From NCBI GenBank assembly GCA_964414795.1, contig CAYPWV010000001.1, positions 5,221 through 69,220 on the forward strand: 64,000 nt of DNA. The letters run 5' to 3'. The notes under the pieces are model-generated. The model made no database searches. It was not told the origin of the DNA and worked only from the letters and a program-made list of their open reading frames with translations. A program made the position numbers and the translations under genes. Positions 1-64,000 of the stretch are shown here, piece after piece (within the stretch, counting starts at the first letter, position 1; the number at the start of each line of letters is the position of its first letter). The stretch is from an uncultured Gammaproteobacteria bacterium (GTDB taxonomy: Bacteria > Patescibacteriota > Patescibacteriia > UBA9934).

Positions 1-1207
1 TCGGCGTAGTAGCAGAAAGCAATACATCAACTTGTTTTACCGCATCATCATATTGCGCGCACAGCACCTGACGAACCGCAAGCGCTTTTTTATAATACGC
101 ATCGCCATAACCGGCTGAAAGCACAAATGATCCGATCATGATGCGACGCTTTGTTTCTATACCAAATCCCTTGCTCCGCGCAGTGATATACGCTTCATCG
201 AGTGCGCCATCGCCTCGTTCTCCGTAGCGCATGCCGTCGTAGCGCGCCAAATTTGATGATGCTTCTGCAGGCTGAATGATGTAATACGCAGGAAGTGCGT
301 ACGGCGTTGTGGGAATAGAAACTTCCACGATTTCTGCGCCTGCATGTTTGAGAACGTCGATTGCTTCGGTAACACAAGCGCGCACTTCGATATCCATTCC
401 TTCGACGAAATATTCCTTGGGAATGCCGATGCGGAGAGGGGGGATTTGGGGGGTGGGGTGTAGGGTGTGGGGGGTCGGGGGGGCCTCTGTCGTGGAATCG
501 TGCGTATCTTTTCCCGAAATAACTGACAAACACAACGCTACATCTTCAACCGTCGTGCCAAACGCACCCACCTGATCGAAACTTGATGCAAGTGCAGTAA
601 CGCCAAAACGCGAAACAGATCCGTACGTTGGCTTCATTCCCACAATGCCGCACATTGCTGCAGGCTGACGGATACTTCCTCCGGTGTCAGAGCCAAGGGC
701 AAGGGGCACAAATCCTGCCGCAACGGCAACCGCCGATCCACCACTTGAACCTCCGGGAATTTTTGTAACATCCCAGGGATTTTTTGTTTTTGTAAATGCC
801 GATGTTTCCGTAGAAGATCCCATCGCAAACTCGTCCATGTTCGTGCGACCGATGATGATTGCGCCATCGCGTTCAAGTCGTGCAACGACCGTTGATGTGT
901 ATGGCGCGCAATAGGTTTCGAGGATGTGCGAACCGGAACTAGAAATTTCTCCCGCATAGAGCATGTTGTCTTTGATGGCAACAGGAACTCCGCACAACGG
1001 GAGTGCTTCTTTTTCTTTTTGAGAAAGTGTGTCGATACGCTGAGCATTTGCACGAACACGATTTGCAAAGACTTCAAGAAAGGCGCCATATTCCCCATCG
1101 CGTTCTGCAATGTCGGCGAGCACCGCATCAACGATTTCTCGTGCAGATACTTTTTTTGTGAGGATACGATTGCGAATCTCAATTGCGGTTCCAGAATGCA
1201 AAGACAT
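1..1207 (-). CDS. gatA: Glutamyl-tRNA(Gln) amidotransferase subunit A. It is 3'-truncated by the window edge. Manual minus-strand translation from the ATG at 1207 is continuous to position 1, so the ORF track missed it only because there is no in-window stop.
   Basis: Amidase signature PGGSSGGSAVAVAAGFVPLALGSDTGGSIRQPAAMCGIVGMKPTYGSVSRFG read on the minus strand. The ATG lies 3 nt after the gatC stop. There is a proline-rich low-complexity insert encoded by a G-rich tract at 437-484. Confidence 0.85.
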   Translation of the reverse strand, partial: MSLHSGTAIEIRNRILTKKVSAREIVDAVLADIAERDGEYGAFLEVFANRVRANAQRIDTLSQKEKEALPLCGVPVAIKDNMLYAGEISSSGSHILETYCAPYTSTVVARLERDGAIIIGRTNMDEFAMGSSTETSAFTKTKNPWDVTKIPGGSSGGSAVAVAAGFVPLALGSDTGGSIRQPAAMCGIVGMKPTYGSVSRFGVTALASSFDQVGAFGTTVEDVALCLSVISGKDTHDSTTEAPPTPHTLHPTPQIPPLRIGIPKEYFVEGMDIEVRACVTEAIDVLKHAGAEIVEVSIPTTPYALPAYYIIQPAEASSNLARYDGMRYGERGDGALDEAYITARSKGFGIETKRRIMIGSFVLSAGYGDAYYKKALAVRQVLCAQYDDAVKQVDVLLSATTP

Positions 1208-1210
1208 ACG

Positions 1211-1522
1211 CTATTCTTGTTCAACAAACTTTTTCTTTGTGCGTGCACCTACTGAAGGAACTTGCAGTGCGCCTGCTTTCTTTTGCGGAAAAAGTGCAAG
1301 CGCAGCATCGCGAACAGTTGCATCTTCTTGCGCAACGTCATCACGCATCACGTTTACCAAGTCCGAAATATACGCGGCTGGATTTACGCCGTCGGTATTT
1401 ACCTCTTGCAGCTTTGCAACATACGCCAAGATAGAAGGAAGCTGTGCGCTCAGCGCCGCATGTTCTTCGGGTGTTAAACGAATTTTGGCGAGTTGTTCGA
1501 GTTTTGTGATGTCTATAAACAT
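1211..1522 (-). CDS. gatC: Asp/Glu-tRNA amidotransferase subunit C
   Basis: 103-aa ORF with typical GatC length and sequence (ITKLEQLAKIRLTPEEHAALSAQL...). It is immediately upstream of gatA. Confidence 0.85.
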   Translation of the reverse strand: MFIDITKLEQLAKIRLTPEEHAALSAQLPSILAYVAKLQEVNTDGVNPAAYISDLVNVMRDDVAQEDATVRDAALALFPQKKAGALQVPSVGARTKKKFVEQE

Positions 1523-1525
1523 AGT

Positions 1526-1553
1526 GGGTGTAGGGGGTTGGGTGTAGGGGGTT
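1526..1553. repeat. Tandem G-rich motif (gggtgtagggggtt x2); a putative G-quadruplex-forming tract on the plus strand
   Basis: Four G-runs are seen directly. A similar tract at 437-484 inside gatA and C-rich equivalents at 29720-29760, 31060-31100 and 31480-31520. Confidence 0.5.
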
Positions 1554-1558
1554 GCGAG

Positions 1559-1674
1559 GTGTCATCCTGAGGGAGATTCCAAGCCGACCGAAGGATCTCT
1601 GGATGAAGTGGTACAGTGGTTTCTCAAAAAATAGGAAGATCCTTCGGTCGACGTAGCGCTCCCTCAGGATGACA
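1559..1674. repeat. Family B palindromic repeat element (GTGTCATCCTGAGGGAG...GTCGACCGAAGGA...TCCTTCGGTCGAC...CTCCCTCAGGATGACAC), full length
   Basis: Near-perfect ~115-bp inverted repeat seen directly between the ligA stop and gatC start. Half copies at 4597-4648 and 37968-38020. Confidence 0.7.
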
Positions 1675-1704
1675 CAAACGCGGACATGACTACTGTATTG
1701 TCAA

Positions 1705-4575
<2,871 letters not shown>

Positions 4576-4596
4576 GTATAAGCATATAATAATAGG

Positions 4597-4648
4597 ACTC
4601 TCGAAGGTCCTTCGGTCGACAAGAGTCTCCCTCAGGATGACACGGGTG
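4597..4648. repeat. Family B repeat, half copy
   Basis: GAAGGTCCTTCGGTCGAC...CTCCCTCAGGATGACAC matches the right half of element 1559-1674. Confidence 0.6.
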
Positions 4649-4649
4649 C

Positions 4650-5165
4650 TTAATTCGTTTCTGGGGTCGTCGTATCTTCTGCAACCGTATACGCTGGACA
4701 CGTTCCTGCCACAAACCCATTTTCTGTTAAACAATTCAAACCTTTTTGCAATCCGAGCTGCGCGCTTGCAGATTCAAGTTCAAATTGCACACGAAATGAT
4801 TCGCTATCTGAGGTGTAGCAATATGCGTTCTCTTGATCTGCGCATCCTGAAAGCTTTTTTACGCCTTGTTGAGGTGTTTCGGGAACAAATTCAATGTATG
4901 GCTCTGTGTCTGAAGAACAGGGAGAAGAAAAACCATCAGCTCCTAAACATGCCGTGGTAACCTGACCAAGTGCGAGTGCGGTAGATGCTTCGGGATACAC
5001 GCCCTTTTCCATGTAAAAAAGATCAAGACCAATTTGCACCTCGCGCATGTGTGCAATACGCGTGACATCACGTAGTTGCGAACGTGCATGAAGCACAAGA
5101 AATCCGGAGATTACCCCCAAGATTGCAATAACCGTACCAATTGCGAATATTTCTGTTTTGTGCAT
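4650..5165 (-). CDS. Membrane-anchored secreted protein, possibly pilin-like. It has an N-terminal hydrophobic helix and a Cys-rich C-terminal region but no canonical G/FTLIE cleavage motif.
   Basis: MHKTEIFAIGTVIAILGVISGFLVL N-terminus. Six Cys in the C-terminal half. Located between pilD and pilM. Confidence 0.4.
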   Translation of the reverse strand: MHKTEIFAIGTVIAILGVISGFLVLHARSQLRDVTRIAHMREVQIGLDLFYMEKGVYPEASTALALGQVTTACLGADGFSSPCSSDTEPYIEFVPETPQQGVKKLSGCADQENAYCYTSDSESFRVQFELESASAQLGLQKGLNCLTENGFVAGTCPAYTVAEDTTTPETN

Positions 5166-5195
5166 AAAAGGTTAATGAACGATAAACCATGAACT

Positions 5196-5567
5196 TTAAA
5201 GCTCTCTTCCCGCTCTGCGAACAATGTCTTGGGGAGTTTGATGACCGCGCAGTGCTACCGTTGCCGCCCCGGCATTCAGCAGCTCTTCGGCTTCTCCGGG
5301 GTGCAGAACCGATACCTCTACAATAACACGAGTTTGGGTAAGCGTAGGAAGGGTTTTCCAGCGCCGCAAGAGAAAGAGCATTTCGTCCTTCTGCTGCATC
5401 TGCGCAACAATCACATGCGGGCGAAATTGTACTGCCCTGCGTTCCGCATCTTCGGCACGCGATGACTCTTCCGCTTCCCATCCTTCTTTTTCAAATTGCC
5501 GCACAAGAACACTTCTGTAGCGTGCATCCGTGCATAAAATAATCACGCGAGGTTCTCGAGACTTCAT
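5196..5567 (-). CDS. Degenerate CheY-like receiver domain protein (pseudo-receiver). The phospho-acceptor Asp positions are not conserved.
   Basis: About 120 aa with receiver-like alternation (RVIILCTDARYRS...HVIVAQ...VIVEVS). Adjacent to and overlapping the pilM 3' end. The start is inferred at MKSREP. Confidence 0.35.
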   Translation of the reverse strand: MKSREPRVIILCTDARYRSVLVRQFEKEGWEAEESSRAEDAERRAVQFRPHVIVAQMQQKDEMLFLLRRWKTLPTLTQTRVIVEVSVLHPGEAEELLNAGAATVALRGHQTPQDIVRRAGREL

Positions 5568-6682
5568 ACAATCCCTTTTTCTGTAATGCGAAGTGCAAGA
5601 CCTGCCGCAACACACAAACGAGGCCCTACTTCTTCTAAAATCTCTCGCGCTTCAGGTGCGGTAGCGATGCGTGCCCATGGATCTCCGATATACACATTTA
5701 CGTTGAGCGCCGCAGTAACGTACGCATCAATGCCCGGAAGATGCGCGGAACCGCCCGTGATAAAAATCTTTTCCACGGTTTTGTGATCGTGAAAGGCTTG
5801 ATCTGCATACATCTGCAGTGCGTAGCGCATTTCGTGCACCATGGGTTGAAGTGCTTCTTGCAAGGGCTTAGGGAGTTCTTGCACGCCGTAGCCTAAATCT
5901 CGCTTTGCAACTTCTGCATCAGCCTCAGAAATACCCATGTTCTTTGCAAGTGCTCGGGTGATTTCCTCTCCCCCTCCCTTAATACCTCTCGTAAGAAACG
6001 GGATTCCTTCATCGGCAATAATCACATTTGAACGCTTTCCGCCCATATCTACAATCATAATCTGGGCATTCTCTTCGGAAACTAATGCACGCACCAGCGA
6101 CATCACTTCGGTTTCTAAAGAAACCAACTCAATTCCTGCCTTAGTAAAAACATCGAGATATTTTTGAATGAGTTTTTTAGGAGCTCCCGTAAGAAAAATA
6201 CGAATAAAACGCTCCTTGCCTTCACTTGCGGCTGCACCTTCATTTTTTCCGGCATTCTTTAATGCCTCTTTATCTAAAACTACGGAATCAAGCACCATTT
6301 CTTCAAGAGGCAGGGAAAATACTTTTTTTGCTTGCGCCTCAATTGCCGGACGTAGATCTTCAAGAGGAGAAGACGGGATAGGGATACTGATAATGGTATG
6401 AAAAACTTCGGATGCCGGAAGCGCCGCAATGGCTTTTTTTGCACGAACTCCTGCATCTTTGCAGATACTTTTTATCATATTCGCAATCTTGTCTGGCTCA
6501 AGAAGCAGCGAAAGATCGTTTTGGATGCTGGTTATTTCGGCGTAACCATACGTTGTAAGTCGAGGCTTTTCTTTTTCGAGTGTAAGCTCTACTACTTTTA
6601 CCCCCACGGTTCCAATATCTATTCCTAAAAGACCGTTAAAAACGGGCTCTGTTCCTTTTTTTGATCCTCCAAACAAGGCCAT
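5564..6682 (-). CDS. pilM: Type IV pilus assembly ATPase-like protein PilM (actin-like fold)
   Basis: LLGIDIGTVGVKVVEL N-terminal actin-fold motif, ~370 aa. The start is chosen at Met19 of the listed ORF (MALFGGSKK), which avoids overlap with rnhA. Confidence 0.8.
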   Translation of the reverse strand: MALFGGSKKGTEPVFNGLLGIDIGTVGVKVVELTLEKEKPRLTTYGYAEITSIQNDLSLLLEPDKIANMIKSICKDAGVRAKKAIAALPASEVFHTIISIPIPSSPLEDLRPAIEAQAKKVFSLPLEEMVLDSVVLDKEALKNAGKNEGAAASEGKERFIRIFLTGAPKKLIQKYLDVFTKAGIELVSLETEVMSLVRALVSEENAQIMIVDMGGKRSNVIIADEGIPFLTRGIKGGGEEITRALAKNMGISEADAEVAKRDLGYGVQELPKPLQEALQPMVHEMRYALQMYADQAFHDHKTVEKIFITGGSAHLPGIDAYVTAALNVNVYIGDPWARIATAPEAREILEEVGPRLCVAAGLALRITEKGIV

Positions 6683-6704
6683 ATGGGGGAAGTATAGCAC
6701 TTCC

Positions 6705-7313
6705 CTACTTCCTTCTATACGCAGTTGCGAGGGCATCGGCGTATTCGTTCCAGCGATTGCCTGCGTGCGCCTTGATCCACTGGAGCGTTATTTCGGGGCG
6801 ATCTTCAAGCAGTGCATGTAACTCTTGCACAAGTTCTAAGTTTTTAATCTCTCCTTTTGATCCTTTTGCTCGTCTCCAGCCCAGCAATTTCCATTTATGA
6901 ATCCAGGTATTGAACGTATTTACACATAATTCACTGTCGGTATACACGACTGTTGTAACGCCACGCGGAACCAATCGACATGCCGCAAGAAGCCCCGTAA
7001 GTTCCATTCGATTATTTGTGGTGTGCGGTTCGTGTCCGCATTCTTCTGCAATAATTTCGTTATCAACCACATACACCGCTCCCCAACCTCCGGGTCCTGG
7101 ATTTGGGTCTGCAGATCCATCAGTAAACACGCCGGACATCGGACCAGCGATATATTTTTCTAGCACCTCAGCTTTTGAAAAATTCTTTTCTCGTGCAGAA
7201 GAAAATTTCTTACAATTCATGCACGTGCTTGGATTCCATCCAGGAAACTTTGCAAGCGTTGCCGCAGGAAAAGAAAACGCTTTATTGCACACTTTGCAGA
7301 GAAATGAGGACAT
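6705..7313 (-). CDS. rnhA: Ribonuclease HI with N-terminal zinc-ribbon
   Basis: TDGSADPNPGPGGWGAV, NNRMELTGLLAA, YTDSELCVNTFNTWIHKWK, AHAGNRWNEYADALA are RNase H catalytic motifs. Confidence 0.85.
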   Translation of the reverse strand: MSSFLCKVCNKAFSFPAATLAKFPGWNPSTCMNCKKFSSAREKNFSKAEVLEKYIAGPMSGVFTDGSADPNPGPGGWGAVYVVDNEIIAEECGHEPHTTNNRMELTGLLAACRLVPRGVTTVVYTDSELCVNTFNTWIHKWKLLGWRRAKGSKGEIKNLELVQELHALLEDRPEITLQWIKAHAGNRWNEYADALATAYRRK

Positions 7314-7435
7314 AAAACTATTTTACAAAACTAGTTCGAAACTGTGACAGTTTGTCACGGTTTTATTTTTCATAATATGGTGTAAAAACACCTTTACATA
7401 CCGATTATTACCGCAAAAATTTTCATGATCCCAAT

Positions 7436-8419
7436 TTATTTCTTTTCAAGATCTTCATATATCTTTTTTGCTATGTGATAAGCAAAATTAACCGGCACGG
7501 CATTGCCAATCATTTTATAACCGTCAGCTACATCACGATATTTGAAAATAAAATCATCAGGAAATGTTTGTATTCTTGCACACTCTCTCACGGACAGACG
7601 GCGATACAAATCCTCTTTACCTGGAACGAAAATCCTTTCATTTTGAGAAATAAATTTCATTTTTGGGGCTTGTGGATGCAATGGGGCATGGCGACCTCCT
7701 GCCTGAATAGTAAATGAAGGCTCGTCCCATGAGCGTACACGATTTCTCGACATATATATTGTCGAAAATCCTCCTGTCATATACTCATGATTTGGAATTT
7801 TCAAACTGTCGCCATGGGTTTTGTTTTTTTCTAAAGCAGGTTCTGCTGAGCCTAAGTTATAAATTGCATCTTTCAAAACTGGCTTATATTTTTGTGGCTG
7901 AGGAAATTCAAACTTCTTTTTTAAGTCTTTTCTATAGCCAACGATAATAACACGCAAACGATCCTCTGGAACATCAAAATCATTTGCATTTAAAAGTTGG
8001 TATGAAATTGCATACCCAGCATTCTCGAATTCTTTTAAAATTGCATTAAATGCATCTGCGTGTTTTGGGTGCAAAATACCAGACACATTTTCTGCAAGGA
8101 AAAATTTTGGCTGCTTATCTTTTAAGATGCGAATATAGTCATAAAATAACTTACCTCTTTGGTCATCTATTCCCCTCCCCGCACCTGCCTCACTCCAACT
8201 TTGACATGGTGGTCCACCAACTATTCCATCGATAATTGGAACATCTTCACTTTTAACATCCGTAATACTTCGAGTATCTAGCGTTGTATTAGGAAAGTTT
8301 AATTTGAACGTATCCCAAATCGACGAATCATATTCATTTGCCCAAGCAATGTGAAAACCAGCTTTTTCAAAGCCCTTATCCAGCCCTCCTGCACCTGAAA
8401 AAAAAGAAGCTATTTTCAT
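7436..8419 (-). CDS. DNA (cytosine-5)-methyltransferase, HaeIII-like (predicted GGCC specificity)
   Basis: C5-MTase motifs FSGAGG (I), GGPPCQSWSEAG (IV), ENV (VI), RECARIQTFPDDF...GNAVPV (IX/X). Strong resemblance along the whole length to M.HaeIII as recalled from memory. AT-rich relative to its flanks. Confidence 0.9.
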   Translation of the reverse strand: MKIASFFSGAGGLDKGFEKAGFHIAWANEYDSSIWDTFKLNFPNTTLDTRSITDVKSEDVPIIDGIVGGPPCQSWSEAGAGRGIDDQRGKLFYDYIRILKDKQPKFFLAENVSGILHPKHADAFNAILKEFENAGYAISYQLLNANDFDVPEDRLRVIIVGYRKDLKKKFEFPQPQKYKPVLKDAIYNLGSAEPALEKNKTHGDSLKIPNHEYMTGGFSTIYMSRNRVRSWDEPSFTIQAGGRHAPLHPQAPKMKFISQNERIFVPGKEDLYRRLSVRECARIQTFPDDFIFKYRDVADGYKMIGNAVPVNFAYHIAKKIYEDLEKK

Positions 8420-8423
8420 AAAA

Positions 8424-9404
8424 TTAATCTTGACTAAGATTAAGAATATTTTTAAATAGTTTTTTAGGCGACTTTAAAAGATTGATATCAAACTTTAAAG
8501 AAGATTCAACCCGAGAACTTGCATTATGAATTCTAAAAGAAAGAGTCCAATCATTGTCCATTGTTACTATCACCGTGGTATCACTACCAGTTTTAAAATC
8601 AATATCAATAATCTCTGTCGGCAATGGAACTTTTGGAGTTTTATATTTAGGTTGAACATCCTTGAAAGGTAAATTCAAAGAACCATTTATATTATATGCA
8701 TGGATTTCCACTTTATTCTTACCCTTAACAACTTTATAAAAATCCCTATTTCCCACAAGATAAGCGACAAGATTTGATGCAACTTTAGTAGGATTTTCTT
8801 CTTGAAGACTTCTAAGTTCTTCGATAAATGCTTTTAAAATTGGAATGTAAATATCTGCATGATAGTCACCAATCTCGCTCCACTTTTTTGTAGCATTACT
8901 TTCTTTTCTGATCTTTTCTAAATTATTAAAAATCGGTATTACTTTATCAAAATAATTTTCAGAAACTTTAATACCAAACCATTTTTCGCCGAAATTAATG
9001 TTTGAAGAAAGTCTTGAGTGCTTTACTGCGTGATGATTATTTTTTGCGGATATACCTATTTCCCATTTCTGCAAAAGACGTATGACTAAAACATCACGCA
9101 CATCTCCAGATTTTCCTTTATCGTCAGATAAAATTTCAAGTTGAAGAATATCATCTTCACTGATATCGTTTGAAAGCCTTGGCTCAATATCCATTAAAAA
9201 ATTAACAGCAAAACTTGCAGAAAGAGAATATCCGCTTCGTTCTAAGTCTGACACACTGTCAAAACATTCTTTTGCAATCTGAAAAGAAGAATTTTTAATA
9301 ACCCGTACATTTGTTTTATTTTTAAGTTTTTCCTCGAATTGAACGAGTAGGGAGTATTCAAAGGATTTTCCGGTTATCATTTGTTTTGATTTTTTTGATG
9401 CCAT
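8424..9404 (-). CDS. Putative type II restriction endonuclease partner of the HaeIII-like methylase
   Basis: 326-aa AT-rich ORF 4 bp upstream of the methylase on the same strand. Its size matches HaeIII-family REases. The assignment rests on context; I recognised no catalytic motif. Confidence 0.55.
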   Translation of the reverse strand: MASKKSKQMITGKSFEYSLLVQFEEKLKNKTNVRVIKNSSFQIAKECFDSVSDLERSGYSLSASFAVNFLMDIEPRLSNDISEDDILQLEILSDDKGKSGDVRDVLVIRLLQKWEIGISAKNNHHAVKHSRLSSNINFGEKWFGIKVSENYFDKVIPIFNNLEKIRKESNATKKWSEIGDYHADIYIPILKAFIEELRSLQEENPTKVASNLVAYLVGNRDFYKVVKGKNKVEIHAYNINGSLNLPFKDVQPKYKTPKVPLPTEIIDIDFKTGSDTTVIVTMDNDWTLSFRIHNASSRVESSLKFDINLLKSPKKLFKNILNLSQD

Positions 9405-9416
9405 AAAGTTATTCTT

Positions 9417-11183
9417 CTATATTGTACCTCCTTTCTGTACATCCACTACGCGATACTGCAATGAACGCTTGCCGTTCCAGGTATTTACCTCAACTTCGTA
9501 GGCGATGTCGAGGTGATCGCCGGTACGAAGAACGGATGCGAGGTGACCAAAGCCAAACCCCACAAACGTTATTTGTTTACCGTTTAGTTCTCGCGTAACA
9601 AAACGAAGATGCGCACCCGTGGAACCCATGCGGACGGTTTCTTCAAGCATAAGATCGCGAGCTGCGAAAACGGGCGGGCGGTTTCCTTCGCCAAAAGGTG
9701 CGCATTGCATAAGAAGCGCATGAAGTTCCCAAGACACTTCAGAAGGTGCGTGCACCGCATCTACATGCAATACATCACACGGTCCATCTGCACCGTAATA
9801 GGCTTGCGCAAACGCATTTCCTCGTGCACGAAAAAGAGCAATCATGTCGGGATTATGTAAAGAAAGTCCACATGCTTGCGGATGACCTCCGCGCTTGATG
9901 TACAGCTCATCTCCGCACGCATTCATCAACTCAACAAGATGTAACCCGCCCAAACTTCTTCCCGAACCCACCACATGATCTCCCACATTGGTGAGCGCAA
10001 ACGCAGGCTTGCCAAAATCATTCTGCAAACGCCCCGCGATAAGACCAACGATGCCCGGAAGCCAATGCGGCGCATAGGCTACAAGCAACTGATCTTCCTT
10101 ATACTCTCGCTCTACTTGCTCAACCGCTTCTTTATACATTTGCTGAAACACTGACTGCCGATCACGATTCAATCGCTCGAGCACGTTTGCTTTTTCTACA
10201 GCTTCCTCAGGCGTTTTTGCGGATAATGTTTCAAACGCCGCCGAAGCAGACGCCATACGCCCCGCTGCATTCATCCGCGGTCCAATACGAAAACCAATTG
10301 CCGTCGTATCAATATCTGCAAACTCGGTTCCACTCATTTCTACAAGTGCGCGAAGTCCTGGACGACGCGTTTTTTGCAGCACGCGCAAACCGTAATATTC
10401 AAGCACGCGATTCTCTCCAATGAGTGGCATGACGTCGGTAACGGTTGCGATTGCCACCAAATCCAAAAACCATTTTTCATATCCTTGTGCGAATGCTGCT
10501 CCTCGTTTTTGCGCTTCGGTAATCAGTGCAGAGGCGAATTTGAAGGCAACTCCCGTGCCGCACAAGGTTTTGTTGGGATAGGTCTCTCCTGGAGCAGAAG
10601 GATGCAAAATAATGGCGTGCTCGGGAAAGTGCTGGCCCATTTGATGGTGATCGCACACGATGACTTGCATGCCGAGTTCGTGTGCTCGCCCAAGTTCAAC
10701 GCCATTTGCGATGCCACAATCAACCGTCACCAAAAGCTCTACGCCTTCCGACGCAAAACGCTCAATGGTATGCAACGCAACGCCGTAGCCATCTTTTTCT
10801 CGATCGGGGAGAAAGGTTACAACATTTGCCTGCCATCCCAACTTTTCTGCAATTTCTTGGAGCGCACCAAACAAGAGCGTTGTTCCGCTTACACCATCTG
10901 CATCATAATCGCCATGAATAACAATGCGTGCACCGCTTTCAAGCGCGTCCATCATCGTATCCACCGCCTCTTGCATACGCGTAAACGCAAACGGGCTGTG
11001 TGTTCCGCTTTCCCACGATGGCGTAAGAAATGATTCTTTCTGCTCCGGATCAATCCCGCGATTTACTAAAAGCTGTGCAAGGAGATCGTCCTGCACACGT
11101 TCAGCAACATGCCACTTTTTTGTTGAAAATGTCTTTTGTTTTTCTATAGAAAATAACCTTAGCAGATATTTCTTCTTCGCCAA
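9417..11183 (-). CDS. recJ: Single-stranded-DNA-specific exonuclease RecJ (DHH/DHHA1)
   Basis: HGDYDADGVSG, VIVCDHHQ (DHH motif), 588 aa. Confidence 0.85.
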   Translation of the reverse strand: MAKKKYLLRLFSIEKQKTFSTKKWHVAERVQDDLLAQLLVNRGIDPEQKESFLTPSWESGTHSPFAFTRMQEAVDTMMDALESGARIVIHGDYDADGVSGTTLLFGALQEIAEKLGWQANVVTFLPDREKDGYGVALHTIERFASEGVELLVTVDCGIANGVELGRAHELGMQVIVCDHHQMGQHFPEHAIILHPSAPGETYPNKTLCGTGVAFKFASALITEAQKRGAAFAQGYEKWFLDLVAIATVTDVMPLIGENRVLEYYGLRVLQKTRRPGLRALVEMSGTEFADIDTTAIGFRIGPRMNAAGRMASASAAFETLSAKTPEEAVEKANVLERLNRDRQSVFQQMYKEAVEQVEREYKEDQLLVAYAPHWLPGIVGLIAGRLQNDFGKPAFALTNVGDHVVGSGRSLGGLHLVELMNACGDELYIKRGGHPQACGLSLHNPDMIALFRARGNAFAQAYYGADGPCDVLHVDAVHAPSEVSWELHALLMQCAPFGEGNRPPVFAARDLMLEETVRMGSTGAHLRFVTRELNGKQITFVGFGFGHLASVLRTGDHLDIAYEVEVNTWNGKRSLQYRVVDVQKGGTI

Positions 11184-11198
11184 GAAAGATATCCCGAA

Positions 11199-12278
11199 CT
11201 AAAGTATTTCAAGCGCATCATGCACAATGCGTTCATCGGCGTTTACGGGGAAGATACGACGAATGCGTTCGGCGTGTTCCTGACGATAAGCAGTTGATTG
11301 CACCATTTTGAGGATAGCCTGGAGAAGTACTTGAGGTGTCATTTGGTAGATTACTTCAGCAGCTTCTTGCGCCTGCAGTGCTTTGGCATTTTCTTCTTGT
11401 TGTGATCCCGGAATGGGAATGATAATGGATGGCTTACCAAGCGCTACAAGCTCGGAAATAGTCCCCATGCCCGCACGAGAAACCACCACATCAGCAACCG
11501 CGTACGCATCTGCCATACCTTCATGCAAAAATTCAAGTGCGATATACGGTTTTCCTTGCTCTTGAAATGTCTGTAACGCAGGGAGCATTTTTCCTCGACC
11601 GGTTAAATGAATAACATTCGCGCAGCGTAAAAGATCTTCTGCAATAATAAGCATCGTTTCATTGAGCGAGGATGCTCCTGTTCCGCCACCCATAACAAGC
11701 ACGGTGGGAAGATCGGCACGCAAAACGTAGCGATCGCGCGCACTTACCCGATCGCCCAGCGCCAACATGCTGCGCACCATCGTTCCCACTACGCTTGTTT
11801 TTTTTGCCGCATACGCTGCAGTACTTTCTGGCCACGTGACGCTTATACGTTTTGCAAAAGGCGCCATGATGCGATTTGCAAGCCCCGGGCGCACATCAAG
11901 TTCGTGAATCCATACCGGAATACGCATACACCACGCCACTAAAACAACAGGCAGAGAAACATACGCTCCCGCAGAAAAAACCATGTCGGGACGCATGTTT
12001 TTAAGTATTTTTGCGGCTTGCCACACACTCCACATCATGTGAAAAGGAATGAAGGGATACGTCCACTTGCGATAGCGATCCATACGAGGAGCAGAAAGCG
12101 AAAGAAAAGGAATTTTCGCACCCTCAACAAGCAGTCGTTCGGGACCTTTTGGCGTACCGATCCACGAACACCGCACATCCGGATCGCGCCTGCGCCACTG
12201 CGCCGCAACCGAAAGCAAGGGCGTTACCGGCCCAAGCGTTCCCCCGCCCGTGAAGAGAATGTGATGAGAAGAAGACAT
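11199..12278 (-). CDS. murG: Undecaprenyl-PP-MurNAc-pentapeptide UDP-GlcNAc transferase (GT28)
   Basis: N-terminal GGGTLGP glycine motif, VMGGGTGASSLN C-terminal donor-binding motif. Lies in the murG-ftsW-mraY neighbourhood. Confidence 0.75.
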   Translation of the reverse strand: MSSSHHILFTGGGTLGPVTPLLSVAAQWRRRDPDVRCSWIGTPKGPERLLVEGAKIPFLSLSAPRMDRYRKWTYPFIPFHMMWSVWQAAKILKNMRPDMVFSAGAYVSLPVVLVAWCMRIPVWIHELDVRPGLANRIMAPFAKRISVTWPESTAAYAAKKTSVVGTMVRSMLALGDRVSARDRYVLRADLPTVLVMGGGTGASSLNETMLIIAEDLLRCANVIHLTGRGKMLPALQTFQEQGKPYIALEFLHEGMADAYAVADVVVSRAGMGTISELVALGKPSIIIPIPGSQQEENAKALQAQEAAEVIYQMTPQVLLQAILKMVQSTAYRQEHAERIRRIFPVNADERIVHDALEIL

Positions 12279-12280
12279 AG

Positions 12281-12497
12281 GTGAGAGTGTGAAGTTTGTA
12301 GTTGTTAGTTTGAAGTGAGTGGATGTTGTTTTTTATTGGAATGAAAGACAGCAGACGACAGATGGGGAAAGTAATCGGGGCTGTATTGTATTTAGGTGAG
12401 CAGATCATTTCTCTTATCCGTCGTCTGCTGTCTGTAGTCTGCTATCTCAAAAGAACTACCTTTCACTTCAAACTAACAACTACAAACTTCAAACCTT
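12281..12497. repeat. Family C long palindromic element (~215 bp; arms AGTTTGAAGTGAAAGG.../...CCTTTCACTTCAAACT, core GACAGCAGACGACAGA.../...TCTGTCGTCTGCTGTC)
   Basis: Nested inverted repeats seen directly. It starts 3 nt after the murG start codon (its 5'-UTR side) and overlaps the last codons of pyrG. Confidence 0.75.
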
Positions 12498-14114
12498 TCC
12501 CAAAGCTGCCTTCACAAATCCCACAAACAACGGATGCGGCGACAAAGGACGCGATTGAAACTCTGGATGAAATTGTACTCCTACAAAAAATGGATGATCT
12601 TTCAGCTCGACGATTTCCACTAACGTTCCGTCGGGAGAAATGCCCGAGATCACGAGACCCGCACGTTCTAGCTCGGTTTTATACGCGTTATTAAACTCGT
12701 ACCGATGGCGATGACGTTCTGAAATCTCATCACTTCCATACGCATTTCTCGCAACGCTTCCCTTCTTGAGATTGCACACATACGAACCTAAACGCAGTGT
12801 TCCTCCCAATCCTTTTCCTTTCAGCTTTTCATCTTGTCCGTGCATTAAATGAATAACGGGATGTGCGGTTTTTGGATTTATCTCCTCTGTATGCGCATCC
12901 TTCCATCCCAGCTCCGTACGTGCAAACGCAATCACTGCACACTGCATACCGTAACACAATCCCAAATACGGAATCTTATGCTTTCGCACAAAGGTGATCG
13001 CCGCAATCTTTCCCTCAATTCCTCGCGATCCAAATCCTCCGGGAATAAGGATACCGTCGTACTGCAATAATTCTTCGAGTGCTTTGGGATCTTTTTCGTA
13101 GGCTTCGGCGTTGAGCCATTCGATAACTGGTTTTGCGTTTTGCGCCCACGCCGCGTGCTTAATTGCCTCAAGCACCGAAAGATAGGCGTCGGACAACAGA
13201 AAATCTCCTGTTGAAAAATACTTTCCAATAACGCCGATACGCACCTCCTTTTTTGCAGAAATAATCGTGGTTACCATCTTTTTCCACGCAACAAGATCGG
13301 GAGCTTTTTTGCGTTTTCCAAAGGATTTTAACACCGTGTCCGCAAAACCTTGTTCCTCAAACACCAACGGCACCTCATAAATAGAACGCACATTCGGTGC
13401 GGCGATGATATGATCGGGCGTTACTCCGCAAAACCTACTCAACTTTTCTCTTCGCGGCGCATCAAGCGCAGTTTCCGATCGACACAGCAAAAAATCAGGC
13501 GCAATACCTACGCGATTCATTTCACGCACCGCATGTTGTGTGGGCTTTGTTTTCATTTCGCCAATAGAAGGAGGCACGGGAAGATAACTCACAAGCACAC
13601 TGCGCACCTGCTTCGGCGTATGCAATTGCATCATGCGAATGGCTTCCAAAAAAAGAATATTTTCATATTCTCCCACCGTTCCCCCGACCTCAATCAACGT
13701 AAAATCTGCCTTTGCCTCTTTTGCTGCTCGCTCAATGCGTGCAATCACCTCTTCAGGAACGCGAGGAACCACCTCAACACATTTCCCCCCATATTCACCT
13801 CGCCGTTCACGCTCAATAACCGATAAATAAATACGCCCCGTGGTCATGTAATTCTTTTTGGTGATGTTGATATCTAAAAATCGTTCGTAGTTTCCAATAT
13901 CTTGATCCGTCTCATCCCCATCTACCGTTACAAAAACTTCCCCATGCTCAACCGGGTTCATCGTTCCCGCGTCGACGTTTACGTACGGATCAATTTTGAT
14001 TGCCGTCACCGTATATCCTCGCGCGCGAAGTAAAAGCCCCAGCGATGCTGTTGACGTTCCCTTTCCCACGCCACTCATCACGCCACCGACTACGAAGATG
14101 TATTTGTGTTGCAT
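12489..14114 (-). CDS. pyrG: CTP synthase
   Basis: MQHKYIFVVGGVMSGVGKGTSTASLG N-terminus, GATase domain with GLCYGMQ. Confidence 0.95.
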   Translation of the reverse strand: MQHKYIFVVGGVMSGVGKGTSTASLGLLLRARGYTVTAIKIDPYVNVDAGTMNPVEHGEVFVTVDGDETDQDIGNYERFLDINITKKNYMTTGRIYLSVIERERRGEYGGKCVEVVPRVPEEVIARIERAAKEAKADFTLIEVGGTVGEYENILFLEAIRMMQLHTPKQVRSVLVSYLPVPPSIGEMKTKPTQHAVREMNRVGIAPDFLLCRSETALDAPRREKLSRFCGVTPDHIIAAPNVRSIYEVPLVFEEQGFADTVLKSFGKRKKAPDLVAWKKMVTTIISAKKEVRIGVIGKYFSTGDFLLSDAYLSVLEAIKHAAWAQNAKPVIEWLNAEAYEKDPKALEELLQYDGILIPGGFGSRGIEGKIAAITFVRKHKIPYLGLCYGMQCAVIAFARTELGWKDAHTEEINPKTAHPVIHLMHGQDEKLKGKGLGGTLRLGSYVCNLKKGSVARNAYGSDEISERHRHRYEFNNAYKTELERAGLVISGISPDGTLVEIVELKDHPFFVGVQFHPEFQSRPLSPHPLFVGFVKAALGKV

Positions 14115-14134
14115 AGGAAGAATTTTGGTATGTA

Positions 14135-15268
14135 TTATACGTTAATTTCCTTTCTCGATTTCGATACATTCAACACCACGCCCACGGCGGTCATGGCAAT
14201 AGCAAGGGCGGTGCCGCCATAGCTCACAAACGGCAGCGGAACACCGGTAATTGGCAAAAGCGCAACCATTGCCCCAATATTCACAAATGCCTGAATACCC
14301 AGCCACGCCATAACTCCCACCACCAAATACGTTCCAAACGTATCAGACGCACGCTCTGCAATAACCAAACCACGAAAGAGCATCGCAACATACAAAACAA
14401 CAAACGCCGATGTAAGCAAAAAGCCCAATTCTTCAGCCATCACCGCAAAAATACTATCTCCTGCAACTTCCGGAAGATACTGAAACTTCTGCAAACTATG
14501 CCCATATCCTCTTCCAAAAATCCCCCCCGAACCCACGGCAAGAAGTGCTTGGTTAATTTGATAACCAGCACCCAGCTTATCCAGTTCTGGATGGAGAAAA
14601 ACCGTTAAACGCTCGGCACGGTAGGGAGAAAAAACAAACAATAAAGAAAGCAATATCGCACCCGCTACGCCAAAAAACGCAAAATACTTTAATGGAGCGC
14701 CAGCAACAAAATACACCGCAAGCGCCATGATCACGATAATACCCATGCTCCCGGTATCAGGCTGCAAAAGAAGAAGCAACATTATCACTCCTAGTACCAC
14801 CAAAAAAGGCAGCAGTCCTTTCGCTGCATCGCGCACATTTTTTCCCATGGTTCCTTCAAGCCACGCCGCAAGGTAAATGAGAAACGTAAACTTTACGAGT
14901 TCAGAAGGCTGAAAAGAAAAAAGCCCTAACGAAACCCAGCTATGCGATCCTTTAATTTCTAATCCTAATCCCGGAACAAACACGATGACTAACAAAAAAA
15001 TGGATATCGCGAGCATGGGCAGTGCAAATTTTCTGTACGATTGATGAGGGATGAGATATGCAACCAAAAGACCTACCATTCCTGGAAGAACCCCGAAAAG
15101 AAATTGGTGAATAAGAAAGTAGTACCCATTTCCGTGAAAATCATCAAAGCTCTTTGGCCAAGAAGCTGACGCAAGCATCAATAGCCCAAACACCAATACT
15201 CCCGCAAACAATAAGGCAAATATCTTATCTCCTGCAAAAGGTATTCCTCCAAGTTTTTGCATACGCAA
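14135..15268 (-). CDS. ftsW: SEDS-family peptidoglycan glycosyltransferase (FtsW/RodA)
   Basis: 10-TM profile. Positioned between murG/pyrG and mraY. Confidence 0.75.
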   Translation of the reverse strand: MRMQKLGGIPFAGDKIFALLFAGVLVFGLLMLASASWPKSFDDFHGNGYYFLIHQFLFGVLPGMVGLLVAYLIPHQSYRKFALPMLAISIFLLVIVFVPGLGLEIKGSHSWVSLGLFSFQPSELVKFTFLIYLAAWLEGTMGKNVRDAAKGLLPFLVVLGVIMLLLLLQPDTGSMGIIVIMALAVYFVAGAPLKYFAFFGVAGAILLSLLFVFSPYRAERLTVFLHPELDKLGAGYQINQALLAVGSGGIFGRGYGHSLQKFQYLPEVAGDSIFAVMAEELGFLLTSAFVVLYVAMLFRGLVIAERASDTFGTYLVVGVMAWLGIQAFVNIGAMVALLPITGVPLPFVSYGGTALAIAMTAVGVVLNVSKSRKEINV

Positions 15269-16348
15269 CTATCGTGTCAAAAAACCGTAATCAATAAAGG
15301 CGAGTGCAAGGCCCACTCCCGCACCCATCCATCCGAGCACCCAAAAACGCATCACTACTTTTGGCTCAGGCCAACCCTTTGCTTCAAAGTGATGATGAAT
15401 AGGGGCAATAAGAAATACTTTGCGCTTAAAAAGCTTTTTTGAACCTAACTGAATAAACGTCGTGAGCGCTTCTGCAACAAATACCACACCAATAATGGGT
15501 AACAAGAATGCAGAGTTCGTAAGCATCGCCACAACACCCAAGGTAACCCCCAAACTCATTGCACCGGTATCTCCCATAATAAAACGTGCAGGATAGATGT
15601 TAAACCACAAAAATGCCAAAATCGTCCCTACAATCACCGCACAAAACGCCGCCAAATCAAATCGCCCTTGCATAAGCGCAATAATGGCATACGCAGCAAA
15701 AGCCGTTGCAAGCGTTCCGCCCGCAAGTCCATCAAGTCCATCCGTTTGATTAACAGAGAATGCTGTTGCAACAATTACCGCCACAAAAAAAGGAACATAC
15801 AACCATCCCATTACTACATCTCCATACAGCGGAATATGCAGCGTATCCCAACCTAACTTTGTATAAAACCACCACGCACCAACGAGTGCAAGCACCGTAT
15901 AAATAACGAGACGATGCGAAATACGAATACCTCCTCCGTGAGGTCCAATTTTTAGTACATTGAAAATGTCATCAGCTACACCCACAAATCCAGCGATAAC
16001 GAGTGCCGCTAACGGTAACCATGTTTGAGAACGCGAAAAAAAGTTTAGCTCTGCTAATAAACTCTGTGGCGCTATCCAGGCAACTCCCGCAAATAAAAGT
16101 GCAATCACTGCGGTAGTTATCCACATAAGCAACCCTCCCATCGTTGGCACACCCGCTTTCTTTTTATGGAGCTCGGCAAACATAGGCGCAGTAACTGCAC
16201 TGCGAATGCTTTTGCCCATGCGGTATTTATACAGCAAGTGCGTTAAAAGAGGCGTCCAGGCAATTGCAAGAATAAAACCGAGCGTTGCAAGGATGAGCAG
16301 TTTTGAAAAAATGAAAGCATCAACCATACGCAATGTTAATAAGCACAA
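15269..16348 (-). CDS. mraY: Phospho-N-acetylmuramoyl-pentapeptide transferase
   Basis: Polyprenyl-phosphate GlcNAc-1-P transferase family motifs (VGVADDIFN, GDTGAMSLG). Confidence 0.85.
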   Translation of the reverse strand: MCLLTLRMVDAFIFSKLLILATLGFILAIAWTPLLTHLLYKYRMGKSIRSAVTAPMFAELHKKKAGVPTMGGLLMWITTAVIALLFAGVAWIAPQSLLAELNFFSRSQTWLPLAALVIAGFVGVADDIFNVLKIGPHGGGIRISHRLVIYTVLALVGAWWFYTKLGWDTLHIPLYGDVVMGWLYVPFFVAVIVATAFSVNQTDGLDGLAGGTLATAFAAYAIIALMQGRFDLAAFCAVIVGTILAFLWFNIYPARFIMGDTGAMSLGVTLGVVAMLTNSAFLLPIIGVVFVAEALTTFIQLGSKKLFKRKVFLIAPIHHHFEAKGWPEPKVVMRFWVLGWMGAGVGLALAFIDYGFLTR

Positions 16349-16706
16349 TTCTTACGAGCGCCATGAGCGCCAAAATACCCACAAACAACGTTACACTCCA
16401 CATTGCAAGTGCAAGCATCGTACGCTTTTTTAACACGGTTGCAGCTACAACTGCGTTGACGAGCGCAATGGCAAAAGAAACAATAGGAACTTCGAGTAGC
16501 TTCCACCACGGTCCAAACGCATCAATACCTACATAGATATTGTAATGCAACGGAACGCTGTCACGTCCATACACCAATGGAAGAATACGCCAACACAAAA
16601 GCGCTACACCCAATACCCAACATACCCCAAACACAAGCGTGGACACCTTCACCACGCCGGGAAGGAGCTCTTCTTCAAGGACGGATTGTTGTTTGATTTG
16701 GGCCAC
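16320..16706 (-). CDS. Small integral membrane protein, unknown function
   Basis: 128 aa, 3-4 predicted TM helices, overlaps the mraY start. Confidence 0.4.
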   Translation of the reverse strand: MAQIKQQSVLEEELLPGVVKVSTLVFGVCWVLGVALLCWRILPLVYGRDSVPLHYNIYVGIDAFGPWWKLLEVPIVSFAIALVNAVVAATVLKKRTMLALAMWSVTLFVGILALMALVRIVLINIAYG

Positions 16707-16715
16707 AATGCTGCT

Positions 16716-16943
16716 CTATTGTACCGCACGAACGCTCCGCACTTCGGGTATTGCGCGCACAAGTGCCGCCTCAACCCCTTCTTTAAGCGTTATTCCGGAT
16801 AATCCACACCCTGCGCAGGTGCCTAGCAGGCGCACGACTACCTCCCCTGTTTCAGGCACACAAGACACCAGTTCAATGCCTCCCGCATGCAGTTTTAAGG
16901 CCACTTCTACGTTTTTTAATACCTCAAGCACCTGTTCTTTCAT
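16716..16943 (-). CDS. NifU-like (Nfu) Fe-S cluster domain protein
   Basis: LLGTCAGCGLSGITLKEGVE CxxC motif typical of the NifU C-terminal domain; 75 aa. Confidence 0.7.
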   Translation of the reverse strand: MKEQVLEVLKNVEVALKLHAGGIELVSCVPETGEVVVRLLGTCAGCGLSGITLKEGVEAALVRAIPEVRSVRAVQ

Positions 16944-17080
16944 AAGAGGAGATCGATTAAGTAGGCTAGAGGGCTAGTTGTGCTAGGCTGGCTCTATTAT
17001 AAGACTACTTCGTTTATTACCTAGCCCCACTAGCCTACTAGCCCAACTCATTCCTTCCCCACCATTCTACCCCCTTCCCT

Positions 17081-17109
17081 TGACCTCTACAATCCTTTTC
17101 TGGTATTCT
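17081..17109 (+). promoter_or_regulatory. Candidate sigma-70 promoter for rpmA (TTGACC, 17-nt spacer, TGgTATTCT extended -10)
   Basis: Seen directly 46 nt upstream of the rpmA ATG. Preceded by an imperfect inverted repeat rich in CTAGCC (16962-17040). Confidence 0.35.
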
Positions 17110-17154
17110 TTTCCACGTTTCCAGCGTAAAGCTGGCCAAATTCTTTCTCTTCAT

Positions 17155-17427
17155 ATGGCACATAAACTAGCCCAGGGTTCTACACGCAACGGCCGCGATT
17201 CGCAGGCCAAGCGTCTCGGCGTAAAGCGCTCAGACGGCACCACGGTCACCACCGGCCAAATTATTGTTCGTCAGCGTGGCACCAAAATCCACCCCGGCAA
17301 AAACGTTGGTGTAGGAACCGATTACACGCTCTTTGCACTTAAAGATGGTGTTATCAGCTTTAAAAAGCGCAAGTCTCCCAACTTCGTTGGCGCCCTCAAG
17401 CTCCGCACCTACGTTTCCGTAACCTAA
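17155..17427 (+). CDS. rpmA: 50S ribosomal protein L27
   Basis: [52 protein letters not shown] is near-consensus L27. The start is trimmed from the longer track ORF. Confidence 0.9.
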
Positions 17428-17430
17428 GAA

Positions 17431-17458
17431 AAAAGAGATCCGCAAGGGTCTCTTTTTG
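17431..17458 (+). terminator. Rho-independent terminator after rpmA
   Basis: AAAAAGAGATCC-GCAA-GGGTCTCTTTTT hairpin with a T-run. Confidence 0.7.
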
Positions 17459-17603
17459 GTTCATGTGGTTAAAATGGTTAAAGTGTTCTGTTCTCGATGC
17501 TCACAGAAACTATTTAACCATTTTGACCAACTTAACCTCCCTTCAAAAACAATAGGCCGCCCACGGTGGACGGTCCTGAACGAAAACGAAGATCAAGAAA
17601 GAA

Positions 17604-17723
17604 CTACCCGGCTGCATCCCCATGATACCAGTAGTATTGAATATTGCCCCTTGAGTCTCTACAGGGCGTATAATCCTCCGTCGACCACTTCTTTGGCATT
17701 TCCCAGGGCATGACTATATCCAT
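17604..17723 (-). CDS. Small ORF (39 aa, MDIVMPWEMPKKWSTEDYTPCRDSRGNIQYYWYHGDAAG), cassette copy 1
   Basis: ATG is preceded by AACAAGTGGGAG (GGGAG Shine-Dalgarno, 5-6 nt spacing) and a TTGAATATTTTGGTATTTTT promoter-like leader. Followed by a GGCCGCCCACGGTGGACGG hairpin and U-run terminator at 17554-17576. It is below the ORF-track size cutoff. Confidence 0.3.
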   Translation of the reverse strand: MDIVMPWEMPKKWSTEDYTPCRDSRGNIQYYWYHGDAAG

Positions 17724-17825
17724 GAAACACTCCCACTTGTTAGAGGCGATAAAAAAATACCAAAATATTCAATAAAAAGCAATTTAATCATCTTAACCGC
17801 TTAACCCTTCTCCCAAAAAAACAAG

Positions 17826-17849
17826 AGGCCGCCCACGGTGGACGGCCCC
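17826..17849 (-). terminator. Intrinsic terminator of small-ORF cassette copy 2 (hairpin GGCCGCCCACGGTGGACGGCC plus T-run on the minus strand). It is near-identical to the hairpin at 17554-17576.
   Basis: Seen directly. Both copies are followed on the minus strand by TTGTTTTT. Confidence 0.55.
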
Positions 17850-17865
17850 GGAGAACGGAAACTCG

Positions 17866-18069
17866 CTATCCAAGCTCCGGAACAGCAGGTATATAGAGAC
17901 CAATGCGCTGCTCATACCGCAGGCGCTGCCACCATCCCGGATCTTCGTCATCTATCGTTCCCCTATAGGGGTTCTTGGCGACGACTACCATTTCCCCTCC
18001 TTCCGGCGTGGGAACCTCTTCTTCCTTCGCCGTTTCTTTCCCATTCGCCGAGCCATTTGAAGTCGCCAT
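17866..18069 (-). CDS. Small ORF (67 aa from MATSNGSANGKETAKEEEVPTPEGG...WWQRLRYEQRIGLYIPAVPELG), cassette copy 2
   Basis: Same leader as copy 1 (TTGATATTTTGGTATTTTTTTGTTGTCTCTAACAAGTGGGAGCGATC-ATG). Acidic N-terminus, Trp-rich C-terminus. Confidence 0.4.
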   Translation of the reverse strand: MATSNGSANGKETAKEEEVPTPEGGEMVVVAKNPYRGTIDDEDPGWWQRLRYEQRIGLYIPAVPELG

Positions 18070-18128
18070 GATCGCTCCCACTTGTTAGAGACAACAAAAA
18101 AATACCAAAATATCAAGAAAAGAACAAA

Positions 18129-18557
18129 TTATCCCTGCAATGCTTCAGCGATAACGGTAATCGTTGCTTCAAAACCGGTGGAGAATTCAATAACAACCTC
18201 GTGCGTGCTAGGTTCGGTGATGGGAACCATTTTTATAACGTCAAAACCTACGGTGTGACCCATTTCTTTAAGTGCGGCGCGAACATCTTTGTAGGAAATG
18301 GGTTTGGCAAATTTTCCATTTTTCATCTTGCCGGCAACGATAACTTCAAGGCCGTCGAGTTCTCCTGCAAGCTGTTCATCTTCTCGTTCTTCTTTACTTG
18401 TTTTTTGAGGAGCCTCTTCTTCCTTGGGTGCACCACCTGCATGTTCAAATGCCAAATGCTGCGGAAATAAAAAATTTACCGCGTAACCTTCCGGAACTTC
18501 CACGGTCGCGCCCGCCGGACCGATGGAGCTGACATCTTCGGTAAGGGTAATCCACAT
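18129..18557 (-). CDS. rplI: 50S ribosomal protein L9
   Basis: MWITLTEDVSSIGPAGATVEVPEGYAVNFLFPQHLA matches the L9 N-domain. Has an acidic linker insert. TGGTATAAT -10 box upstream. Confidence 0.8.
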   Translation of the reverse strand: MWITLTEDVSSIGPAGATVEVPEGYAVNFLFPQHLAFEHAGGAPKEEEAPQKTSKEEREDEQLAGELDGLEVIVAGKMKNGKFAKPISYKDVRAALKEMGHTVGFDVIKMVPITEPSTHEVVIEFSTGFEATITVIAEALQG

Positions 18558-19072
18558 AAGCGTAAAGCTTTCTTTATTATACCAACCATATCGCGATAGC
18601 TTGAACGCGTAAGCAGTTCATCGGCAGGAACCCATGCTACGCCTCTGATGGTTTCGCCTTGTTCTTGGGGTTTTGGTGGTCGAATGGTGGCTTCAGGTGG
18701 CGCTTCGAACAAAAAGTAATAAATGTACTTGTGGATAAGCAATCCTTTATGCACAAAACGATCGCGAAACCAAATGTCGATGTTATCGAGTTTGGCAATA
18801 TATTTTAAATTTCCCAGCGCCATCTCTTCTTTAATTTCACGAATGGCTGTTTGCCGATAACGTTCACCGGGGCGAACATGGCCCTTGGGAAACGCCCACT
18901 TGCCGTACGAGTCGATAACCATTGCAAATTGCAAACCTTCTTTTGTTCTGCGAAAAACAAGACCTCCCGCGGAGACCTCGTTTTTATGACGCTCAGACTC
19001 TCCTTCACTTCGTCGTGAAGAAACTGATCGCCGCATCGAGTTGGGGATCGAGGTTTGCATGATAATCGTCAA
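18476..19072 (-). CDS. NUDIX hydrolase
   Basis: Nudix box GKWAFPKGHVRPGERYRQTAIREIKEEMAL. Its 3' end overlaps the rplI start by 82 nt in another frame. Confidence 0.7.
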   Translation of the reverse strand: MTIIMQTSIPNSMRRSVSSRRSEGESERHKNEVSAGGLVFRRTKEGLQFAMVIDSYGKWAFPKGHVRPGERYRQTAIREIKEEMALGNLKYIAKLDNIDIWFRDRFVHKGLLIHKYIYYFLFEAPPEATIRPPKPQEQGETIRGVAWVPADELLTRSSYRDMVGIIKKALRLCGLPLPKMSAPSVRRARPWKFRKVTR

Positions 19073-20264
19073 GAGTACGAGTTACTACCTGATCGGGCGT
19101 AATACCTGCCTTATCAATAGAACGACCTTGCGGCGTGAGCCAACGTGCAACCGTAATTTTTACCGCACTGCCATCGGGTAAATCTTGATATTCTTGCACA
19201 CTGCCTTTTCCAAAGGTTTGTTCGCCAATAAGTGTGGCGAGACCGTAATCTTGGAGTGCCCCTGAAAAGATTTCAGACGCAGAAGCGCTTCCACCGTTGA
19301 CGAGTACCACCGTTGGCGTATTTGCAAAACGTGCATCACCATCACCCGGAAAAGCCGTACGATCTCCCCGAATTTCTTCTTGCACAACGGTTTGATTTCC
19401 CGTCCAGTATCCCGAAAGCGCAATTGCCGCATCAAGATATCCTCCAGGATTGTTCCGGAGATCCACGATAATACCTTTGACGTGCGCGTTTTGCAGCGTG
19501 TCTGCCGCTTCTGCAAAACCTGCAATTGTATCGTCACCAAAAACACTTACCGAAACAACACCAATGCCATCAGGGCGAATGGTTGTTTTTACACTGTGGT
19601 TTTTAATTTCGTCACGTGTGATGGTAACTGTGCGCGAATCTGCATCTTCTGTTCCAAAAAGCACCAAGGTAACATTGGTTCCTTTTTCTCCCCGAATTTT
19701 TCCTACCGCTTCAGAAACGGTCATGCCTGCCGTATCCACGCCGTCAATCGACAAAATAACATCACCTGCACGAACGCCCGCATTTTCTGCGGGAGTATCC
19801 GCAATGGGTGCAACAACAACCAAACTTCCTTCATCATTTAGCCCAAGCTCTGCACCAATGCCAAAGAATGTTCCCGAAAGTTCTTCGGAAAAATCTTCCG
19901 CCATCTCGGGCGTGAAGTACGTTGAGTACGGATCCTTTAATCCGTAAAGTAAGCCCTGTAATGCGCCTTCAAATAAATCTTCGTCGGAAACAGGCTGATC
20001 GACATATTTTTCTCGTACTAATGCCCAAACTTGCCAAAATAACGTGAAGTCAACATCTTGTGCAATATCTGCGGGAACGGTTACCGTGGTGCCAAAAATT
20101 TCTTCTGCCTGAGTATCATAAAAAAGCTCAGGTCCCTTTCCATAGACGTATCCCCCAAAAAACAATGCACCTGCGGCGCCTACACAAAGAAAGATTTTTA
20201 CCGGCATCCACAGTGTCCGCCACGGTGTGTGGGGGTTTGTAGACATATAGGAAGAGTGTATCAT
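19005..20264 (-). CDS. ctpA: Carboxyl-terminal processing protease (S41) with PDZ domain
   Basis: PDZ segment plus GIIVDLRNNPGGYL S41 motif and catalytic Ser/Lys region; N-terminal TM. Confidence 0.85.
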   Translation of the reverse strand: MIHSSYMSTNPHTPWRTLWMPVKIFLCVGAAGALFFGGYVYGKGPELFYDTQAEEIFGTTVTVPADIAQDVDFTLFWQVWALVREKYVDQPVSDEDLFEGALQGLLYGLKDPYSTYFTPEMAEDFSEELSGTFFGIGAELGLNDEGSLVVVAPIADTPAENAGVRAGDVILSIDGVDTAGMTVSEAVGKIRGEKGTNVTLVLFGTEDADSRTVTITRDEIKNHSVKTTIRPDGIGVVSVSVFGDDTIAGFAEAADTLQNAHVKGIIVDLRNNPGGYLDAAIALSGYWTGNQTVVQEEIRGDRTAFPGDGDARFANTPTVVLVNGGSASASEIFSGALQDYGLATLIGEQTFGKGSVQEYQDLPDGSAVKITVARWLTPQGRSIDKAGITPDQVVTRTLDDYHANLDPQLDAAISFFTTK

Positions 20265-20267
20265 GGG

Positions 20268-20468
20268 AAGGAAAAGTTAGGAAGTTATTAGTTAGAAGCT
20301 TGAAGTGAAAGGTAGTTCCTTCGGGATAACAGACTACAGACAGCAAACGACAGATAAGAAATACCTGATTCTGATCACTTTCCCCATCTGCCGTCTGTAG
20401 TCTGCCGTCCTCACAAACAAAAACACCCTCCACTCACTTCAAACTACCGACTACAAACTTCAAACCCT
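20268..20468. repeat. Family C long palindromic element (full length)
   Basis: GAAGTGAAAGGTAGTTCC...GGAACTACC-like arms and GACAGCAAACGACAGA core. Lies between the divergent ctpA (starts 4 nt after the ctpA ATG) and PEGA genes. Confidence 0.75.
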
Positions 20469-20476
20469 TCCCTCCT

Positions 20477-21445
20477 ATGCTTCCCTACGCCATTCGCAAA
20501 GCTCTGTTCTTTCTTTTTGTAGGTATCTTCTTTGTTTCCGCACCTCTTGTGGTGCTGTATACGGCGGGATACCGATTCAATCGAGGAAATAACACGGTTT
20601 CACAAACGGGTACGCTCGCCATTGCAAGTACGCCAAAAGGAGCGGATATCGTCATCAACAATGAAATGCTTAACGACACCACACCAGCTGTTTTACAACG
20701 TCTTTCTCTGGGAACGCGCACTGTTCACATAGAGAAAGAGGGCTACCATACGTGGGAACGTACGGCGAATGTACAAAGCGGCGCAACAACGTATATCACC
20801 GCACCTCTTTTTCTTGATGAACTTCCCGTTCTTTTAGCACAGGGCGGAACGGATTGGGAACGCGCACAAACGGCGCACGCCGCAAAAATCACCGAACTTC
20901 CCGATACTATTCTCTTTACACCTTCATCCGCAGGCATTGAGGTGTATAAAACATCCCTTACCGGATCCACGTTCATCACCCTCCTTCAAAAGGATACCTA
21001 CACTCCCCTTGCAGCCGATCGCGAAAATCTTTTTGTAAAAAATAGTAAAGGCGAACTCTTTTTTATTGCACTCAGTTCGTCGCAAGCTGCGCAATCGCTG
21101 GGAAAAGATGCGGTTGCTTTTGCATGGGATGCGCACGAGCAGCTCTTTGCCTGGAGCGATGGCCTTGAGGTACATCTTTTTCATCCTGCTACTCGCATGC
21201 AAGAACTCATCACCCGTCAAAGCGATGCAATTACTGCGCTGACATTTGCGCATAGCGGCGAAAGCATTGTTCTTGCGTCCATCATGGGTCTTACGGGTAT
21301 TGATTTGCTTGCCTATACCGATGGACGCATGCAAACATCTCTCCTTTCGTTTGATGAACCAACAACGGTATGGTTTTCTGAAGACGGAAGCATTGCTTAT
21401 CTTGAAACGGCACAAAATCTTTCCTCGCTTGCAATCACGCCGTAA
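20477..21445 (+). CDS. PEGA domain-containing membrane-anchored protein
   Basis: N-terminal TM then PEGA-like segment (IASTPKGADIVINNEML...TVHIEKEGYHTWE). Confidence 0.65.
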   Translation: MLPYAIRKALFFLFVGIFFVSAPLVVLYTAGYRFNRGNNTVSQTGTLAIASTPKGADIVINNEMLNDTTPAVLQRLSLGTRTVHIEKEGYHTWERTANVQSGATTYITAPLFLDELPVLLAQGGTDWERAQTAHAAKITELPDTILFTPSSAGIEVYKTSLTGSTFITLLQKDTYTPLAADRENLFVKNSKGELFFIALSSSQAAQSLGKDAVAFAWDAHEQLFAWSDGLEVHLFHPATRMQELITRQSDAITALTFAHSGESIVLASIMGLTGIDLLAYTDGRMQTSLLSFDEPTTVWFSEDGSIAYLETAQNLSSLAITP

Positions 21446-22554
21446 TTACCATTGCACAATCTTTTTAAGAAGATAAAAATATCCTGCAAGAACCGGATTT
21501 ATTACATGAGTGAGTAGAGGATTTTCTACCTCTTGTGCGGCGATGATGCCCGTGACATCTTTTAAGATTTCCTGGTCAGAAACGGTTCTCATGCGCTGTA
21601 CCGTCTTCCTCCGCTCCACAATTTCATGCCAATGCTGGGAGATAAAAAAGTATTTCCATGCACGCAGCTTTTCCCTCCACCATCCTGAACGACATGCAAA
21701 AAGAAGCGTGCCGATTTCCATCACAAGAAATACGGGCAAGATGAGAAGCAACGTTCCCACTTTCAAATGCGTGAGGTGCGTGATAATACGATTACGCTCC
21801 ATCCAATAGAACTTCGTGATACTGCGAGAAAATTCGTAGTAGTGATAGACAACCGAGCTGTTGTCACACGCAATGTCGTATCCGCGCAACCGCGCACGCC
21901 ACGCGAGATCAAGGTCTTCGTGATACATAAAGTAGCCAGGATCGAATAGGCCCCCTATGTCCCCCAGCACCTTTGCACGAACCAGTAGTCCCGCACCAGA
22001 AGGGTAAAAACGCGGTACACCGCCTCGCAGTACCTCATCGCTTGCCCCAGCCTCATACACCTTGCGATGACCAATGGCATACCCAAACCCCAAAAAATGC
22101 ATAGCATTTCCGATGGTGTTCATCTTTTCGGGCTCTTGCCCAAGCATAATGCGCGACTGCACGAGTGCGGTTTTTGGATGAGCGTCTGCGTATGCAATGA
22201 TATTTGTTAAAAAGTCTGGCGTGAGTGACGTATCTTCATTCAGCAGGTAGAGATATTCTGGGTCGAATGATGCAGAAAAATGTTCATACGCATATGTATG
22301 CCCTCCCGAATATCCTCGATTCTTTTCGCTCTTATAAAAAATGATTTCGGTAAATCCTTTCTCTCTCAATACCGCGATTTTTTCATCTAAAAACGCATGC
22401 AAATTTCCCAACGCCGAAGGATGATCGCTGATAACAATAGCCACTCCTCCTTCGGGAATTTGCACATGAGAAAAACTCTCAAAAAACCTGTGGAGTTTTT
22501 CTTCAATATCCGCAGTGCGGTAAGTAAGAATTTGGATGACTACTTTTTTCGGCA
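21446..22554 (-). CDS. Family 2 glycosyltransferase (start trimmed to MPKKVVIQILTY)
   Basis: GT2 A-fold segments with DxD-like EDTS/YHEDLDLAWR motifs; 4-nt overlap arrangement with the upstream GT2. Confidence 0.65.
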
Positions 22555-23406
22555 TAAGAAAATATATCCATCCATACATGCTCCCGTAAACAGTGCCCAG
22601 GGCACAAAAAGCGCAAGGACGCAGGCTTGCCACAAGGGATGCCATTTTGCAAAAAAGCGTACCATACTCCTTGAAAAACGGAGTTGCCTTATAAAAACCG
22701 ATTGCTGAGAAAAGGTTCTTCCTACATAATCTTGCGCCGTAGCTTCGGCGCTGTACCAAATACCATAGCCCGCTTGCTTTGCACGCAAGCAATAATCCAC
22801 CTCTTCAAACCATACAAAAAAACGATCGCTATCAAACAATCCTACCTTCTCATACACCTCACGTCGAAAGGCAAAAAATGATCCACGTACCTGCTCAACT
22901 ATCTGGGATTTAGTGTAATCAATATCGAGTGCAAGGTATCGAGCGATAAGGTGAGGGAAAAATTTTGCAAGCTTAGTGATAGTTGCAAACTGATCGATGA
23001 AGTGAGGATCTCTGCGCACGGAAGGCATGGTTGATCCGTCTTGCTTAAGCAAATGAATACCCATGACACCAATGTCTTTTCGCAACTCAAGCGTATGCAC
23101 GGTGTGCGCAAGCGCGCCTGGGTGTACGAGCATGTCGGGATTAAGCAAAAGAATTATATCTCCGCTTGATATCTTCATACCCTGATTGCACGCGTATCCA
23201 AATCCGGTGTTGCGATTATTAGCAATACAACATACTTCAGGAAATTCTTTTTTGAGCATTGCCATGGTTCCATCATGTGAGCCGTTATCTACCACAAAAA
23301 TCTCATAGGAAACTTCATGCGCAAGAGAAAAAAGCCGCGTGAGATTTGCATGCAAAAGTTCGCGCACGTTCAAACTTACGATGATGATGGAGAGTTTTGG
23401 CTTCAT
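22540..23406 (-). CDS. Family 2 glycosyltransferase (rhamnosyltransferase-like)
   Basis: LSIIIVSLN...FVVDNGSHDGT...NRNTGFGYACNQG...LLNPDM are classical GT2 motifs. Confidence 0.8.
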   Translation of the reverse strand: MKPKLSIIIVSLNVRELLHANLTRLFSLAHEVSYEIFVVDNGSHDGTMAMLKKEFPEVCCIANNRNTGFGYACNQGMKISSGDIILLLNPDMLVHPGALAHTVHTLELRKDIGVMGIHLLKQDGSTMPSVRRDPHFIDQFATITKLAKFFPHLIARYLALDIDYTKSQIVEQVRGSFFAFRREVYEKVGLFDSDRFFVWFEEVDYCLRAKQAGYGIWYSAEATAQDYVGRTFSQQSVFIRQLRFSRSMVRFFAKWHPLWQACVLALFVPWALFTGACMDGYIFLCRKK

Positions 23407-24266
23407 ACGTGCGTGCGCGATAAAAACGCTTTCAACGCCTCATGTCGCGTACGAAGAGGAGGAAGCTTGGTATTGAGAAGAACCGCATGTGCGGGGCAAG
23501 GCGTGGGGCGAGGAAATACGCTCCGCGCAACAGGAATCAGCGGCGTAGAAATATGCGCCTCTACAAAAACTTCTTGCACAAATCCGTAGACGGTGACACC
23601 CGAACCGCTATTCACGACGTGATAAATACCTGGTGCTCTCTTCTGTTCAAGCAGTGAAATAATTTCCTCGGCAACATCTTCGGTAAACGTAGGACATCCC
23701 TCTTCTTCATCAACAACCTGAAGCTCTGGCTTTATTTTTGCAAGTCGCAGCATAAGCGCAACAACATCCTCTTTTGCGTTTTCGCTCAGCGCCTTTTCGC
23801 CAAATGTTTTTGATGTGCGCACAACATACCACTCTCCACCTTCTTCTGCGACCGCTTGCTCTCCTCTGAGCTTTGTTTTTCCATAGCGCGAAAGAGGGTT
23901 TGGCACGGCATCTTCGGTATATCCCTCTAAATTATCTCCCGCGAATACATAATCGGTGCTCACATGCACAAAGGGAAGAGAAAGTTCACGAGCAACACGC
24001 GCAAGAAAACCGGGAGCATCCCCATTCACACGCATCGCCGAAGCAAAGCGCGCATCGTCGGTTTCTATAAGATCGAGATGATTATCCGCAGTGCAGTTGA
24101 TGATTGCGTCGGGATGCTGTTCGTGCATCGCTTTGCGCACAGCGTCCTCATTCGTAACATCAAGCATACGAGAATCAAAAGCAAGCATGACATGACCACG
24201 ATACTCCCCTGCTCGCACCACATCCTTTCCGAGCATTCCCTTTGCTCCCAACACCGCAATCTTCAT
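23403..24266 (-). CDS. rfbD: dTDP-4-dehydrorhamnose reductase
   Basis: MKIAVLGAKGMLG Rossmann start, RmlD-like length and motifs (VHVSTDYVF...YGKTK). Confidence 0.8.
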   Translation of the reverse strand: MKIAVLGAKGMLGKDVVRAGEYRGHVMLAFDSRMLDVTNEDAVRKAMHEQHPDAIINCTADNHLDLIETDDARFASAMRVNGDAPGFLARVARELSLPFVHVSTDYVFAGDNLEGYTEDAVPNPLSRYGKTKLRGEQAVAEEGGEWYVVRTSKTFGEKALSENAKEDVVALMLRLAKIKPELQVVDEEEGCPTFTEDVAEEIISLLEQKRAPGIYHVVNSGSGVTVYGFVQEVFVEAHISTPLIPVARSVFPRPTPCPAHAVLLNTKLPPLRTRHEALKAFLSRTHV

Positions 24267-24270
24267 AGCG

Positions 24271-24807
24271 CTACCACGGAAGATCAAGCCCCTCAAAACG
24301 GGGTGCGGCTTCATCTTTTGCCGAAAGTGCAGGAACTAGAGGCCATGCAATGGCAAACGTGGGATCGTTCCATGCAATTGCACGATCGAGTTCTTTATTA
24401 AAAACAGACGAAGCTTTATAGAGCATCTCGCAATCTTCTAGTGCGTAAAATCCGTGGGCGCATCCCTCCGGAATATAGAGCATCTTTTTATTTTCGGCGG
24501 ATAATTCAATACCAAACCACTGCTTATACGTAGGAGAATTTTTACGCAAATCAACGGAAACATCCCACAAGCGTCCTTGGGTACAACGCACTAACTTCGC
24601 CATTGCATGGGGTGGTAATTGAAAATGCAAACCGCGCAACACCCCTTTTTTAGAAAAGGAATGATTGTCTTGCACAAAAACGGTGTGAATGCCTAACTCA
24701 GCAAATTTTTCCGCATTATACGATTCAAAAAAGAATCCGCGGTCATCGAGAAAAACATCGGGCTCAATAATCTTTAGCCCCTGGATTGAAGTGTCGACGC
24801 TTTGCAT
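24271..24807 (-). CDS. rfbC: dTDP-4-dehydrorhamnose 3,5-epimerase
   Basis: GLKIIEPDVFLDDRGFFFE...RGLHFQ...GFYALEDCE is the RmlC cupin signature. Confidence 0.85.
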   Translation of the reverse strand: MQSVDTSIQGLKIIEPDVFLDDRGFFFESYNAEKFAELGIHTVFVQDNHSFSKKGVLRGLHFQLPPHAMAKLVRCTQGRLWDVSVDLRKNSPTYKQWFGIELSAENKKMLYIPEGCAHGFYALEDCEMLYKASSVFNKELDRAIAWNDPTFAIAWPLVPALSAKDEAAPRFEGLDLPW

Positions 24808-24809
24808 AC

Positions 24810-25823
24810 TTAGATTCTTTTTGTTTGACCGAAATGTTCTTGATACCATTCCTTATAGTGCGCGCTTGCCTTAATAGGCTTCCACCACCATTCATTTTTT
24901 CGATACCACGTTACCATGTCGCGCAATCCTTCTTCAAACGTGGTAGATGGCTTCCATCCCAATTCTTGCTCTATTTTGTTAAAAGCAATGGCATATCGCT
25001 TATCTTGCCCAGGGCGATCGGGAAGGAATTCGAGCAATGATTCTTGGAGTCCCATGACCGAAAGAAGTGCCTTTGCAGTATCGAGAATAGTCATCTCTGC
25101 GTCCCCTCCCATCATGTATGTTTCTCCTATGCGTCCACGTTCAAGAATGGCAAGGATTCCTCGTGCGTGATCTCCTGCAAAAATCCAATCACGAACCTGA
25201 TGACCATCTCCATGAACAGGAATACCATCACCCGCTAACAAATTAGTGATCCAAATAGACAAAGCTTTTTCTGGATACAAGAATGCGCCGTAATTATTTG
25301 TGCAGTTAGAAATGGTTGCCTGCAAGCCATGCGTTTCAATCGCTGCACGCACCAAATGATCGGATGCGGCTTTGGTTGCACTGTACGGATTGCGAGGATT
25401 GTACGGCGTTATTTCTGAAAACTTTGGATCATTGGGCGAAAGTGATCCGAACACCTCATCGGTAGAGACATGGTGCAGGCGTTTTCCAAAACGCAAACAG
25501 GCATCAATCAGGCGCTGTGTTCCCAAGATGTTGGTGAGAATAAAAGGCTCAACGTCAACAATAGAACGGTCAACATGCGTCTCTGCCGCAAAGTGAGCAA
25601 CGGCATCAACCCCCGAAATTAAATGTTCCACGAGCTGCTTATCGGTAATGCTTCCATACACGAATTTATAGCGCGTATTTAACTGAAAATCTACGGTATT
25701 TACTAAATTCCCCGCGTAGGTAAGTGCGTCAAGATTTACCACTTCCCAATCGGGACGCTCGGCGATGATTGTACGAATAAAGTGCGATCCAATAAACCCG
25801 CAGCCTCCGGTTACCAAAATCTT
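24810..25823 (-). CDS. rfbB: dTDP-glucose 4,6-dehydratase
   Basis: MKILVTGGCGFIGSHF...YSATKAASDHL (YxxxK) SDR family, RmlB-like. Confidence 0.9.
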   Translation of the reverse strand, partial: KILVTGGCGFIGSHFIRTIIAERPDWEVVNLDALTYAGNLVNTVDFQLNTRYKFVYGSITDKQLVEHLISGVDAVAHFAAETHVDRSIVDVEPFILTNILGTQRLIDACLRFGKRLHHVSTDEVFGSLSPNDPKFSEITPYNPRNPYSATKAASDHLVRAAIETHGLQATISNCTNNYGAFLYPEKALSIWITNLLAGDGIPVHGDGHQVRDWIFAGDHARGILAILERGRIGETYMMGGDAEMTILDTAKALLSVMGLQESLLEFLPDRPGQDKRYAIAFNKIEQELGWKPSTTFEEGLRDMVTWYRKNEWWWKPIKASAHYKEWYQEHFGQTKRI

Positions 25824-25881
25824 CATAGTTTCTTTGAGGGTAACATACGCCCTAAAAAGGGACAACAGCAGGAAGCTCGCT

Positions 25882-26325
25882 CTAGTCAGCTAATTCCCGA
25901 TAAAAAATCCCGGCACGAATAGAGGCTAAAGCGCCTCTCACATTGGGAATGGTATTTTCGGGCAAAGCATCCCAGGAATACCACGCAATTTCATCACATT
26001 TTCCTGGCTCTTTATTCACGATCTCTCCCGTCCAGCTCGCACAAGAGTAGAAAAAGTCGATTCGTTCTCCATCGTTGCAATGCAGGCGATGCTGGACATG
26101 CACAAAGGTAAGATCTTGGGGGTTGATGATTATGCCAATTTCTTCCCGTGCCTCACGTGCCATAGCTTCAGTAAGCGACTGCCCGCCATCATGATGACCA
26201 GCGGGAACGCAATACCACCCATCGCGATATCCCGTATTTGCTCGACGCATCAACAAGATTTTATCTTCGCGCATAAGCATGAGATAAACCGCAGGGATTA
26301 CTTTAAAGCGTTCTTTGAGAAGCAT
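25882..26325 (-). CDS. NUDIX hydrolase
   Basis: Nudix box GHHDGGQSLTEAMAREAREEIGI. Confidence 0.7.
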   Translation of the reverse strand: MLLKERFKVIPAVYLMLMREDKILLMRRANTGYRDGWYCVPAGHHDGGQSLTEAMAREAREEIGIIINPQDLTFVHVQHRLHCNDGERIDFFYSCASWTGEIVNKEPGKCDEIAWYSWDALPENTIPNVRGALASIRAGIFYRELAD

Positions 26326-26399
26326 AGAAGTGAGGAGTTTGGCAGAAAGCTTCCTTATTCGTCCGATAGGTCCCTCCTATCGTCGGGATCTTACTCATC

Positions 26400-26804
26400 T
26401 TACATCGACAAAGAACGAATCTTTTCTACAATTATCGCGAGCTCTTCTTTGGAAGGATGTGTTTTTGTAAACGATCTGGTTTCGCCGTTTTTGCGAGGCA
26501 TGATGTGGACGTGGGTATGCATTACTTCTTGTCCGGCAGATTCGCCATGATTCATACCGAGATTATAGCCATCAGCGCAAACGGCTTGCATGATTTTTGG
26601 TGCGAGTACGTACACTGCACTTATCAGTTCTCGTGCGCTTTCGTCACTTCCTGCGGACAAATTTTCTGCATGTACTTTAGGAACAACAAGCGCGTGTCCT
26701 TCGCTCACCGGACCGATATCAAGAAATGCAATGACGTGATCGTTTTCAAAAATGATTTCAGAAGGAATTTCTTTGGCGATGATTTTACAGAATAAGCATT
26801 GCAT
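26400..26804 (-). CDS. HIT-family (histidine triad) nucleotide hydrolase
   Basis: HTHVHIMPR histidine triad; 134 aa. Confidence 0.8.
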   Translation of the reverse strand: MQCLFCKIIAKEIPSEIIFENDHVIAFLDIGPVSEGHALVVPKVHAENLSAGSDESARELISAVYVLAPKIMQAVCADGYNLGMNHGESAGQEVMHTHVHIMPRKNGETRSFTKTHPSKEELAIIVEKIRSLSM

Positions 26805-26807
26805 ATT

Positions 26808-27113
26808 TTACGACTGCTCAAGAATAATCCTCTTTTCAAAACCTCCCCGTTCGGCTTTCTTATGTTGCTTCTTTTCTAAAAGATTTTCAAATGTATCACC
26901 CGCAAGAAGGCCGAGTGCCTCAACAACTTCAAGAATATCCGCCAATTCATCAGACGATCCGCTTTTTCTATACTCATCCCATTCTTCCAAAAACTTCTCC
27001 CGCAACTTTTCGCGATATTCATCTTCGGTCGCAATGTGAAAGAGACACTCTTCGCCCTTTGCGATAATGCGATCAGGCATGTTGTCGCGCACCAGTTTAT
27101 TGTAGATGTTCAT
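26808..27113 (-). CDS. MazG-like nucleoside triphosphate pyrophosphohydrolase (small, all-alpha)
   Basis: 101 aa with an EEWDEY...SSDELADILEVVEAL motif pattern typical of the MazG/PRA-PH-like fold. Confidence 0.55.
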   Translation of the reverse strand: MNIYNKLVRDNMPDRIIAKGEECLFHIATEDEYREKLREKFLEEWDEYRKSGSSDELADILEVVEALGLLAGDTFENLLEKKQHKKAERGGFEKRIILEQS

Positions 27114-27118
27114 AGAGC

Positions 27119-27778
27119 TTACGGTAGTTTACTAAGTTCATCGCGCCTACGATGCAATTCTGCGTAGTCTTCTTCACGCCTTACAATGTTCCGAAGCTTT
27201 TTCAGCATATCGTCAGTGACTTGATTACGCGTGTAATACGTCTTGATCGTCTCTCCTGTGTCGAGATCGAAACGAGAGTCATACGTGTAATATTCCTCTA
27301 GACTATTTCGTCTCCCTCCTGCTGCTTCAAAACGCGCAACAAGTTTATCGTACATTACACGTCGTGTCGCGGTGTACACATCGGTATTTTCTTGCGACTG
27401 AACGTAAGCGACTTCTTCTTTACTCACACGAACATCACGAAACTCTTCACCAATCTTTTTGGCACGTCGTTCTTTAATCATCGCCACATCATGCGAGTGC
27501 TGAGCGATATCTTGTGCTTCTTCTCGCTGACGAATTTCTTGCAATACTGCACTTCTCGCTTCGGCATCAAGCGTCTTATGCTTTATACGTGCGTCGATAA
27601 CCATACAAGCCTGTAAAATATCCCTCTCCCCATCACTATGATAAGGGTTGGAATCTTTAGTACGTGGCAAAACGGCGGTAATATATTCAGGAGGAATTGA
27701 TCCCTTGATGACTACTTTTCCGTCCGTACGACCAGTAAGCGCATCAATTTTTGACGAAGGCACATCGAGAACCATCAC
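27119..27778 (-). CDS. Hypothetical protein (219 aa, charged, no recognised domain); GTG start overlapping the upstream stop (GTGA)
   Basis: Translationally coupled to the 73-aa ORF upstream. Confidence 0.45.
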   Translation of the reverse strand: MMVLDVPSSKIDALTGRTDGKVVIKGSIPPEYITAVLPRTKDSNPYHSDGERDILQACMVIDARIKHKTLDAEARSAVLQEIRQREEAQDIAQHSHDVAMIKERRAKKIGEEFRDVRVSKEEVAYVQSQENTDVYTATRRVMYDKLVARFEAAGGRRNSLEEYYTYDSRFDLDTGETIKTYYTRNQVTDDMLKKLRNIVRREEDYAELHRRRDELSKLP

Positions 27779-27996
27779 TTCTGCGGTTCCAAAATCCGCA
27801 GTTTGTTTTGCGTTTGTCGTTGCGGGAATAATGGAAGAAAAGATTCATTCTCAGGAACGGCAATGATCTCAGTGTCGATGCCATGCTCCGCAAGCATGTT
27901 ATGTAGTTGCTCATCGAGAGAACGCTCTCGATGATCATCTTCCCTATCTACCGTCCGTCGTCTGCCATCTTTTTCTTGCTCTTGAGAATCACTCAT
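27775..27996 (-). CDS. Small charged hypothetical protein (73 aa)
   Basis: In operon. Contains a short family-C-like motif (CCGTCCGTCGTCTGCC) in-frame. Confidence 0.35.
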   Translation of the reverse strand: MSDSQEQEKDGRRRTVDREDDHRERSLDEQLHNMLAEHGIDTEIIAVPENESFLPLFPQRQTQNKLRILEPQK

Positions 27997-28207
27997 ACTT
28001 TTTCAAAAATACGTACTCGATCAAAAGCAAACATCCCGGAATAAGAACCAACACCGGAAACGGAAACACATACGAAACAAATCCCGAATGTCGCCATTCA
28101 AAAAACGCGAATACGAAAAATGCGATGAACCAAGTGATGAAATGACGATGGATGTTTTTCACAGATTTAATATCCTGATGCTGTTTTCTGTTTCTTAAAT
28201 TCTTCAA
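27989..28207 (-). CDS. Small membrane protein (72 aa, 2 TM)
   Basis: Hydrophobic helices; overlaps neighbours by 8 and 41 nt. Confidence 0.35.
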   Translation of the reverse strand: MKNLRNRKQHQDIKSVKNIHRHFITWFIAFFVFAFFEWRHSGFVSYVFPFPVLVLIPGCLLLIEYVFLKKYE

Positions 28208-29681
28208 TTAAATCAGGGTAAGCCTCCATGCGGCGTTCAAAATTCTGAAGTTTATCAATGGGTATCTTTTGTCCACGAAACTTATTTTCCAGCTGTACAA
28301 AAAACATGTGCATATATTTGGGGATGTGCTCACGGATCATTAACTCACCTTGCTTTTTTATCCCCTCTCCATACTCAGGAAGAACCATTTTACTTATATC
28401 AAGAAAGATACGACGTTCATTATCAATCGTTTGTTGAAATTCTCTGGGATTGAAGAAGATATTAAAAATATCGCTCTGAATCACCTCTCTCCTTGCGACC
28501 CAATCATTAAGAAATGATCTTATTGATGCGGTGAAGAAATGAACAAGCTTTTTCTCGACATCAAGAGGATCTTGCTCTGAATATTCCGCCGCCCTAAAAA
28601 ACTTTTCTTTATATTTATTAAAATCTTCTCGAAGGAGATGAAAAATAGTTTCTGGTGTACTCGACGAAAAAGCAGTTTTTATAAAGAGATTAAAATGTAC
28701 AAAAGTTGGCCTGCTCCAGGCTTGATATTGACGCATCTTTACTTCTTTTGTTGAGCTCTTCTTCACGATTTCTTCAAACGTTATGCGAGAAAGAAGGTCT
28801 TTATATTCCTCAGGAATTATGCTTTTCCGTTGCTCAAACTCATCCTTATGTTCCCGAATAATATCCTCGCCGGAACGACTGTTGCTTAGAGCGTTATAAA
28901 ACAATACATATGACAAATGATCCTCGAATTTAGTAAACCATGCCTCAGCACCTTCCTTGATACATCTACCTATTCCCTTTTCATATGCATCACGTAATTT
29001 TTTAACATCAGAATACGTGGGTACGAATGCGATATTTCTCTCAAATTTAGCACGTGCATCTGCTATTTTTTTATTCATCTCTTCTAGAGAATTCGTTGCA
29101 CCAATATCAAATTCTCCAGCAAACTTTCCTTCTAGTCCGTCACGAACCCAAAATTCCAAACAATACTCTTGTAAAGAACATAATTTTTCTTCAAATAAAG
29201 ATTGATATTTACGTGCCTGATCAGGCGTGGCTTTTTTTAATTTTTCACTCAACTCGAAACGCTTTTCTCTACACAGCGCATGCCAAGAACTAACATCAAA
29301 ATTACCCGAAAGAACATCCAAAAACTTAAAAGAAAAATAGGAGGGAAATGTAAACTCTTTCTCAATCCATTCCAAAATTCGTTTTTCTAAAAACTCTGCC
29401 TCTTTTTTTTCACTCTCTGCTAAAGCGTCATATCGCTTCCTCTTTTCAGGTTTAGAGAGTATCTCCCACGCAGCAAGAATGGCAAGTGTCGCTCGCTCTC
29501 CGTGTTCAGTTTTATCTCTATCTTGATGGAACTTTCTAATGAGCTTACGAAAAGCTCTTTGGATTTCTTCATAAGATGCATCCTCTTGAACTCCTAAAAC
29601 TTGGTAAAAATTTCTGCCCTCCAGCGGATCAAATTCTTTTTCTTTAAGTCCTCTATATTTCTCTAATGCAAAGCTGTCCAT
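28167..29681 (-). CDS. J-domain protein with a non-canonical HQD in place of HPD (504 aa), AT-rich
   Basis: NFYQVLGVQEDASYEEIQRAFRKLIRKFHQDRDK...KRKRYDA J-domain signature at the N-terminus. The rest has no recognised domain. Confidence 0.55.
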   Translation of the reverse strand: MDSFALEKYRGLKEKEFDPLEGRNFYQVLGVQEDASYEEIQRAFRKLIRKFHQDRDKTEHGERATLAILAAWEILSKPEKRKRYDALAESEKKEAEFLEKRILEWIEKEFTFPSYFSFKFLDVLSGNFDVSSWHALCREKRFELSEKLKKATPDQARKYQSLFEEKLCSLQEYCLEFWVRDGLEGKFAGEFDIGATNSLEEMNKKIADARAKFERNIAFVPTYSDVKKLRDAYEKGIGRCIKEGAEAWFTKFEDHLSYVLFYNALSNSRSGEDIIREHKDEFEQRKSIIPEEYKDLLSRITFEEIVKKSSTKEVKMRQYQAWSRPTFVHFNLFIKTAFSSSTPETIFHLLREDFNKYKEKFFRAAEYSEQDPLDVEKKLVHFFTASIRSFLNDWVARREVIQSDIFNIFFNPREFQQTIDNERRIFLDISKMVLPEYGEGIKKQGELMIREHIPKYMHMFFVQLENKFRGQKIPIDKLQNFERRMEAYPDLIEEFKKQKTASGY

Positions 29682-29748
29682 AGGTGTTTATTACGTAATA
29701 ATTTTTTTCTTTTTCATAACATCCCACCCCCTAGCCCCAACACCCTCC

Positions 29749-30360
29749 CTACAATCTCCTCTCCCATAATCCTTTCACAAACCATTTTACCTCACCCATA
29801 ACAGACGTTGTGCGTATAAATGTTATGTCAACCGCATGAATGATGGGCTTTTCGGATATATCTTCGACTCCTGGAAGCGATAAAATGAGTTTATAAGCTC
29901 CGTTTTCTTTTTGCACGTTATCTAAAGAGAATGATGCTGTGCCGGATGTCCATTGATCGCTTTCCTGTTGAGAAGTAAGCGGTGAAAGAGTAAAGGTTTG
30001 TTGTGTGAAATTTTGCATTAAGCCGAGTTCGAATTTTTCTTGATCGTGCAGGTCGTAAGCGACGCTCACGTGCATCTCTTGCCACAGGCCCGCAGGAGGG
30101 ACTATCGACATGTACAACGGTTCGTCGATCGCCGTTATGCATGTGCCGCGATCATCAGCACAAGATGCCGTACGATTATCAGGAAGAGGTCGACCGATGA
30201 GCACTGAGTTCTCCCCTGCTTTCCAAGAAATAGTTTTTTCGCCCGATGGTGCGAGATAGATCCACGTGAGGATAGAAAATAATAAGACGGGAAGCGCTAT
30301 GGGAAGGAGCCAGGGAATAATAAGATGACGATCTTCTCTTTTATTCTCGGGTAATTGCAT
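29749..30360 (-). CDS. Membrane-anchored hypothetical protein (203 aa)
   Basis: Single N-terminal TM, then a soluble domain; overlaps the upstream GT-C gene by 20 nt. Confidence 0.4.
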   Translation of the reverse strand: MQLPENKREDRHLIIPWLLPIALPVLLFSILTWIYLAPSGEKTISWKAGENSVLIGRPLPDNRTASCADDRGTCITAIDEPLYMSIVPPAGLWQEMHVSVAYDLHDQEKFELGLMQNFTQQTFTLSPLTSQQESDQWTSGTASFSLDNVQKENGAYKLILSLPGVEDISEKPIIHAVDITFIRTTSVMGEVKWFVKGLWERRL

Positions 30361-32137
30361 ACAACGTTTCTTCGTTGAGGGTTATGACGGGAGTGAAAAT
30401 GATGTTTTCCTGCGCAAAGACGACGTCGTGGAGATACGCGAGATCTGATTGAGGAAACGTGATGCCGAAATAATAAAGCGGCGATGTAGCAAGAAGTTCG
30501 GGAATTGCGCGATATGTTTTTTCATCTCTCAACGGCACGATGACTGCACGATCGGGCCAGAGATATTTATCTGCACGATCGACAATAATGATTGCATCTT
30601 TGGGCGTAGATGCAAGAATGTTCGCTTGCTTTTCTGCAAACGTTGCAAGAGCTTCGCGCGTACGGAGCACGCCGTCATCACCTGTAAAGACGAGATGAGC
30701 TGAAAACAAAGTCATTCCTACGATACAAACAAGCGGGAGAGCGACGATGATCTTTTTCATCCATATCCTTTGCACGAACGAATGTGAAAAGTTTTTCACA
30801 TGGAGCAATGCATATGCCGTTGCAGGAGCAAGTGCTACAAACACCGGCAACCAATACCGCGTATGAGAATTTCCTAAAGAAATAATAGATGGATCGGGAT
30901 TATCAAAAAATGTCCAACTGCCGTAGAGAATGAGGAGGTAGAGGAGCGACACGGTGAGCAAAAGAAAAGAGACGGCAGAAGGCAGAAGGCAGAAAAGAAC
31001 TGTGAATTGAGAATGTCTGTCGTCTGCTGTCTGCTGTCTGTAAGCTCCAATCCATTTCTTCACAACCCCCCACACCAAACACCCCACACCCCCTACCCCC
31101 ACCACCGTCATCCACGGATACAACGCAAAAACATATCTCCACACGTTTTTCAGCGTTGCACGTTCATGAAATCCAAACGGAAAAAGAATGGCGAATACTT
31201 TTTCATACCACGGAATAATTGCACCTTGCGCAATGGTTCCGCCTACTTCCCATACCGGCTGACTCACCGTGTATCCCGTAATAAATGGCGATCCGTAGAT
31301 TGATGCATGCAAAAATAGCGTGATGCCAATCATGATTCCGCATCCTAAAAAGAGAGCGATGGCATCACAAAAAGACAGTTTTTTAGCGATGGATGCCTGC
31401 CTACCGGACAGGCAGGCCGGATCAAGTCCGACATGACGAGAAGCGAACCCCACGCCACGTCGTTCGCGAACGACGTGGCACCCCCAACACCCCACCCCCA
31501 ACACCCCTCCTATAATCCACACCCACTCAGAAGGACGAATTGCAAGTGCAGACGCAAACATGCCTCCTGCACAAAAAAGAAAAAAATATCGTGTACGCGA
31601 GTTCTCTTTCTTAATCGCCACAAGCACCATCCACACCGCAATCAACAACAGCGCAACAAAAGGCACGTTCGGCATAAGCGAACGGATACTGTAATACCAC
31701 CACGCCGGATGTACCGCGAGCGCAACAACACTCAGCAGCGCAAATTCCTGCGATCCACCCAAACGACGAATAATGCCGTACAGCGCACAAAGACCGAGGA
31801 TACAAAAAATCGGCCCCGTACTCACGGCAAGATACGGCGAAAAAAAGAAAAGTAATCCCGCAATGTACGGCATGCCCAAAAATCCTGCGGGGACGATTGC
31901 GGCACCGACCGTGGTTGTACTTCGCGGATGAAGCATGCCGTGCAAAGAAATGTTTCTCGCCTCATCACTTTTTGCAACGCCTGTTTCAGCGATGCTCTGC
32001 GCAAATGCCCATGTTGCATGTTCATCGGGCGAAACGAAGAGGTCATCGCGGGTTGCGTACGGAATCGCAAGAGAAAAAAGTGATGCACCGTAAGCAAGAG
32101 CAAGTGCTACGCAGGCAATTTTTTTAAGCGTGCTCAT
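30341..32137 (-). CDS. GT-C fold membrane glycosyltransferase (ArnT/PMT-like). It contains in-frame copies of repeat families A and C.
   Basis: Multi-TM N-terminal half with an early DE-containing loop (ATRDDLFVSPDE), large C-terminal soluble domain. Confidence 0.5.
   Translation of the reverse strand: MSTLKKIACVALALAYGASLFSLAIPYATRDDLFVSPDEHATWAFAQSIAETGVAKSDEARNISLHGMLHPRSTTTVGAAIVPAGFLGMPYIAGLLFFFSPYLAVSTGPIFCILGLCALYGIIRRLGGSQEFALLSVVALAVHPAWWYYSIRSLMPNVPFVALLLIAVWMVLVAIKKENSRTRYFFLFCAGGMFASALAIRPSEWVWIIGGVLGVGCWGCHVVRERRGVGFASRHVGLDPACLSGRQASIAKKLSFCDAIALFLGCGIMIGITLFLHASIYGSPFITGYTVSQPVWEVGGTIAQGAIIPWYEKVFAILFPFGFHERATLKNVWRYVFALYPWMTVVGVGGVGCLVWGVVKKWIGAYRQQTADDRHSQFTVLFCLLPSAVSFLLLTVSLLYLLILYGSWTFFDNPDPSIISLGNSHTRYWLPVFVALAPATAYALLHVKNFSHSFVQRIWMKKIIVALPLVCIVGMTLFSAHLVFTGDDGVLRTREALATFAEKQANILASTPKDAIIIVDRADKYLWPDRAVIVPLRDEKTYRAIPELLATSPLYYFGITFPQSDLAYLHDVVFAQENIIFTPVITLNEETLYAITRE
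30955..31040. repeat. Family C core motif (CAGACAGCAGACAGCAGACGACAGACA...) inside the GT-C CDS, in-frame
   Basis: Encodes ...LLPSAVSFLLLTV... with no stop codon. Confidence 0.6.
31386..31484. repeat. Family A palindromic element inserted in-frame in the GT-C CDS
   Basis: GCGATGGATGCCTGCCTACCGGACAGGCAGGCCGGATCAAGTCCGACATGACG plus a CCACGTCGTTCGCGAACGACGTGG palindrome. Translates as ...HVVRERRGVGFASRHVGLDPACLSGRQASIAKK... Confidence 0.7.
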
Positions 32138-32139
32138 AG

Positions 32140-32718
32140 CTAGAGCGAATAGGTGATGAGCGCAACGACCGCAAAAACAAGTGAAAGACCAAGCGTATAT
32201 TCTCCCGTTGCAATAAGCGCCGGTACTTCAAGTACAATACCAAGCAAGAGCAAACCAATGGACGTGCACTGCAACACCATTTTCGTTTTTCCCCACGCGT
32301 TCGCCATCATCACACCTCCGCTATACTTCTGTGATGCCCACCGCAACGACGGGAGAATGTCGAGAAAAATGGCAAAAAAGATCAGTGCCGGATGGTAATA
32401 TTTTAATCCTACAAGAAGTGCAACAGAACCTACGAGAAGCTTGTCGGCAATCGGATCAAAAAAGATTCCCCACGGAGTGATTTTATCTCGCACACGTGCA
32501 AGAGAGCCATCGATGACATCCGTAAACGCAGTTAACACAAAAAGAGGAACCGCAAGCAAATACCATTCGTTCGACAAAAACAACAATACGAAAGGCGTAA
32601 GCAGCATGCGCACAATGGTAACGTGATTTGGCTGAACAAACTCAGGAATAAAGGGTAAAACAACCGCTTTCATGAGCTTGTCATGCGGATATAAACGAGG
32701 TGCTTGTTTTTCAGGCAT
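32140..32718 (-). CDS. pgsA: CDP-alcohol phosphatidyltransferase (PgsA-like)
   Basis: DVIDGSLARVRDKITPWGIFFDPIADKLL matches the CDP-OH_P_transf motif. Confidence 0.7.
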   Translation of the reverse strand: MPEKQAPRLYPHDKLMKAVVLPFIPEFVQPNHVTIVRMLLTPFVLLFLSNEWYLLAVPLFVLTAFTDVIDGSLARVRDKITPWGIFFDPIADKLLVGSVALLVGLKYYHPALIFFAIFLDILPSLRWASQKYSGGVMMANAWGKTKMVLQCTSIGLLLLGIVLEVPALIATGEYTLGLSLVFAVVALITYSL

Positions 32719-32731
32719 ACTCTATGAAAAG

Positions 32732-34795
32732 ATGGTAACAGAATCTATGCGCCGTGTCTTTCTTGCTCTCACGTTTCTTTCCTGCGTTTCTCTGCTGGGA
32801 TCTGCGGTTTATTATACAAGCATCATTACACCAGGAACGCTCGTGCTGGCAACTTTAGGGGCGCTCTTGGTGACAGCGGGAATGGATCACTTCTTCGTCA
32901 TCCCGGATCAAGTCCGGCATGACGAAAAACAAAAAAACAAGATGACCGATACGGTGATCCGCCACTACGTTCTCTTCCTCATCGGTCTCTCCTCCCTCAT
33001 CATCTTTGTCTTCCTCGCGATCACCCATCCCATCACTACTGCTACCCGATCACTCTGGCTCCTCTTTTCTCCGACACACATTGTATTTTTGACGATCGCG
33101 TTTTTTTGTACGATTTTATTATATAAAAAACAAGAGGGCGGATACGTTGATCCGCCCCTACACGATCGACCGCCGCGGTACGCGGCGATTCTTGGCGGTC
33201 TGATTGCATTCGTCACGTCTGCACTTGCGGCGATACTCTTTCCACTAGGATTTGGATTCGATCCTTTTCTTCATCGCGCAACACTCGAGCACATCGCAAC
33301 ATTCGGAACCATCACGCCAAAACCACTGTATTACATCGGTGCGTACGCTCTTGAACTTTGTGGAAATCTTTTGCTTCGTATTCCATTATTTTCTCTTGAT
33401 GTTTTTTTGGCTCCAGTTGGATTTGCGTTTCTCGTTTTTATTGCAGTCCGTAGCAAGCAATTGCATCCCGCAATCCTCGCACTCCTTCCCTTTTCTGCAT
33501 TCGTGAGCACAACGCCGCAAGCCATAGGATTTTTGTGGATTTTTGCCGTGATTCTTGCGTTGAAAAATAATCTTCCGCAGTTGTATCTTTGGCTTTTTGC
33601 ACTTGCCGCACTTGCCGCGCATCCTATTGCCGGCGTTCCGGCGGTGATTTTGGTAACGATCTATTGTCTGTTGAACACGAAACGGAACAAAACGAACCAC
33701 GACAAGGTGGCCGATACGGTGATCGGCCACTACGGATCTATTCTTACCACCATTTTCATTATTCTCGGCATCCTCGCACTTCCGCTCATGTTCTTTGCGC
33801 AGCAGCTCATTACCGGCATGAACGTAGGATTTTCTTGGGTAGCGTTTACGGATTTTTCTCGCATTCCTTCTCTTGGATTTTTCTCGATGCAGGGACATGC
33901 GCTCATGGATACCGTCATGCTGTTTGGTGGAAATGTTTTTTTCATCACGGTGATTCTTGCAATTATTGGATTCATCGTGACTTTGGGTCAACGAAAAATC
34001 AATGCTAGATCTTTCGCACAATCACTCGCACTTTTGCTTGCAAGTATCGTTGCACTGGGTAACTTTGTGATGCTCAGTTTAGGATTTGATTTTCCGTTTC
34101 TCATTTCGTACGAACGTACCGATTTTGCGTTGCGACTGGTAACGATTGCGTGGATATTTCTTTTGCCCCTTGCGTCGGATGGAATGAAAAGGATTATAGG
34201 AATTGTGACGGAATGGAAATTACGCAAATCAGAAACACGATATTTAGAATCACATAGGGACGAATTGAGGACGTACGGGCGGGTTTTAAACCCGCCCCTG
34301 CATACGCGTCTAAAAAATGCCTACGGCATTTTACTCATTCTCATCCTTTTCTCCGCAAATATTTACACCACCTTTCCTCGACACGATGGCTACACGCGAT
34401 CGGCGGCGTTCAATGTTACTGTCGCAGATACCGAAATCGTCCACCGCATTGCCGATGATGCTGCAGGTGAATCCTACGCCGTACTCAGCAATCAAACGCT
34501 TGCTTCGATGGCTATCCAAGAATTTGGCTTTTTCCAGTACTTTCATAACAACATCTTCGCCTACCCCATCCCTACCAGCGGCCCACTCTACACGCTCTTT
34601 CTTACCATGATTACAACTCCCAATCTTGAAACTATTGCACAAGCTCACGATCTCACCGGCGCATCTCGCATCTACTTCGTGGTGCACAACTACTGGTGGG
34701 AAGCCGATCTTCGCATTGCCGAAACAAAAAAAATCGCAGACGCATATTTCACGTCTGCTGATGGAACGATTACCGTATTTGTCTTTTCCAGATAA
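32732..34795 (+). CDS. Large polytopic membrane protein of unknown function (about 690 aa). It has an internal protein-level duplication and in-frame copies of three different repeat families.
   Basis: More than 12 predicted TM helices. Start inferred at MVTESMRRVF. Repeats at 32896-32923 (A), 33136-33157 (F) and 34277-34297 (E) are all translated without stops. Confidence 0.5.
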   Translation: MVTESMRRVFLALTFLSCVSLLGSAVYYTSIITPGTLVLATLGALLVTAGMDHFFVIPDQVRHDEKQKNKMTDTVIRHYVLFLIGLSSLIIFVFLAITHPITTATRSLWLLFSPTHIVFLTIAFFCTILLYKKQEGGYVDPPLHDRPPRYAAILGGLIAFVTSALAAILFPLGFGFDPFLHRATLEHIATFGTITPKPLYYIGAYALELCGNLLLRIPLFSLDVFLAPVGFAFLVFIAVRSKQLHPAILALLPFSAFVSTTPQAIGFLWIFAVILALKNNLPQLYLWLFALAALAAHPIAGVPAVILVTIYCLLNTKRNKTNHDKVADTVIGHYGSILTTIFIILGILALPLMFFAQQLITGMNVGFSWVAFTDFSRIPSLGFFSMQGHALMDTVMLFGGNVFFITVILAIIGFIVTLGQRKINARSFAQSLALLLASIVALGNFVMLSLGFDFPFLISYERTDFALRLVTIAWIFLLPLASDGMKRIIGIVTEWKLRKSETRYLESHRDELRTYGRVLNPPLHTRLKNAYGILLILILFSANIYTTFPRHDGYTRSAAFNVTVADTEIVHRIADDAAGESYAVLSNQTLASMAIQEFGFFQYFHNNIFAYPIPTSGPLYTLFLTMITTPNLETIAQAHDLTGASRIYFVVHNYWWEADLRIAETKKIADAYFTSADGTITVFVFSR
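32896..32923. repeat. Family A minimal palindrome (CGTCATCCCGGATCAAGTCCGGCATGACG) in-frame in CDS
   Basis: Encodes FFVIPDQVRHDEK. Confidence 0.6.
33136..33157. repeat. Family F hairpin repeat GGGCGGATACGTTGATCCGCCC (in-frame in CDS; second copy at 63841-63862)
   Basis: Seen directly; encodes EGGYVDPPL. Confidence 0.6.
34277..34297. repeat. Family E hairpin repeat GGGCGGGTTTTAAACCCGCCC (in-frame in CDS; other copies at 42514-42536 and 47696-47716)
   Basis: Perfect palindrome seen directly; encodes GRVLNPPL. Confidence 0.65.
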
Positions 34796-35298
34796 AAAAA
34801 GTGGGCCCGGAGAAACTCTGCTAGAGAGTCCCTTCCGAGCCCGAGAACGAGTTGTAGGCGGGTCGCTTTGGATCCCCTGCCTACTTCACAGTTGAGTCCT
34901 CGGGACTTTCGTCCCGAGGTTGGGGGCGTGTCTCGCCCCCGGGAAACGTCAGTTTGAGAAGGACGAGCATAAGGCCCATCCTTAAAGCGCTTTTCCTCAC
35001 CGAAGTGAGGAGCGTACCCTGGGTTTCCTCAAAACCCCCCAGGCCTAAGCGCATTACCGCAGGAGCGCATCTGCGTCCTCCCGCAGTTCCAGGAAAAATC
35101 TCCCAACTTTTTTGTCGCCGAGGCTAACCTCGGCGACTTTAGTCCCACTTATCTCGTACAGAGGACCATCTCGGGTCCTCTACGTATTCCCAGGCAAAAG
35201 TCCTTTTTTGGGGTGGCCAGCCCCAGTAACTTTCTTTGGCCTCTTACTCTCCTTTGCAGGAGTTTCGATGGCTTCCCCGAAGGGTTTCACCACCGTGT
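34794..35298 (-). ncRNA. Unclassified, highly structured non-coding RNA of about 500 nt with its own near-consensus promoter and intrinsic terminator
   Basis: Minus-strand TTGACA, 17-nt spacer, TATTAT at 35333-35305. No ORF of 60 aa or more on the transcribed strand. Dense GC-rich hairpins with UUCG (x2), GAAA and GCAA tetraloops on the minus strand. Terminal long stem-loop followed by ACUUUUUUU at 34794-34860. Confidence 0.45.
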
Positions 35299-35304
35299 AA
35301 GAAC

Positions 35305-35333
35305 ATAATAGCATATTTTTTCATTTTTGTCAA
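35305..35333 (-). promoter_or_regulatory. Near-consensus sigma-70 promoter (TTGACA, 17-nt spacer, TATTAT) driving the ncRNA
   Basis: Seen directly on the minus strand. An upstream hairpin terminator at 35375-35400 (AAAAGAGCCUCACCGCUCUUUUUU) insulates it from the GT4 operon. Confidence 0.55.
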
Positions 35334-35426
35334 AAGCGTGCCGGAAAAGAGGGCTAGAAAATAGCTTATATAAAACAAAAAAGAGCGGTGAGGCTCTTTT
35401 GGGAAATTTGAGGAATTTGTTGCATT

Positions 35427-35534
35427 CGTCATGCCGGACTTGATCCGGTCTGCCTGTCCGGTAGGCAGGCATCCATCGTTTTTAACCCCATCTTTCTTGA
35501 TGCGATGGATCCCGGGTCGGTGCCCGGGATGACG
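35427..35534. repeat. Family A palindromic element, full-length intergenic copy (CGTCATGCCGGACTTGATCCGG...CCGGGTCGGTGCCCGGGATGACG)
   Basis: Terminal inverted repeats and internal palindromes seen directly. Confidence 0.75.
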
Positions 35535-35540
35535 AAAAGC

Positions 35541-36764
35541 CTATAAAATCACTTTTTCTTTACGCTTTTCGATAACCGCTACAAGAGTTTCGGTGAGCTT
35601 GGTGGCGTAGGTTTCGAGGGCGTAATCTGAAATGCTTGCGCGGATTTCTTCGCGGCGCTCGGCGAAATCTTCTTTGCGGCGATCAACTTCTTGCACAACA
35701 CGCTTTAAATCTTCTTCATTTCCTGGAGTAAACAACATGCCCGTTTCACCTTCGCACAAAAGCTCACCCACCCCCCCAATCTGTGAAGCAATAACTGGTA
35801 CACCTGCCATTAATGACTCGTAGATCACCGTAGGAGAGTTTTCGTAGCAAAGTGAAGGAACGATAAGCGCATCAACAACACTAAACACATTTGCAAGCTC
35901 TTCGGGAGGCGTGTAGCCCAAAAACACGATGCGCTTATCTTGCGCGGCCATGGTTTCAACCTCGCTCTTCATAGGCCCTGCTCCTGCAACATACAACCGC
36001 ACATCGCCGGTAAAGCGCTTGAGCGCATCAAGAAGGAACGCAAGACCTTTATGCTTTCCGAGCTGTCCTACAAACAACAACTTTAACGGTCCGCCCGAAC
36101 GTCCTTTTCTTTTATTCTCTGCATAGTTTGGCGCAGGATTCTGCATCACCATGCGCTCACTTTTTGGAAAAAACTTGTGTGCGTCGTACACGTCTTTTAA
36201 ATAACGCGAAGGAAAAATAACCAAATCGGGATTATCAAACTTTTGTTTGCACACCATGCGATATGCGCCGTACGCAATCTTTTGCAAAATATTTTGCTTT
36301 TCCTGTCCAAACATCAACAGACCCGAAGGAACGATAAGCTGCAAATCGTGCGCCACATGCACGTGAGGAATGTGCAGATCGGCAATAACGCTTGGGATAT
36401 TGAGACCGATGCCTTTGAGATTATGCGTGATGACCACGTCGGGCTGTTCGTCGCGCAAAATGGCGCGTATATGCTCGGCACCGTGCCAAGAAAGGGCATC
36501 GCGTACATGCCAAAAAAAACGAGTAAGCCAGGGATATTTGTAATCGTCAAGCGTAAAGTAAAAGTTACGCGGGAAAAATCGGTAAATGCGCTCGGTGCTT
36601 GACCGGTCGAGCACGACTTTTGTACCCAAACGCTTGGGGTGCCCGGTAATCACAAACACATCGTGCCCCATAGCCATAAGCTGGCCAACGGTGCGCACAA
36701 TAACGTTTTCTGCTCCTCCGCGCGAAAAAGGAGGATAGAGATTGGTGATAATCCCAATTTTCAT
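35541..36764 (-). CDS. Glycosyltransferase family 4 (GT-B, group 1)
   Basis: MKIGIITNLYPPFSRGGAE N-terminus, C-terminal E-x7-E region (GVGELLCEGETGMLF). Confidence 0.8.
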   Translation of the reverse strand: MKIGIITNLYPPFSRGGAENVIVRTVGQLMAMGHDVFVITGHPKRLGTKVVLDRSSTERIYRFFPRNFYFTLDDYKYPWLTRFFWHVRDALSWHGAEHIRAILRDEQPDVVITHNLKGIGLNIPSVIADLHIPHVHVAHDLQLIVPSGLLMFGQEKQNILQKIAYGAYRMVCKQKFDNPDLVIFPSRYLKDVYDAHKFFPKSERMVMQNPAPNYAENKRKGRSGGPLKLLFVGQLGKHKGLAFLLDALKRFTGDVRLYVAGAGPMKSEVETMAAQDKRIVFLGYTPPEELANVFSVVDALIVPSLCYENSPTVIYESLMAGVPVIASQIGGVGELLCEGETGMLFTPGNEEDLKRVVQEVDRRKEDFAERREEIRASISDYALETYATKLTETLVAVIEKRKEKVIL

Positions 36765-36767
36765 ATC

Positions 36768-37907
36768 TCAATCTACAGTACTCTGGCCTGTATAGGCTCG
36801 CAAGAGCGCCGCTTGCTCGGTGTGGAGTGTGGCGTCGTGCATAACTTTTTTATAGGCTTCTTGTCCGAACGTAATACGTTCTTGCTTGTTTTTTGCGAGA
36901 CGCACAAGCGCACTTGTAAGCAAGGCGATATTTCCTGGTTCAACATGTAATCCTGTTTTTTCATGCATCACAAGTGATCGAACTCCGGGGAGTGCGCTCA
37001 CGATCGACGGGATGCCCGACGCTCCTGCTTCGCACGTTACAAGCCCATATGCTTCTGCCCCACTTACCGAAGGCAACACATGCACATCTGCCGCCTGATA
37101 CACGCTAGGAAGATTGGCAAAAGAAACGCCCCCAAAAAACGTTATGCGGTCCGTAATGTCCAATTCATGCGCAAGCTGCTCGTATACTAAGCGGAGATCA
37201 CCATCGCCCACCAACCACAATTGCGCACGGATATCAGAAGGCATTTTTGCAAACGCATGGAGAAGAACGGAGACTCCTTTAAAAGCATGTGCGCGATCCA
37301 TTCCACCCACAAAAAGAAAAACGCACGTGTCATCTGAAATATGCTTTTCTTTCCGCAACTCGGTATTCCTTTGCGGCGTAAATCGACGATCATCAATACC
37401 GAAGGGAATAATCATCGTCTTGTGTTTTGGAAGATCAAGAAGCGAGGCGTAATCATCGGAACTCACACAGAGAACATCCGCAAAACGCTTTACAAGCGGC
37501 TCCTCGAATACACGATGCAAAAAGAAGAGTACTCGTCGCACAAACGCGTGACGCTCGGCTTGCGCGCGCATATGCCAAGAAACAACCAGTCGCTTTTTGG
37601 CAATTTTCGTCATGACTACGACGGAAAATGCCGTACCAAAAAAGGGATAATGAAGATGGACAACATCGGCTTGCTGTATTTCTTGCCACATTTTTTTCAA
37701 CGGAAGTATCGCTGCGTTTCCCCATGCGTACACAGGCTGCATATGCAAAACGTCTTCATTCGTTGCTTCATTCTTTTTAGAATACTTTGGGGTAACGACT
37801 CGCACATTATGTCCCGCTTCGCGCATCAATTGCACTTCTTGCGCCACAACCGCACCCATACCGCCCTTGTAGGGAGGATAGACGGGGGAGAAGACGAGGA
37901 GGCGCAT
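36768..37907 (-). CDS. Glycosyltransferase family 4
   Basis: MRLLVFSPVYPPYKGGMGAV N-terminus, GT1-type C-domain. Confidence 0.8.
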   Translation of the reverse strand: MRLLVFSPVYPPYKGGMGAVVAQEVQLMREAGHNVRVVTPKYSKKNEATNEDVLHMQPVYAWGNAAILPLKKMWQEIQQADVVHLHYPFFGTAFSVVVMTKIAKKRLVVSWHMRAQAERHAFVRRVLFFLHRVFEEPLVKRFADVLCVSSDDYASLLDLPKHKTMIIPFGIDDRRFTPQRNTELRKEKHISDDTCVFLFVGGMDRAHAFKGVSVLLHAFAKMPSDIRAQLWLVGDGDLRLVYEQLAHELDITDRITFFGGVSFANLPSVYQAADVHVLPSVSGAEAYGLVTCEAGASGIPSIVSALPGVRSLVMHEKTGLHVEPGNIALLTSALVRLAKNKQERITFGQEAYKKVMHDATLHTEQAALLRAYTGQSTVD

Positions 37908-37909
37908 AG

Positions 37910-38090
37910 AGGTAGGGAAAGTTTGAAGTTTGGAGTTGGTAGTTTGAAGTGAAAGGATGTTCTGTTTTAGCGTGTCATCCTGAGGGAGTGCTACGTCGAC
38001 CGAAGGAACTTCCAGACGACAGACTGCAGAAGGCAGATGGGGAAAATGAAAGAACTGAGAGAACTGAGAGTGAGGATGGCATTAGTTAGT
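37910..38090. repeat. Family C element (left arm and core) with a nested family B half-copy (37968-38020)
   Basis: AGTTTGAAGTTTGGAGTTGGTAGTTTGAAGTGAAAGGATG arm is identical to the copy at 52305. The right arm is missing. It starts 3 nt after the GT4 start codon. Confidence 0.7.
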
Positions 38091-38283
38091 GTCGAGTGGT
38101 TGTAAATTCGTCTTTGATGAGAGGAACAAAATGTAACATATATTTAACATCGAATGTAAAAGATATGTTACATTTCGTCGAGGTGACAAATGGGCGCGAT
38201 AGGTCCTTCGCTGTCGCTCAGGATCCTGCACGTCACATCTTCATCTCTTCCCAACTTCATCACTTCAGAACTTCCCAACTTCC

Positions 38284-38634
38284 CTACTTCCCTTCCTCCT
38301 TCTTTCCCGGAACTTTAGCGTTCGCGAGGGCGATTTTACGAACGAGTTCGGTGATTTCGGCGTGCATGGTTTGCGTGCGCACGAGGACACGATAGACGGT
38401 ATACAAAAGGACGAGAACCGCAATGTATACAAGCATATCTGCACCTCGCTCTACACCCACGAGATGCGCAACTTCATCGGTTGCGTGAGGGATGAGTGCC
38501 GCAAGCGCAATAAGTGTCCATATACCCGAAAAAGCAAGAAGCCAGTAGCGTGAAACTTGTTCTTTTTTATATTGCCCGTACGTTCGCAAAATAACGATTG
38601 CCGCAAAAACGATAATTCCTATTTGAAAAAGCAT
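38284..38634 (-). CDS. Small membrane protein (DUF2304-like) commonly paired with GT2 enzymes
   Basis: 116 aa, 3 TM, lies immediately downstream of the GT2 gene. Confidence 0.45.
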   Translation of the reverse strand: MLFQIGIIVFAAIVILRTYGQYKKEQVSRYWLLAFSGIWTLIALAALIPHATDEVAHLVGVERGADMLVYIAVLVLLYTVYRVLVRTQTMHAEITELVRKIALANAKVPGKKEEGK

Positions 38635-38635
38635 A

Positions 38636-39331
38636 CTAGCCGATGAGTCGTTTTTTAATAATGTCTTTTACAATTTGTACCGTGCGCGCAAGCGATCCGC
38701 CTTGGAGCTGCAAACTTTTTTCAAGGGTATCTTGCGTGTAGCGAATGGTGACGGGACGTTCTACCATGCGCAAACGACGCGCAACGATAAGATCGAGAAT
38801 TTCTGATGCATGTGCCATACGATCGAGTGAGATGCGCAACTTTTTTGCGGCGTCTTTTGAAAGCGCACGAAATCCGTTATGCGTATCAGTAAGACGGATG
38901 CCGGACATAAGAAGCGTAAAAAAACGCGCACCTACATGCACCATTCTTCGCGACGTCGGCATGTTCTCTACTTCTTTTTCTAAAAAACGTGATCCAAGCA
39001 CCACATCAGCTTCATCTTTGATAATCGGCTCAATCATGTGCGGAATATCTGCAGCGTTCATTTGGCCATCGGCATCAAAATGCACCACGATATCTGCACC
39101 CAAGCTCTCCACCGCAAAGTCGGTTGCGGTTTGGAGCGCCGCTCCTTGGCCGCGATTAATAACATGGCGAAGAACATACGCTCCCACTGCATATGCCGCC
39201 TGCCCCGTACGATCGATACTGCAATCATCAACCACCACCACCGCTGTACAAAATTTCAGCGCATCTTGTACCGCGAGTGCAACACGTTTTTCTTCGTTAA
39301 ATGCGGGAATAACCGCTATCGTTCGCAGCAT
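38636..39331 (-). CDS. GT2 glycosyltransferase (dolichyl/polyprenyl-phosphate sugar synthase-like)
   Basis: AVIPAFNEE...VVVDDCSIDRT...HFDADGQ GT2 motifs; 231 aa. Confidence 0.8.
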   Translation of the reverse strand: MLRTIAVIPAFNEEKRVALAVQDALKFCTAVVVVDDCSIDRTGQAAYAVGAYVLRHVINRGQGAALQTATDFAVESLGADIVVHFDADGQMNAADIPHMIEPIIKDEADVVLGSRFLEKEVENMPTSRRMVHVGARFFTLLMSGIRLTDTHNGFRALSKDAAKKLRISLDRMAHASEILDLIVARRLRMVERPVTIRYTQDTLEKSLQLQGGSLARTVQIVKDIIKKRLIG

Positions 39332-39351
39332 AGTAAACGTATCTCAACCCT

Positions 39352-40353
39352 TTACGAGCTGCGCGTCAAGAGGAACTTATTTGCACGAATGTAATCAAGC
39401 GTCTTTTGCAAACCATCATCTAAACGCACGAGCGGAATCCAGCCTAATTTTTCTCGTGCTTTTTGCAGTGCGGGAAGCGCAAGCGGAATCATGTGCGCGG
39501 GCTGTGATTCGTACGTGATAGGAACGGTTACTCCGGCAAGCTCCATGATTTTTGTTGCGATGTCAGCAATGCGTACATCGGCATCGTTTCCAATATTTAC
39601 CGGACCAATGCCCTTTTCTGCTTTCATGAGCCGCATAAGGCCGTCTACAATATCGGTAACATACGTGAGCGATGTTGCACTTGTTTCATCTCCCGCAATG
39701 ATAATGGGCGTTTCATCAAGAACGTTGAGCACAAAGTCGGGAATTTGATGACCATGGAATAGTGGCATACGCGGACCGTACGTTCTAAAAATGCGCGCAA
39801 TTTTTCCGTCGATTCCCTGCACGGCTTCGTAGGTTGCAGTCATGGTTTCTGCAAAACGTTTTCCTTCGTTAAAGCAGCCGCGAGGATTGAGGTGATCAAA
39901 CATGCCGAGCGCGTCTTCTTTTACCATGGCATGATCTTGATGACTTCCGTAAATGGTTGCGGAAGACGCAAGAAGAAACTTTGCACTGTACTTTACTGCA
40001 ACATCCAGCACGTTTTTCATACCCACGGAATTGCTCAGCACTGCGTGCATGCGAAACTTTTCGTAGTTTTTTACCGATGTGGGCATGGCAAGATGATAGA
40101 TCTCTTGGATGCCTACAAACTTCACTTTAAATGGATCAAGCTCGGAAAAAGATTCAATCTGAAAAGGGTCGTTAATGTTGAGTTTAAGAAATTGAAAATC
40201 AGGATTGCGTAAAAACGCATCGATATTGAGCAAATTTCCTGTAGAAATATCATCAATGCAAATAACGCGATTTCCTTCCCGGAGCAGCGCTTCGCACAAA
40301 AAAGAACCAATAAATCCCGCACCTCCGGTAACGAGAACATTCTTCTTTTCCAT
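39352..40353 (-). CDS. NAD-dependent epimerase/dehydratase, UDP-glucuronate decarboxylase (UXS)-like
   Basis: VLVTGGAGFIGS Rossmann motif, SDR extended family, 333 aa. Confidence 0.7.
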   Translation of the reverse strand: MEKKNVLVTGGAGFIGSFLCEALLREGNRVICIDDISTGNLLNIDAFLRNPDFQFLKLNINDPFQIESFSELDPFKVKFVGIQEIYHLAMPTSVKNYEKFRMHAVLSNSVGMKNVLDVAVKYSAKFLLASSATIYGSHQDHAMVKEDALGMFDHLNPRGCFNEGKRFAETMTATYEAVQGIDGKIARIFRTYGPRMPLFHGHQIPDFVLNVLDETPIIIAGDETSATSLTYVTDIVDGLMRLMKAEKGIGPVNIGNDADVRIADIATKIMELAGVTVPITYESQPAHMIPLALPALQKAREKLGWIPLVRLDDGLQKTLDYIRANKFLLTRSS

Positions 40354-40366
40354 AGATACGCCTATT

Positions 40367-42454
40367 TTACCATGCGGACATCCACGTTCCGGCTACCGGA
40401 ACAATGTCCTTCAGCTCTCCCATAAGCGAGCCCTCTGGCGTCCATACCTGCACACTTCCCGCATGTCCATGCGGTGCGGTAACAATATCCCACACTCCGT
40501 CCACATCAATATCCGCAACAGAAACTGTGGTACCACCATCATCAGTTATATCGGTAATAAAAAACTCCTTCCAAAGTGCACCGATATAATTAAAGATACG
40601 CACATGCCCTGCACCTCCGGTAAGCGGACCAATCACAATTTCATCTCGTGCATCATCATCAAAGTCCCCTGCACTTAACGAAAGACCGGCGGTCATCTTT
40701 TCTGCATACGCAAGAAAATCTACCAGATGCGTTCCGTCTGCGTTATACACGGCAACACGAGGCTCGTGGTCTTGTGCAGCAATAACAATTTCTTTCTCCC
40801 AGTCTCGATCAACGTCCGCAACCGCAACGGTAAAGCGCGTCCCCTCTACAAATCCATCTACGGTAAATCGAGAAAATTCATTCCCGCTTTGATCAAAAAT
40901 AACCACATCATTACTTACTCCCGCGCCTACTGCAGTTACAATTTCTTCAATGCCATCTCCTGTTACGTCCCCAATCGCAGCTGAAACGCCCTGGAGCGAA
41001 GATTCGTCATACGCAAAGAATTGCTTCTTTAGCCCTCCTGATGCCGTAAAAACGCGCACTTGTGGTCCACCTCCTACGCCGGGCGTTGCAACAATTTCAA
41101 CGGCATTATCATCATTCAAATCGTCGGTTGCAGTCTGTACTCCCCCAGTAAATACTTCATCAAATGCAAGGAATGATGCATATTTTATACCGTCCGCACG
41201 CCACACATTTACCCACGGGGCACTTCCTGCGCGTGCCCCGAGCGCCATGTACGAATCATGTGCATCTGGGAAATCGTTGATTAGTTCGGTTGTGGTCGTG
41301 GTGTCTGTGGGATCAGATTGTATATCCGCCCCCGAAGACGTGGACGAACCCTGATTTGCAACTAGCACCCCCGCAGTTTCAAGTGCGCGAGCAATATTAA
41401 TGCGCCCCGCACCCAAAGATCCAGAGCCCGCAAAAGGATACGCAGGATCTACACTGAGTTTTAATGCGGAACGTACATTATCAACAGAAATAGTGGGATA
41501 CGCACTTTTCAAAAGCGCCGCAGCTCCTGCAACAATGGGGCTTGCCATAGACGTTCCGTTCCACGGTCCAATATACAAATCGCGATCATCCGCACTTGCT
41601 CCATCTTCGGCATACTCCAAACCAAAAATGTCTTCTCCGGGCGCTGCAATATCAGCGCAATCTGAACCGTAATTGGTAAAATCGCTTTCTTGATCGGCGC
41701 TATTTGTTGCCGTTACACCAATCACCCAATCAGCTGCATTACTACGCAAACATGCCGGATATACCGGCTCATCATTCACGTTTTGCGTATCGTTTCCGAG
41801 GGCCGCAACAACAACGACATCGTGTTCGTACGCATTCTGCACCGCATTACGTAACGATGCATTCGTTTCATTTCCTACAAAACTTAAATTAATAACATTC
41901 GCACCATTTTTTACCGCATAATTTATCGCAGTAGCGGCATCCGCTTCGCTTCCTGCGCCATTTTCATCCAAAATACGAATGGGCATAATATGCACATCCC
42001 ACGCAATTCCCGTATATCCTCGATGATTATTCCCTACTGCACCGATAATTCCCGCAACTACCGATCCATGCGATTGCGCGCTTGGATCAAGCGAATCTTC
42101 GAGCATAGGTTCTGGCACATTATCATCATCAACAAAATCCCATCCCTGCACATCATCAATAAAGCCGTTTCTATCATCGTCTTTATTATTATCGGAAATT
42201 TCTTTGGTATTTTCCCAAAGATTTACTTCTAAATCAGGGTGCGTAAGCGCAACACCGGTATCGAGCACCGCAACCACAACGCTATCACTTCCCGTTGTCA
42301 CATCCCACGCATCCGGAGCAGAAATATGAGGCAAATACCATAAATCTCCATACTGCGTATCATTGGGCGTACGAGCAAACGCCAAGGAAGGAATAAAAAA
42401 ACTCACACCGACGAGCACTGCACAGATTCTACGCATATAACCACAGTATGACAT
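40367..42454 (-). CDS. Secreted subtilisin-like serine protease (S8) with C-terminal FG-GAP/VCBS-like repeats
   Basis: Catalytic-triad regions VAVLDTGV (Asp), HGSVVAGIIGA (His), GTSMASPIVAGAAALL (Ser). Signal peptide. Repeated GD..GDGIEEIV / DFDDDARDEIV motifs. Confidence 0.8.
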   Translation of the reverse strand: MSYCGYMRRICAVLVGVSFFIPSLAFARTPNDTQYGDLWYLPHISAPDAWDVTTGSDSVVVAVLDTGVALTHPDLEVNLWENTKEISDNNKDDDRNGFIDDVQGWDFVDDDNVPEPMLEDSLDPSAQSHGSVVAGIIGAVGNNHRGYTGIAWDVHIMPIRILDENGAGSEADAATAINYAVKNGANVINLSFVGNETNASLRNAVQNAYEHDVVVVAALGNDTQNVNDEPVYPACLRSNAADWVIGVTATNSADQESDFTNYGSDCADIAAPGEDIFGLEYAEDGASADDRDLYIGPWNGTSMASPIVAGAAALLKSAYPTISVDNVRSALKLSVDPAYPFAGSGSLGAGRINIARALETAGVLVANQGSSTSSGADIQSDPTDTTTTTELINDFPDAHDSYMALGARAGSAPWVNVWRADGIKYASFLAFDEVFTGGVQTATDDLNDDNAVEIVATPGVGGGPQVRVFTASGGLKKQFFAYDESSLQGVSAAIGDVTGDGIEEIVTAVGAGVSNDVVIFDQSGNEFSRFTVDGFVEGTRFTVAVADVDRDWEKEIVIAAQDHEPRVAVYNADGTHLVDFLAYAEKMTAGLSLSAGDFDDDARDEIVIGPLTGGAGHVRIFNYIGALWKEFFITDITDDGGTTVSVADIDVDGVWDIVTAPHGHAGSVQVWTPEGSLMGELKDIVPVAGTWMSAW

Positions 42455-42513
42455 ACAAACAAAATACCGACGCTTTCGATTTGCAACTATGTACGTACAG
42501 GCGGTTGCTTGTA

Positions 42514-42536
42514 CGGGCGGGTTTTAAACCCACCCC
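42514..42536. repeat. Family E hairpin (GGGCGGGTTTTAAACCCACCC) immediately after the stop of the TPR gene
   Basis: Seen directly. It acts as a likely terminator hairpin for a minus-strand gene. Confidence 0.6.
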
Positions 42537-43300
42537 TACTCTGCGGTATGCAACTCCGGCGCCTTCCCATCATCTTCAGTAACATTCATCGCTTTACATG
42601 CGGCTATTGCAGCTTTTGCCTCATCAATCACTTGCTGACGAATTTCATCGGTTGTCGCAAGATCTTCTGCCACATCAAAATGATCGCGCGACCGATCACA
42701 ATCTCCTGCATCGGCATACCAATTTCCGAGTCCAATCATGTTAAACATCTTTCGCCCAAGTATTTCTACCGATTGCTCGTACAATTCTTTTACTTTATCA
42801 CGTTCATCGGGAAATTGCTGGGTGAGAATGCGAATAGCATCACGATATGTTGTTTCAATTGGCGTAAGTTCTACCGCGCGCAAATAGGCATTTTTTGCAT
42901 TTTCATAGTCTTGCATTGTAAACAATGTGTAGCCATAAGAACTCCACGTTGCACTGTTGAGCGAATTATACGTAAGAGATGCTTCAAGCGATTCACGCGC
43001 AAGAACTAAGTCACCCAAAATAAGTGCATCGCTTGCAATGGCATTATATAGATCGGTATTGATTTCTTGTCCCGCATCTTTTGATGCTTGGATGGAAGCC
43101 TGAGCTGTTGCAATACGCTGTTGTGCAAGTGTACGAACACCTTCGTCTGACTGCACATCTATGTGCGTTATCAATCCTTTGTACGGATCTTGATTCGTCC
43201 AAGAGTAGACGCCAATTCCGAGTGCAATAAGAACTGCAAGAACTGCTGCGGAAAAAATGTACTGTTCGCGAGAAAATTTCATATAAAGAAATGGTAGCAA
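42536..43300 (-). CDS. TPR-like repeat protein with N-terminal TM anchor
   Basis: Helical repeat content (tetratricopeptide-like AYLRAVEL..., YNSLNSATWSSYGY); weak. Confidence 0.4.
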   Translation of the reverse strand: MLPFLYMKFSREQYIFSAAVLAVLIALGIGVYSWTNQDPYKGLITHIDVQSDEGVRTLAQQRIATAQASIQASKDAGQEINTDLYNAIASDALILGDLVLARESLEASLTYNSLNSATWSSYGYTLFTMQDYENAKNAYLRAVELTPIETTYRDAIRILTQQFPDERDKVKELYEQSVEILGRKMFNMIGLGNWYADAGDCDRSRDHFDVAEDLATTDEIRQQVIDEAKAAIAACKAMNVTEDDGKAPELHTAE

Positions 43301-43389
43301 AAAATTCCCTAAAAACCAAACCCCCCGCAGCTCCGAAGAGCGACGGGGGTTTTTGGCGTTCGCATCAGACTTCTTACGAAGAATGAGGT

Positions 43390-46300
43390 TTAGAACCGTA
43401 CTGATGAAGCACCGCTGAAGTCAGTGATGTCGACGAGGTATGCACCCCACCAGTCATCCTGGCCACCAACAGAACCGGACACACCATCATCCTTCCACAT
43501 GAAGGAAGCTGGCATGCGGTCAACGTCATCAGCCGCATCGTTGTTTGTACCAGCACTGTCACGTGCGGTGTTCAAGTAGCCACGAACAACGGTAAGGTCG
43601 TTCGTTGCAATGTTCACCAAGAGCATAAGCTCATCACCCGAAGCACAAGCGTTGTCAGCCGTGTCCATACAGAGAATATCTCCAATGGTGTAGGCAGCGC
43701 CGCTCGTTACACTGAGTGTAGTGTCAGTTGCTGTTACGTTGCTCTCGTTGAGGTCGCTTGCTGAGAGGAAGCTTGCTGCAGCAATGATCGGATCAGCTAC
43801 GATCTCGAACAATACGCTGTCATTATCAGCGCTTGCACCAGCCGCACTCATGTAGAGCGAATACGTCTTGGTGGTTCCCGCTGGAACAACTTCATCAGCA
43901 CTAAAGGTTGCCCGTACGTAAGTGAGATCTGCTGCGGTACCATCACACACTGCACCCGTAGACTTATAGAGAGTCCACGCTGCGTCTGCGGTGTCAAGAG
44001 CAGTCGTGAGGTTCGAACGATCATAGATGTCGAACTCAGTAGATGCCTTAACGTAGGTGCCAGGAGAAGAAGTATCACACGTATTCCAGTCAGATGCGGT
44101 CGTATCGGTAGCGGTCAACTTAAAGAGGACGCTATCCATAACCACATCTTCGCTAGAAGTTGCGGACACATTGAAACGAAGTACTTCAGGACGTCCACCT
44201 GCAACACCAGAGGTTGGGGAAGAGGAAGAACGAGCCACAGAAGGGTAAGATTCTTTTACTACGAAGGTAGGAACCAAATCGGTTGCGAATGCATCGTCAC
44301 CAATTGCGGATGCCTGATCATCGTCATCAAGAGTAGAACCCGATCCATCACCCGTTACCTGGAAGTTATCATCGCCCGTTGTGTCTACAAAGAGACCCAT
44401 ACGAACCATTTCGTTTGATGTTGCCGATCCACCAGACACACGGTCGGTAGAAGGAACATTCACATACACTTCAACATCGGTAGGTTCATCAACTGCTACA
44501 GGGATCGAGAGACCCGAGAAGCGAGCTGCATTTCCTGACATAGATGCGCTTGGAGCAGAACCCTCCATGCCATCCCATGCAAGAGAAACCGTGGAAACGT
44601 TGTTTGCATATGCACTTGAATCTGCAGTTCCTGTATCATCCTCAGCTTGCTCTTCAGAGAAGGAAAGCGTGTTGATAGTGAATGCTTCGTTCGTTGCCGT
44701 GAAGCGGTACGTTCCTACGTGGTTGTTTGAAGAACCGGTACGAAGGAAGTCTGCATCTGGCATGTCTGCAGCAACTGCTACAGAGAGCGATCCGGATGCG
44801 TTTACCGAAACAATGTTTGTTGCTGCGGTACCACCGTTTACTGCATCACCCGTTGCCGTTACCGTGTCACCATCTTCATCTTCTGCGGTAATGTCGGCGC
44901 TAACGTCGGCAAGATCAAAAGAGAGATAGGTAACCGTAGCTTCGGAAGGGTTTGCAAGATTACACTCTACATTCAAGGTAACTACATCGGATGATTCAAG
45001 GATCCAATCCATGTTGTCGAAGGTGATGGTGTTACCCGTTGAAGCAGGAGCTTCAGGACCACCTACAAGCGTACTGCCATCGTAAAGAGAGCAGGACTCA
45101 ACATAATCTTCTACCTGACCATCTGTTTCACCACCAAGTACCAACGTGGTGTCGTCAGCATCTCCATAAGCGGAGAGCACAATGTCGGTAACCGTTACAT
45201 CGGAGGAGTCACCTGCCGTTACAGTAAAGCCTACAACCGTATGGCTGTCGGTACCCTGAACGGTCGTGGTGTCACCTGGCGTAGAAGCCAAAGCGATTGT
45301 AAGGGAAGCGGACAATGCTTCTTGGTTATAACCGGTAAGGTCAGAACCAGGAACGATGTCAGATCCAGAAAGTGCGTCACCATTGCCGTCTTCGATCGAA
45401 AGACCGGAAACGTCAAGAGCAGCAGCAAATTCGGTACCCGAAGTTGCAGAGCTATCAATGTCTGCAGTAACTGCAAGGTTCAAGGTTGAACCCGCTTCAA
45501 TTGTGGTGTCGTCCGTGAAGTCGATGGTTTGATCTGCGTCATCACCTGCGGTGACTGCAGAATCAAGTTCCAAAGGACCCATGAATACAGCACCGGTATC
45601 TACGTTGATGATCTTGATATCTTTCAAGTTTGCATCAGCCGTGTTGATCAAACCGTCAGCATCAGAAGCTGCGGCACCAGAGGAATCATCTACTGCATCA
45701 GTTGCATCGTTATCGCCGTCGTCATCACCGTACACGATGATGTCGAGGTCCTTAACGGTAACTTCCTGAGCTGCGGTAAGAGAGAACTCCAAGAGAACCT
45801 GATCTTGACCATCAACCTGAACGTCGCCTGCGGAAGGACCATTAAATGCGAACGTTACTTCGCCACCCTGCACGGTACTGAATGAACAGTTACCGGAAGA
45901 AGTGGTACAAGAAGTACCGTCGTATGAACCGGAGTCTGCGGAAGCGATGTACACCGTGAGGCCATGACCGTAGTCACCACCCTCAGCAACAACGTCAATC
46001 GCATTGTCTACGAATACCTTAACGGTATCTGCATCTTGACCACCGATATCAGCGGAAAGACGGAAGATATTGCTGTCACCTTCTTCGATGTCAAATGGAC
46101 TATCGGAAAGATCACAAACAACCTGATCGCTCACGGTGTTTTCACACACAACGAGCCATTCAGAACCATCCCATAGGTTGTAATCTGAGTGATCGGAAGC
46201 GTTATCAACCTTGAGGGTGATAAGTTCTACCGAAGCATCTTCAGAACCCGTTGCATCGATTTTGAACTCTGCAATTTCTGCATCGTCTTCACCGATGGTT

Positions 46301-47523
46301 GGGTTATCAATGGTACCCGTCTTGGTAATGGTTACGTTACCGGAATCAGATCCAGAAAGCGTAAATTCATCACCAGAAACTGGGAAGTCTCCGTCTACAT
46401 CACCAGAAGCGGTGATCATCTCTGCAGATTCAATTTCGAATCCGAAAGTGTCAGCCGCGGTTTGAGACGCAGAAACGGTTACCTTGACATCAAGAGTTAC
46501 CGTTTCACCTGCAGGGATCTCCACATCAAGCGAACTCATAGTAACTTCGCGTGTAGAAGAGTTCACCGTGCGAGATTCGGTAAGACGCGTTGCACCTTCG
46601 TAAAGGTACACTGCAGCAATATTGGTGGTAGCACCTGCACCTGTTAAGGAGAGGACAAGACCATCAAGTGTTGCATCCTCAGAACCTGCTTCAACGTCGA
46701 AAGAGAATACTTCAACGCCATTTGCGCCACCTGTTACGGTGGAACCTACTGGCATAGAAGAAGCTTCGGAGATAGTGATATCACCCGTTGTAGTAGGCTC
46801 ATCAGTTTCTTCGGTTTGTGCAGCATCTACAAGAGAGGTCACTTCCGAAGAAATGTCATCACCTGCAGTAAGTGCGCTGTCATCGATGCCGGAACCATCC
46901 AAAACGAATTTGGACATAAGACCATTAGCATCCATGCCATCATCACTTACCATACGCATTTCATCATCCCATGAAAGGTACGTATAGCTACCAGACTCGT
47001 AAAGAGCTCCTTCGTATACGGTAGCCTCCATAAGAGAGGTGCCTACGGTGTAATCTGCAAAGAATACATCAGGAACGTCAACAACTCGGCTGCTCCAATC
47101 GGAACCGGCAAAGTCTTCAGCGACGTCTTCAGATTCAATCCAGTGGAGCATGCCGTCGCGAGCAACTGCATACACACTTTCATCAGACTGTACCTTTACC
47201 CACCAAGAACCAGGACGCATAACCACGTTACCACCAAGGGTAATGTCGGAAAGAGCGCTGTCGGAGATGGTAGATACATCATCAAAGTCAGCGTACCAAG
47301 AGAAGAACGTGGTTTCGTTAGGGAATACGTAGCGCTCGCCGTCATAACCGTAGTAATAAACGGTGGAGAGAGACGTTCCCTTGATGAGATCGCCAGCAGA
47401 AGCTGCGCTCACCGATGCAGGGGAAACAAGAAGGCCTGCACCTACGGAGAAAGCAATGGTCGCCGCAGCTACTGCTGCAGAGAAAACACGCTTACCCGTT
47501 TGAAGAACATGTTGCATAAGCAA
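43390..47523 (-). CDS. Giant secreted acidic repeat protein (1377 aa), putative cell-surface/S-layer-like or adhesin
   Basis: Signal peptide (AFSVGAGLLVSPASVSAASA), then repetitive Thr/Ser/Asp/Gly-rich beta-type segments. No stops over 4.1 kb. Confidence 0.7.
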   Translation of the reverse strand: MLMQHVLQTGKRVFSAAVAAATIAFSVGAGLLVSPASVSAASAGDLIKGTSLSTVYYYGYDGERYVFPNETTFFSWYADFDDVSTISDSALSDITLGGNVVMRPGSWWVKVQSDESVYAVARDGMLHWIESEDVAEDFAGSDWSSRVVDVPDVFFADYTVGTSLMEATVYEGALYESGSYTYLSWDDEMRMVSDDGMDANGLMSKFVLDGSGIDDSALTAGDDISSEVTSLVDAAQTEETDEPTTTGDITISEASSMPVGSTVTGGANGVEVFSFDVEAGSEDATLDGLVLSLTGAGATTNIAAVYLYEGATRLTESRTVNSSTREVTMSSLDVEIPAGETVTLDVKVTVSASQTAADTFGFEIESAEMITASGDVDGDFPVSGDEFTLSGSDSGNVTITKTGTIDNPTIGEDDAEIAEFKIDATGSEDASVELITLKVDNASDHSDYNLWDGSEWLVVCENTVSDQVVCDLSDSPFDIEEGDSNIFRLSADIGGQDADTVKVFVDNAIDVVAEGGDYGHGLTVYIASADSGSYDGTSCTTSSGNCSFSTVQGGEVTFAFNGPSAGDVQVDGQDQVLLEFSLTAAQEVTVKDLDIIVYGDDDGDNDATDAVDDSSGAAASDADGLINTADANLKDIKIINVDTGAVFMGPLELDSAVTAGDDADQTIDFTDDTTIEAGSTLNLAVTADIDSSATSGTEFAAALDVSGLSIEDGNGDALSGSDIVPGSDLTGYNQEALSASLTIALASTPGDTTTVQGTDSHTVVGFTVTAGDSSDVTVTDIVLSAYGDADDTTLVLGGETDGQVEDYVESCSLYDGSTLVGGPEAPASTGNTITFDNMDWILESSDVVTLNVECNLANPSEATVTYLSFDLADVSADITAEDEDGDTVTATGDAVNGGTAATNIVSVNASGSLSVAVAADMPDADFLRTGSSNNHVGTYRFTATNEAFTINTLSFSEEQAEDDTGTADSSAYANNVSTVSLAWDGMEGSAPSASMSGNAARFSGLSIPVAVDEPTDVEVYVNVPSTDRVSGGSATSNEMVRMGLFVDTTGDDNFQVTGDGSGSTLDDDDQASAIGDDAFATDLVPTFVVKESYPSVARSSSSPTSGVAGGRPEVLRFNVSATSSEDVVMDSVLFKLTATDTTASDWNTCDTSSPGTYVKASTEFDIYDRSNLTTALDTADAAWTLYKSTGAVCDGTAADLTYVRATFSADEVVPAGTTKTYSLYMSAAGASADNDSVLFEIVADPIIAAASFLSASDLNESNVTATDTTLSVTSGAAYTIGDILCMDTADNACASGDELMLLVNIATNDLTVVRGYLNTARDSAGTNNDAADDVDRMPASFMWKDDGVSGSVGGQDDWWGAYLVDITDFSGASSVRF

Positions 47524-47695
47524 TAAAGAATTGGCTCTTTTACCCCAGAGCCGGGGGTGAGTGTGAAGAAGGACAAAGCCGGCCCTGCGGCCTCGACTTT
47601 TACTGGATTTGTCAGGGATGCGAACGCCATCCCTTCAGAGGCCATCACGTGGGGTGATGATGTCTAAAGGAAGGGTGTTGTAGAGGCGGGGGTAG

Positions 47696-47716
47696 GGGCG
47701 GGTTTTAAACCCGCCC
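47696..47716. repeat. Family E hairpin (GGGGCGGGTTTTAAACCCGCCC) after the stop of the anti-sigma-like gene and inside the 5' leader of the giant gene
   Basis: Seen directly. Confidence 0.6.
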
Positions 47717-47738
47717 GTACAAGCCCCCCGCCCTTGCG

Positions 47739-48842
47739 CTAGGGCTGCGTCATAAGTGCTGCGATAATCGTTTCTTCGACCAGCGTGAGATTGCCTTCTA
47801 TCTCTGCAAGAGAAACGTCCATTTCGCCAAGCGCATCAAGCGCCGAACGGAAACCTCCCGCAGCAAAGTTATCCATGAGAAGAGGAATTACAGCGTCCAT
47901 ATCTGCAACATTATCTTTCATGGCAGTGAAAACGGATTTCTTAGGAAGTACTACTCCCGCTTGCGCAAGAAGAGCCTTTTGCTCCATAGAAATTTGTTCA
48001 ATTTTACTTATACGATGGAACACCATTGCACGGCGTGCTTCAATAGATCCAAGTGTTGTGCGAAATAAACTTTCCATTTCACGTTTTGATTCTTCGCTTG
48101 GAGAAACTTCGTGTGATTTTATTGCGACATCGGTTGCAACTTCAGCGATAGCATCAGTCGTTTCTGCAACTTGTTCAGCAACATCTTGCGACTGCACGTC
48201 ACCTTCTACAATAACGACATCTTCCAAAGAGAGATGATCGACGAACGCTGGTGACACCGTGAGCTGTTCTGCGGATTCATTAAGCACCGCGACTTGATCG
48301 AGCACATTTGCCGCGGTAGTAAGTGCTTGTGTTTGATTTTGTGTTTGGAGTGTTTGTAAATCTGTTGTAGCAGAAGCAATTTCTTCTTGATATGCAGTGA
48401 CCGTTTGGGAAATATAGTGTGCACGACCTGGCTCTTCACCAACAACCCGCTGCAACGCCGCAACTTCTTCAAGGCGATTACCCGCAAATTCGGTATGCAA
48501 TACCGCACGACGATCAAGAGATGCAAGTTGCAGCTGCGCGCGCTCCGCAATAAGTTTTACATTGTAGAGCGTATCTCCCGGCAAGCTGGATTGTGCCGCA
48601 GAAGTGGTCATCCATCCGCCCGTAAGAAACACAAAAGCCGCAGCACTAATTGCTACCGGCTTATAAATAAAGGATTGCGCAAACACCGCAAACGATCCGG
48701 TTGCAGAAGGAGCTGATTCAAACACCGCATCGGGCAACGCAGAAAGAAGACGCGCGCGTGCTTGGGCATGCTCCGTAGCATCAACTGCACCTGCCAAGGG
48801 CAGGTTTTTTGCTTTTCGCAATGCAGAAGGAAGGAAAAACAC
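47739..48842 (-). CDS. Membrane-anchored protein downstream of the ECF sigma factor (anti-sigma/DUF5667-like), low confidence
   Basis: Single TM (FVFLTGGWMTT) after an N-terminal cytoplasmic segment, coiled-coil rich C-terminus. Typical gene order sigma then anti-sigma. Confidence 0.4.
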   Translation of the reverse strand: MFFLPSALRKAKNLPLAGAVDATEHAQARARLLSALPDAVFESAPSATGSFAVFAQSFIYKPVAISAAAFVFLTGGWMTTSAAQSSLPGDTLYNVKLIAERAQLQLASLDRRAVLHTEFAGNRLEEVAALQRVVGEEPGRAHYISQTVTAYQEEIASATTDLQTLQTQNQTQALTTAANVLDQVAVLNESAEQLTVSPAFVDHLSLEDVVIVEGDVQSQDVAEQVAETTDAIAEVATDVAIKSHEVSPSEESKREMESLFRTTLGSIEARRAMVFHRISKIEQISMEQKALLAQAGVVLPKKSVFTAMKDNVADMDAVIPLLMDNFAAGGFRSALDALGEMDVSLAEIEGNLTLVEETIIAALMTQP

Positions 48843-48845
48843 AGG

Positions 48846-49379
48846 CTAAGGATGTACTATTTTTTTTAACGCAGCTTTTGCACGATGCAAAAGCACACGA
48901 ATATTGTTGGGAGTTTTTGTGAGTGCTGTTGCAATTTCTTCTATGTCCATTTCACTGAGGTATCGCATGGTGAGTACTTCTTGATATTCCTCTTTCAGCG
49001 TTTTGAGCGCAACGATTATCTGCTCACCTGCGAGATGTATATCGAGTGCGTCGGGAATATTCGTTGCATCTTGAAGAGAGGCTTCAAGCACTTCGGTAAG
49101 CGCTTCGGGAGTTTTCTTTCGATAGAAATCTGCGATAAGATTTCTTGCGATACGAAAGAGCAACGCGCCTACATCTTCTACCATGCTTGATGTCATGTAT
49201 TCCCATGCACGGAGAAACGTTTCGTGAAGCAAATCTTCTGCATCTTCCTTACGAGGAAGTTTAAAAAAGAGAAACTTACGAATACGATCTGCGTACAGGT
49301 CGTACAGCTCTCCATATGCTTGACCATCGCGTGCGGTAAAAACACGCTTGGAAAGATATTTCGTGCGATATCCTGACAT
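48846..49379 (-). CDS. ECF-type RNA polymerase sigma-70 factor
   Basis: Region 2 (LLHETFLRAWEY...) and region 4 HTH (LTMRYLSEMDIEEIATALTKTPNNIRVLLHRAKAAL). Confidence 0.8.
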   Translation of the reverse strand: MSGYRTKYLSKRVFTARDGQAYGELYDLYADRIRKFLFFKLPRKEDAEDLLHETFLRAWEYMTSSMVEDVGALLFRIARNLIADFYRKKTPEALTEVLEASLQDATNIPDALDIHLAGEQIIVALKTLKEEYQEVLTMRYLSEMDIEEIATALTKTPNNIRVLLHRAKAALKKIVHP

Positions 49380-49499
49380 GTAAGTAGACGTACGAGGCGA
49401 AGAATTATTACAGTACGGATTTTTACCCCCAAAAATCCTGTACAATATACCCGGTACGAAAGATGTAGGATACGGAAATTAGACCAAAAATGCAAGACT

Positions 49500-49736
49500 A
49501 TGCCCTCCCCTGTCTCTATCCGTCTTTCGGTGTCGGAAGCCGCAAAATTCCTTGGCGTAAGCACAAGAACCATTCGCAGAGCCATTCTTGCCGATGCGGT
49601 TACCTATGTAGTCGTTCAAGATCGCTATAAAATTACACTTGCCTCCCTATTATCATGGGCGGAACAGACCGCAACCGTAAAAAAGAAGCTTAATACCGTG
49701 GGTTTTGGAGCTTTTGTTGAGAGATGGAAAACGTAA
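49500..49736 (+). CDS. Small HTH DNA-binding protein (excisionase/MerR-like HTH_17)
   Basis: LSVSEAAKFLGVSTRTIRRAI helix-turn-helix. Confidence 0.55.
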   Translation: MPSPVSIRLSVSEAAKFLGVSTRTIRRAILADAVTYVVVQDRYKITLASLLSWAEQTATVKKKLNTVGFGAFVERWKT

Positions 49737-49761
49737 AGACGGCCCGACGGGCCGTCTTTAC
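49735..49761. terminator. Bidirectional intrinsic terminator (AAAGACGGCCCG-ACG-GGCCGTCTTT)
   Basis: Perfect hairpin flanked by A/T runs between convergent genes. Confidence 0.7.
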
Positions 49762-49762
49762 A

Positions 49763-50926
49763 TTATCGCAGCGCAAGGAGCGCAACAGGTGCTCGTTTTT
49801 CACTTTCGTATAACGCCGCAGTTTTCTTGACGATATCATCCCAATGATAGTCGGTTTCTACCACTTCTCGAGAGAGGCGACCCAGTGCAGTAGCCTGCAA
49901 AGGATCGCGTACCAAATCAAGAATGGCATGCGCAAGTGCATTGGTGTCTCCCACAGGAAAAGAAACGCCACTTTCTGCCAAGAGCTCCATATTTTCAGGA
50001 ATATCAGAACCTACGACCGCTTTTCCATAACTCATCGCTTCAAGAACAGCGATAGGCAATCCTTCACTTTGCGAAGGATGTGCAACGAATGATGCGCCCA
50101 TAAAGAGTGCCTCAAGCGATTCGCCCGTTTGATATCCCGTCATGACGATGGAGGAATCTGCAGATGCTTGTGCGCGCAATTGTGCAACATAATCATCGGT
50201 AAATGCAGAACCTCCGGCAATAGCGAGTTTCATGTTCTTCATGCGGATCGGATCAAGGTCACGAGCTTTTTGCCATGCAGCAATAAGCGTATGTGCTCCT
50301 TTGTGAGGAACAAGACGTGACACCATAAGCACGTAGCTGTACGGCTGCAAACCAAAGGCATCAAGAAGAATCGGATCAAGAGATACACGACGCGGTGTAA
50401 TACCGTTTGGAATATACGTCGCATCACTCTGCCACATTTCTTGCGTATATTTTGCAAGAGTTTTACTTACCACAATAGTTTTATGAGGGAACGCAAGCGC
50501 AGCCTTTTCTCCCAGCCACAACATAAGGCGCGCAAATGCACCCCACTTGGTATGCTCACGGTCAACACAGTGGAAGGTAACGATCGTTTTTGCGCGTGGT
50601 GCAAAAATACGAGGAAGAAACGCAAAAAGCGCAGGTCCTACACCGTGAAAGTGATACACATCAGGACGCTCAAAAAGAAGCGCATGCATAGTCGACAAAA
50701 ACGTATGGGATGCTGCGTCAGCATGCTTTGTGAAAAGTGAAGGAATACGAATCAAACCGATACCATTAAAAGATGGTCCGATATGCTTTCCTACATACCA
50801 AGGGCGAACATACGTCACGACTTCGTGACCCATGCGCACCAAACGCGTTGCCAATTCGGCAACGTGCGTTTCAATACCGCCAAAGCGGCTTGGAATGCCT
50901 TTTGTACCCAACATTGCGATTTTCAT
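49763..50926 (-). CDS. Glycosyltransferase family 4 / group 1
   Basis: MKIAMLGTKGIPSRFGGIETHV N-terminus (DUF1972-like GT), C-terminal GT1 domain. Confidence 0.8.
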   Translation of the reverse strand: MKIAMLGTKGIPSRFGGIETHVAELATRLVRMGHEVVTYVRPWYVGKHIGPSFNGIGLIRIPSLFTKHADAASHTFLSTMHALLFERPDVYHFHGVGPALFAFLPRIFAPRAKTIVTFHCVDREHTKWGAFARLMLWLGEKAALAFPHKTIVVSKTLAKYTQEMWQSDATYIPNGITPRRVSLDPILLDAFGLQPYSYVLMVSRLVPHKGAHTLIAAWQKARDLDPIRMKNMKLAIAGGSAFTDDYVAQLRAQASADSSIVMTGYQTGESLEALFMGASFVAHPSQSEGLPIAVLEAMSYGKAVVGSDIPENMELLAESGVSFPVGDTNALAHAILDLVRDPLQATALGRLSREVVETDYHWDDIVKKTAALYESEKRAPVALLALR

Positions 50927-51063
50927 AACCAGCCATTTTAGCAAAAATAGGGTATTTTGTCAATGCAAAACATGGCTTGTTTTTAGAGAAAAGGCGCCAT
51001 AAAAAGCGCTTATACTAGCGCTTTTATTAGTTATCCACATGTGTATATTTACAAAGGATGCTT

Positions 51064-52302
51064 CTATTGTATCGCCTCCGTATAGATGCCAAAAAGACCC
51101 TCCCAATGTTTATCCGGATCCCCTACCGCTATCCCTCGTACAGCGGCCTGGAGACGCATCTCTTGCACAGCGGAGGCGTTTTTATCGCCTTCAGAAGCAA
51201 GGAGAAAACGGATGTGTTTCTCCCACACATCAAGCGCATCCGGATGCTCCACAAACCCTGAAATGCCATGCTCCACAATCTCCGATAATCCCCCTTCGCT
51301 GCTCACGATTACGGGAGTTCCCAGCGACAATGACTCAAGCCCAACAAGACCAAAAGGCTCAGGCCACCGCGACGGCACAATAACGCCTGCCGCATGCTTG
51401 ATCATCTCCCAAAGTGCTTGAGGCGTTTGCACAGAAAGTACAGAAAGATTTTTTCTCTTGGCTGCAAGTTTGCGAAGCGGTTCTTCCTGAGCGCCATGAC
51501 CTACACATACAAACGTAACGTCCGGCATACGCACCACCAGCTCCATAAGTACATCAACGCCTTTATACGTTTCAAAACGACTAGCGAAAATAATTTGGGG
51601 GATACGATGTGTTCGTACGGGCGGAACATTTTCCGCCCCTACAGATGCTCCCGATGGCAACGGCAACACACGAATATTCATAGCGCGATACCCCCCATCA
51701 GTGAGTGCTTTTTTTACGGCATGCGATGCGGTGAGAATGTGCGTTACACCTTGCGTCCACATACCACACCTTTTTTGCACACGGACGACCGCATCCACAA
51801 CGCCCGTTGCAAACGCCGAATTTTTTATGCATTTCGTTCTCACCACGTCGCGCCACGACGCGTGCGCAGACAACGGACCCACGCCATCAAACAATCCGTA
51901 ATTTGCGCTGATATATCCGTAATCGTGCGCCGTGAGCACCACGGGAACACCCGCATCTTTTGCAGCACTCAGCACTGACGGCGAGAGATGTGTGTATAGA
52001 TTATGCGCGTGAATGACATCGGGCTTGAACGCAGCAATTATTGCGCGTGTTTTTTTATACGCTTCGTAACTCCAGAGTGTTCTTCCTAATTGTCGCAACG
52101 CCTGTATCCCCTTCCCCACGCCTGAGGTTTCAAGATTGCTTACAAAAAAATGCTCCCACGGTGAAGTATTATTTTCCGGATGATGCATGGCGAGCACGGC
52201 CGTTGCGTGGCCATGTGCATCCGCCAGGCGCATCACATCGTGCATATATCTCCCCACGCCATCGCGTTCGTGGTTGTATTTGTTAATGTGGAGAATGCGC
52301 AT
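51064..52302 (-). CDS. Glycosyltransferase family 4
   Basis: MRILHINKY...GVGRY N-domain, EPFGLVGLESLSLGTPVI C-domain motif. Confidence 0.8.
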   Translation of the reverse strand: MRILHINKYNHERDGVGRYMHDVMRLADAHGHATAVLAMHHPENNTSPWEHFFVSNLETSGVGKGIQALRQLGRTLWSYEAYKKTRAIIAAFKPDVIHAHNLYTHLSPSVLSAAKDAGVPVVLTAHDYGYISANYGLFDGVGPLSAHASWRDVVRTKCIKNSAFATGVVDAVVRVQKRCGMWTQGVTHILTASHAVKKALTDGGYRAMNIRVLPLPSGASVGAENVPPVRTHRIPQIIFASRFETYKGVDVLMELVVRMPDVTFVCVGHGAQEEPLRKLAAKRKNLSVLSVQTPQALWEMIKHAAGVIVPSRWPEPFGLVGLESLSLGTPVIVSSEGGLSEIVEHGISGFVEHPDALDVWEKHIRFLLASEGDKNASAVQEMRLQAAVRGIAVGDPDKHWEGLFGIYTEAIQ

Positions 52303-52304
52303 AG

Positions 52305-52508
52305 GGGAGAGTTTGAAGTTTGGAGTTGGTAGTTTGAAGTGAAAGGATGTTTTTTTTGTTGGATGAAGATGAAAGACAGCAGACTACAGACGACAGATTA
52401 GTGAAGTGATCAGAATCAGATATCTTTCATCTGTCGTCTGCTGTCTGTATTCTGTTATTTCAAAGGAACTACCTTTCACTTCAAACTCTTAACTTATAAC
52501 TTCACACC
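52305..52508. repeat. Family C long palindromic element (full length)
   Basis: Arms AGTTTGAAGTTTGGAGTTGGTAGTTTGAAGTGAAAGGATG / GGAACTACCTTTCACTTCAAACTC. Core GACAGCAGACTACAGACGACAGA / TCTGTCGTCTGCTGTCTG. It starts 3 nt after the GT4 start codon and overlaps the Wzy-like gene stop. Confidence 0.75.
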
Positions 52509-54038
52509 TTCCCCATCATCACTCTTCACCCTCGACACCACAAAGCCACACAACACCCACACATACGGTGCCATGGTGCGGACTTCGAAAAAAGTGGCGA
52601 GGAAGGCGTTGAGGGAAAAAGCAACGAGAATTGCTGCCGTGGCTCCGGCAACGGCGCGAATGTCTTTATCTTCGTGATGGAGTGCGGTATGCACACACAA
52701 TAAAAACAAACTGATATAAAACCACAGAAAAGCGCCTAGTCCGATAATTCCAAGCTCGCCCCACAAACTCAACCAATTGTTATCAATATATCCGCCGGTT
52801 CCGTACACACCAAAAGGCAAACTTAAGCGATCGTACACGAGTGTATTCCCCAGTGCCGCAGCCGCACCACCTCCATACTGTCCAGGACCCACACCAAACA
52901 ACGGCGATGACGGCACCACGGTAAGCACGGTTTCCACAACCCAATAGAGGCGACCAAACCCGACATATTCCCCCCGCCAACGTTCGTAAGAAAATGCTTC
53001 AAAGAAACGTTCCGCAACCGTCTGCTCCGGAGTATCGGTAAGCGTGTTTACGAGAAGATTGCTGCCGAAGATGTAGGCCGCTAAAAGAAACGGTGCGATC
53101 ATTGCACACCACAACACGCGCTTATCTTTTTTAAGGAAAATGGCGTAGAAAAGAAAAGCGAGCAAAAATCCAAACCATGCAGAACGCGAATACGTTAACA
53201 CGAGCACAGGAATACCTAGCGCAAGAAGAACCATGCACGCTATTTTTGCCTGCTTTCCTAAACGCTTATCGTATAAAAAGGCAATGGTGAGCAAAAATAC
53301 GAGCGCCAAAAAAATACCCAACTGATCGTAACGCCCCATGGTGCCAAACACACGCTGCCCAGGATCCCAAAATTGATCGGTGCCTTCGGTGAGTTGGATG
53401 TTGCCGAGTGTTCTACGTTCTGAGGGGAGCAAAAAAGCATCGAATGATCCACCAGCAATAGCCTGCAATCCACCGATGGCAACTTGGATGCCCGCAACGG
53501 TTATCAAAATAATCAACAGTGATTTCATCCATTGTTTTGAAGGGGCAAGTTGCACTACGACAAAAAACAAAAGTAAGAAACGAATAAGCTGCCGCGCGCC
53601 AAGGAGCGCAATTGCCGGATCAATAACGTTCACCACAACAGACGCAACAATGGCTACCAAAAAAAAGAAAAATGGTGCATCAAGTGCTGAACGCTTCCAT
53701 TTCTTCTCATGCCAAAACATGTGCAAGAGCACTGACGCTACAAGCATGTACACCACAAGCTCAGAACCATAGCGCGCAAGGACATACACTTCATCGGGAA
53801 TCCACTTCAAAATAAACGGCTCAAACGGCAAATACGCAAGCAATCCCAAAAGCACCTGCTGCGGACGCCACCAGGCAAGTGCAATAAGCGCAACTCCTGC
53901 CGTAAGCGCAATCGTTACTGCGGGAGACGTGAATAACGACAAAAATAATGCACCGCCCACAATGGCAAATAGCACGATCATGGCAATGCGTGCCTTGGTA
54001 TCTGCAAGAAGGATATGAAGGTGAAGATGTTGCCGCAT
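52494..54038 (-). CDS. O-antigen ligase/polymerase family (Wzy-like) membrane protein
   Basis: About 12 TM helices. LTYSRSAWFGFLLAF motif is typical of the Wzy_C / O-antigen ligase domain. Confidence 0.65.
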   Translation of the reverse strand: MRQHLHLHILLADTKARIAMIVLFAIVGGALFLSLFTSPAVTIALTAGVALIALAWWRPQQVLLGLLAYLPFEPFILKWIPDEVYVLARYGSELVVYMLVASVLLHMFWHEKKWKRSALDAPFFFFLVAIVASVVVNVIDPAIALLGARQLIRFLLLFFVVVQLAPSKQWMKSLLIILITVAGIQVAIGGLQAIAGGSFDAFLLPSERRTLGNIQLTEGTDQFWDPGQRVFGTMGRYDQLGIFLALVFLLTIAFLYDKRLGKQAKIACMVLLALGIPVLVLTYSRSAWFGFLLAFLFYAIFLKKDKRVLWCAMIAPFLLAAYIFGSNLLVNTLTDTPEQTVAERFFEAFSYERWRGEYVGFGRLYWVVETVLTVVPSSPLFGVGPGQYGGGAAAALGNTLVYDRLSLPFGVYGTGGYIDNNWLSLWGELGIIGLGAFLWFYISLFLLCVHTALHHEDKDIRAVAGATAAILVAFSLNAFLATFFEVRTMAPYVWVLCGFVVSRVKSDDGEGVKL

Positions 54039-54053
54039 AGGATTAAGAACTTC

Positions 54054-54692
54054 TTATTCCTCATGCACAATGCGGTGTTGGCGGCGGATGCGGTCGGCTT
54101 GGATGAGGACGTATCCTGCGCCGGCAATCAATCCAAGAAATAATCCGGAAAAAGCGTTTACTAAAATATTTGGGCGCACGGGATAACGTGAATTTACAGG
54201 ATCATCAATAACCTGCACAGAAATATCTCCCGTTGCGTAGCGCCAACCGTCGGTAACGTACACATATGCCACTGCAGAAGCGAGTGCTTCGGCCTCTTTT
54301 GGATCGGTGTGGTATGCGTGAATGGTCATGATGCCGCTGCCACGCGTAACGGATGTAGTAACCGTTTTCTCCCACTTCTTTTGAAATTTTAAAATATCTT
54401 CGGGAAAATAATCGCGATCAACGCCATAGCCCGCGTTAAATACCGCCGCATACACGGATGATGTACTTAACAGCGTAGCAAGTTGATCAGCCGCTGACTC
54501 TGCGCTCCGGCTTGCCGTGTAGGGATCAACGCCTTCTACTTTTGGCGTGATGAGAATTTTTGTTGTTGAACTGTATTCGAGCGGTTGCACCAACGAAACC
54601 ACCACCGCAAGCGCAAGGCTGATTGCAGAAAATACCAAGACCGTTGGCCACGCGCGGAGAATGGTTGTGAGTTGAGGAGCTGAGGAAGACAT
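54054..54692 (-). CDS. Polysaccharide chain-length determinant (Wzz-like) protein
   Basis: N-terminal TM, periplasmic domain, C-terminal TM (LFLGLIAGAGYVLI). Wzz architecture. Confidence 0.6.
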   Translation of the reverse strand: MSSSAPQLTTILRAWPTVLVFSAISLALAVVVSLVQPLEYSSTTKILITPKVEGVDPYTASRSAESAADQLATLLSTSSVYAAVFNAGYGVDRDYFPEDILKFQKKWEKTVTTSVTRGSGIMTIHAYHTDPKEAEALASAVAYVYVTDGWRYATGDISVQVIDDPVNSRYPVRPNILVNAFSGLFLGLIAGAGYVLIQADRIRRQHRIVHEE

Positions 54693-54705
54693 AGGGTGAG
54701 CGTAT

Positions 54706-55830
54706 TTAGTATACCAGCTCTTCCCATGTACCTAACGTTACGCTCATGTCTTTTACTTCCCCGCCGCGGGCAACTTGCAGAGTGACTTCTTGGCCAGGGG
54801 CGTACGTGGCAAGAATATCTGCGCACGTAACGGTTCGCGTAATACGCGTGTCATCCAAAGAAAGAATGATGTCGCCATTTGTTAAACCTGCACGATCTGC
54901 AGGACCATCTTTTACCACCGCGCTTCGCTCCCCTGCTTGCGCGATAACGAGTGCGCCCTCGGTGTACCCTTGTGTGAGCTCTGGATCGAGAGAAGAAATA
55001 CGCGAAAGATCCGCAAGAGAAACGCCGAGTGCGGCGTGGGCAATAGGCGACCCACGAAGTGCTTGTTTTACAAACGGACGAAGAGCTTGCGCAGGAATAA
55101 CGGTTCCGTCTTCTTCAACAAAACCAAACAGCCGTGTTTGCGAGGTAAGAAACGGTGTTCCGGGAGATGCCTCTTGCGCAATACGCCATACGGCACTTGG
55201 CTCTTCTGCAGAAACAATGCCATCCACACTTTGCATATCACGACTGACGACCGACGATGCATAAACCTCTCCTAAACTTCCTACACCAAAGATAGGAGCC
55301 CCAAGAAAGATCTCATCGCTTGCCGCAAGCTCAACCGGAGTCCAGCCTTGCGCATCTTGCACATGTATTGCAACCGCATCTGTTTGCGTATCTTCCACTA
55401 CCTTATCAGGAATAAACATTTCGCTTCCTCGCATCACCGAAAAACCGGTGTATCCGCCTTTTTTATCTGCATACCGCGCAAGCTGTGCACGTGTTGTGAG
55501 CATCCATCCATCCGCACTTACAACGACTCCTTCACCGTACACAAAATCATCTCCGAAAAGAAAAGGGCTTTGCGTTGCGTACGGGGTATCTACATCAACT
55601 ACATACACCACCGAATTCAAAACGGTTTCTTGTACTGCAGCAAGTGATTCTTCGAGCGTTGTGGGATTGAGTGCATGTTTTAAGGGAGTAAGTACCGCAA
55701 AGCGCCGATCATCTAAAAGAGATGCCGCATAGCGCTCGAGTGAATTACTCACAAGTACCGCCGAAGCCGTTCCTGCAAGCGCGGCTGCGAGAAGGGTGAG
55801 AAGAAAGATGAAGGGAAACTTTTTTTCCAT
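54706..55830 (-). CDS. Trypsin-like/PDZ (HtrA-like) secreted protein, possibly catalytically degenerate
   Basis: Signal peptide, trypsin-like fold segments and a C-terminal PDZ-like region (GLTNGDIILSLDDTRI). I could not identify the canonical GNSGGPL motif. Confidence 0.45.
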   Translation of the reverse strand: MEKKFPFIFLLTLLAAALAGTASAVLVSNSLERYAASLLDDRRFAVLTPLKHALNPTTLEESLAAVQETVLNSVVYVVDVDTPYATQSPFLFGDDFVYGEGVVVSADGWMLTTRAQLARYADKKGGYTGFSVMRGSEMFIPDKVVEDTQTDAVAIHVQDAQGWTPVELAASDEIFLGAPIFGVGSLGEVYASSVVSRDMQSVDGIVSAEEPSAVWRIAQEASPGTPFLTSQTRLFGFVEEDGTVIPAQALRPFVKQALRGSPIAHAALGVSLADLSRISSLDPELTQGYTEGALVIAQAGERSAVVKDGPADRAGLTNGDIILSLDDTRITRTVTCADILATYAPGQEVTLQVARGGEVKDMSVTLGTWEELVY

Positions 55831-55837
55831 ATTTGAT

Positions 55838-55919
55838 CGTCATGCCGGACACCCACCTCCGCTAAAGCTACGGTTGGGCAGGCCGATTCGGCATCTTTGA
55901 TTTTTAACTAATTTTTCTT
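55838..55919. repeat. Family A element, left part, disrupted by the IS insertion (right part at 57894-57933)
   Basis: CGTCATGCCGGAC...TTTTTAAC...TTTTTCTT on the left; TTTTTCTT-TATGCGATGGATCCCGGGTCAAGCCCGGGATGAC on the right. Confidence 0.7.
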
Positions 55920-55966
55920 GGAGACTATCCCTTGACAGCACCTATACCACGTGTTAATATAGTGGC

Positions 55967-56824
55967 ATGAAAACGCTGACTACAAGAGAATTCAATAAGA
56001 AATATACCAATGACGACGCTTGTCTTCAAGCTATTTTTGTAGCTCGATACGGTGGAGAAATATGTCCTTTCTGTCATAAGGAAGCGAATTTTTATAAATT
56101 AAATGGGCGAAAATGTTATCTCTGTTCTGTTTGCAAAGAGCATATTTATCCGTTGGCGGATACCATTTTTCACAAATCAGACACTCCTCTTAGAAGTTGG
56201 TTTGAAGCTATTTATAAGTTTGCCAATAGCCGTAATGGTGTAGCCGCTACCGAACTACAACGTGATCTTGGAGTGACCTATAAATGTGCATGGCGTATGG
56301 CGCGACAAATTCGTTTGCTATTTGAAACGAATAATCTTTTCCTGTCTGGCACGGTCGAAGCAGATGAGACATATGTCGGCGGCAAGCGGCGTGGTATTCG
56401 TGGTCGTGGTGCGAATGGTAAAACTCCGGTGTTCGGTATTGTAAAGCGCGGCGGTGAAGTCTTTGCTAAAACTGTGTCAAACGTGAAGGCATCAACTGTC
56501 ATGCCGTTAATCCGTAAGAATGTAAAGATTGGTACAACCGTAATGACGGACGAGTTCGGTATCTACAACAATACGAGACAATCCGGATACAGACATGAGC
56601 GTGTCAACCACGGAGCTAGGGAATACGTCCGTGGCGAAGTTCACACTAATACGATCGAAGGCTTCTGGTCACAGATGAAGCGGTCAATAGACGGTACACA
56701 CCACTCTGTAAGTTCTAAGCACCTCCAACACTACGTCGATGAATTCGCTTTTCGCTATAACCATCGGAACGCTTCATCTTTCCTTTTTGATCTGATGCTC
56801 GAACGGGCTGTGCAGCGATTTTAA
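55967..56824 (+). CDS. IS1595/ISXO2-like DDE transposase
   Basis: N-terminal Zn-ribbon (CPFCHK...CSVCKE), ISXO2-like core (EADETYVGGKRRG...GIVKRGGEV...MTDEFGIYN...HERVNHGAREYVRGEVHTNTIEGFWSQMKR). Confidence 0.9.
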   Translation: MKTLTTREFNKKYTNDDACLQAIFVARYGGEICPFCHKEANFYKLNGRKCYLCSVCKEHIYPLADTIFHKSDTPLRSWFEAIYKFANSRNGVAATELQRDLGVTYKCAWRMARQIRLLFETNNLFLSGTVEADETYVGGKRRGIRGRGANGKTPVFGIVKRGGEVFAKTVSNVKASTVMPLIRKNVKIGTTVMTDEFGIYNNTRQSGYRHERVNHGAREYVRGEVHTNTIEGFWSQMKRSIDGTHHSVSSKHLQHYVDEFAFRYNHRNASSFLFDLMLERAVQRF

Positions 56825-56896
56825 TAATCGCATCAAAATCTTCGACAGTTATAGCCTTATTTTTAGCGGGTTTATTTTTCATATCTTAATAATACA

Positions 56897-57856
56897 CTAA
56901 TCTTCTACAGTTTTGGTATTCTTCATTTCGATCTCTTTTTCACTTTCGACCCTTTGCTGTCTTAGAGAGGGTTGATTTAATGTTTCAATTATCTTTATCG
57001 CCGGTGTGACAATGGCTATACCCATGTTGACATTTTTTTCTTCCTCTTTTTTCGCATCTTCATCAGAAGGTAAATTATCAATCGCATCTTCAGAAGTCGG
57101 ATAATGCCCATGGATTAAACCTCCTAACCAAAATGGTCTCCCTCCTACATATGTCGTTCCGTTCTTTTGATTCGGTTCTTGAAAAAAAACAGGAGATCCA
57201 CTGATTCCGCCGATTGACCTCGCTTCTATAAGATACGCATCAATCTCACCATAGCTGGAAGTTTTTATTTTTTCTTGGGAGAGCATCGCGACATTTCCGG
57301 TTCTGACAATGGGAAGATTCTTCTTTTGTCCGTAGTGTCTACTAAATAAACCGGTAATGAATACCTCATTTCCTATCCCGATTTTACCATCTTTAATATG
57401 CTCCTCTGTTAATAACATCTCAATAGGAATCGTCATAACGTCATGTCTCTCTCTATCAAGAGAAAAAGGAATAACTACAACATCAGCGGGATTGTTATCG
57501 TGATCCGGATGCTCGAACCAATCCGCTGAACCCCCTAAACTAACGATATCTTTTCCTCCGTCGTGTGTATTTATGCTAATTCTTAAATTATCCAGCCCAT
57601 ACTTTTTTACTTTTGCGATGTTATGATGAGCAGTAACTAAGTAAATGAAGCCAAGATTTTTATTTACATCTGAAGGAATGGAAACTAAGAATCCCGTTCC
57701 ACCAAAATGACAACTTTTTACATTTTTCTCATCAGTTTGTTCGATCCCGATAAAGACAACACACTTTAAAACTTCATCCGGTATGAACATATTCCAATCT
57801 TTTGGCGGACTTAGATAATAGCGGACAACGCCGCCTAAACGGGTGTCGCTAATCAT
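56897..57856 (-). CDS. Cytoplasmic trypsin-like serine peptidase (S1, Trypsin_2-like), passenger gene of the IS
   Basis: Catalytic His (YLVTAHHN), Asp (NPADVVVIPF), Ser (GGISGSPVF). No signal peptide or TM seen. Confidence 0.7.
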   Translation of the reverse strand: MISDTRLGGVVRYYLSPPKDWNMFIPDEVLKCVVFIGIEQTDEKNVKSCHFGGTGFLVSIPSDVNKNLGFIYLVTAHHNIAKVKKYGLDNLRISINTHDGGKDIVSLGGSADWFEHPDHDNNPADVVVIPFSLDRERHDVMTIPIEMLLTEEHIKDGKIGIGNEVFITGLFSRHYGQKKNLPIVRTGNVAMLSQEKIKTSSYGEIDAYLIEARSIGGISGSPVFFQEPNQKNGTTYVGGRPFWLGGLIHGHYPTSEDAIDNLPSDEDAKKEEEKNVNMGIAIVTPAIKIIETLNQPSLRQQRVESEKEIEMKNTKTVED

Positions 57857-57943
57857 ATCGTTCGTATTGAGGTGCTGTCAAGGGATAGTCGCCTTTTTCT
57901 TTATGCGATGGATCCCGGGTCAAGCCCGGGATGACAGGACTTA

Positions 57944-58720
57944 TTAGCGCCACGGCGTAGTGAGAAATAACAGCAGCAGAAGCGCTCCTGCAAAAAGACT
58001 ATGACGCAACAACAATCGACGATGCACTTTTTGAAATGCGTGCGCACGCATAATGCCTAAGTACCATGCAGCGCATACTGCGAACACTGCAGCATTGGTA
58101 GTATATCCTGTTGGCAACCATGAACACGCAACGTAAATCTCGGTAAGGAGCAACGCACCAATACCTGCGTACATCCTTCCGGCCTCCCAGCTAATTTTAC
58201 TTACCCAAAATACCGCAACAAACACCGCAAACGTTATGAGCGCCATCACGAGCGCCATTGCCCACACCGGTGCTTCCAAAAATACTTGTGCGAGATACGT
58301 TGCGCTTGTGGTAAAAAACAATCCCCCTACCGCAAGCATGAGTGAAAGATATTCAAGCGAATAGGCTTGGTAGGTGCGTGGAAGATGATAAAAAGCAAAA
58401 ATATTTTCTGCAAAAAGTGCGAGACCGAGCGTTACCGCTCCGGCAAGAACCCATTTTGTTCCATCGCTTTCTAGGAGGAGAAAAAATGCGAGTGAAGACA
58501 AGAGGAGAAAAAGAGGCATGCCGAGAAATACCCAAAACCCTGTTCTCCGCACATCCCATACTAACAATCTTGCAAAGAGCAAAAGGATAAGACCGAAACA
58601 GATAAGCGCAGGGATGCCCCACGTAAACGGCGCAATAATAAGCACGATGAATCCCGCTGCGGCAAGGAACGCAATGGCAAACGGGGTAAGACGATGAAGA
58701 AAAATCACAGCGTAAGCCAA
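57944..58720 (-). CDS. Polytopic membrane protein, unknown function
   Basis: 258 aa, about 8 TM helices. Confidence 0.4.
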   Translation of the reverse strand: MAYAVIFLHRLTPFAIAFLAAAGFIVLIIAPFTWGIPALICFGLILLLFARLLVWDVRRTGFWVFLGMPLFLLLSSLAFFLLLESDGTKWVLAGAVTLGLALFAENIFAFYHLPRTYQAYSLEYLSLMLAVGGLFFTTSATYLAQVFLEAPVWAMALVMALITFAVFVAVFWVSKISWEAGRMYAGIGALLLTEIYVACSWLPTGYTTNAAVFAVCAAWYLGIMRAHAFQKVHRRLLLRHSLFAGALLLLLFLTTPWR

Positions 58721-59088
58721 GAATATTGAATATGTAACGCTTGCAAACGTAATTCTCCATCCTCCCTCTCTCCTGCAGCAAGTTTGCCAAATGCACCCAC
58801 AAGACCGATATGAATATCTTTCATGCTGGAGGGAATGCGGGTGATGTAGAGCAAGGTATCGTACGCCGCACTTGCATCGTGATCGGTATCATACGTATGC
58901 AAAACCACACGCACGGCGTTTTGATATTCTTCTTCACTTTGGGCAGGCTGCGAAGCATCCACCGCTTCTGCCGGAATACGATTTCCGGAACGTTCTTCTG
59001 CCTGGCGATGATATACCACCGCAACGCCCAGAAGAACGAGGAGCGTAATGCCGCTTGCAATGACAGGAAACCAATGGCGGGTAATCAT
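58705..59088 (-). CDS. Membrane-anchored hypothetical protein (127 aa)
   Basis: Single N-terminal TM. Confidence 0.35.
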   Translation of the reverse strand: MITRHWFPVIASGITLLVLLGVAVVYHRQAEERSGNRIPAEAVDASQPAQSEEEYQNAVRVVLHTYDTDHDASAAYDTLLYITRIPSSMKDIHIGLVGAFGKLAAGEREDGELRLQALHIQYSWLTL

Positions 59089-59090
59089 AG

Positions 59091-60116
59091 TTATAATATC
59101 TTAATTTCTTCCGCAAATACCATTCCCGCGTTTGCGAGAGGGATGGCGAGAATTGCACCAGGAATTCCTCCCAGCGTCCAGCCGATAAGCACGGCAAGCA
59201 AGCTAAGAAGCGGATTCATGCCCGTTGCGTGCTGCATGATTTTTGGCACAAGCATATGCCCTTCAACACCTTGAATAAGGAAGTATGCCGCCGCAACGAT
59301 AATTGCATGCACCGGGGAAAGCGAAAGAGCGAGCATAACTGCGGGAACTGCAGAAAACAACGGACCGATAAAGGGAATGACTTCAAGTGTTCCTGCAAGG
59401 AGTGCGAGAATGAGCGCATACGGCACACCAATAAGTGAAAGCGCGATATACGTCAGCACAAAAATAACGCCCATGAGCATGAGCTGGCCCCGAAGCCACG
59501 CACCCAACCGATTGCGCAACTTAATCGTTAACTGATTGATAAACGGATGATATTCGGCAGGAGCAATACGAGAAACGGAAGAAACGATGGCTTGTTTTTC
59601 TGCAACAAAATAGTATGCAAGGATGAGCAGAACCGCGATAGCTGCAAACACGCCAATTGCAGAAGAACCTACACCAAAAATTTGTGGCAACGCCGCAGAT
59701 ACGCCTGCACCGCGCAATGTTGTTACAAACGATGTAATCCAGGCAAGCCCATCTTCATGAAACGATGCGGCGAGTACGCTGCCTGTCGCTTGATCGATAT
59801 AGGGAGCAAACAACGGGATAATATTTCCAAATTCAGCAAGTGCGGGAGGCAGAACTACGTAGAGCAATCCTCCTAAAAGAAGGATGGCGAGAACATACAC
59901 GATGAGCGCGGCAATGCTCCGAGGCATGCGCTTGCGTTCGAGCATGTCGGCAAAGGGTTCCATGAGTACCGCTAAAAACAATGCACCTGTTACCAGCAAA
60001 ATAACATCGCGAATGGCAAATGCAAACCACACTGCTGCACATACAAAAAGCACACGGAATATGGTTCCGGTTGAAATAGCTGTTTGCGTTATGCTCCGTT
60101 TTGAAGAATCCCGCAT
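59091..60116 (-). CDS. AI-2E family transporter (PerM/UPF0118)
   Basis: AGTLEVIPFIGPLFSAVPAVMLAL...IQGVEGHMLVPKIM motif. Start uncertain (60116, 60173 or 60197). Confidence 0.75.
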   Translation of the reverse strand: MRDSSKRSITQTAISTGTIFRVLFVCAAVWFAFAIRDVILLVTGALFLAVLMEPFADMLERKRMPRSIAALIVYVLAILLLGGLLYVVLPPALAEFGNIIPLFAPYIDQATGSVLAASFHEDGLAWITSFVTTLRGAGVSAALPQIFGVGSSAIGVFAAIAVLLILAYYFVAEKQAIVSSVSRIAPAEYHPFINQLTIKLRNRLGAWLRGQLMLMGVIFVLTYIALSLIGVPYALILALLAGTLEVIPFIGPLFSAVPAVMLALSLSPVHAIIVAAAYFLIQGVEGHMLVPKIMQHATGMNPLLSLLAVLIGWTLGGIPGAILAIPLANAGMVFAEEIKIL

Positions 60117-60584
60117 ATGGGAGTAGTATACATTGAAAGTGTGCCTTCTCTCGCCACCAACCCCAAAGCTCATCACTCCTTCGATCTCATTGAACAATTT
60201 GAGGGAGGTTTGGTGTTAACGGGAGCTGAAGTAAAAGCCGTGATGCAAGGAAGTGCAAACATTAAAGGAGCGTTTGTTACACTTCGCGGTCGAGAGCTTT
60301 GGCTGCGCAATGCCTACATCGGGCACTACACTCCCGCCGGACCACAAAAAGAAGGCGATGAACGAAGAGATAGAAAAATTCTTGCACATAAGAGTGAGAT
60401 CCGCACCCTTATCATGCGCCACGAAACGGAACGGCTTACGCTCATCCCTCTCGACATTCATCTTTCCAAACGCCGGCTGAAAATCACCTTCGCCCTTGCC
60501 CGCGGAAAACGAAAACACGAAAAACGTGCAGCTATAAAGAAACGTGAAGTTGATCGTGAGATTCGAAGGGAGTTGAAGAATTAA
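60117..60584 (+). CDS. smpB: SsrA-binding protein
   Basis: NPKAHHSFDLIEQFEGGLVLTGAEVKAVMQGSANIKGAFV and C-terminal basic tail are SmpB-like; start uncertain. Confidence 0.85.
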   Translation: MGVVYIESVPSLATNPKAHHSFDLIEQFEGGLVLTGAEVKAVMQGSANIKGAFVTLRGRELWLRNAYIGHYTPAGPQKEGDERRDRKILAHKSEIRTLIMRHETERLTLIPLDIHLSKRRLKITFALARGKRKHEKRAAIKKREVDREIRRELKN

Positions 60585-60829
60585 GCGAATATAAATCTTT
60601 TTCGTGCAAATGCATGCCCTGAAGGAGTTTTTAAGTATCGTTCGAAATCTCGAGCTTTTTCATTTTCTTTGAAAGCCGCATACCAGACAAGCGTCCAGGG
60701 ACGATATTTTTTTGTGTAAGAAGATTTCCCCTCATTATGCTCAATGAGACGAGCGGACATATCTCGTCCTGTGTACCCATAATAGTATCGACCATCACTT
60801 TCGCTCTTAAGAATATACGCAATATACAT
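60581..60829 (-). CDS. GIY-YIG nuclease-domain protein (small, stand-alone)
   Basis: YIAYILKSESDGRYYYGYTGRDMSARLIEHNEGK is the GIY-YIG motif. Confidence 0.7.
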   Translation of the reverse strand: MYIAYILKSESDGRYYYGYTGRDMSARLIEHNEGKSSYTKKYRPWTLVWYAAFKENEKARDFERYLKTPSGHAFARKRFIFA

Positions 60830-61002
60830 ATCAGTTTATGATAACAAAAATACGACCCCTTTCCGGATCATAATTTTATTTGATTCCACTCTGCTCGTTT
60901 AGCGTGCTTCATTTGAGACGCGCCCCACGTCGCCCTCGCTACGCTCGAGCTATGTTGGGGGCATGCCTAACGAAGTTCTGCCTTCGGCAGAACGGAGTGG
61001 CA

Positions 61003-61416
61003 TGGTGGACCCGGGGGGAATTGAACCCCCATCCGTACCACATTCTCCAAAACTCTTTCTTCCAAGCTCATTCGCGTTTAAACGGTTAACGTCTTTTTCG
61101 GTCGAGAAACACGACGAACAGTGAAACCGACGATCATGCAGCAAGAGTCCCGGGCGTAAGGCATGATGCTCACACACAGCAAGTCAGAGATTTATTGCAT
61201 GACGGTGTTATGTACTGACGACATAACGGTCATGGGTGGCGGCGTTATTACGCGGCGACCGGAGCAAATGAGAACGCGCGAGTCGCCGAAGCGAAAGCGG
61301 TCTTCATTTGTGAAAATACGTTTGCATGTACTTTCTGAGGCGTGTGATGACGCGGAACGCCTCGTCCGCGGCTTGAGAGGGATTGGGAATGTAGACGTCG
61401 AAAGCCTAGCAGGCCC
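61003..61416 (-). ncRNA. ssrA: tmRNA (SsrA)
   Basis: 3' tRNA-like end GGGGGUUCAAUUCCCCC-CGGGUCC-ACCA. The 5' GGGCCUGCUAGGCUUUCGACG pairs with the 3' acceptor strand (with two G-U wobbles) and resembles the E. coli 5' end. Internal reading frame GCA AAC GUA ... CCG GUC GCC GCG UAA UAA. Convergent with smpB. Confidence 0.8.
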
Positions 61417-61424
61417 TTGTTAGT

Positions 61425-61552
61425 GATTTGCTACCCAAGTTCGTCCATTTGCGGCGTCGTTTTCTGCGTTTGACCTCGTCGTACTGATGTAGTACGCCTC
61501 GATCAAGCCTCGAAAACTCCTTGCAACTGAACGAACTTAGTAGCAAATCAAC
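61425..61552. repeat. 19-bp inverted repeat (TGATTTGCTACCCAAGTTCG / CGAACTTAGTAGCAAATCA) bracketing a palindrome-containing ~90-bp segment between ssrA and infC
   Basis: Seen directly. Function unknown (MITE-like element or regulatory site). Confidence 0.4.
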
Positions 61553-61645
61553 GCGTTCACAGTTCGCCCCTTACTCTACCATTGATCTGGCATTCTCTCA
61601 ATCATTCTGCTATCATTTTTCTAACTTTCATTTAATCCCCCAAAA

Positions 61646-62203
61646 ATGCGCATCCACAAACACCGTAGGTTCCAGGCTCCTAAGTTTGCTCCTCAACTGT
61701 ATAAGGCGAATAAAGCCATTGCCGCAGAAGAAGTGCGAGTCATTGATGAAGAAGGCAAGCCACTTGGCATTCTTCCTACTGCAAAAGCTATTGCTATTGC
61801 CGAAGAACGTGAGCTTGATCTTATTGAAGTTTCTCCAAAAGCAGAACCTCCCGTTTGTCGTATTGGTGATTACGGCCAGTTCAAATATCAAAAAGAAAAG
61901 GAAGCTCGTAAGCAACGCGCGCAATCAAAAGAAGTGGAAATTAAAGGTGTGCGTTTGGGGTTGCGTATTGGCGAAGGTGACCTCAATATGCGCGTGCAGC
62001 AAGGCGCAAAGTTCTTTGAACAGGGTGATAAATTGAAGGTAGAAATGATTCTCCGCGGCCGTGAGCGTGCCTATCAAGCGCAGGCGCAAATCGTATTTGA
62101 TACGTACGTCACCAAGCTCGGCGCATTTTATCCTGTAAAAATTGAATCTCCGGTAAAAGCACAGGCAGGTAAATTGCACATGATTTTAGCGCGACAGACG
62201 TAG
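61646..62203 (+). CDS. infC: Translation initiation factor IF-3
   Basis: EEVRVIDEEGKPLGIL...IDLIEVSP...PVCRIGDYGQFKYQ...KGVRLGLRIGEGDL...ILRGRE. Gene order infC-rpmI-rplT. Confidence 0.85.
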   Translation: MRIHKHRRFQAPKFAPQLYKANKAIAAEEVRVIDEEGKPLGILPTAKAIAIAEERELDLIEVSPKAEPPVCRIGDYGQFKYQKEKEARKQRAQSKEVEIKGVRLGLRIGEGDLNMRVQQGAKFFEQGDKLKVEMILRGRERAYQAQAQIVFDTYVTKLGAFYPVKIESPVKAQAGKLHMILARQT

Positions 62204-62233
62204 GTTCGTGCACAAACGAGTTGACGCATATAA

Positions 62234-62272
62234 AGAAATTCCGTATACTCCTGCGGAATTTTCTTTTTCCTT
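62234..62272 (+). terminator. Hairpin plus T-run between infC and rpmI (attenuator/terminator)
   Basis: GAAATTCCG...CGGAATTTT followed by CTTTTTCCTTTTT. Confidence 0.45.
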
Positions 62273-62275
62273 TTT

Positions 62276-62473
62276 ATGGCTATCAAGACGAATAAATCCA
62301 TGGTAAAACGCTTTAAAGTAACCACCTCTGGCAAGGTTATGAAGCGAAAAGCCGGACAGGCACACTTCAACTCCCGCGAATCTGGCAATACAACCCGCAA
62401 TAAGCGTACCGACGTTGCAATGCCAAAAACCATTGCTCGTGCGCTTAAAACCCTCATGCCTTATAGCTTCTAA
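62276..62473 (+). CDS. rpmI: 50S ribosomal protein L35
   Basis: KSMVKRFKVTTSGKVMKRKAGQAH is an L35-like basic protein; 65 aa. Confidence 0.85.
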   Translation: MAIKTNKSMVKRFKVTTSGKVMKRKAGQAHFNSRESGNTTRNKRTDVAMPKTIARALKTLMPYSF

Positions 62474-62559
62474 ATCACAAGATCCTGAGCTCGGCGAAGG
62501 ATCTAGCGAACGAATAAGAGATATCTGACAAATGGGTTCTCTGGACCCTTCCTATCGTC

Positions 62560-62600
62560 AGGGTCTTTCCATTCACTTCAAACTCTTAACTTCATACTTC
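62560..62600. repeat. Family C right-arm remnant (CACTTCAAACTCTTAACTTCATACTTCAACC)
   Basis: Matches the right arm of the copy at 52470-52508. Lies between rpmI and rplT. Confidence 0.55.
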
Positions 62601-62613
62601 AACCTCTCTCCAT

Positions 62614-62958
62614 ATGCCTCGTGTCAAACGCGGTACACAACATGTTAAGCGCCGCAATAACCTTCTCGCTCGCGTAAAGGGCTTTAATTGGGGTCGCAAG
62701 AGCAAAATTCGTCTTGCTCGCACTGCAATGCTTAAGGCAGGTGTTTACGCTTTCCGCGACCGCCGAGCAAAAAAGCGCACTTTCCGCAACTTGTGGACCA
62801 TTAAAATCAATGCTGCAGTACGCGAACTTGGTACCACTTACTCGGTTTTCATCGCCAATCTTAAAAAGGCAAACATCGCTATTGACCGCAAAGTTCTTGC
62901 CGTTTTGGCCGAAAAGAACCCCAAAGTCTTTGCAAAAATCGTAGAAGCTGCAAAGTAA
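62614..62958 (+). CDS. rplT: 50S ribosomal protein L20
   Basis: MPRVKRGTQHVKRRNNLLARVKGF...RDRRAKKRTFRNLWTIKINAAVRELG is consensus L20. Confidence 0.9.
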   Translation: MPRVKRGTQHVKRRNNLLARVKGFNWGRKSKIRLARTAMLKAGVYAFRDRRAKKRTFRNLWTIKINAAVRELGTTYSVFIANLKKANIAIDRKVLAVLAEKNPKVFAKIVEAAK

Positions 62959-62971
62959 CGTTACAAAAGTC

Positions 62972-62999
62972 AAAAAATCCCCCGTTTGGGGGATTTTTT
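62972..62999. terminator. Bidirectional intrinsic terminator AAAAAATCCCCC-GTTT-GGGGGATTTTTT
   Basis: Perfect hairpin flanked by A and T runs immediately after rplT. Confidence 0.8.
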
Positions 63000-63029
63000 G
63001 ACTTTTCCCCCCTTTTATGTTATTATTTA

Positions 63030-63644
63030 TTGTCCGTTTGGGTGCCATCCCGGCTCCCCGACGCAAGTTTCGAGACCCCAAAACCCAAGACGCCGGCAAG
63101 CAAAAACGCCGGCAAAAGGAAAGAGGAATTGCCCACTACACCCCAAAAAACCAACCCCTGGATCTGGATTGGCATCCTCGTCGTCGCCACATCTCTGGGC
63201 CTCGCGGGCGCAAAGGGCTGCGGATCGGCCTACGACTGGCTCAAGTCGGCGGCCGCCGTCCACGATGCGGAGGTCGTCGCCCCCCCGGCCCCGGTCGACG
63301 TCTCCGATCAGCCCTTCAACTGCTCCAACGCCCACGAGATCACCTCCGACCTGGAGGGCAATGGAACGCGGGAGAAGTTCGCAGTGATCCCGCTCAACGG
63401 CGGAGCTTCGGCTCTGTACGTGGAGGGAATCTTCGTGAGCAGCGGGACCTGCTACGAGGGCGCCAACGACACGGTCACTAACGGCGACATCTCGGGACTG
63501 TGCGATGACCTGCAAAGGCGAATCAGCACCGAGCTTCCGACCGGAGGCATCCGCGTCACCGAGCCCCTCATGATTTGGGGGCTCAGGATCCGGTTCGACC
63601 TCGGGTCGGCCGATGGCCTCGAGAAGTGCTCCGCGCCGAGCTAG
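63030..63644 (+). CDS. Hypothetical membrane-anchored protein in a high-GC segment (low confidence; several long overlapping ORFs exist here because of the GC content)
   Basis: Basic N-terminus, TM helix (NPWIWIGILVVATSLGLAGA), Cys-containing soluble domain. GC rises sharply from 63000 onward. Confidence 0.3.
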   Translation: MSVWVPSRLPDASFETPKPKTPASKNAGKRKEELPTTPQKTNPWIWIGILVVATSLGLAGAKGCGSAYDWLKSAAAVHDAEVVAPPAPVDVSDQPFNCSNAHEITSDLEGNGTREKFAVIPLNGGASALYVEGIFVSSGTCYEGANDTVTNGDISGLCDDLQRRISTELPTGGIRVTEPLMIWGLRIRFDLGSADGLEKCSAPS

Positions 63645-63840
63645 AAGCGGCGCGAGGCAAGAAGGTGACCGTCACAAAACGCTGCCCTGTCGGTTTCGAC
63701 CGATGGGGCAAACCGCTGACAAAGTACTAGGAGATACAACTCCTTCGGACCTGTCAGCGGGAAACTCACGCCTGCTGACAAGTACCGAAGAGCGATCTTC
63801 TGGGAACGTTGGCGGGCGTTTTGCATTTCGAGAAACGCGG

Positions 63841-63862
63841 GGGCGGATACGTTGATCCGCCC
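63841..63862. repeat. Family F hairpin GGGCGGATACGTTGATCCGCCC, intergenic copy
   Basis: Identical core to 33136-33157. Confidence 0.6.
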
Positions 63863-63933
63863 TTACATGCCCTTCATCGCAAGGCTTCAAAGATTTGCTC
63901 ATCTTGGAAACCCCACGCTTTTAATTTCGAAAA

Positions 63934-63963
63934 GATCTTCACATTGATAATTCTGTGAAGATC
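63934..63963. promoter_or_regulatory. Perfect 10-bp-arm palindrome GATCTTCACA-TTGATAATTC-TGTGAAGATC (operator-like) overlapping a TTGATA -35-like hexamer
   Basis: Seen directly just upstream of an ATG at the window edge. Confidence 0.35.
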
Positions 63964-64000
63964 ATGTTGTATTGTATATTTCGCACCAGTAACAGGATGA

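Follow-up and report, generated by a model that had tools for sequence, protein, structure and literature searches.

How did palindromic repeats of several families come to lie inside two adjacent, intact genes for large membrane proteins? We examined this question in a 64-kb stretch of DNA (the window) from an uncultured Patescibacteria (Candidate Phyla Radiation, CPR) bacterium. Two neighboring genes for GT-C-fold proteins hold at least nine short palindromic repeat modules, in frame and within 3.9 kb. We put the probability at roughly 75% that these modules are non-autonomous, selfish REP/RPE-like DNA (RPE, Rickettsia palindromic element) that survives only where reading frame and function tolerate it. 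The phenomenon is already known from Rickettsia and other bacteria, and the locus is a dense new example of it, not a new mechanism. The two host genes are as follows.

30341-32137, minus strand: gene for a PMT_2/ArnT-like GT-C-fold glycosyltransferase of 598 aa; intact ORF with a Pfam PMT_2 match
32732-34795, plus strand: gene for a polytopic membrane protein of 687 aa with a GT-C fold; intact ORF

Both ORFs are full length, retain family-invariant residues, and gave confident GT-C models. The AlphaFold model of the 598-aa protein (pLDDT 91.4) had ArnT, STT3, and PglB as its top Foldseek matches, and every family-invariant residue was kept in the homolog alignment. The second protein consists of 13 transmembrane (TM) helices and a C-terminal domain (pLDDT 91.1); Foldseek matches to AftA, STT3, AglB, ArnT, and EmbC place it in the GT-C fold as well. 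A preliminary description of this DNA had recognized it as a polytopic membrane protein but gave its length as 690 aa, which becomes 687 aa from the ATG at 32732. In the whole window, Rfam at gathering thresholds detected a tmRNA alone and ARAGORN detected no tRNA; Rfam at E values of ≤1 returned nothing meaningful for 34700-35600.

It is scarcely credible that an assembler mis-joined the repeats or that the genes are decaying. These repeats do confuse assemblers: Logan contigs end at 31401 and 35522, within copies of family A. However, two other sequencing runs yielded Logan contigs in which the region 31401-35522 recurs at 100% identity, and an assembly artifact is therefore excluded for the 687-aa gene and every element in it. 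The state of the ORFs and of their models likewise argues against decay, as does a gene order around both genes that is the same as in orthologous loci. At 31386-31400, the join is supported by the MAG assembly, conserved synteny, and the reading frame. Three assemblies were identical over 3.8 to 4.1 kb, including 31437-35211, which indicates that the locus is not hypervariable. A diversity-generating mechanism (e.g., a diversity-generating retroelement) was considered and rejected, given no variation between assemblies and palindromes that have extragenic copies and form no template/variable pair.

The preliminary description had listed five elements inside these genes (a family A element, a family C core, a minimal family A palindrome, a family F hairpin, and a family E hairpin). 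All five were found in place inside the ORFs, each recurred elsewhere in the window in a repeat comparison, and the translation quoted for family A was correct. We found in addition two more F copies, a 26-nt palindrome, and two coding G/T-rich tracts. Dinucleotide-preserving shuffles gave an expectation of 0 matches for each of families E, F, and A, versus 3 to 4 sites observed (for E, 6 strand-wise matches corresponding to 3 sites). For comparison with other genomes, the proteins were aligned with 76 to 91 homologs and the genes were codon aligned with two syntenic loci (L001 and L002). Families E and F have 3 and 4 copies, respectively, in these 64 kb; GTAG REPs typically number tens to hundreds per genome.

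34273-34301, plus strand: E copy in the 687-aa gene, GTAC-GGGCGGG-TTTTAAA-CCCGCCC-CTGC, encoding TYGRVLNPPL
42511-42539, plus strand: intergenic E copy
47692-47720, plus strand: intergenic E copy (GTAG...GTAC)
32932-32968, minus strand: F copy 1, in the 687-aa gene, GTAG-TGGCGGATCACCGTATCGGTC-ATCTTGTTTTTT, encoding KMTDTVIRHY; missing from the preliminary description
33125-33161, minus strand: F copy 2, in the 687-aa gene, GTAG-GGGCGGATCAACGTATCCGCCC-TCTTGTTTTTT, encoding KKQEGGYVDPPLH; hairpin at 33136-33161
33697-33733, minus strand: F copy 3, in the 687-aa gene, encoding HDKVADTVIGHY; also missing from the preliminary description
63841-63866, minus strand: extragenic F copy, with a 20-nt core identical to that of F copy 2

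Judged by their sequences, E and F are GTAG-tagged REPs; family A belongs to the CGTC-tagged REPs and contains a nested hairpin. Known GTAG REPs (PMC3733652), imperfect palindromes of 20 to 40 nt with GTAG (or GYAG/GTRG) at one foot of the stem, resemble E and F in their tag and their 7- to 9-bp stems: the E stem has 7 to 9 bp and a loop of 3 to 7 nt, the F stem has 8 to 9 bp and a loop of 6 nt, and the fold z-scores of both range from -2.9 to -3.9. The 5' tags of the E copies in the window are GTAC, GTAC, and GTAG; the F tag, read on the minus strand, is GTAG in 3 of 4 copies and GTAA in the other. The genic E copy at 34273-34301 reads as a degenerate GTAG...CTAC REP. Among 130 matches listed for the E core, which come from at least 120 loci distributed over many phyla, the core sequence was unchanged; the four bases on its 5' side were GTAG (81 to 87% per position), the four on its 3' side were CTAC (73 to 85% per position), and the flanks beyond were random. 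The loci listed did not include the source genome. Literature searches with E sequence strings returned only unrelated eukaryotic papers.

Of 131 matches listed for E in other genomes, only 8 (6%) are embedded in sequence that stays free of stop codons for 100 codons or more in both directions, versus 47% of random positions, although read-through of E inside genes also occurs in other phyla. This depletion from coding sequence argues for insertion followed by purifying selection rather than for recruitment. The extragenic E copies in the window lie within 25 nt of stop codons. Three of the 4 F copies are genic, so extragenic predominance does not hold for F within the window. The preliminary description had called the intergenic copies terminator-like; this applies to F, on the antisense strand only (a hairpin and then CTTGTTTTTT), and not to E, which has no T-run. 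In the proteins, the genic E copy (pLDDT 58) falls within the 29-aa excess of the TM12-TM13 loop, and F copies 2 and 3 are insertions of 13 and 16 aa, respectively, relative to both L001 and L002 (pLDDT 66 and 60). One apparently genic copy, at 4599-4644, was not accepted as an in-frame insert, since it lies upstream of a plausible internal start (Met46) of the ORF at 3782-4720.

Family A and its neighbors comprise the following features.

31388-31438, minus strand: family A, a CGTC-tagged REP in the 598-aa gene; the repeated part of the 31386-31484 element of the preliminary description
31454-31479, no strand assigned: 26-nt perfect palindrome, GCCACGTCGTTCGCGAACGACGTGGC, adjoining A and encoding CHVVRERRG
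32896-32924, no strand assigned: minimal CGTC palindrome in the 687-aa gene, CGTC-ATCCCGGA-TCAAG-TCCGGCAT-GACG
35427-35534, no strand assigned: intergenic reference A, two CGTC REPs tail to tail, immediately 3' of a GT4 gene
57906-57936, minus strand: intergenic CGTC-type monomer, TGTC-ATCCCGGG-CTTGA-CCCGGGAT-CCA

The features of CGTC REPs are a CGTC or TGTC tag, an 8- to 9-bp stem beginning with AT, a 4- to 5-nt loop, and a CCA tail (Di Nocera et al. 2013, PMC3733652). Family A has such a tag, an AT-initiated 8-bp stem, a 5-nt loop, and the CCA tail, which is replaced by a GACG end in the minimal copy at 32896. The genic A, read on the minus strand from 31438, is CGTC-ATGTCGGA-CTTGA-TCCGG...GCAT-CCA; its 3' arm encloses a second, nested hairpin at 31396-31416, and the element encodes ...SRHVGLDPACLSGRQASI... 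The intergenic pair consists of a unit with a nested hairpin (35427-35478), reading CGTC-ATGCCGGA-CTTGA-TCCGG..GCAT-CCA, and a unit at 35503-35534, reading CGTC-ATCCCGGG-CACCGA-CCCGGGAT-CCA on the minus strand from 35534; the pair folds as one long hairpin. Over 86 nt, the genic A is 80% complementary to the intergenic copy at 35426-35511.

Codon alignment showed that the A insert has no counterpart in L001 or L002, and the corresponding region of the protein (aa 221 to 250) was modeled with a pLDDT of 47 to 62. The net gain at the A site, about 31 aa, is smaller than the element plus its neighbors, which requires the assumption of some replacement or deletion. The minimal CGTC palindrome encodes VIPDQVRHD in the TM2-TM3 loop (pLDDT 63). 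The 26-nt palindrome corresponds to a 12-aa insertion relative to L002.

We consider it very unlikely that the palindromes were born in place, by template switching during replication or by hairpin-primed duplication. The 26-nt palindrome at 31454-31479 would suit such an origin, being present once in the window, as would the indel-prone nature of these loops across the whole family. However, A, C, E, and F each have near-identical copies elsewhere in the window, the E copies in many other genomes share GTAG/CTAC ends, and even the 26-nt palindrome shares its CGTTCGCGAACG centre with a loop palindrome in the genome of an ortholog (P0086).

Family C differs in scale from the hairpins above and is accompanied by G/T-rich tracts, of which the window contains five of this type.

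30955-31040, no strand assigned: family C core in the 598-aa gene, an imperfect palindrome with CAGACGA-type 7-mers, encoding YRQQTADDRHSQFTVLFCLLPSAVS
52300-52515, no strand assigned: complete intergenic family C, a palindromic element of about 215 nt
12276-12502 and 20267-20473: further family C copies
37910-38051 and 62559-62611: partial family C copies
31473-31526, minus strand: G/T-rich tract (GGGGTGTTGGGGGTGGGG...) abutting the A/26-nt insert, encoding a TM helix end, GGVLGVGCWGC
31056-31115, minus strand: second G/T-rich tract, encoding VVGVGGVGCLVWGVV, the end of the preceding TM helix

In the complete C copies, the terminal inverted repeats are G/T rich and about 50 nt long; the genic copy is the core only. 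A target-site duplication was recognized neither at family C copies nor at other elements. The C core site carries a related insert in L001 and none in L002, and the distribution of the C-like insert on the tree favors two gains. The tract at 31056-31115, 15 nt from the C core, follows the same pattern, being found in L001 (with the C insert) and not in L002 (without it). At 31473-31526, the orthologs have ordinary codons.

The comparison with orthologs showed that the insertions preserve the frame, as claimed earlier, and are lineage specific: the extra residues are lacking in the orthologs, whether judged from the 76 to 91 homologs or from the codon alignments. At the A, F, and E sites, orthologs did not encode the same peptide in non-repeat DNA; the C site is the one at which L001 has a related repeat. 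The affected loops of the query are the longest or nearly the longest among the homologs. In the 598-aa protein, the TM7-8 loop has 59 aa (median, 28; rank 1/76) and the TM9-10 loop has 56 aa (median, 37; rank 2/76); in the 687-aa protein, the TM12-13, TM8-9, and TM4-5 loops have 67, 48, and 29 aa (medians, 38, 35, and 17; ranks 1/91, 3/91, and 4/91), respectively. The loops with inserts are those that vary most in length across the family; conserved loops have a standard deviation of ≤0.5 aa. As the preliminary description had proposed, the inserts lie in loops: they form low-confidence segments between helices in the AlphaFold models, and the four blocks of lowest pLDDT in the 687-aa protein, like the lowest block of the 598-aa protein, coincide with inserts.

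Across 14 syntenic ortholog pairs, indels of at least 6 aa on the side of the window occurred in these two genes only; one poorly conserved pair (about 35% identity) had two 8-aa insertions, in the ortholog instead. Among the well-conserved pairs, these two also show the greatest divergence (57 to 62% identity, versus 66 to 88%), in keeping with permissive genes. With closest orthologs only 57 to 62% identical, no highly identical pair of empty and filled sites was found among them. Three orthologs (P0084, P0086, and P0090) have perfect GTAG-type palindromes of their own in these loops, including GAGACGCCCCGGCGGGGCGTCTC-TAC and an F-like GGGTCGACACGTTGGTCGACC-TCTAC, and the palindrome copies in L001 and L002 are decayed and have lost their pairing. 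The concentration is striking even within the window, where seven other polytopic membrane ORFs contain no repeats; the loop tolerance of membrane proteins alone thus does not explain it. A post hoc calculation that distributes the 8 internal genic copies over the genes according to gene length gave a P of about 4e-8.

The loops that bear inserts are predicted to face the cytoplasm. They are rich in K and R and lie opposite the conserved catalytic loops in an N-in/C-out topology, which leads to this assignment. Simple helix counts on the AlphaFold models gave inconsistent membrane sides; the topology became consistent only with residues 283 to 315 of the 687-aa protein taken as one kinked helix and residues 88 to 105 of the 598-aa protein taken as a non-spanning helix in the first external loop.

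This prediction bears on the proposal that the repeats are adaptive loop modules, i.e., that repeat-derived peptides diversify or modify envelope glycosyltransferases and that their gain was favored by selection. The density of modules and the repeated striking of the same loops in orthologs speak for it, and the K, R, G, and P residues encoded by A-runs and GC-rich stems are in keeping with the positive-inside rule for cytoplasmic loops. We nevertheless judge it quite improbable. The inserted segments were modeled as disordered, and their peptides differ by frame and by lineage. The version put forward in the preliminary description, in which the repeats diversify surface proteins, conflicts with the cytoplasmic location deduced from the helix map and the catalytic loop positions, with the lack of sequence variation among three assemblies, and with the strong depletion of the same element from coding DNA generally.

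Alternatively, the hairpins may be kept for an action in the transcript or in DNA, with the peptide as a by-product, e.g., for a translational pause just after a TM segment that aids co-translational membrane insertion, for the tuning of mRNA stability, or for binding of a host factor. All inserts are stable stem-loops (A, F, and E have z-scores between -2.9 and -4.3; the C core has one of -1.6), and all directly adjoin TM helices, either after or before them. In different lineages the same loops retain perfect palindromes, all 3 E copies in the window share one orientation, as do all 4 F copies, and in other bacteria REPs are known to function at the RNA or DNA level (PMC3733652). Such a role is unlikely all the same: most orthologs have no palindrome at most sites while their proteins are otherwise conserved, the old copies in L001 and L002 no longer pair, unrelated families occupy different loops, and the seven other polytopic membrane genes of the window do without.

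Intragenic REPs and RPEs have been documented (PMC3733652; PMC10969869), in line with the selfish-element reading. RPEs (Ogata et al. 2000 Science 290:347, summarized in PMC10969869) are likewise dispersed palindromic repeats of multiple families, lack a transposase gene of their own, and lie in frame at fold-compatible positions in unrelated protein-coding genes of a small-genome bacterium; in-frame insertion at such positions in intact genes was found here as well. RPEs are translated as extra peptide segments compatible with the protein fold, as the reading frames predict for the present inserts. Classical RPEs measure about 100 to 150 bp and are spread over many genes of Rickettsia, whereas the present elements are mostly REP-like hairpins of 25 to 50 bp, concentrated in two adjacent genes of a member of the Patescibacteria, and have no known sequence relationship to RPE-1. 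RPE-4 and RPE-6 have been equated with CGTC REPs (PMC3733652). By its architecture, family A may be assigned to the RPE-4/RPE-6 superfamily; we describe the present elements as RPE-like in their working and claim no membership.

The REPs surveyed in PMC3733652 resemble those of the window in forming dimers, in nesting in other palindromes, and in lying mostly outside genes, just 3' of them, with a minority intragenic, sometimes two per ORF, and encoding about 10 to 30 aa. That survey predates CPR genomes, and its intragenic copies are enriched in replication and repair genes, not membrane glycosyltransferases; its dimers are most commonly head to head, whereas the A pair at 35427-35534 is tail to tail. 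REPINs (Bertels and Rainey 2011, PMC3116915; Nunvar et al. 2010, PMC2817692) share hairpin repeats, a conserved GTAG foot, and a frequent arrangement as inverted pairs, and they are thought to be mobilized in trans by a single-copy HUH/Y1 transposase (RAYT) that acts on single-stranded DNA. They are described as lineage specific and vertically inherited, a poor fit to the E 29-mer, which is identical across many phyla. In-frame fusions of miniature elements (Coxiella QMITE, intragenic ERIC, and pneumococcal BOX; PMC10969869) also involve small non-autonomous elements with open frames that form translational fusions. MITEs have terminal inverted repeats and target-site duplications; long terminal inverted repeats occur here in family C only, and A, E, and F consist of nothing but the palindrome.

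Under our preferred reading, selfish, non-autonomous REP-type DNA would account for the palindromes: E and F would be GTAG-tagged stem-loops, A a CGTC-tagged stem-loop with a nested hairpin, and C, with the G/T-rich tracts beside it, the core part of a larger palindromic element. The elements appear to be mobile, presumably through the action of an HUH/Y1 RAYT-like transposase on hairpins in single-stranded DNA. A phmmer search with an approximate IS200 TnpA query, a weak probe, found no Y1 protein in the window or in 120 E loci, a search that covered less than 10% of the genome. Copies would land widely, and selection would purge those that break genes, with the consequence that most surviving copies are extragenic. 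A genic copy would survive if its net length change is a multiple of three, if the frame used has no stop codons, and if the encoded 8 to 30 residues fall in a dispensable protein segment. Short cytoplasmic connecting loops and helix ends of two fast-evolving GT-C glycosyltransferases would be such places. At least nine modules may have built up there over time, some nested in or beside earlier ones, to be translated as disordered G/P/R/K-rich loop extensions and later to decay into ordinary loop sequence. The inserts are probably neutral or slightly deleterious.

A further reading, which we offer as a whole only tentatively and regard as rather unlikely, is that these loops act as traps for REPs. 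The same cytoplasmic GT-C loops would be colonized repeatedly and independently by different REP families across Patescibacteria, with pre-existing coding hairpins as homing targets for single-strand-specific insertion; the reading adds frequent nesting into earlier palindromes and a GTAG foot consistently on the antisense strand. If true, such traps would be self-reinforcing and would provide a continuous supply of new K/R/G/P-rich loop sequence. The evolution of protein length in CPR membrane enzymes would then draw regularly on REPs, and a hairpin and transposase that spread horizontally as a pair would account for an E 29-mer that is identical across phyla.

In practical terms, these repeats fragment assemblies, as seen in the Logan contig breaks, and inflate apparent protein divergence in CPR genomes. 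We found no description of REP-type elements in CPR in the searchable literature, and the locus extends an established but little-studied phenomenon, the translation of selfish palindromic DNA, to this radiation. With at least nine modules in two genes and with fresh, nested, and decayed copies in the same loops of sister lineages, it constitutes a dense natural experiment, a system useful for the study of loop-sequence gain, of GT-C positions that tolerate insertion, and of hairpin-targeted hot spots.

Two neighboring membrane glycosyltransferase genes of the window carry in-frame palindromic repeats. Both genes belong to a cluster of glycosyltransferase genes that is arranged in the same order in related genomes. 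The 598-aa GT-C protein matched Pfam PMT_2, and its AlphaFold model (pLDDT, 91.4) was closest in structure to ArnT, STT3, and PglB. The 687-aa protein (length counted from the start common to its homologues) had no Pfam match; the best structural matches of its model (pLDDT, 91.1) were AftA, STT3, AglB, ArnT, and EmbC, which indicates a predicted GT-C fold for this protein as well. A CDP-alcohol phosphatidyltransferase gene sits between the two genes, and the named homologues of both proteins were from Patescibacteria or Uhrbacteria. The window derives from an uncultured, Uhrbacteria-like member of the Patescibacteria (CPR), and both proteins were 100% identical to NCBI MAG proteins. GC skew was negative across the whole window, and the minus strand holds about 80% of the ORFs; as one of the few plus-strand genes, the 687-aa gene is presumably transcribed head-on to replication. 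A tmRNA gene (61003-61416, minus strand; Rfam RF00023, 86 bits) was unreported by ARAGORN.

All repeats named in the preliminary description (families A, C, E, and F) were present at the coordinates given there and had relatives elsewhere in the window; two F copies, a palindrome adjoining A (H), and two coding G/T-rich tracts had been overlooked. For the E, F, and A patterns, the number of matches expected from dinucleotide-preserving shuffles was zero.

Repeat elements of the two genes and related features of the window
30341-32137 (-), GT-C gene
30955-31040, C core; matches the inner part of ~200- to 230-nt palindromic intergenic elements at 12.3, 20.3, 38.0, and 52.4 kb
31388-31438, family A, repeated part; complementary (80% over 86 nt) to the intergenic copy 35426-35511
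31454-31479, H, a 26-nt perfect palindrome adjoining A
32732-34795 (+), 687-aa gene
32896-32924, A-min, a minimal A palindrome
32932-32968, F1, extra F copy
33137-33156, F2, F hairpin; identical 20-nt core again at 63842
33697-33733, F3, extra F copy
34277-34297, E hairpin; recurs at 42515 and 47696
430-486, 1521-1563, 29715-29754, 31056-31115, and 31473-31526, five G/T-rich tracts, rich in G runs and GGGGTGTGGGG-like
1634-1675, 4599-4644, and 37972-38013, another repeat family (GTGTCATCCTGAGGGAG...CGACCGAAGGA, TGTC-tagged)

Self-BLAST of the window delineated 27 repeat-bearing intervals, which lay well inside long ORFs only in these two genes; seven further genes for polytopic membrane proteins in it carried no repeats. 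The copy at 4599-4644, in the annotated N terminus of ORF 3782-4720, was rejected as a genic exception: it is upstream of a likely internal start, a Met at codon 46, which suggests that the true start lies downstream of the annotated one. Tracts 31473-31526 and 31056-31115 encode transmembrane-helix ends of the GT-C protein directly beside the A and C inserts, respectively, and both are missing from the orthologue without the palindromic inserts. This G-run-rich tract family is potentially quadruplex forming.

Outside the two genes, complete family C elements were found at 12276-12502, 20267-20473, and 52300-52515, and partial ones at 37910-38051 (with the TGTC-tagged copy 37972-38013 nested inside) and 62559-62611. 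In these ~200- to 230-nt elements, inner palindromes of CAGACGA 7-mers are enclosed by G/T-rich terminal inverted repeats of ~50 nt. One copy, situated between a PEGA-domain gene and a CtpB-like gene, has syntenic copies in two comparison loci, L001 (19783-19897) and L002 (18648-18748). This copy is therefore old, and it may have a regulatory function rather than having moved recently. A ~345-nt duplication (17530-18131) includes a direct repeat of 57 nt (17730 and 18075) as well as terminator-like hairpins on the minus strand, each consisting of GGCCGTCCACCGTGGGCGGCC and a following T run (17545 and 17817). Downstream of a promoter close to consensus (35333-35305, minus strand; TTGACA-17-TATTAT with a TG extension) lies a noncoding sequence of approximately 500 nt (34797-35333, minus strand) with ~15 predicted near-perfect hairpins (minimum free energy, -234.5 kcal/mol; z = -9.1) and no Rfam match. 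The matching spacer has 46 nt in L002; in L001, it has ~800 nt, of which only the promoter/terminator part aligned. This region could be an undescribed structured RNA, or hairpin elements may have piled up there.

The frame-preserving, lineage-specific insertion into loops proposed in the preliminary description was borne out. In alignments with the closest homologues (57 to 62% identity), the extra residues of both proteins mapped onto the repeats. In codon alignments, both syntenic loci, L001 (GCA_965006295.1) and L002 (a Logan contig), lacked segments A+H, F2, and F3 as well as most of the E-region segment. Fourteen ORFs of the window had an orthologue in L001 or L002. Indels of ≥6 aa in the window sequence were confined to the two glycosyltransferase genes, which were also the most diverged of the well-conserved pairs (57 to 62% versus 66 to 88% identity). 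Compared with 76 (GT-C) and 91 (687-aa) homologues, the window protein was mostly the longest or near-longest in each affected loop, and loops with invariant residues had length standard deviations of ≤0.5 aa. The encoded peptides spanning the insert junctions would include GVGFASR, HVGLDPACLSGR, QEGGYVDPPLHDRPPR, VLNPPLHTR, and MTDTVIR.

Lengths of insert-bearing loops (window; family median; rank)
GT-C, TM7-8: 59 aa; 28 aa; 1/76
GT-C, TM9-10: 56 aa; 37 aa; 2/76
687-aa, TM12-13: 67 aa; 38 aa; 1/91
687-aa, TM8-9: 48 aa; 35 aa; 3/91
687-aa, TM4-5: 29 aa; 17 aa; 4/91
687-aa, TM2-3: 44 aa; 38 aa; 11/91

Logan contigs of two other runs were 100% identical to window positions 31401-35522 and 31437-35211; thus, the 687-aa gene with all five elements was independently reproduced, with no variation. 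Both contigs end inside family A copies, which bears out the repetition of A in the genome. Only the join 31386-31400 still rests on the MAG assembly.

In the 687-aa model, inserts A-min/F1, F2, F3, and E fall on the four blocks of lowest pLDDT (residues 61-70, 131-150, 321-330, and 511-520, respectively; pLDDT, 58 to 66), each of which is located between two transmembrane helices. In the GT-C model, the only segment with a pLDDT of <50 (residues 229-239) is within the A insert, and the C insert was modeled as an extension of two helices (pLDDT, 76 to 86). The conserved catalytic loops and C-terminal domain of GT-C enzymes are, by standard assumption, extracytoplasmic. Combining this with helix maps and loop K/R content, we infer self-consistent N-in/C-out topologies (13 helices for the 687-aa protein; 11 plus one nonspanning helix for the GT-C protein) that would put all inserts on the cytoplasmic side, in loops or at helix ends.

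A scan for the 21-nt E core in one genome per species retrieved at least 120 loci in distant phyla (Dehalococcoidia, Desulfobacterota, Nitrospirota, Omnitrophota, Patescibacteria, Alpha- and Gammaproteobacteria, Bacteroidales, Planctomycetota, and others). In 130 occurrences among the matches listed, the core was preceded by GTAG (81 to 87% per position) and followed by CTAC (73 to 85% per position), and the flanks beyond were random; E is thus a discrete 29-nt GTAG-tagged palindrome. This 29-mer, GTAGGGGCGGGTTTTAAACCCGCCCCTAC (translated as VGAGFKPAPT), was unchanged in at least 120 loci, with several copies per genome in some MAGs; REPINs, in contrast, are usually described as lineage specific. 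No match to it was found in the searchable literature. Of the window's three E copies, two have a GTAG or CTAC end, and F reads, on the minus strand, GTAG, a stem-loop, and then CTTGTTTTTT. Family A has the architecture of the CGTC REPs as presented by Di Nocera et al. (PMC3733652), namely, a CGTC/TGTC tag, an AT-initiated 8-bp stem, a 5-nt loop, and a CCA tail. In two A copies, the 3' arm contains a further, nested hairpin, and the intergenic copy 35427-35534 is an inverted dimer.

E copies in other genomes were rarely deep within open frames: among the matches listed, 8 of 131 had a stop-free stretch of at least 100 codons on both sides, versus 47% of positions drawn at random from those loci. 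These exceptions are read-through cases resembling the window's inserts, e.g., a 656-aa Omnitrophota protein that contains ...SVGAGFKPAPT... and a 422-aa Patescibacteria ORF with two copies. The deficit points to selection against E-type elements in coding DNA. A role of the inserts as diversifiers of surface proteins was not supported, because the loops are predicted to be cytoplasmic, the locus was invariant over three assemblies, and this element type is selected against in coding DNA.

Orthologous loops were used repeatedly. The DNA encoding the orthologues P0084, P0086, and P0090 contains perfect GTAG-type palindromes in loops corresponding to the window inserts: GAGACGCCCCGGCGGGGCGTCTC-TAC (QETPRRGVST) at the E site, a variant of it at the A/F1 site, and, at the F2 site, F-like hairpins with the same ACGTTG loop and different stems (GGGTCGAC...GTCGACC-TCTAC). 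At the E site, the L001 and L002 copies have decayed and lost their pairing. A C-like insert (CAGACGACAGAC...) occurs at the same position in the GT-C homologue P0002 (L001), and apparently in P0003, and is missing in their closest relatives, P0004 to P0008. Since the window protein is sister to the whole P0002-P0008 clade, a single gain with at least three later losses is less parsimonious than two gains. The CTAC end was 3' on the coding strand in all orthologue palindromes, and all three E and all four F copies in the window share one orientation. This bias fits strand-specific insertion into single-stranded DNA; it also fits loss of sense-oriented copies, whose hairpin and U run would terminate transcription within the gene.

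We consider it probable (roughly three chances in four) that the inserts are selfish REP/RPE-like DNA accumulating at the few positions at which these two fast-evolving GT-C enzymes can accommodate additional residues. A role of the inserts as mRNA or DNA structure seems improbable to us. No transposase was found in the window or in 120 E loci by a crude, low-power phmmer search with an IS200 TnpA query, and no report of such elements in CPR bacteria was found in the searchable literature. Translated palindromic inserts are an already known phenomenon: in-frame insertion of Rickettsia palindromic elements (RPEs) into many genes has been described since 2000 (PMC10969869), and intragenic REPs, including several per ORF, since 2013 (PMC3733652). 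The density and nesting of the elements and the repeated use of orthologous loops recommend this locus as a study system but do not make it a surprise.

Follow-up and report, generated by a model that had tools for sequence, protein, structure and literature searches.

The RNAs of the ROOL, GOLLD, OLE and raiA classes are patchily distributed non-coding RNAs (ncRNAs) with their own promoter and terminator and many tetraloop-capped helices, built around a conserved multi-junction core with abundant covariation. A chain of hairpins between a strong promoter and an intrinsic terminator, with poor conservation of the primary sequence, is also the layout of the CsrB/RsmZ sponge RNAs. RNase P RNA has GC-rich helices with GNRA and UUCG caps. 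ORF-less group IIC introns are structured, non-coding, patchy and about 600 nt long, and insert directly downstream of terminators. Finally, REP/BIME elements and the Rickettsia-type RPE place GC-rich hairpins between convergent genes, and their presence varies between strains. Here we describe a locus which shares features with each of these systems: a predicted ncRNA gene of ~505 nt, similar in length to RNase P RNA, on the minus strand of a Patescibacteria genome, flanked by two genes for the cell envelope. Patescibacteria genomes are tiny and densely coding. To our knowledge, almost no lineage-specific RNAs have been described for this group, and a literature search for large ncRNAs in Patescibacteria/CPR found nothing relevant.

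The window, that is, the whole stretch of DNA that was analysed, is 64 kb long. The intergenic gap which holds the locus spans 745 bp (34796-35540), with a convergent ORF for a 707-aa membrane protein on one side and a GT4 gene on the other. The features in and around this gap are:

34794..35298, minus strand: predicted primary transcript, an ncRNA of ~505 nt with 55% GC and an MFE z-score of -8.8
35305..35333, minus strand: sigma-70-type promoter, with TTGACA (35333-35328), a 17-nt A-rich spacer, TG (35313-35312) and TATTAT (35310-35305)
35266..35295, minus strand: hairpin 1 of the 5' module, CGGUGG...CCAUCG enclosing CCC-UUCG-GGG, compared with the copies L161 and L004 (see below)
35249..35262, minus strand: hairpin 2 of the 5' module, CUCCU-GCAA-AGGAG after CAUCG, compared among the window, L161 and L004
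34843..35248, minus strand: variable body, ~10 GC-rich hairpins in a chain, with many perfect stems of 7-10 bp and the caps UUCG, GAAA and UUAG
34794..34842, minus strand: predicted terminator of the transcript, a 17-bp two-part hairpin followed by U7, as read from the sequence
34726..34758, minus strand: second terminator-like hairpin with a T-run, within the final codons of the 707-aa ORF that converges on the locus
35379..35400, minus strand: intrinsic terminator that closes the GT4 operon upstream, AAAAGAGC-loop-GCUCUUUU, also found at empty orthologous sites
35426..35533, no strand assigned: pair of small palindromic repeats lying past the GT4 stop codon and before the terminator, outside the RNA and given for context only

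A sequence-only reading of this DNA had proposed a self-contained, structured ncRNA gene which it could not assign to a known class, and the elements on which it built are in place. The TTGACA-17-TATTAT promoter lies on the minus strand at 35333-35305, as it had indicated, matches 11 of the 12 consensus positions and carries an extended -10 TG. We place the start of transcription at ~35298, 7 nt past the -10, and the 3' end within the U-run at 34800-34794, and the transcribed 5' end reads UUACACGGUG. The intrinsic terminator expected to end at about 34794 is a long hairpin (34842-34803, GGGCUCGGA.GGGACUCU-CUAGC-AGAGUUUC.UCCGGGCCC) followed by seven U at 34800-34794, which adjoin the stop codon of the convergent ORF. 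The upstream hairpin terminator was found as well, at 35400-35379. This AAAGAGC/GCUCUUU hairpin is the sole intergenic element at empty orthologous sites, which indicates that the terminator of the GT4 operon is ancestral. The hairpin at 34726..34758 may be a backstop terminator, or a coincidence of the conserved KKI..AD..SA codons.

Counts of signals did not exceed those in shuffled sequences, neither for promoter-like sites (one found vs 2.1±1.4 expected) nor for terminator-like sites (five vs 3.2±2.1). The near-consensus promoter is kept in hosts that share only 65-67% identity in the flanking proteins, and is nearly identical in the L004 and L161 copies. In two other Patescibacteria MAGs, the same 25-mer serves as the promoter of protein genes. 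A scan of a genome collection with the promoter 23-mer matched only protein-gene promoters, in one Saccharibacteria MAG and one Paceibacteria MAG, and the promoter is therefore generic rather than specific to the RNA. With its own promoter, an intrinsic terminator and no conserved ORF, the locus has the general make-up of a free-standing ncRNA gene.

The transcript is predicted to fold at -237.6 kcal/mol, compared with -186.5±5.8 kcal/mol for shuffles (z = -8.8), and the GC content of the locus (0.55-0.57) is above that of its flanks (~0.47). The four copies known to us are all richer in GC (55-56%) than their own loci (47-51%), with fold z-scores of -8.8 for the window copy and -4.0 for each of the others. 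All the tetraloop caps listed by the sequence-only reading for the minus strand, UUCG twice and GAAA and GCAA once each, are present. Strand specificity is weaker than it had implied, as a stable fold is predicted for the plus strand too (z = -6.2). The sense fold is favoured over the antisense fold by 28 kcal/mol in the window copy, whereas in L004 the antisense fold is slightly better, so the strand asymmetry is inconsistent among copies. The reading had also seen no credible ORF, which agrees with our results: no ORF in the gap exceeds 62 aa and none is conserved at homologous loci. A coding role was rejected, since the copies have no peptide in common in any frame. Similarity between L004 and L161 is equal across all frames, stops included, and a search with a spurious 94-aa ORF called inside the L004 copy matched only itself.

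Thirteen orthologous sites were recovered in relatives. A comparable insert in the gap between the membrane-protein and GT4 genes was present only at L004, together with the same promoter and 5' motif, and at L073, where a GC-rich structured insert is partial as the contig ends inside it. At 10 of the 13 sites the insert is absent: nine are empty, and at L006 the gap is filled by an unrelated 448-aa gene. The latter was considered as a reverse transcriptase or transposase gene, which was rejected as it has no Pfam domain. A fuzzy promoter scan revealed the fourth copy, L161, at another position, upstream of the same GT4 gene and between two GT4 genes that are normally co-transcribed. Every copy is co-oriented with, and directly beside, the same GT4 gene. 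A metagenome scan anchored on the neighbouring membrane protein covered 80 more distant loci and found the insert in none. Overall, the RNA gene occurs in about one third of close relatives, and the pattern of similarity between copies deviates from the host tree.

What the copies have in common lies mainly at their ends. The promoter and a 5' module of ~50 nt with two hairpins are conserved in the window and L161, and partly in L004. The 5' 43 nt of L161 align to the window copy with a score of 31, compared with a null of 20.4±2.5 and a null maximum of 30. Hairpin 1 keeps its outer stem in L161, with the tetraloop swapped from UUCG to GCAA, and is absent in L004. Hairpin 2 with the preceding CAUCG is the best-kept transcribed motif in the window, L161 and L004, with an invariant stem and a variable loop.

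At the other end, L004 and L161 have a 3' domain of 170 nt in common, predicted to form a three-way junction. The 3' 105 nt of L161 are 85% identical to L004 (E = 7e-21), and the same junction appears in two independent single-sequence folds, one for each copy. All 45 pairs are kept in both, and the four paired changes are all of the G-C/G-U type. Differences fall in four of the 90 paired columns vs 11 of the 34 unpaired ones (Fisher p = 1e-4), and all 35 gap columns are unpaired. A covariance model of the domain scores 164-218 bits in sense and 14-25 bits in antisense orientation; it detects neither the window copy nor L073. No compensatory double substitution with statistical weight was found in this domain. 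Its 3' strand GAACYC has two alternative pairing partners, the distant GGGUUCGG and a local GGGUUC that directly precedes the U-run. For the window copy, the 5' arm of the terminator (GGGCUCGG-AA-GGGACU-CUCUAG) resembles, by eye only, the closing helices of the L004/L161 domain (GGGUUCGG-UC-GGAACU-UCUAG). Apart from the promoter, the window copy has in common with the others only ~50 nt of 5' sequence and perhaps the terminal hairpin.

The body between these ends paints a different picture. No significant similarity in sequence or consensus structure was detected between the window body and those of L004, L161 and L073: its ~450 nt are unalignable, with local scores within the null and global z-scores of 1.8-2.1. 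A consensus fold of the window and L161 bodies with z = -4.9 was discounted, as it consisted of scattered short helices on a sequence-based alignment. The central segments of L004 and L161 likewise gave no consensus structure (SCI 0.07-0.16, z > 0), and k-mer enrichment over three copies peaked at z ~4-6, for GC-rich words such as GCGCUU, with no recurrent 5-7-mer above that. The search in related genomes suggested by the sequence-only reading brought to light three related copies but no compensatory covariation and no partner for the window body.

The Rfam check which that reading had also advised gave no significant family match. At the gathering score, the locus is unmatched in the 64-kb window. 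With permissive filters and a cut-off of E<10, a 1-kb stretch around the locus as well as L004 and L161 returned chance matches only, e.g., to the terminator-like ncS54. The tmRNA of the window, at 61003-61416, was confirmed where the reading had located it. Its tentative assignment to an unusual RNase P RNA was rejected, as no model matched at E<10, the locus is missing at most orthologous sites and the CR-I/CR-V pair of P4 is lacking. The failure of the reading to find the P4 consensus was borne out: a CR-I-like string occurs in the window (AGAAAGUUACUGGGG, RNA position 66) and another in L004 (GAGAAAGUCUGGG, position 312), at non-equivalent positions, and reading both sequences gave no complementary CR-V-like strand. 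In contrast to RNase P RNA, the locus is patchy and its bodies are unalignable between hosts that are 78-85% identical. These two properties argue that it is not a housekeeping RNA.

The suggested likeness to large ornate RNAs such as ROOL, GOLLD and OLE extends to size (0.5-0.65 kb), promoter, terminator, caps and patchiness, but finds no support in the body, which has no alignable or structurally conserved counterpart. Instead of a conserved multi-junction core, the RNA has conserved ends and an unalignable hairpin chain in the middle. Furthermore, it matches none of the Rfam models of ROOL, GOLLD, OLE and raiA at E<10 (nor that of HEARO), is known from four copies only, and has no link to phages or tRNA genes, which was looked for. 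Like ORF-less group IIC introns, it sits directly downstream of an AAAGAGC...GCUCUUUUUU terminator (in the window and L004, and also in L073); at L161, no terminator context is visible. Unlike these introns, it has its own promoter and lacks a GUGYG 5' end, domains V/VI and an Rfam group II match; no bulged hairpin resembling domain V is seen. From the REP/BIME and RPE elements it differs in that its hairpins are unrepeated in the 64-kb window and stand between a promoter and 5' module that are both conserved on one side and a terminator on the other, and from the CsrB/RsmZ RNAs in that the copies show no enrichment of a recurrent loop or linker motif.

That the models miss a divergent member of some known class (RNase P, SRP, 6S, group I/II intron, ROOL/GOLLD/OLE/raiA/HEARO) is, in view of these comparisons, highly improbable. 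The size range and the tetraloop-capped helices would fit, the two CR-I-like strings recall RNase P, and the site, directly past a terminator hairpin, is reminiscent of group IIC introns. Nevertheless, three copies searched at this permissive threshold matched none of the listed families, the RNase P and intron hallmarks are incomplete as described, and a housekeeping RNA would not go missing or diverge past alignment at 78-85% host identity. Another explanation would be that small palindromic DNA elements (REP/BIME-, MITE- or RPE-like) have piled up in a permissive gap, with RNA structure as a by-product. The genome does hold several GC-rich repeat families, with three members inside the neighbouring ORF and two just upstream of the locus, many stems of the window body are perfect Watson-Crick palindromes which fold on both strands, and hairpin density is far higher in the window (z = -8.8) than in the other copies (~-4). 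We still regard a pile-up as improbable, as the body hairpins have no other copy in the 64-kb window (BLAST, word size 7), the inserts of L004, L073 and L161 are GC-rich and structured too, the array lies within a single transcription unit set by the promoter, 5' module and terminator, and the sense strand of the window copy is favoured by 28 kcal/mol. Small palindromic repeats abound in this genome and are inserted even in ORFs, so part of the exceptional hairpin content of the window copy could be secondary.

Two further explanations concern the surrounding gene cluster. A selfish or recombination-shuffled non-coding cassette would be promoter-bearing DNA which moves within or between surface-glycan clusters, has no host function and mainly perturbs the transcription of its neighbours. 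Its distribution is indeed patchy and off the host tree, with the hosts of P0001, P0005 and P0010 filled and their nearest relatives, 84-89% identical, empty. A second insertion site (L161, between normally co-transcribed genes), conserved ends around a variable middle, several contigs that stop at or within the element, and the unrelated gene in the same gap of L006 all point in this direction. We nevertheless consider such a cassette rather unlikely. Comparing filled and empty sites by eye gave no convincing terminal inverted repeat or target-site duplication, the copy is single in the 64-kb window, and ~690 kb of related loci held none beyond the four. Collections of phages and plasmids gave no BLASTN match to the locus, and scans of viral contigs (promoter 18-mer, two body hairpins, 5' motif, two 3'-domain blocks) returned nothing or unrelated chance or coding matches. 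In addition, the unalignable middle of L004 and L161 argues against a recent transfer of the whole element, and the way in which substitutions are distributed in the 3' domain indicates selection on the RNA. As a cis-acting element of the glycan cluster, the locus would be, in the window, a convergent unit or structured insulator for the 3' end of the 707-aa gene or for antisense transcription, and in L161 a leader feeding GT4. This would suit the constant orientation directly beside the same GT4 gene, the U-run that adjoins the stop codon of the convergent gene, and the two alternative partners of GAACYC. Moreover, the plus strand has no good terminator before 35379-35400, so that a complementary 3' UTR of ~600 nt would be expected on the membrane-protein mRNA. 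However, in most relatives a gap of 45 nt with nothing but a bidirectional terminator is sufficient, the copies differ in their position relative to the target, interference needs no GC-rich body of 500-650 nt, and the two alternative 3' structures have the U-run at their end in common, which leaves no anti-terminator evident. This makes a role in cis quite unlikely.

We therefore lean towards an independently transcribed, terminator-bounded ncRNA gene that belongs to a small new family, confined to one narrow Patescibacteria clade within the searched data. With four copies, one of them partial, the locus is a real but poorly supported candidate for such a family, and because no compensatory covariation accompanies these copies, it is a lead and not a discovery. 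The RNA may accumulate as a stable molecule acting in trans, in which the conserved end modules would make the functional contacts, probably with a protein or the ribosome, and the fast-evolving array of hairpins between them would be a nuclease-resistant spacer or scaffold. We regard the gene as accessory, with possible turnover by recombination inside a variable surface-glycan cluster. Such a turnover fits its presence in about a third of relatives, its two positions beside the same GT4 gene and a similarity that does not follow the host tree. A broader version of this reading, which we consider unlikely, is a new class of large accessory RNAs of Patescibacteria, with conserved end modules (the two hairpins at the 5' end and the three-way junction at the 3' end) and a fast-diversifying array of capped hairpins, exchanged or relocated within the surface-glycan gene cluster. 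If this were true, the accessory RNA-only gene could take part in host-symbiont or phage conflict, or alternatively could be an RNA scaffold with variable arms evolving like those of the yeast telomerase RNA.

In genomes as tiny and densely coding as those of Patescibacteria, a strongly promoted ncRNA gene of 0.5 kb is unlikely to be neutral. If confirmed, the family would add a large structured RNA to this group, with an unusual layout of conserved ends, a hypervariable hairpin core and a patchy occurrence at two sites beside the same glycosyltransferase gene. For further members, concrete search models exist in the 5' module and the three-way-junction 3' domain.

The palindromic repeats next to the locus are part of several such GC-rich families in the window genome, of which three members lie in frame inside the neighbouring ORF and resemble RPE insertions. 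A word-7 BLAST of 34700-35560 against the window gave extra copies only for 35426-35533, at 31354-31439, 32903-32926 and 57896-57935, and none for the RNA body. L161 carries an inverted match of 9-10 nt (GTTGAGAAAG / CTTTTCAAC), which may be due to chance. The same organism also occurs in the environments of SRR16481186 and SRR16481187. Public assemblies of the same organism break at the 35426..35533 repeats.

The predicted RNA of about 505 nt, encoded on the minus strand between the convergent genes of a GT4 glycosyltransferase and a 707-aa membrane protein, is best read as the product of a genuine accessory gene that is transcribed independently and yields a structured RNA. This gene would belong to a small, undescribed family with four known copies, one of which is partial. 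In the window, the locus is laid out as follows:

35541, minus strand: end of the GT4 gene, upstream of the RNA locus
35400-35379, minus strand: intrinsic terminator upstream of the RNA promoter
35333-35305, minus strand: RNA promoter, TTGACA, 17-nt spacer, TGcTATTAT (11 of 12 positions, plus extended TG)
34842-34803, minus strand: two-part 3' hairpin of 17 bp
34800-34794, minus strand: seven U after the 3' hairpin, adjoining the stop of the convergent 707-aa ORF

The promoter and both terminators proposed by the sequence-only reading were thus recovered. No second copy of the promoter turns up in the window when up to three mismatches are permitted. Two small palindromic repeats, which also occur elsewhere in the window, make up most of the ~140 nt after the GT4 gene. 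From about 35298 onward, where the GC content is 0.55-0.57 (vs about 0.47), the RNA is a chain of stable hairpins capped by UUCG (twice), GAAA, GCAA and UUAG. Its minimum free energy is -237.6 kcal/mol, compared with -186.5 ± 5.8 for dinucleotide shuffles (z = -8.8). The tetraloop-capped hairpins noticed earlier are present, but their supposed restriction to the minus strand is weaker, as the plus strand also folds well (z = -6.2). Folding favors the sense strand in the window copy and in those of the relatives' loci L073 (the partial copy) and L161, but not in that of L004. Promoter-like and terminator-like sites showed no excess over chance, and the significance of the locus rests on fold, composition and comparative data, not on site counts.

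No known RNA family accounts for the locus. A permissively filtered Rfam search (E<10) of the surrounding 1-kb region returned only chance or terminator-like matches, and none to RNase P, SRP, 6S, group I/II introns, ROOL, GOLLD, OLE, raiA or HEARO. The two full-length relatives, L004 and L161, likewise lacked matches to these families. With no Rfam match in three copies, membership in RNase P or any of the other large RNAs named was rejected, which removes the earlier suggestion of an unusual RNase P RNA and agrees with the sequence-only reading, which could assign the locus to no known class. Phage and plasmid records held nothing similar, and a literature search found no such RNA described in Patescibacteria. 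The sole Rfam match in the whole window was the tmRNA at 61003-61416 (minus strand; full-length, 86 bits), while ARAGORN reported neither a tmRNA nor a tRNA in the 64 kb.

The locus sits in a gene cluster for cell-envelope glycosylation (GT4, GT4, GT2, epimerase, PMT_2-type transferase, CDP-alcohol phosphatidyltransferase), and homologues of the 707-aa protein carry the names Patescibacteria, Uhrbacteria and Parcubacteria, among others. The orthologous site was recovered in 13 relatives, which share 58-67% identity with the window in the membrane protein. In nine of them, the convergent genes lie 45-90 nt apart or overlap slightly. A bidirectional terminator with an AAAGAGC/GCUCUUU stem, as at 35400-35379, was the sole content of five of the six gaps read; the sixth (L074) is without this hairpin. 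In the relative's locus L006, the gap holds an unrelated 448-aa ORF (5939-7285, minus strand) with no Pfam domain, and therefore the gap content differs between relatives. The gap in L004 measures 800 bp and contains the AAAGAGC/GCUCUUU terminator and the promoter TTTTGACAAAAATGAAAAAAATATGCTA, followed by CAUCG..ACUCC-CGCAA-GGAG and some 600 nt of structured, GC-rich sequence. A GC-rich structured insert occupies the same place in L073, where the contig ends inside it. A metagenome scan gave 80 further loci, more distant ones, and in none of them did an insert follow the anchor gene.

The fourth copy, L161, came from a fuzzy promoter scan over ~690 kb of Patescibacteria DNA. Its canonical site is empty, and the RNA lies instead directly upstream of the GT4 gene, with the promoter TTTGACAAAAAACAAAAAATATGCTAATAT, then UUACACGGUGAGUGACCCGCAAGGAAAACCCAUCGAGACUCCUUUGGAGG. 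Its first 43 nt, collinear with the promoter, align to the window RNA with a score of 31 (null 20.4 ± 2.5, maximum 30). At the other end, 105 nt match the 3' end of L004 with 85% identity (E = 7e-21). L161 and L004 also have in common an identical 22-mer, AGGGUUCGGUCGGAACUUCUAG, and a mid-block hairpin (CUCC-GUAA-GGAG vs CCCC-GCAA-AGGG). Because L161 matches the window at its 5' end and L004 at its 3' end, it links these copies in one family.

Beyond the promoter, conservation is found in modules at both ends. In the 5' module, hairpin 1 has an outer stem common to the window and L161, its loop being UUCG in the former and GCAA in the latter; CAUCG follows, and in hairpin 2 the CUCC/GGAG stem is invariant and the loop varies. 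A 3' domain of 170 nt, present in L004 and L161 only, is predicted to form the same three-way junction when each sequence is folded on its own, with 45 of 45 pairs kept, and is constrained at the RNA level. All four stem substitutions are G-C/G-U on the sense strand, differences affect 4 of 90 paired vs 11 of 34 unpaired columns (Fisher p = 1e-4), and all 35 gap columns are unpaired. On the sense strand, a covariance model of the domain scores 164-218 bits, against 14-25 bits for the antisense strand. The 5' arm of the window terminator, GGGCUCGG-AA-GGGACU-CUCUAG, resembles the closing helices GGGUUCGG-UC-GGAACU-UCUAG, which would imply one U-A to C-G exchange; since the model does not detect the window terminator, we take this as resemblance only. 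In the 3' domain of L004 (5885-6026) and L161 (4385-4560, both minus strand), GAACYC before the U-run could pair either with the distant GGGUUCGG, closing the junction, or with a local GGGUUC, forming a small terminator hairpin; only one of the two folds can exist at a time.

The central bodies do not match between copies. The best local alignments among the window, L004 and L073 fall inside the shuffle null, and global alignment z-scores are 1.8-2.1 for the window with L004 or L073 and -0.2 for L004 with L073. Between L004 and L161, the central segments are of similar length (140 vs 141 nt, 235 vs 238 nt), and sequence-based alignments gave no consensus structure (SCI 0.07-0.16). An apparent window/L161 body signal was discounted as scattered short helices. 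No recurrent short motif was enriched. The locus is non-coding: no peptide is common to the copies in any frame, and the L004-L161 similarity is equal across all six frames, stops included. On the best-supported reading, the end modules are functional, possibly as partner-binding sites, with a fast-evolving hairpin array between them, and the RNA would accumulate and act in trans.

Three rival explanations are to be weighed against an RNA gene: a selfish or recombination-shuffled promoter cassette, a cis-acting element of the glycan cluster, and an accumulation of palindromic DNA elements.

As for the promoter, its 25-mer TTGACAAAAATGAAAAAATATGCTA, spacer included, stands identical before protein genes that are unrelated, in two further classes of Patescibacteria. 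When 596 Gb of genomes were scanned for the first 23 bases, these were the only instances:

35333-35309: window
L075 13-37 and L077 2072-2096 (loci from the 23-base scan): Saccharibacteria MAG
L076 4951-4975 (likewise): Paceibacteria MAG

Such an identical spacer is unexpected for a promoter and suggests either a strongly constrained phylum-wide form or horizontal spread. Other genes in the fetched loci are driven by similar A-rich-spacer promoters; together with the 25-mer before protein genes, this indicates a general strong promoter of the phylum and no signature of the RNA. Filled and empty sites, compared by eye, showed no convincing inverted terminal repeats or target duplications of the RNA locus, although L161 has an inverted match of 9-10 nt that may be chance; extra copies, within the 64 kb covered of the host genome, and viral links were searched for as well, and none was found. 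In the host-protein tree, filled sites (hosts of the proteins P0001, P0005 and P0010) are scattered among empty ones that are 84-89% identical to them. The closest pair of RNAs, L004 and L161, is from hosts 78% identical. The hosts of L073 and L161 are 85% identical, and the 3' part of L073 is unalignable. This patchy pattern points to repeated loss, or to exchange and relocation within this variable glycan cluster. The rival of accumulated palindromic elements gains some weight because the genome has many families of palindromic repeats, three of them inserted in frame in the adjacent ORF.

These in-frame insertions in the 707-aa ORF (32672-34795) are lineage-specific, absent from 14 homologues, and coincide with copies of families of small, GC-rich palindromic repeats, AAACAAGAGGGCGGATACGTTGATCCGCCCCTACA and GTACGGGCGGGTTTTAAACCCGCCCC. 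They are palindromic elements that entered a coding gene in frame, in the manner known from Rickettsia palindromic elements. A further, composite family of about 230 nt is MITE-like, with low GC and strong folds on both strands, and gives the top GC-corrected folding residuals in the window, the RNA locus and tmRNA aside. Another two small repeat elements are found between the stop codon of GT4 and the terminator of that gene, one with copies inside the PMT_2-type ORF and the 707-aa ORF. The repeats are:

33131-33169, 33686-33730, 34241-34315: in-frame insertions in the 707-aa ORF
17545, 17817, 32935, 42511, 47692, 63833: other copies of the AAACAAGAGGGCGGATACGTTGATCCGCCCCTACA/GTACGGGCGGGTTTTAAACCCGCCCC families
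12276-12506, 20267-20476, 37910-38051, 52299-52517, 62559-62611: composite repeats of ~230 nt
35426-35511: repeat with copies at 31354-31439 (inverted, 80%) and 32903-32926
35493-35533: repeat with a copy at 57896-57935

In public Logan assemblies of this organism, contigs break precisely at the 35426-35533 repeats.

Follow-up and report, generated by a model that had tools for sequence, protein, structure and literature searches.

Family A, a set of palindromic repeats in a 64-kb stretch of Patescibacteria DNA (the whole stretch analysed, hereafter the window), is a known, bacteria-wide class of element in a new host and not a new kind of element. From its sequence features we assign it with confidence to the superfamily of CGTC-tagged REPs, with the subfamily number uncertain. 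The best explanation of the data, to which we give a probability of roughly 85%, is that Family A consists of CGTC REPs, which would have spread without target duplication, by hairpin recognition in trans, and may persist as neutral or mildly useful elements. This places a group of puzzling palindromes in a named class and corrects an earlier reading of them as MITEs and of the shortest one as an excision footprint.

Anatomy of the element and of its four copies

Four related copies were found in the 64 kb by nhmmer, with E values from 1e-32 to 1e-3 (Table 1). Searches with an nhmmer profile of the long copies and with blastn gave no further diverged copies in the window beyond these four places. 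The end motif CGTCATGCCGGAC occurred seven times with at most two mismatches, as compared to 1.24 occurrences expected, and none of 100 shuffled sequences reached seven; a scan of the window for the format of the unit gave 7 matches, against 2.1 in shuffles. Folding, shuffle controls and nhmmer together confirm that Family A is real and that the intact intergenic copy lies exactly where the initial annotation had placed it.

This complete element, copy 1, started with CGTCATGCCGGAC and ended with CCCGGGATGACG, its termini reading CGTCAT.../...ATGACG with the hairpins inside. When compared with shuffled sequence its folding was pronounced, both as RNA (-57 kcal/mol, z -4.7) and as DNA (-31.9 kcal/mol, z -5.3), and the predicted fold consisted of a terminal stem and three internal hairpins. 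The full element is built of two inverted tagged hairpins around an A+T-rich spacer, that is, a REPIN-like HH dimer. Its building block can be written CGTC-(AT-N-CCGGA)-CTTGA-(TCCGG-N'-AT)-CCA, a basic unit of about 28 nt in which the tag (CGTC or TGTC) is unpaired, AT opens the 8-bp stem, the loop has 5 nt and CCA forms the tail. Inverted-repeat ends and further palindromes in the interior, as described initially, are indeed present, but the ends are not simple inverted repeats, each of them being a complete hairpin unit. We also considered the terminal repeats as transposase-binding TIRs and rejected this identity, each of them being a whole REP hairpin with an unpaired CGTC tag.

Across the four copies there were six CGTC tags (35427, 35534, 31438, 32896, 32924 and 55838) and one TGTC tag (57936). 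Strict units were located at 35534 (-), 57936 (-) and 32896/32924, with 7-8 of 8 stem pairs: the stem ATCCCGGG/CCCGGGAT was paired at 8/8 positions in two units, and ATCCCGGA/TCCGGCAT at 7/8 in copy 3. Four units had a loop of 5 nt, CTTGA or TCAAG, and one a loop of 6 nt, CACCGA. Both right units have a CCA tail, and so do the left units of copies 1 and 2, in which the tail follows the nested hairpin.

The left units in the window were non-canonical. Their arms (ATGCCGGA ... CAT) matched those of the right units but were split, the stem being interrupted either by a nested hairpin or by a 37-nt loop insertion. Once the 21-nt nested hairpin was removed, the left unit of copy 1 became a canonical unit, as in the 132 units listed from elsewhere (see below). 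Within the window the nested hairpin sequence occurred only at 35450-35468 (copy 1) and at 31397-31415 (copy 2). In copy 1 the ends of the spacer pair with each other and lengthen the CCA/TGG tails. As to their dimer form, HH heterodimers are seen in copies 1 and 4, a truncated dimer in copy 2 and a collapsed one in copy 3; the nested hairpins inside units and the exact collapsed derivative are details of some interest.

Table 1. Positions of the Family A copies, of their parts and of directly associated features in the window.
Feature	Position	Strand	Description
Copy 1	35427-35534	+	Complete HH heterodimer (tags outward) of two CGTC REP units; intergenic; 108 nt
Copy 1, left unit	35427-35475	+	CGTC-ATGCCGGA-CTTGA-TCCGG-[21-nt nested hairpin]-CAT-CCA
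Copy 1, nested hairpin in 3' arm of left unit	35449-35469		21 nt, TCTGCCTGTCCGGTAGGCAGG
Copy 1, spacer	35476-35505	+	A+T-rich, 30 nt, TCGTTTTTAACCCCATCTTTCTTGATGCGA
Copy 1, right unit	35506-35534	-	CGTC-ATCCCGGG-CACCGA-CCCGGGAT-CCA, 8/8 stem pairs
Intrinsic-terminator-like hairpin and T-run, GT4 operon	35379-35400	-	Site lies beyond copy 1 when seen from the stop codon
Copy 2	31353-31438	-	Truncated dimer, left unit with nested hairpin, and spacer; about 85-86 nt
Copy 3	32896-32924	no strand	Collapsed dimer, 29 nt, CGTC-ATCCCGGA-TCAAG-TCCGGCAT-GACG
Copy 4, left part	55838-55919	+	CGTC-ATGCCGGA-[37-nt loop insertion]-TTCGGCAT, and spacer to the IS duplication
IS1595-family insertion sequence	55920-57893	+	Not part of Family A; splits copy 4 in the spacer
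Copy 4, right part	57894-57936	+	Second 8-bp duplicate (57894-57901), remaining spacer, right unit

Copy 2, which spans 86 nt in the alignment with copy 1, was 80% complementary to 35426-35511 and was without the right-hand terminal hairpin. It had been described as an in-frame copy in the GT-C gene at 31386-31484; the in-frame position held, whereas the range had to be replaced by the one in Table 1. In this GT-C/PMT_2 gene it codes for ...RHVGLDPACLSGRQASIAKKLSF..., in a loop between hydrophobic segments. The gene (30341-32137, -) has a PMT_2 domain and its protein aligned end to end with 19 homologues. At the exact place of copy 2 it carried an unalignable stretch of 33 residues and about 21 extra residues that are absent from 19/19 homologues. 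Beside copy 2 we noted a separate perfect palindrome of 26 nt, GCCACGTCGTTCGCGAACGACGTGGC, at 31454-31479. It is unique in the window, is likewise in frame in the GT-C gene and adds to the extra loop residues of the protein.

Copy 3 also stands in frame, coding for FVIPDQVRHDE in a variable loop of a 707-aa membrane protein (ORF 32672-34795, likely true start M21, 1033 homologues). This loop is hypervariable and was different in every homologue. The minimal, in-frame copy in the membrane protein gene had thus been recognised correctly, apart from its last nucleotide, which had been placed at 32923. For both in-gene copies the host genes are intact and conserved.

Base for base, copy 3 (CGTCATCCCGGATCAAGTCCGGCATGACG) is the reverse complement of copy 1 minus 79 internal nt. 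The junction falls at a 4-nt CCGG direct repeat that is common to both terminal hairpins, and the single C-C mismatch in the stem results from the arms coming from the heterodimer's two different units. Where short direct repeats lie across a long palindrome, replication slippage is well known to produce deletions between them. Hairpin-stimulated slippage accounts for copy 3 at least as well as excision by a transposase does, and the ends-only copy alone is therefore no proof of mobility. The proposal that copy 3 is an excision footprint, which would imply mobility, was right about its derivation from the full element, as the exactness of the 79-nt deletion demonstrates, but transposase excision is not needed, slippage being sufficient. 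A collapsed form like copy 3 was also found in two unrelated genomes (L004 and L047).

Copy 4 is interrupted by an IS1595 insertion, as had been seen before; its range consists of the two parts given in Table 1 and does not end at 57933. The loop of its left unit holds the 37-nt insertion (55850-55886) and the tail is CTT instead of CCA. The left part ends 7 nt upstream of the start of an HtrA-like gene. On the minus strand the right unit reads TGTC-ATCCCGGG-CTTGA-CCCGGGAT-CCA, with 8/8 pairs. The inverted repeats of the IS (23 nt, GGAGACTATCCCTTGACAGCACC) are unrelated to the CGTC ends, and its insertion generated an 8-bp target duplication, TTTTTCTT, at 55912-55919 and 57894-57901. When the IS and one of the duplicates were taken out, copy 4 aligned with copy 1. 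The IS1595 transposase was single-copy in our data. An empty site without the IS was sought in the second sequencing run and none was found, the IS being at the same place in both runs. Within the IS there is a passenger ORF (56897-57856, -, 319 aa) that matched no Pfam family and whose VTAHH and GGISGSPVF motifs suggest a chymotrypsin-fold serine protease.

Relation to CGTC-tagged REPs and occurrence in other genomes

CGTC-tagged REPs were defined by Di Nocera, De Gregorio & Rocco (2013, BMC Genomics 14:522; PMC3733652). In their description the tag is CGTC, sometimes TGTC (variants TGTC/CCTC), the stem measures 8-9 bp with AT first almost invariably, the loop has 4-5 nt and the tail is CCA; the units form mainly HH dimers, often heterodimers, 20-100 bp apart, which are placed mostly less than 20 bp after stop codons, with some in-frame intragenic cases (PMC3733652). 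Their families comprise tens to thousands of units per genome, an associated transposase was found in no genome, and the hosts listed in 2013 belong to five phyla, Patescibacteria not among them (PMC3733652). Family A agrees with this description in tag, stem, loop, tail, HH dimers, placement after stop codons and in-frame copies, and within the window it has no linked transposase of its own flanked by the units. Moreover, its unit is identical in sequence to CGTC REP units of Sphingomonadales (PMC3733652), and it translates to RHPGLDPGS / WxPDQVRxD, the peptides given for CGTC REPs in Additional file 3 of that paper, where RHPGLDPGS is listed for Erythrobacter litoralis and WTPDQVRGD for Sphingopyxis alaskensis (PMC3733652).

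Family A differs from the CGTC REPs of 2013 in its host, a member of the candidate phyla radiation (CPR), and in the nested 21-nt hairpin or 37-nt loop insertion of its left units; the composite left unit recurs in a second CPR genome (L202). The host was recognised as a CPR bacterium from homologues of the proteins encoded in the window, which bear names from Patescibacteria and Uhrbacteria. By count the loop is 5 nt here, whereas the Sphingomonadales units are labelled CGTC-1, a subfamily with 4-nt loops, and CGTC-2 to CGTC-4 fit 5 nt (PMC3733652). The subfamily number is uncertain because of this mismatch.

RPE-4 and RPE-6 of Rickettsia have been equated with CGTC-4 and CGTC-1, respectively (PMC3733652), and the in-frame copies described here are therefore the same phenomenon as the RPEs. 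As in the RPEs, in-frame palindromes add a short predicted peptide in tolerated surface or loop regions while the gene remains intact. Family A differs from the RPEs in its host lineage, and only two of its four copies are intragenic. Annotators of Patescibacteria proteins should be aware that an extra loop in frame, or an odd extension at the C-terminus, can come from a REP insertion.

With GTAG REPs and REPINs, Family A has in common the tagged hairpin, the inverted doublet around a spacer, the lack of target duplication and the location in 3' regions of genes. The tag, however, is CGTC and not GTAG, and the cognate RAYT gene of the GTAG elements has no counterpart in the window. The GTAG tag combined with a flanked cognate RAYT, by which REPIN-RAYT systems are recognised, was thus not found there, and it is the doublet architecture that is shared. 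GTAG REPs and REPINs are reportedly mobilised by RAYT tyrosine transposases, in accounts attributed to Nunvar in 2010 and to Bertels and Rainey in 2011. BIMEs of E. coli and RIMEs of rhizobia are mosaic intergenic clusters, the BIMEs being built from GTAG-type REPs, and the Correia-type MITEs of Neisseria have true TIRs and a TA duplication. Family A resembles BIMEs, RIMEs and Correia-type MITEs in its nested small palindromes, in being an occasional IS target and in its predicted transcription together with neighbouring genes. It is unlike the Correia-type MITEs in that both the TA duplication and the true TIRs are missing.

The unit was then followed across other genomes. A search for the 22-mer CGTCATNNCGGAYTTGATCCGG with one genome per species matched at least 120 genome contigs, as compared to about 2 expected by chance, an estimate from database size. 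The hosts listed were Sphingomonadales, Rhizobiales, Desulfobacterota, Nitrospirota, Dehalococcoidia, Binatia, Oscillospiraceae, Elusimicrobia, Bipolaricaulota, Bacteroidota, an actinobacterium and a Patescibacteria genome. Among the matches listed, the 22-mer was present in Sphingopyxis and Agrobacterium, among others, and the G+C content of the matched loci ranged from 36% to 70%. The 132 listed units displayed the format seen in the window: the free stem position was Watson-Crick paired in 94%, against 35% expected from base frequencies, with all four pair types represented; AT closed the stem in 92%, a CCA tail was present in 77%, and in 67% an inverted partner lay at most 140 nt away, the median dimer measuring 83 nt. 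Among the 88 listed dimers, the tag was preceded by a pyrimidine in 86% and the dimer followed by a purine in 91%. CGTC REPs are hereby extended to the candidate phyla radiation, and the identical unit occurs far more widely than in the five phyla of 2013. In two metagenome scans, the lineage-specific composite CCGGTAGGCAGGCATCCATCG and the composite pattern TCCGGYCTGCCTGN{4,8}GGCAGGCATCCA both gave 0 matches. The 22-mer was furthermore observed in 78 predicted viral or prophage contigs of IMG/VR (L122-L199), several of them with two or three units.

Dispersal, mechanism and alternative explanations

From the stop codon of a GT4 gene (35541-36764, -) it is 6 nt downstream to copy 1, which lies ahead of a terminator-like hairpin, and from that of ORF 57944-58720 (-) it is 7 nt to copy 4. 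Two syntenic relatives with the same gene order were compared over 21.7 kb each, L203 (a Logan assembly) and L206 (GCA_965006295.1), and no CGTC unit was found in the 21.7 kb of syntenic DNA of either. At the site of copy 1 the conserved terminator of L203 follows directly on the stop codon, and the sequence of L206 is unrelated; with the relatives at 58-66% protein identity, exact insertion boundaries are not readable at these empty sites. The terminator of the GT4 operon has been kept in position in both, with no REP there. In another Patescibacteria genome, L202, a composite core TCCGGTCTGCCTG..GGCAGGCATCCA (34 nt, 94% identical) was found at a different site, where it lengthens the reading frame of that genome's GT-C gene at the 3' end. 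Absence from L203 and L206 and the different site in L202 indicate that the composite dispersed within the lineage. Dispersal of the Family A copies is thus supported by their four unrelated loci, by their absence from relatives and by the composite elsewhere in L202.

None of the four window copies was bordered by a target-site duplication, and among the 88 listed dimers elsewhere flank matches were no commoner than in shuffled pairings. A Pfam scan of 60 window ORFs gave no Y1_Tnp/RAYT/HUH or other candidate transposase, that of IS1595 being the only transposase, and no parent IS with CGTC ends was present in the 64-kb window. Of the checks that the initial annotation had proposed, the one for target-site duplications hence came out negative, as did, within the window, the one for a cognate transposase. 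In the literature searched, nothing later was found on how CGTC REPs are mobilised, nor anything on REPs or MITEs of Patescibacteria.

How could such units have spread? On the model of GTAG REPs, which are moved by tyrosine HUH transposases (RAYTs), we propose that CGTC units would spread when a putative enzyme acting in trans recognises the tagged hairpin in single-stranded DNA. The copies may persist as neutral elements or as mildly useful stem-loops at RNA 3' ends. Given their position after the stop codon and ahead of the terminator, copies would be transcribed into 3' untranslated regions, and the intergenic copies predicted in such regions should be able to fold into a stable four-way structure. 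Decay of the copies has taken place through collapse (the 79-nt deletion), truncation and IS insertion.

It is conceivable, albeit with low probability, that the units are moved and targeted by a hairpin-specific enzyme for single-stranded DNA which has no recognisable RAYT character and might serve a conserved housekeeping function or be borne by phages. If true, this would explain the presence of an identical 22-mer across more than 10 phyla and in viral contigs, and the enzyme might be findable in the small CPR gene set through comparison of REP-bearing with REP-free sisters. CPR genomes typically measure roughly 1 Mb, and a lineage that includes both kinds of sister is a compact place to seek the enzyme mobilising CGTC REPs.

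Improbable as well is mainly a functional RNA kept by selection, a 3'-UTR stabiliser or attenuator acting between stop codon and terminator, for which spread would be secondary. The intergenic copies, 6-7 nt after a stop codon and in the case of copy 1 preceding a terminator-like site, are well placed for such a role, and the predicted fold of the minus-strand transcript (-64.1 kcal/mol, z -5.2) is compatible with it; many REPs have been argued to act as RNA (PMC3733652). The covariation of the stem across genomes points in the same direction, but a DNA-level constraint on the palindrome predicts it equally. Moreover, the element also occurs in frame in two coding regions, where a 3'-UTR role is impossible, and the orthologous operons in L203 and L206 do without it. 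Rfam had no match for it either: at gathering thresholds tmRNA was the only match in the whole window, and a permissive search of 34600-35700 left the element without any. A function as RNA alone is unlikely to be a complete explanation.

A classical MITE is less probable still. The element would be derived from an IS with a DDE transposase and be moved by cut-and-paste through its TIRs, with the 29-nt copy left as an excision footprint. Inverted-repeat ends, dispersed copies that are absent from relatives and the existence of an ends-only copy would all be expected of a MITE. However, target duplications were neither found at the four copies nor in excess among the 88 listed dimers, and each supposed TIR is itself a self-complementary hairpin with a covarying stem, which is the signature of a REP. 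IS1595, the sole IS in the window, is bordered by an 8-bp duplication of its own, and its ends are unrelated to those of Family A. As for the 29-nt copy, it keeps 11 + 18 nt joined at CCGG, the pattern of palindrome slippage and not that of a transposon scar. Since there are no target-site duplications, the MITE reading fails and the REP reading holds; of the "MITE- or REP-like" architecture suggested at first only the second term can be retained, the ends being complete covarying hairpin units.

Chance or low-complexity G+C-rich palindromy, or a metagenome assembly artefact, can practically be dismissed: independent short-read contigs do break inside the CCCGGG hairpin, a type of site at which assemblers struggle, but chance is contradicted by the shuffle controls, contigs from two separate sequencing runs share the junctions, that of the IS insertion included, and the family recurs in isolate genomes of other bacteria. 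The short-read contigs of the organism that stop inside the CCCGGG hairpin of the right unit are L001, at its end (2441), and L200, at its start (1); REP dimers consequently fragment assemblies of this genome.

Other repeats and features in the window

GTAG-tagged REPs coexist with Family A and constitute families separate from the CGTC units. One set is located at 32932-32968, 33125-33161, 33697-33733 and 63830-63866, a second one at 34273-34302, 42511-42540 and 47692-47721. The reverse complement of 33125-33161 reads GTAG-GGGCGGAT-CAACGT-ATCCGCCC, and the unit at 47692 is GTAG-GGGCGGGTTT/AAACCCGCCC. Four GTAG REPs stand in frame in the gene of the 707-aa membrane protein; in comparison with homologues, the ones at 33125, 33697 and 34273 each add a clean insert of about 12-18 residues.

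Another observation concerned the stretch 34796-35345 (-), about 500 nt without a long ORF behind a near-consensus promoter at 35333-35305 (TTGACA, 17 nt, TATTAT). It folded at -234.5 kcal/mol (z -7.6) and had no Rfam match. The 28-nt promoter was 96% identical at the syntenic place in L206, before an unrelated stretch of about 600 nt; in L203 there are only 45 nt. The stretch may represent either a structured RNA that evolves rapidly or several clustered palindromes.

Composite intergenic repeats of about 140-230 nt, 72-89% alike, were found at 12276-12506, 20267-20476, 37910-38051, 52299-52517 and 62559-62611. This family reads GAAGTTTG.AGTTG.TAGTTTGAAGTGA ... and has its own internal inverted repeat. 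Three copies of GTGTCATCCTGAGGGAG...GTCGACCGAAGGA, 83-95% alike, were located at 1634-1675, 4599-4644 and 37971-38016; they start with TGTC-AT like CGTC REPs, but their outer stem has only 5 bp and their interior is long. G-rich/C-rich low-complexity repeats, GGGGTGTGGGG and its complement, occurred at 437-475, 29723-29756, 31065-31100 and 31479-31517, two of them inside the GT-C gene.

As to coding regions, a 1377-aa ORF at 43390-47523 had no Pfam match. At 7436-9404, Pfam identified a cytosine-5 DNA methylase beside a HaeIII-type restriction endonuclease, that is, a GGCC-type restriction-modification pair.

Follow-up and report, generated by a model that had tools for sequence, protein, structure and literature searches.

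A transporter insertion sequence of the IS1595 family in Candidatus Uhrbacteria and its recurrent protease cargo

We analysed a 64,000-nucleotide stretch of DNA (the window) and identified a 1,974-bp transporter insertion sequence (tIS) of the IS1595 family on the chromosome of a member of Candidatus Uhrbacteria (Patescibacteria). The element carries a putative serine protease as a passenger, and homologous proteases are one recurrent cargo of the IS1595 clade to which it belongs. As an IS1595-family tIS, the element is unremarkable within a class already described; the added finding is that the protease is a recurrent IS1595 cargo. The structure of the element (transposase, inverted repeats, target duplication and cargo) is secure.

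The 24-bp terminal inverted repeats and the 8-bp target site duplication, both features of IS1595-family elements, set the ends of the mobile unit at 55920-57893. The repeats match at 23 of 24 positions, while the duplication of the AT-rich target, TTTTTCTT, is perfect (Table 1). No further copies of the inverted repeats were found in the window (0 matches expected by chance), nor was there a second copy of the transposase or the protease. A preliminary description of this DNA had proposed an IS1595-family insertion with these repeats and this duplication, and all three were confirmed. The span that it gave, 55838-57933, contains the element but also covers both halves of a host repeat that the element interrupts. 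The GC content of the element is lower than that of the rest of the window (40.9% and 47.0%, respectively), as the description held, although the deviation is modest, since 6.6% of equal-sized windows are equally low. In a survey of open reading frames, the transposase and the protease were the sole genes of recognisable function, and the protease frame lies wholly between the inverted repeats, as expected of a tIS passenger.

Table 1 Coordinates of the element, its flanks and its promoter-like sites in the window.
Feature	Position	Strand	Details
Upstream gene, 374 aa, HtrA/DegP-like with PDZ domain	54706-55830		Outside the element
Left part of interrupted ~110-bp palindromic (MITE-like) host repeat	55838-55911	.	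Starts GTCATGCCGGAC, like the intact copy at 35427
Left 8-bp target site duplication	55912-55919	.	TTTTTCTT, read directly; 8/8 match also by script
Left inverted repeat (IRL)	55920-55943	+	GGAGACTATCCCTTGACAGCACCT, 24 nt
Promoter-like site within/just past IRL	55932-55960	+	TTGACA, 17 nt, TAATAT; 10/12 matches, extended TG
IS1595-family DDE transposase, 285 aa, N-terminal zinc ribbon	55967-56824	+	HMM matches
55-aa open reading frame	56715-56882	-	Just past the protease stop, antisense to the transposase 3' end
Passenger, predicted chymotrypsin-fold serine protease, cytoplasmic, 319 aa	56897-57856	-	H78, D125, S219; convergent to the transposase
Promoter-like site in IRR, directed inward	57852-57881	-	TTGACA, 18 nt, TATGAT; 11/12 matches
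Right inverted repeat (IRR)	57870-57893	-	1 mismatch relative to IRL
Right 8-bp target site duplication	57894-57901	.	TTTTTCTT, perfect relative to the left copy
Right part of interrupted host repeat	57902-57935	.	Ends …GGATCCCGGGTCAAGCCCGGGATGAC; family D20

The transposase matched the Pfam DDE_Tnp_IS1595 (2.5e-47, 161 bits, cutoff 27) and NCBIfam transpos_IS1595 profiles (6.9e-63, 212 bits, cutoff 75). The zinc ribbon was recognised by the Zn_ribbon_IS1595 profile (1.1e-07, 32.1 bits, cutoff 25.4), and its four cysteines (C33, C36, C53 and C56) are invariant in our alignment. All of the residues that are invariant among 30 aligned sequences are present, including D133, D195 and E231. The nearest transposase in the databases is 65% identical, and no near-identical copies of either the transposase or the protease were found elsewhere in the databases.

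We examined the insertion site by rejoining the flanks minus one copy of the duplication. The rejoined sequence aligns with the intact palindromic repeat at 35427-35535 (84% identity, 97 of 116 columns) and the alignment runs straight through the insertion point, in agreement with the earlier proposal that the element landed inside such a repeat. The same proposal took the interruption as a sign of a recent event; what it shows is that the repeat predates the element. Recency is instead suggested by the near-identity of the inverted repeats, the intact state of both genes and the perfect duplication, and the element is probably still active. No empty-site allele was found: in both public assemblies with an identical HtrA-like neighbour protein (samples SRR16481186 and SRR16481187), the insertion sequence occupies the same site. 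The gene on the other flank, for a 258-aa membrane protein, returned no database record. Since the element is present as a single copy and no empty site was found, we infer recent mobility rather than show it. The HtrA-like gene had been pointed out immediately upstream of the element. This is a host gene that lies outside the inverted repeats and forms part of the normal gene order of the host, and we rejected a link between it and the passenger. Host gene 57944-58720 is co-directional with the protease.

The passenger is predicted to adopt a chymotrypsin double β-barrel fold with a His-Asp-Ser triad, the fold of PA-clan proteases. In a Foldseek search, its AlphaFold model (pLDDT 90.1) matched thrombin, DegS and HtrA1 with probability 1.00 (E about 1e-7). 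The three triad residues, H78, D125 and S219, the last in the motif GGISGSP, are invariant in 49-51 homologues, which supports the intact triad originally described for this 319-residue protein. Sequence comparison gave a score below the curated cutoff for Pfam Trypsin_2 (19.6 versus 27.6 bits) and nothing significant among solved structures (best E 0.5). The protein shares the double barrel and triad with HtrA, DegP, DegS and other PA-clan proteases, and differs from the HtrA/DegP family in lacking a PDZ domain (no Pfam match) and a signal peptide or membrane anchor (none by inspection). A separate N-terminal regulatory or targeting domain had been raised as a possibility. None is apparent in the predicted model, in which residues 1-25 form short strands (pLDDT 87-90) and the strand pattern of the protease body begins at around residue 27.

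Family-specific conserved features comprise the motifs GLIHGHW and VNMGIAIV and a long C-terminal helix. The family is large: at E <= 1e-30 it comprises around 3,760 representative sequences of clusters formed at 50% identity. The nearest homologue is 59% identical, and the two closest (57-59% identity) are located outside any insertion sequence, with neither the repeat motif nor a transposase nearby. One of these is placed after a class II aminoacyl-tRNA synthetase gene, the other before the apparent 3' end of a tRNA gene. A tblastn search of phage genomes with the protease returned nothing; among the PHROG profiles there was a distant match to phrog_7688 (5e-22).

Comparison with other genomes reveals that the pairing of transposase and protease recurs. 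Homologous proteases occupy the same position in elements from Thalassospiraceae (L074) and Acidimicrobiales (L087), and a convergent IS1595 transposase adjoins the protease in 23 of 80 metagenome loci. Among the metagenome loci with at least 1 kb of downstream sequence, 21 of 52 have an IS1595 transposase, amounting to ~40% of the assessable sample. The layout is the same throughout, a transposase followed by a convergent protease that starts beside the right repeat. In 21 of the 23 IS-borne metagenome loci, the protease is directly preceded by the right-repeat motif, and 12 of the 23 have perfect 8-bp duplications and near-perfect repeats reading GGTAATTATCCCTTGACAGTAGGT. The preliminary description had named two findings that would weaken its passenger reading, namely other copies that do not reproduce the repeats and the duplication, and a protease gene lying outside the mobile unit in other genomes; the recurrence in L074, L087 and the 23 metagenome loci supports that reading. 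The IS-borne proteases are all of a long form with a 22-residue N-terminal extension (IS-borne copies make up 23 of 41 long forms and none of the 12 short forms; Fisher p = 4.8e-4). Pairwise identities of the transposases and the proteases are poorly correlated (Spearman about 0), and co-divergence of the two is thus weak or absent. The gap between the two genes is 72-97 nt in the window element, L104, L126 and L134, and no conserved partner gene lies between them in 12 related protease-carrying tIS, including the longer ones.

The clade extends well beyond protease carriers. From 80 genome loci retrieved with a transposase profile, we delimited 48 related elements by their inverted repeats, 43 of which also have a perfect 8-bp duplication. 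They measure 1,379-4,786 bp, all exceeding the ~1 kb that we estimate for a transposase-only element, and 47 of the 48 contain a non-transposase open reading frame of at least 70 residues. The clade spans many phyla, with a common repeat motif, GGnnAnTATCCC(C)TTGACA, and variable cargo. The three closest transposases (62-65% identity) reside in elements of ~2 kb that share this repeat motif and have one passenger each, all different: a RelA_SpoT protein, a P63C protein and an unknown protein. Cargo at the genome loci includes P63C, PIN, MerR, SocA_Panacea, DUF4258, DUF433, NYN and EcoRI, as well as Peptidase_M78 (capP-like), RmrA and PDC-S33, and frequently resembles genes of toxin-antitoxin or defence systems. 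The clade thus offers natural examples of cargo exchange at one position of a ~2-kb transposon, and its repeats and duplications make such elements easy to delimit by computation. PGAP names the plasmid-borne relatives no further than "IS1595 family transposase".

Passenger-carrying transporter insertion sequences are described for the IS1595 and IS66 families (Siguier, Gagnevin & Chandler 2009, cited in PMC3129680; TnCentral preprint 10.1101/2021.05.26.445724). Our element resembles the IS1595 representatives in its DDE_Tnp_IS1595 transposase, short terminal inverted repeats, 8-bp duplication and a passenger unrelated to transposition between the repeats, and differs in that no other transposase in the databases exceeds 65% identity to its own. 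A passenger had been thought unusual for IS1595, a view that does not hold given that tIS are a described class and that all of the delimited clade relatives exceed transposase-only length. The element may be close to the ISNwi1 subgroup of the ISfinder classification: its repeat, GGAGACTAT…, with the start GGnnA(T/C)TAT, would fit the subgroup consensus ggnnatTAT. An 8-bp duplication would likewise agree with this subgroup, and the 1.75-4.75 kb of its passenger-carrying members would overlap the observed 1.4-4.8 kb. Tn7-like transposons are of far greater size and move by a multi-protein machinery, whereas our elements measure 1.4-4.8 kb and encode one transposase each. Variable cargo regions are nevertheless a common feature of both, and a paper by Benler et al. 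in 2021 (PMC8649781) reports in its title defence systems of enormous diversity among the cargo genes of Tn7-like transposons.

The best two promoter-like sites of the region are those in the two inverted repeats (Table 1). The site at the left end stops 6 nt before the transposase ATG, such that the predicted mRNA would be leaderless or nearly leaderless. In 11 elements, the transposase ATG is located at position 47-48 from the left end. At the right end, the protease ATG (57856-57854) lies 38 nt from the end of the element and is overlapped by the second hexamer of the inward site. As this predicted -10 element overlaps the ATG, the IRR promoter would be unable to yield the conserved long form. 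The TTGAC motif is conserved asymmetrically, in 45 of 49 left repeats versus 24 of 49 right repeats. This arrangement of promoter-like sites within the repeats suggests a route for expressing such cargo.

We compared the protease to known defence systems. It matched the PADLOC profile PDC-S45 over nearly its full length (E 5.6e-19, 66 bits, profile positions 20-283 of 293) as a distant member, as did the proteases carried by L074 and L087 (best E 5.5e-25). PDC-S45, which the single paper found to mention it lists among hypothetical "Phage Defense Candidates", is likewise a single-gene system with a trypsin-like fold. We found no report of a PDC-S45-like serine protease as a tIS passenger in the searchable literature. 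A weak match to LmuA (3.6e-05) covers the N-terminal part of that profile (positions 15-160 of 425); unlike Lamassu, the element has no SMC-like LmuB partner. The mobilised effector suggested in the preliminary description gains indirectly from both profile matches, although a defence function is still inferred. No sensor domain was recognisable in the protease and, together with the lack of a conserved partner gene, this leaves no evident activation mechanism. The element also lacks the adjacent antitoxin gene expected of a type II toxin-antitoxin system, and the 12 related tIS share no conserved partner gene. A large uncharacterised protease family that is frequently borne by IS1595 elements is a concrete candidate for a single-gene effector.

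We consider it probable, and the best overall explanation, that the element is a tIS with a conflict-effector protease. A promoter within the left repeat would drive the transposase, yielding a leaderless mRNA, and the cargo would be transcribed from the mirror-image promoter of the right repeat and/or by read-through from host gene 57944-58720. The protease would most likely act in abortive infection or phage defence, where its activation would lead to cleavage of host or phage proteins and thereby favour the retention and spread of the element. A Patescibacteria genome can host an apparently intact insertion sequence that brings conflict-type cargo. The protease could instead be a transposition accessory that regulates transposition and does not serve the host, for example by processing or degrading the transposase or a host factor. 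The transposase adjoining ~40% of assessable sampled family members, the restriction of IS-borne copies to the long form (Fisher p = 4.8e-4) and the abutment of the protease frame on the right repeat are in line with such a role. However, the closest transposases have unrelated cargo (RelA_SpoT, P63C and unknown), so that the protease is dispensable for transposition in the clade. The poorly correlated identities (Spearman about 0) and the many family members outside any insertion sequence also argue against an accessory, which we judge improbable.

Alternatively, the protease could be a weapon against competing mobile elements or a selfish module of the addiction or toxin type, and would then stabilise the insertion sequence in the genome with no protection from phage. 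This would suit a clade in which other cargo is of a kind common in toxin-antitoxin systems (PIN, DUF4258 with DUF433, SocA_Panacea and RelA_SpoT), but the gap of 72-97 nt in the minimal elements holds no antitoxin-like partner and the sole other open reading frame is the doubtful 55-residue one, making this reading unlikely. A further alternative is a capture accident, in which the cargo would be a decaying hitch-hiker with no current function. The single copy, the awkward promoter geometry and a 62-nt duplication that may have truncated the C-terminal tail point in that direction; yet the reading frame is full length, all family-invariant residues are kept, including the triad, and the pairing recurs in >20 independent elements with intact frames, so we give decay a low probability. 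Extending the conflict-effector explanation, we tentatively raise the possibility that the clade is a dedicated ~2-kb vehicle for one- or two-gene immune and toxin effectors. Mirror-image repeat promoters would express the cargo, often leaderless, and the long-form PDC-S45-like protease, an effector of abortive infection in this reading, would owe its spread across phyla mainly to such elements. Were this the case, the smallest transposons would be significant carriers of prokaryotic immunity besides large islands and Tn7-like elements, and this carriage would extend to the reduced genomes of Patescibacteria.

Finally, we looked at the 3' end of the protease gene, near which a 13-nt direct repeat, ACTGT(A/C)GAAGATT, occurs twice at a distance of 62 nt. 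Deleting 62 nt joins the 55-residue open reading frame to the protease, and the fused tail weakly matches the tails of homologues. This short frame may, with some uncertainty, be what is left of a C-terminal tail displaced from the protease.

The window holds an apparently intact transporter IS (tIS, an IS carrying passenger genes unrelated to transposition) of the IS1595 family, whose protease cargo is genuine and recurrent and which is located inside a host repeat; this assignment is secure. The mobile unit was delimited from a 24-nt inverted repeat, matching at all but one position, and the identical 8-mers directly outside it. The rest of the 64-kb window lacks this repeat, and the number of chance matches expected is zero. 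The element contains two long ORFs. The first is an IS1595-family transposase by its matches to Pfam DDE_Tnp_IS1595 (2.5e-47) and Zn_ribbon_IS1595 (1.1e-07) and NCBIfam transpos_IS1595 (6.9e-63), and keeps all residues invariant among 30 relatives. The GC content is 40.9% against 47.0% in the rest of the window, about 2 standard deviations low and no more. When the flanks are joined minus one copy of the duplication, the product is 84% identical to an intact family-A repeat, a host repeat of about 110 bp with palindromic ends (GTCATGCCGGAC…CCCGGGATGAC), in an alignment that runs right through the insertion point. The sequence thus confirms the preliminary description of the element, namely its inverted repeats, 8-bp duplication, two genes and interrupted family-A repeat.

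Features of the element, its surroundings and related loci
Feature	Position	Strand	Detail
Mobile unit	55920-57893		1,974 bp
Left inverted repeat	55920-55943		GGAGACTATCCCTTGACAGCACCT
Right inverted repeat	57870-57893		GGCGACTATCCCTTGACAGCACCT
Target duplication	55912-55919; 57894-57901		TTTTTCTT
Transposase ORF	55967-56824	+	285 aa
Passenger protease ORF	56897-57856	-	319 aa
13-nt direct repeat, two copies	56836-56915	-	ACTGT(A/C)GAAGATT, 62 nt apart
Small ORF	56715-56882		55 aa
Upstream host gene	57944-58720
HtrA/DegP-like gene	54706-55830	-	374 aa, PDZ domain
Family-A repeat, intact	35427-35535
Family-A repeat, shorter/partial	32895-32925; 31395-31440
Family-A repeat, interrupted	55838-55919 / 57902-57935
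Second repeat family	12276-12502; 20281-20472; 37910-38051; 52300-52515; 62559-62611		intergenic
tmRNA gene	61003-61416	-	Rfam RF00023, 86 bits
Subtilisin/mycosin-like protease gene	40367-42454	-	695 aa; TIGR03921 1.6e-52, below cutoff
ORF of unknown nature	43390-47523	-	1,377 aa
Extra gene, L151	2537-2998		reverse-complement coordinates
Extra gene, L161	2893-3360		reverse-complement coordinates
tRNA-like 3' end, L004	1255-1290		GGTTCGAATCCCTTCGCACCCGCCA
Inverted pair of repeats, L044	882-917; 6549-6584		TCCGTCATCCCGCGGCTTGACCGCGGGATCC

The passenger scores below threshold against Pfam Trypsin_2 (19.6 versus 27.6 bits). The His-Asp-Ser triad reported earlier is nevertheless intact: His78 (TAxH), Asp125 (DVAV) and Ser219 (GGISGSP) are invariant in 49–51 aligned homologues, as are R185, E211, R213, G250 and P285; the 49-sequence alignment adds H251 and N277. 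From the homologue alignment AlphaFold2 gave a confident model (mean pLDDT 90.1, pTM 0.89), which Foldseek groups with thrombin, DegS and HtrA1 (probability 1.00, E about 1e-7). Together, the triad, model and fold placement identify the passenger as a PA-clan serine protease despite its Pfam score. It has no signal peptide by inspection and no PDZ domain. A regulatory or targeting domain was to be looked for at its N-terminus; residues 1-25 are modelled as short strands (pLDDT 87-90) and not as a domain of their own. The chain closes with a long helix, and the stretch 253-276 is an acidic loop of low confidence. The family is large, with 3,760 cluster representatives (50% identity) at E <= 1e-30 and 7,422 at E <= 1e-10, and has two forms, a long one like that of the window and a short one beginning at the residue equivalent to Met23. 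Deletion of the 62 nt between the direct repeats at the protease 3' end would lengthen the protein by 45 aa via the small ORF; the added stretch would overlap, in antisense, the 3' end of the transposase gene. A small duplication may have truncated the tail; the restored tail shows weak similarity to those of homologues.

We compared the pairing of transposase and protease across genomes and metagenomes. Homologous proteases in Thalassospiraceae (L074) and Acidimicrobiales (L087) loci (tblastn, 33% and 30% identity) lie inside elements in the same position and orientation as in the window. A protease-profile scan of JGI metagenomes returned 80 loci, and in 23 of these an IS1595-type transposase is convergent and downstream of the protease, usually directly after it (21 of the 52 with 1 kb or more of downstream sequence). 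In 21 of these 23 loci the right-repeat motif closely precedes the protease gene, and 12 have perfect 8-bp duplications and repeats matching at 21-24 of 24 positions that enclose both genes. The smallest of the protease-carrying metagenome elements, at 2,016-2,043 bp, are comparable to that of the window. The protease therefore lies inside the mobile unit elsewhere, with repeats and duplications reproduced, and is a genuine passenger. Only the long form is IS-borne (23/41 long versus 0/12 short, Fisher p = 4.8e-4). Longer protease-carrying elements share no conserved partner gene. Two of them (L151 and L161) share a further gene (81% identity) whose product of about 153-155 aa has a lipoprotein-like N-terminus. 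It is placed between the transposase and protease genes, in opposite orientations, and the other elements lack it. Pairwise divergences of transposase and protease show little correlation (Pearson 0.30, Spearman about 0); the window transposase has nearer relatives among transposases with other cargo than among those with the protease, and the window protease is nearest to two non-IS copies. This points to cargo that would have been exchanged or captured repeatedly, rather than a single ancient pairing. The second-closest protease homologue (L004, 57% identity) is not in an IS and is followed by a sequence resembling a tRNA gene 3' end, which hints at an island integrated beside a tRNA gene.

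A passenger is not unusual for these elements, contrary to the initial impression. The family's tIS are a described class, for which ISsaga cites the 2009 IS1595 paper (as cited in PMC3129680). A transposase-profile scan of species-representative genomes gave 80 loci from Patescibacteria, Chloroflexota, Acidobacteriota, Proteobacteria, Verrucomicrobiota and others. Scripts seeking repeats and duplications delimited 48 elements of 1,379-4,786 bp, the window's own included. The motif GGnnAnTATCCC(C)TTGACA with a perfect 8-bp duplication is found in 43. At least one non-transposase ORF of at least 70 aa is present in 47/48, mostly convergent and beginning beside the right repeat, and none is as short as a transposase-only element, which we estimate at about 1 kb. 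By its fit to the repeat consensus of the ISNwi1 subgroup, the window element may belong there. The three closest transposases (62-65% identity) lie in elements of about 2 kb with the same repeat motif. Each has one passenger, and these differ: a RelA_SpoT protein in L005 (perfect 26-nt repeats, 8/8 duplication), a P63C protein in L006 and L007, and an unknown 260-aa protein in L008. Cargo is heterogeneous and largely unannotated; what is recognisable is mostly of conflict type. P63C (3), PIN (2), MerR (2) and the PDC-S45 protease (3) recur, alongside Peptidase_M78 (capP-like), SocA_Panacea, RelA_SpoT, EcoRI, DUF4258, DUF433, NYN and DUF3800, and matches to RmrA, PDC-S33, PDC-M69B and PDC-M24B.

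The passenger matches nearly the whole profile of PDC-S45, a PADLOC phage-defence candidate (E 5.6e-19) listed as hypothetical in the one paper found on it, and weakly that of LmuA, the Lamassu protease effector (3.6e-05); it also matches phrog_7688, of unknown function. Because of the PDC-S45 and LmuA matches and the conflict-type sister cargo, we tentatively read the protease as a possible abortive-infection or defence effector, at somewhat short of even chances. Roles as a transposition accessory or as an addiction or competition module are less likely, as is a decaying hitch-hiker. The literature searched contains nothing specific on IS1595 with defence cargo. This kind of element, a tIS of IS1595, is already known; the passenger family, its frequent carriage by IS1595 and the regular cargo position with repeat-embedded promoters appear to be new.

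Of the promoter-like sites in the region, the two that score best are embedded in the repeats. The left site (TTGACA, 17 nt, TAATAT) ends 6 nt before the transposase ATG; the right, reading inward, is TTGACA, 18 nt, TATGAT. TTGAC is retained in 45/49 left but only 24/49 right repeats. Eleven elements (the window, L005, L016, L025, L026, L027, L034, L047, L070, L072 and L104) have the transposase ATG at position 47-48 counted from the left end; in most of them, including the window, this is exactly 6 nt past the -10-like hexamer, which suggests that their transposase mRNA would be leaderless. In about 24 further elements the ATG is at position 59-73. The cargo mirrors the 47-48 geometry in about 15/40 elements, where a start codon in frame with it is found 43-54 nt in from the right end. 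The window protease departs from the pattern; its ATG is placed 38 nt in from the right end and shares bases with the predicted -10 hexamer, and the right-repeat promoter could therefore yield only the short form starting at Met23. We infer that the conserved long form would need transcription from outside the element. The host gene immediately upstream is co-directional with the protease, and no convincing terminator was seen between it and the element. In eight elements (L140, L151, L153, L155, L161, L164, L005 and L025) the cargo frame is open through the right repeat, with an in-frame TTG within TTGAC; translation could start inside the repeat or fuse to upstream host ORFs.

Target duplications average 82% A+T against 51% in flanks, consistent with the position of the element in the AT-rich middle of the host repeat. 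The ORFs are intact, the duplication is perfect and the inverted repeats are nearly identical, all of which suggests that the element arrived fairly recently, as first proposed. However, the empty-site allele sought was not recovered, as both public assemblies covering the site already carry the element, and transposase and protease database searches found no close relative elsewhere. Chromosomal housekeeping genes flank the element, among them those for LigA, RecJ and CTP synthase; the closest named relative of the last is from Candidatus Uhrbacteria (81% identical), and further named relatives are Patescibacteria. Directly upstream, the HtrA/DegP-like gene, earlier called a degenerate trypsin/PDZ protein, lies outside the repeats with no evident link to the element. 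Its PDZ is clear, but its protease domain is only weakly similar and stays under the Trypsin_2 cutoff at 25.8 bits. Visual inspection shows another sequence (…LTTRAQL…) in place of the usual catalytic-His motif, and the protein may be a pseudo-protease.

Family-A short repeats end in GTCATSCCGGR … YCCGGSATGAC. A repeat with similar ends occurs as an inverted pair in Dongia sp. (L044), and the terminal motif may therefore be widespread. A second repeat family, with at least five copies in the window, has mirrored arms (GAAGTTTG…GTTTGAAGTGA / TCACTTCAAAC…CAAACTTC) and cores rich in CAGAC/GTCTG. The tmRNA is the sole Rfam family in the window at gathering threshold, and the subtilisin/mycosin-like protease gene adjoins the 1,377-aa ORF.
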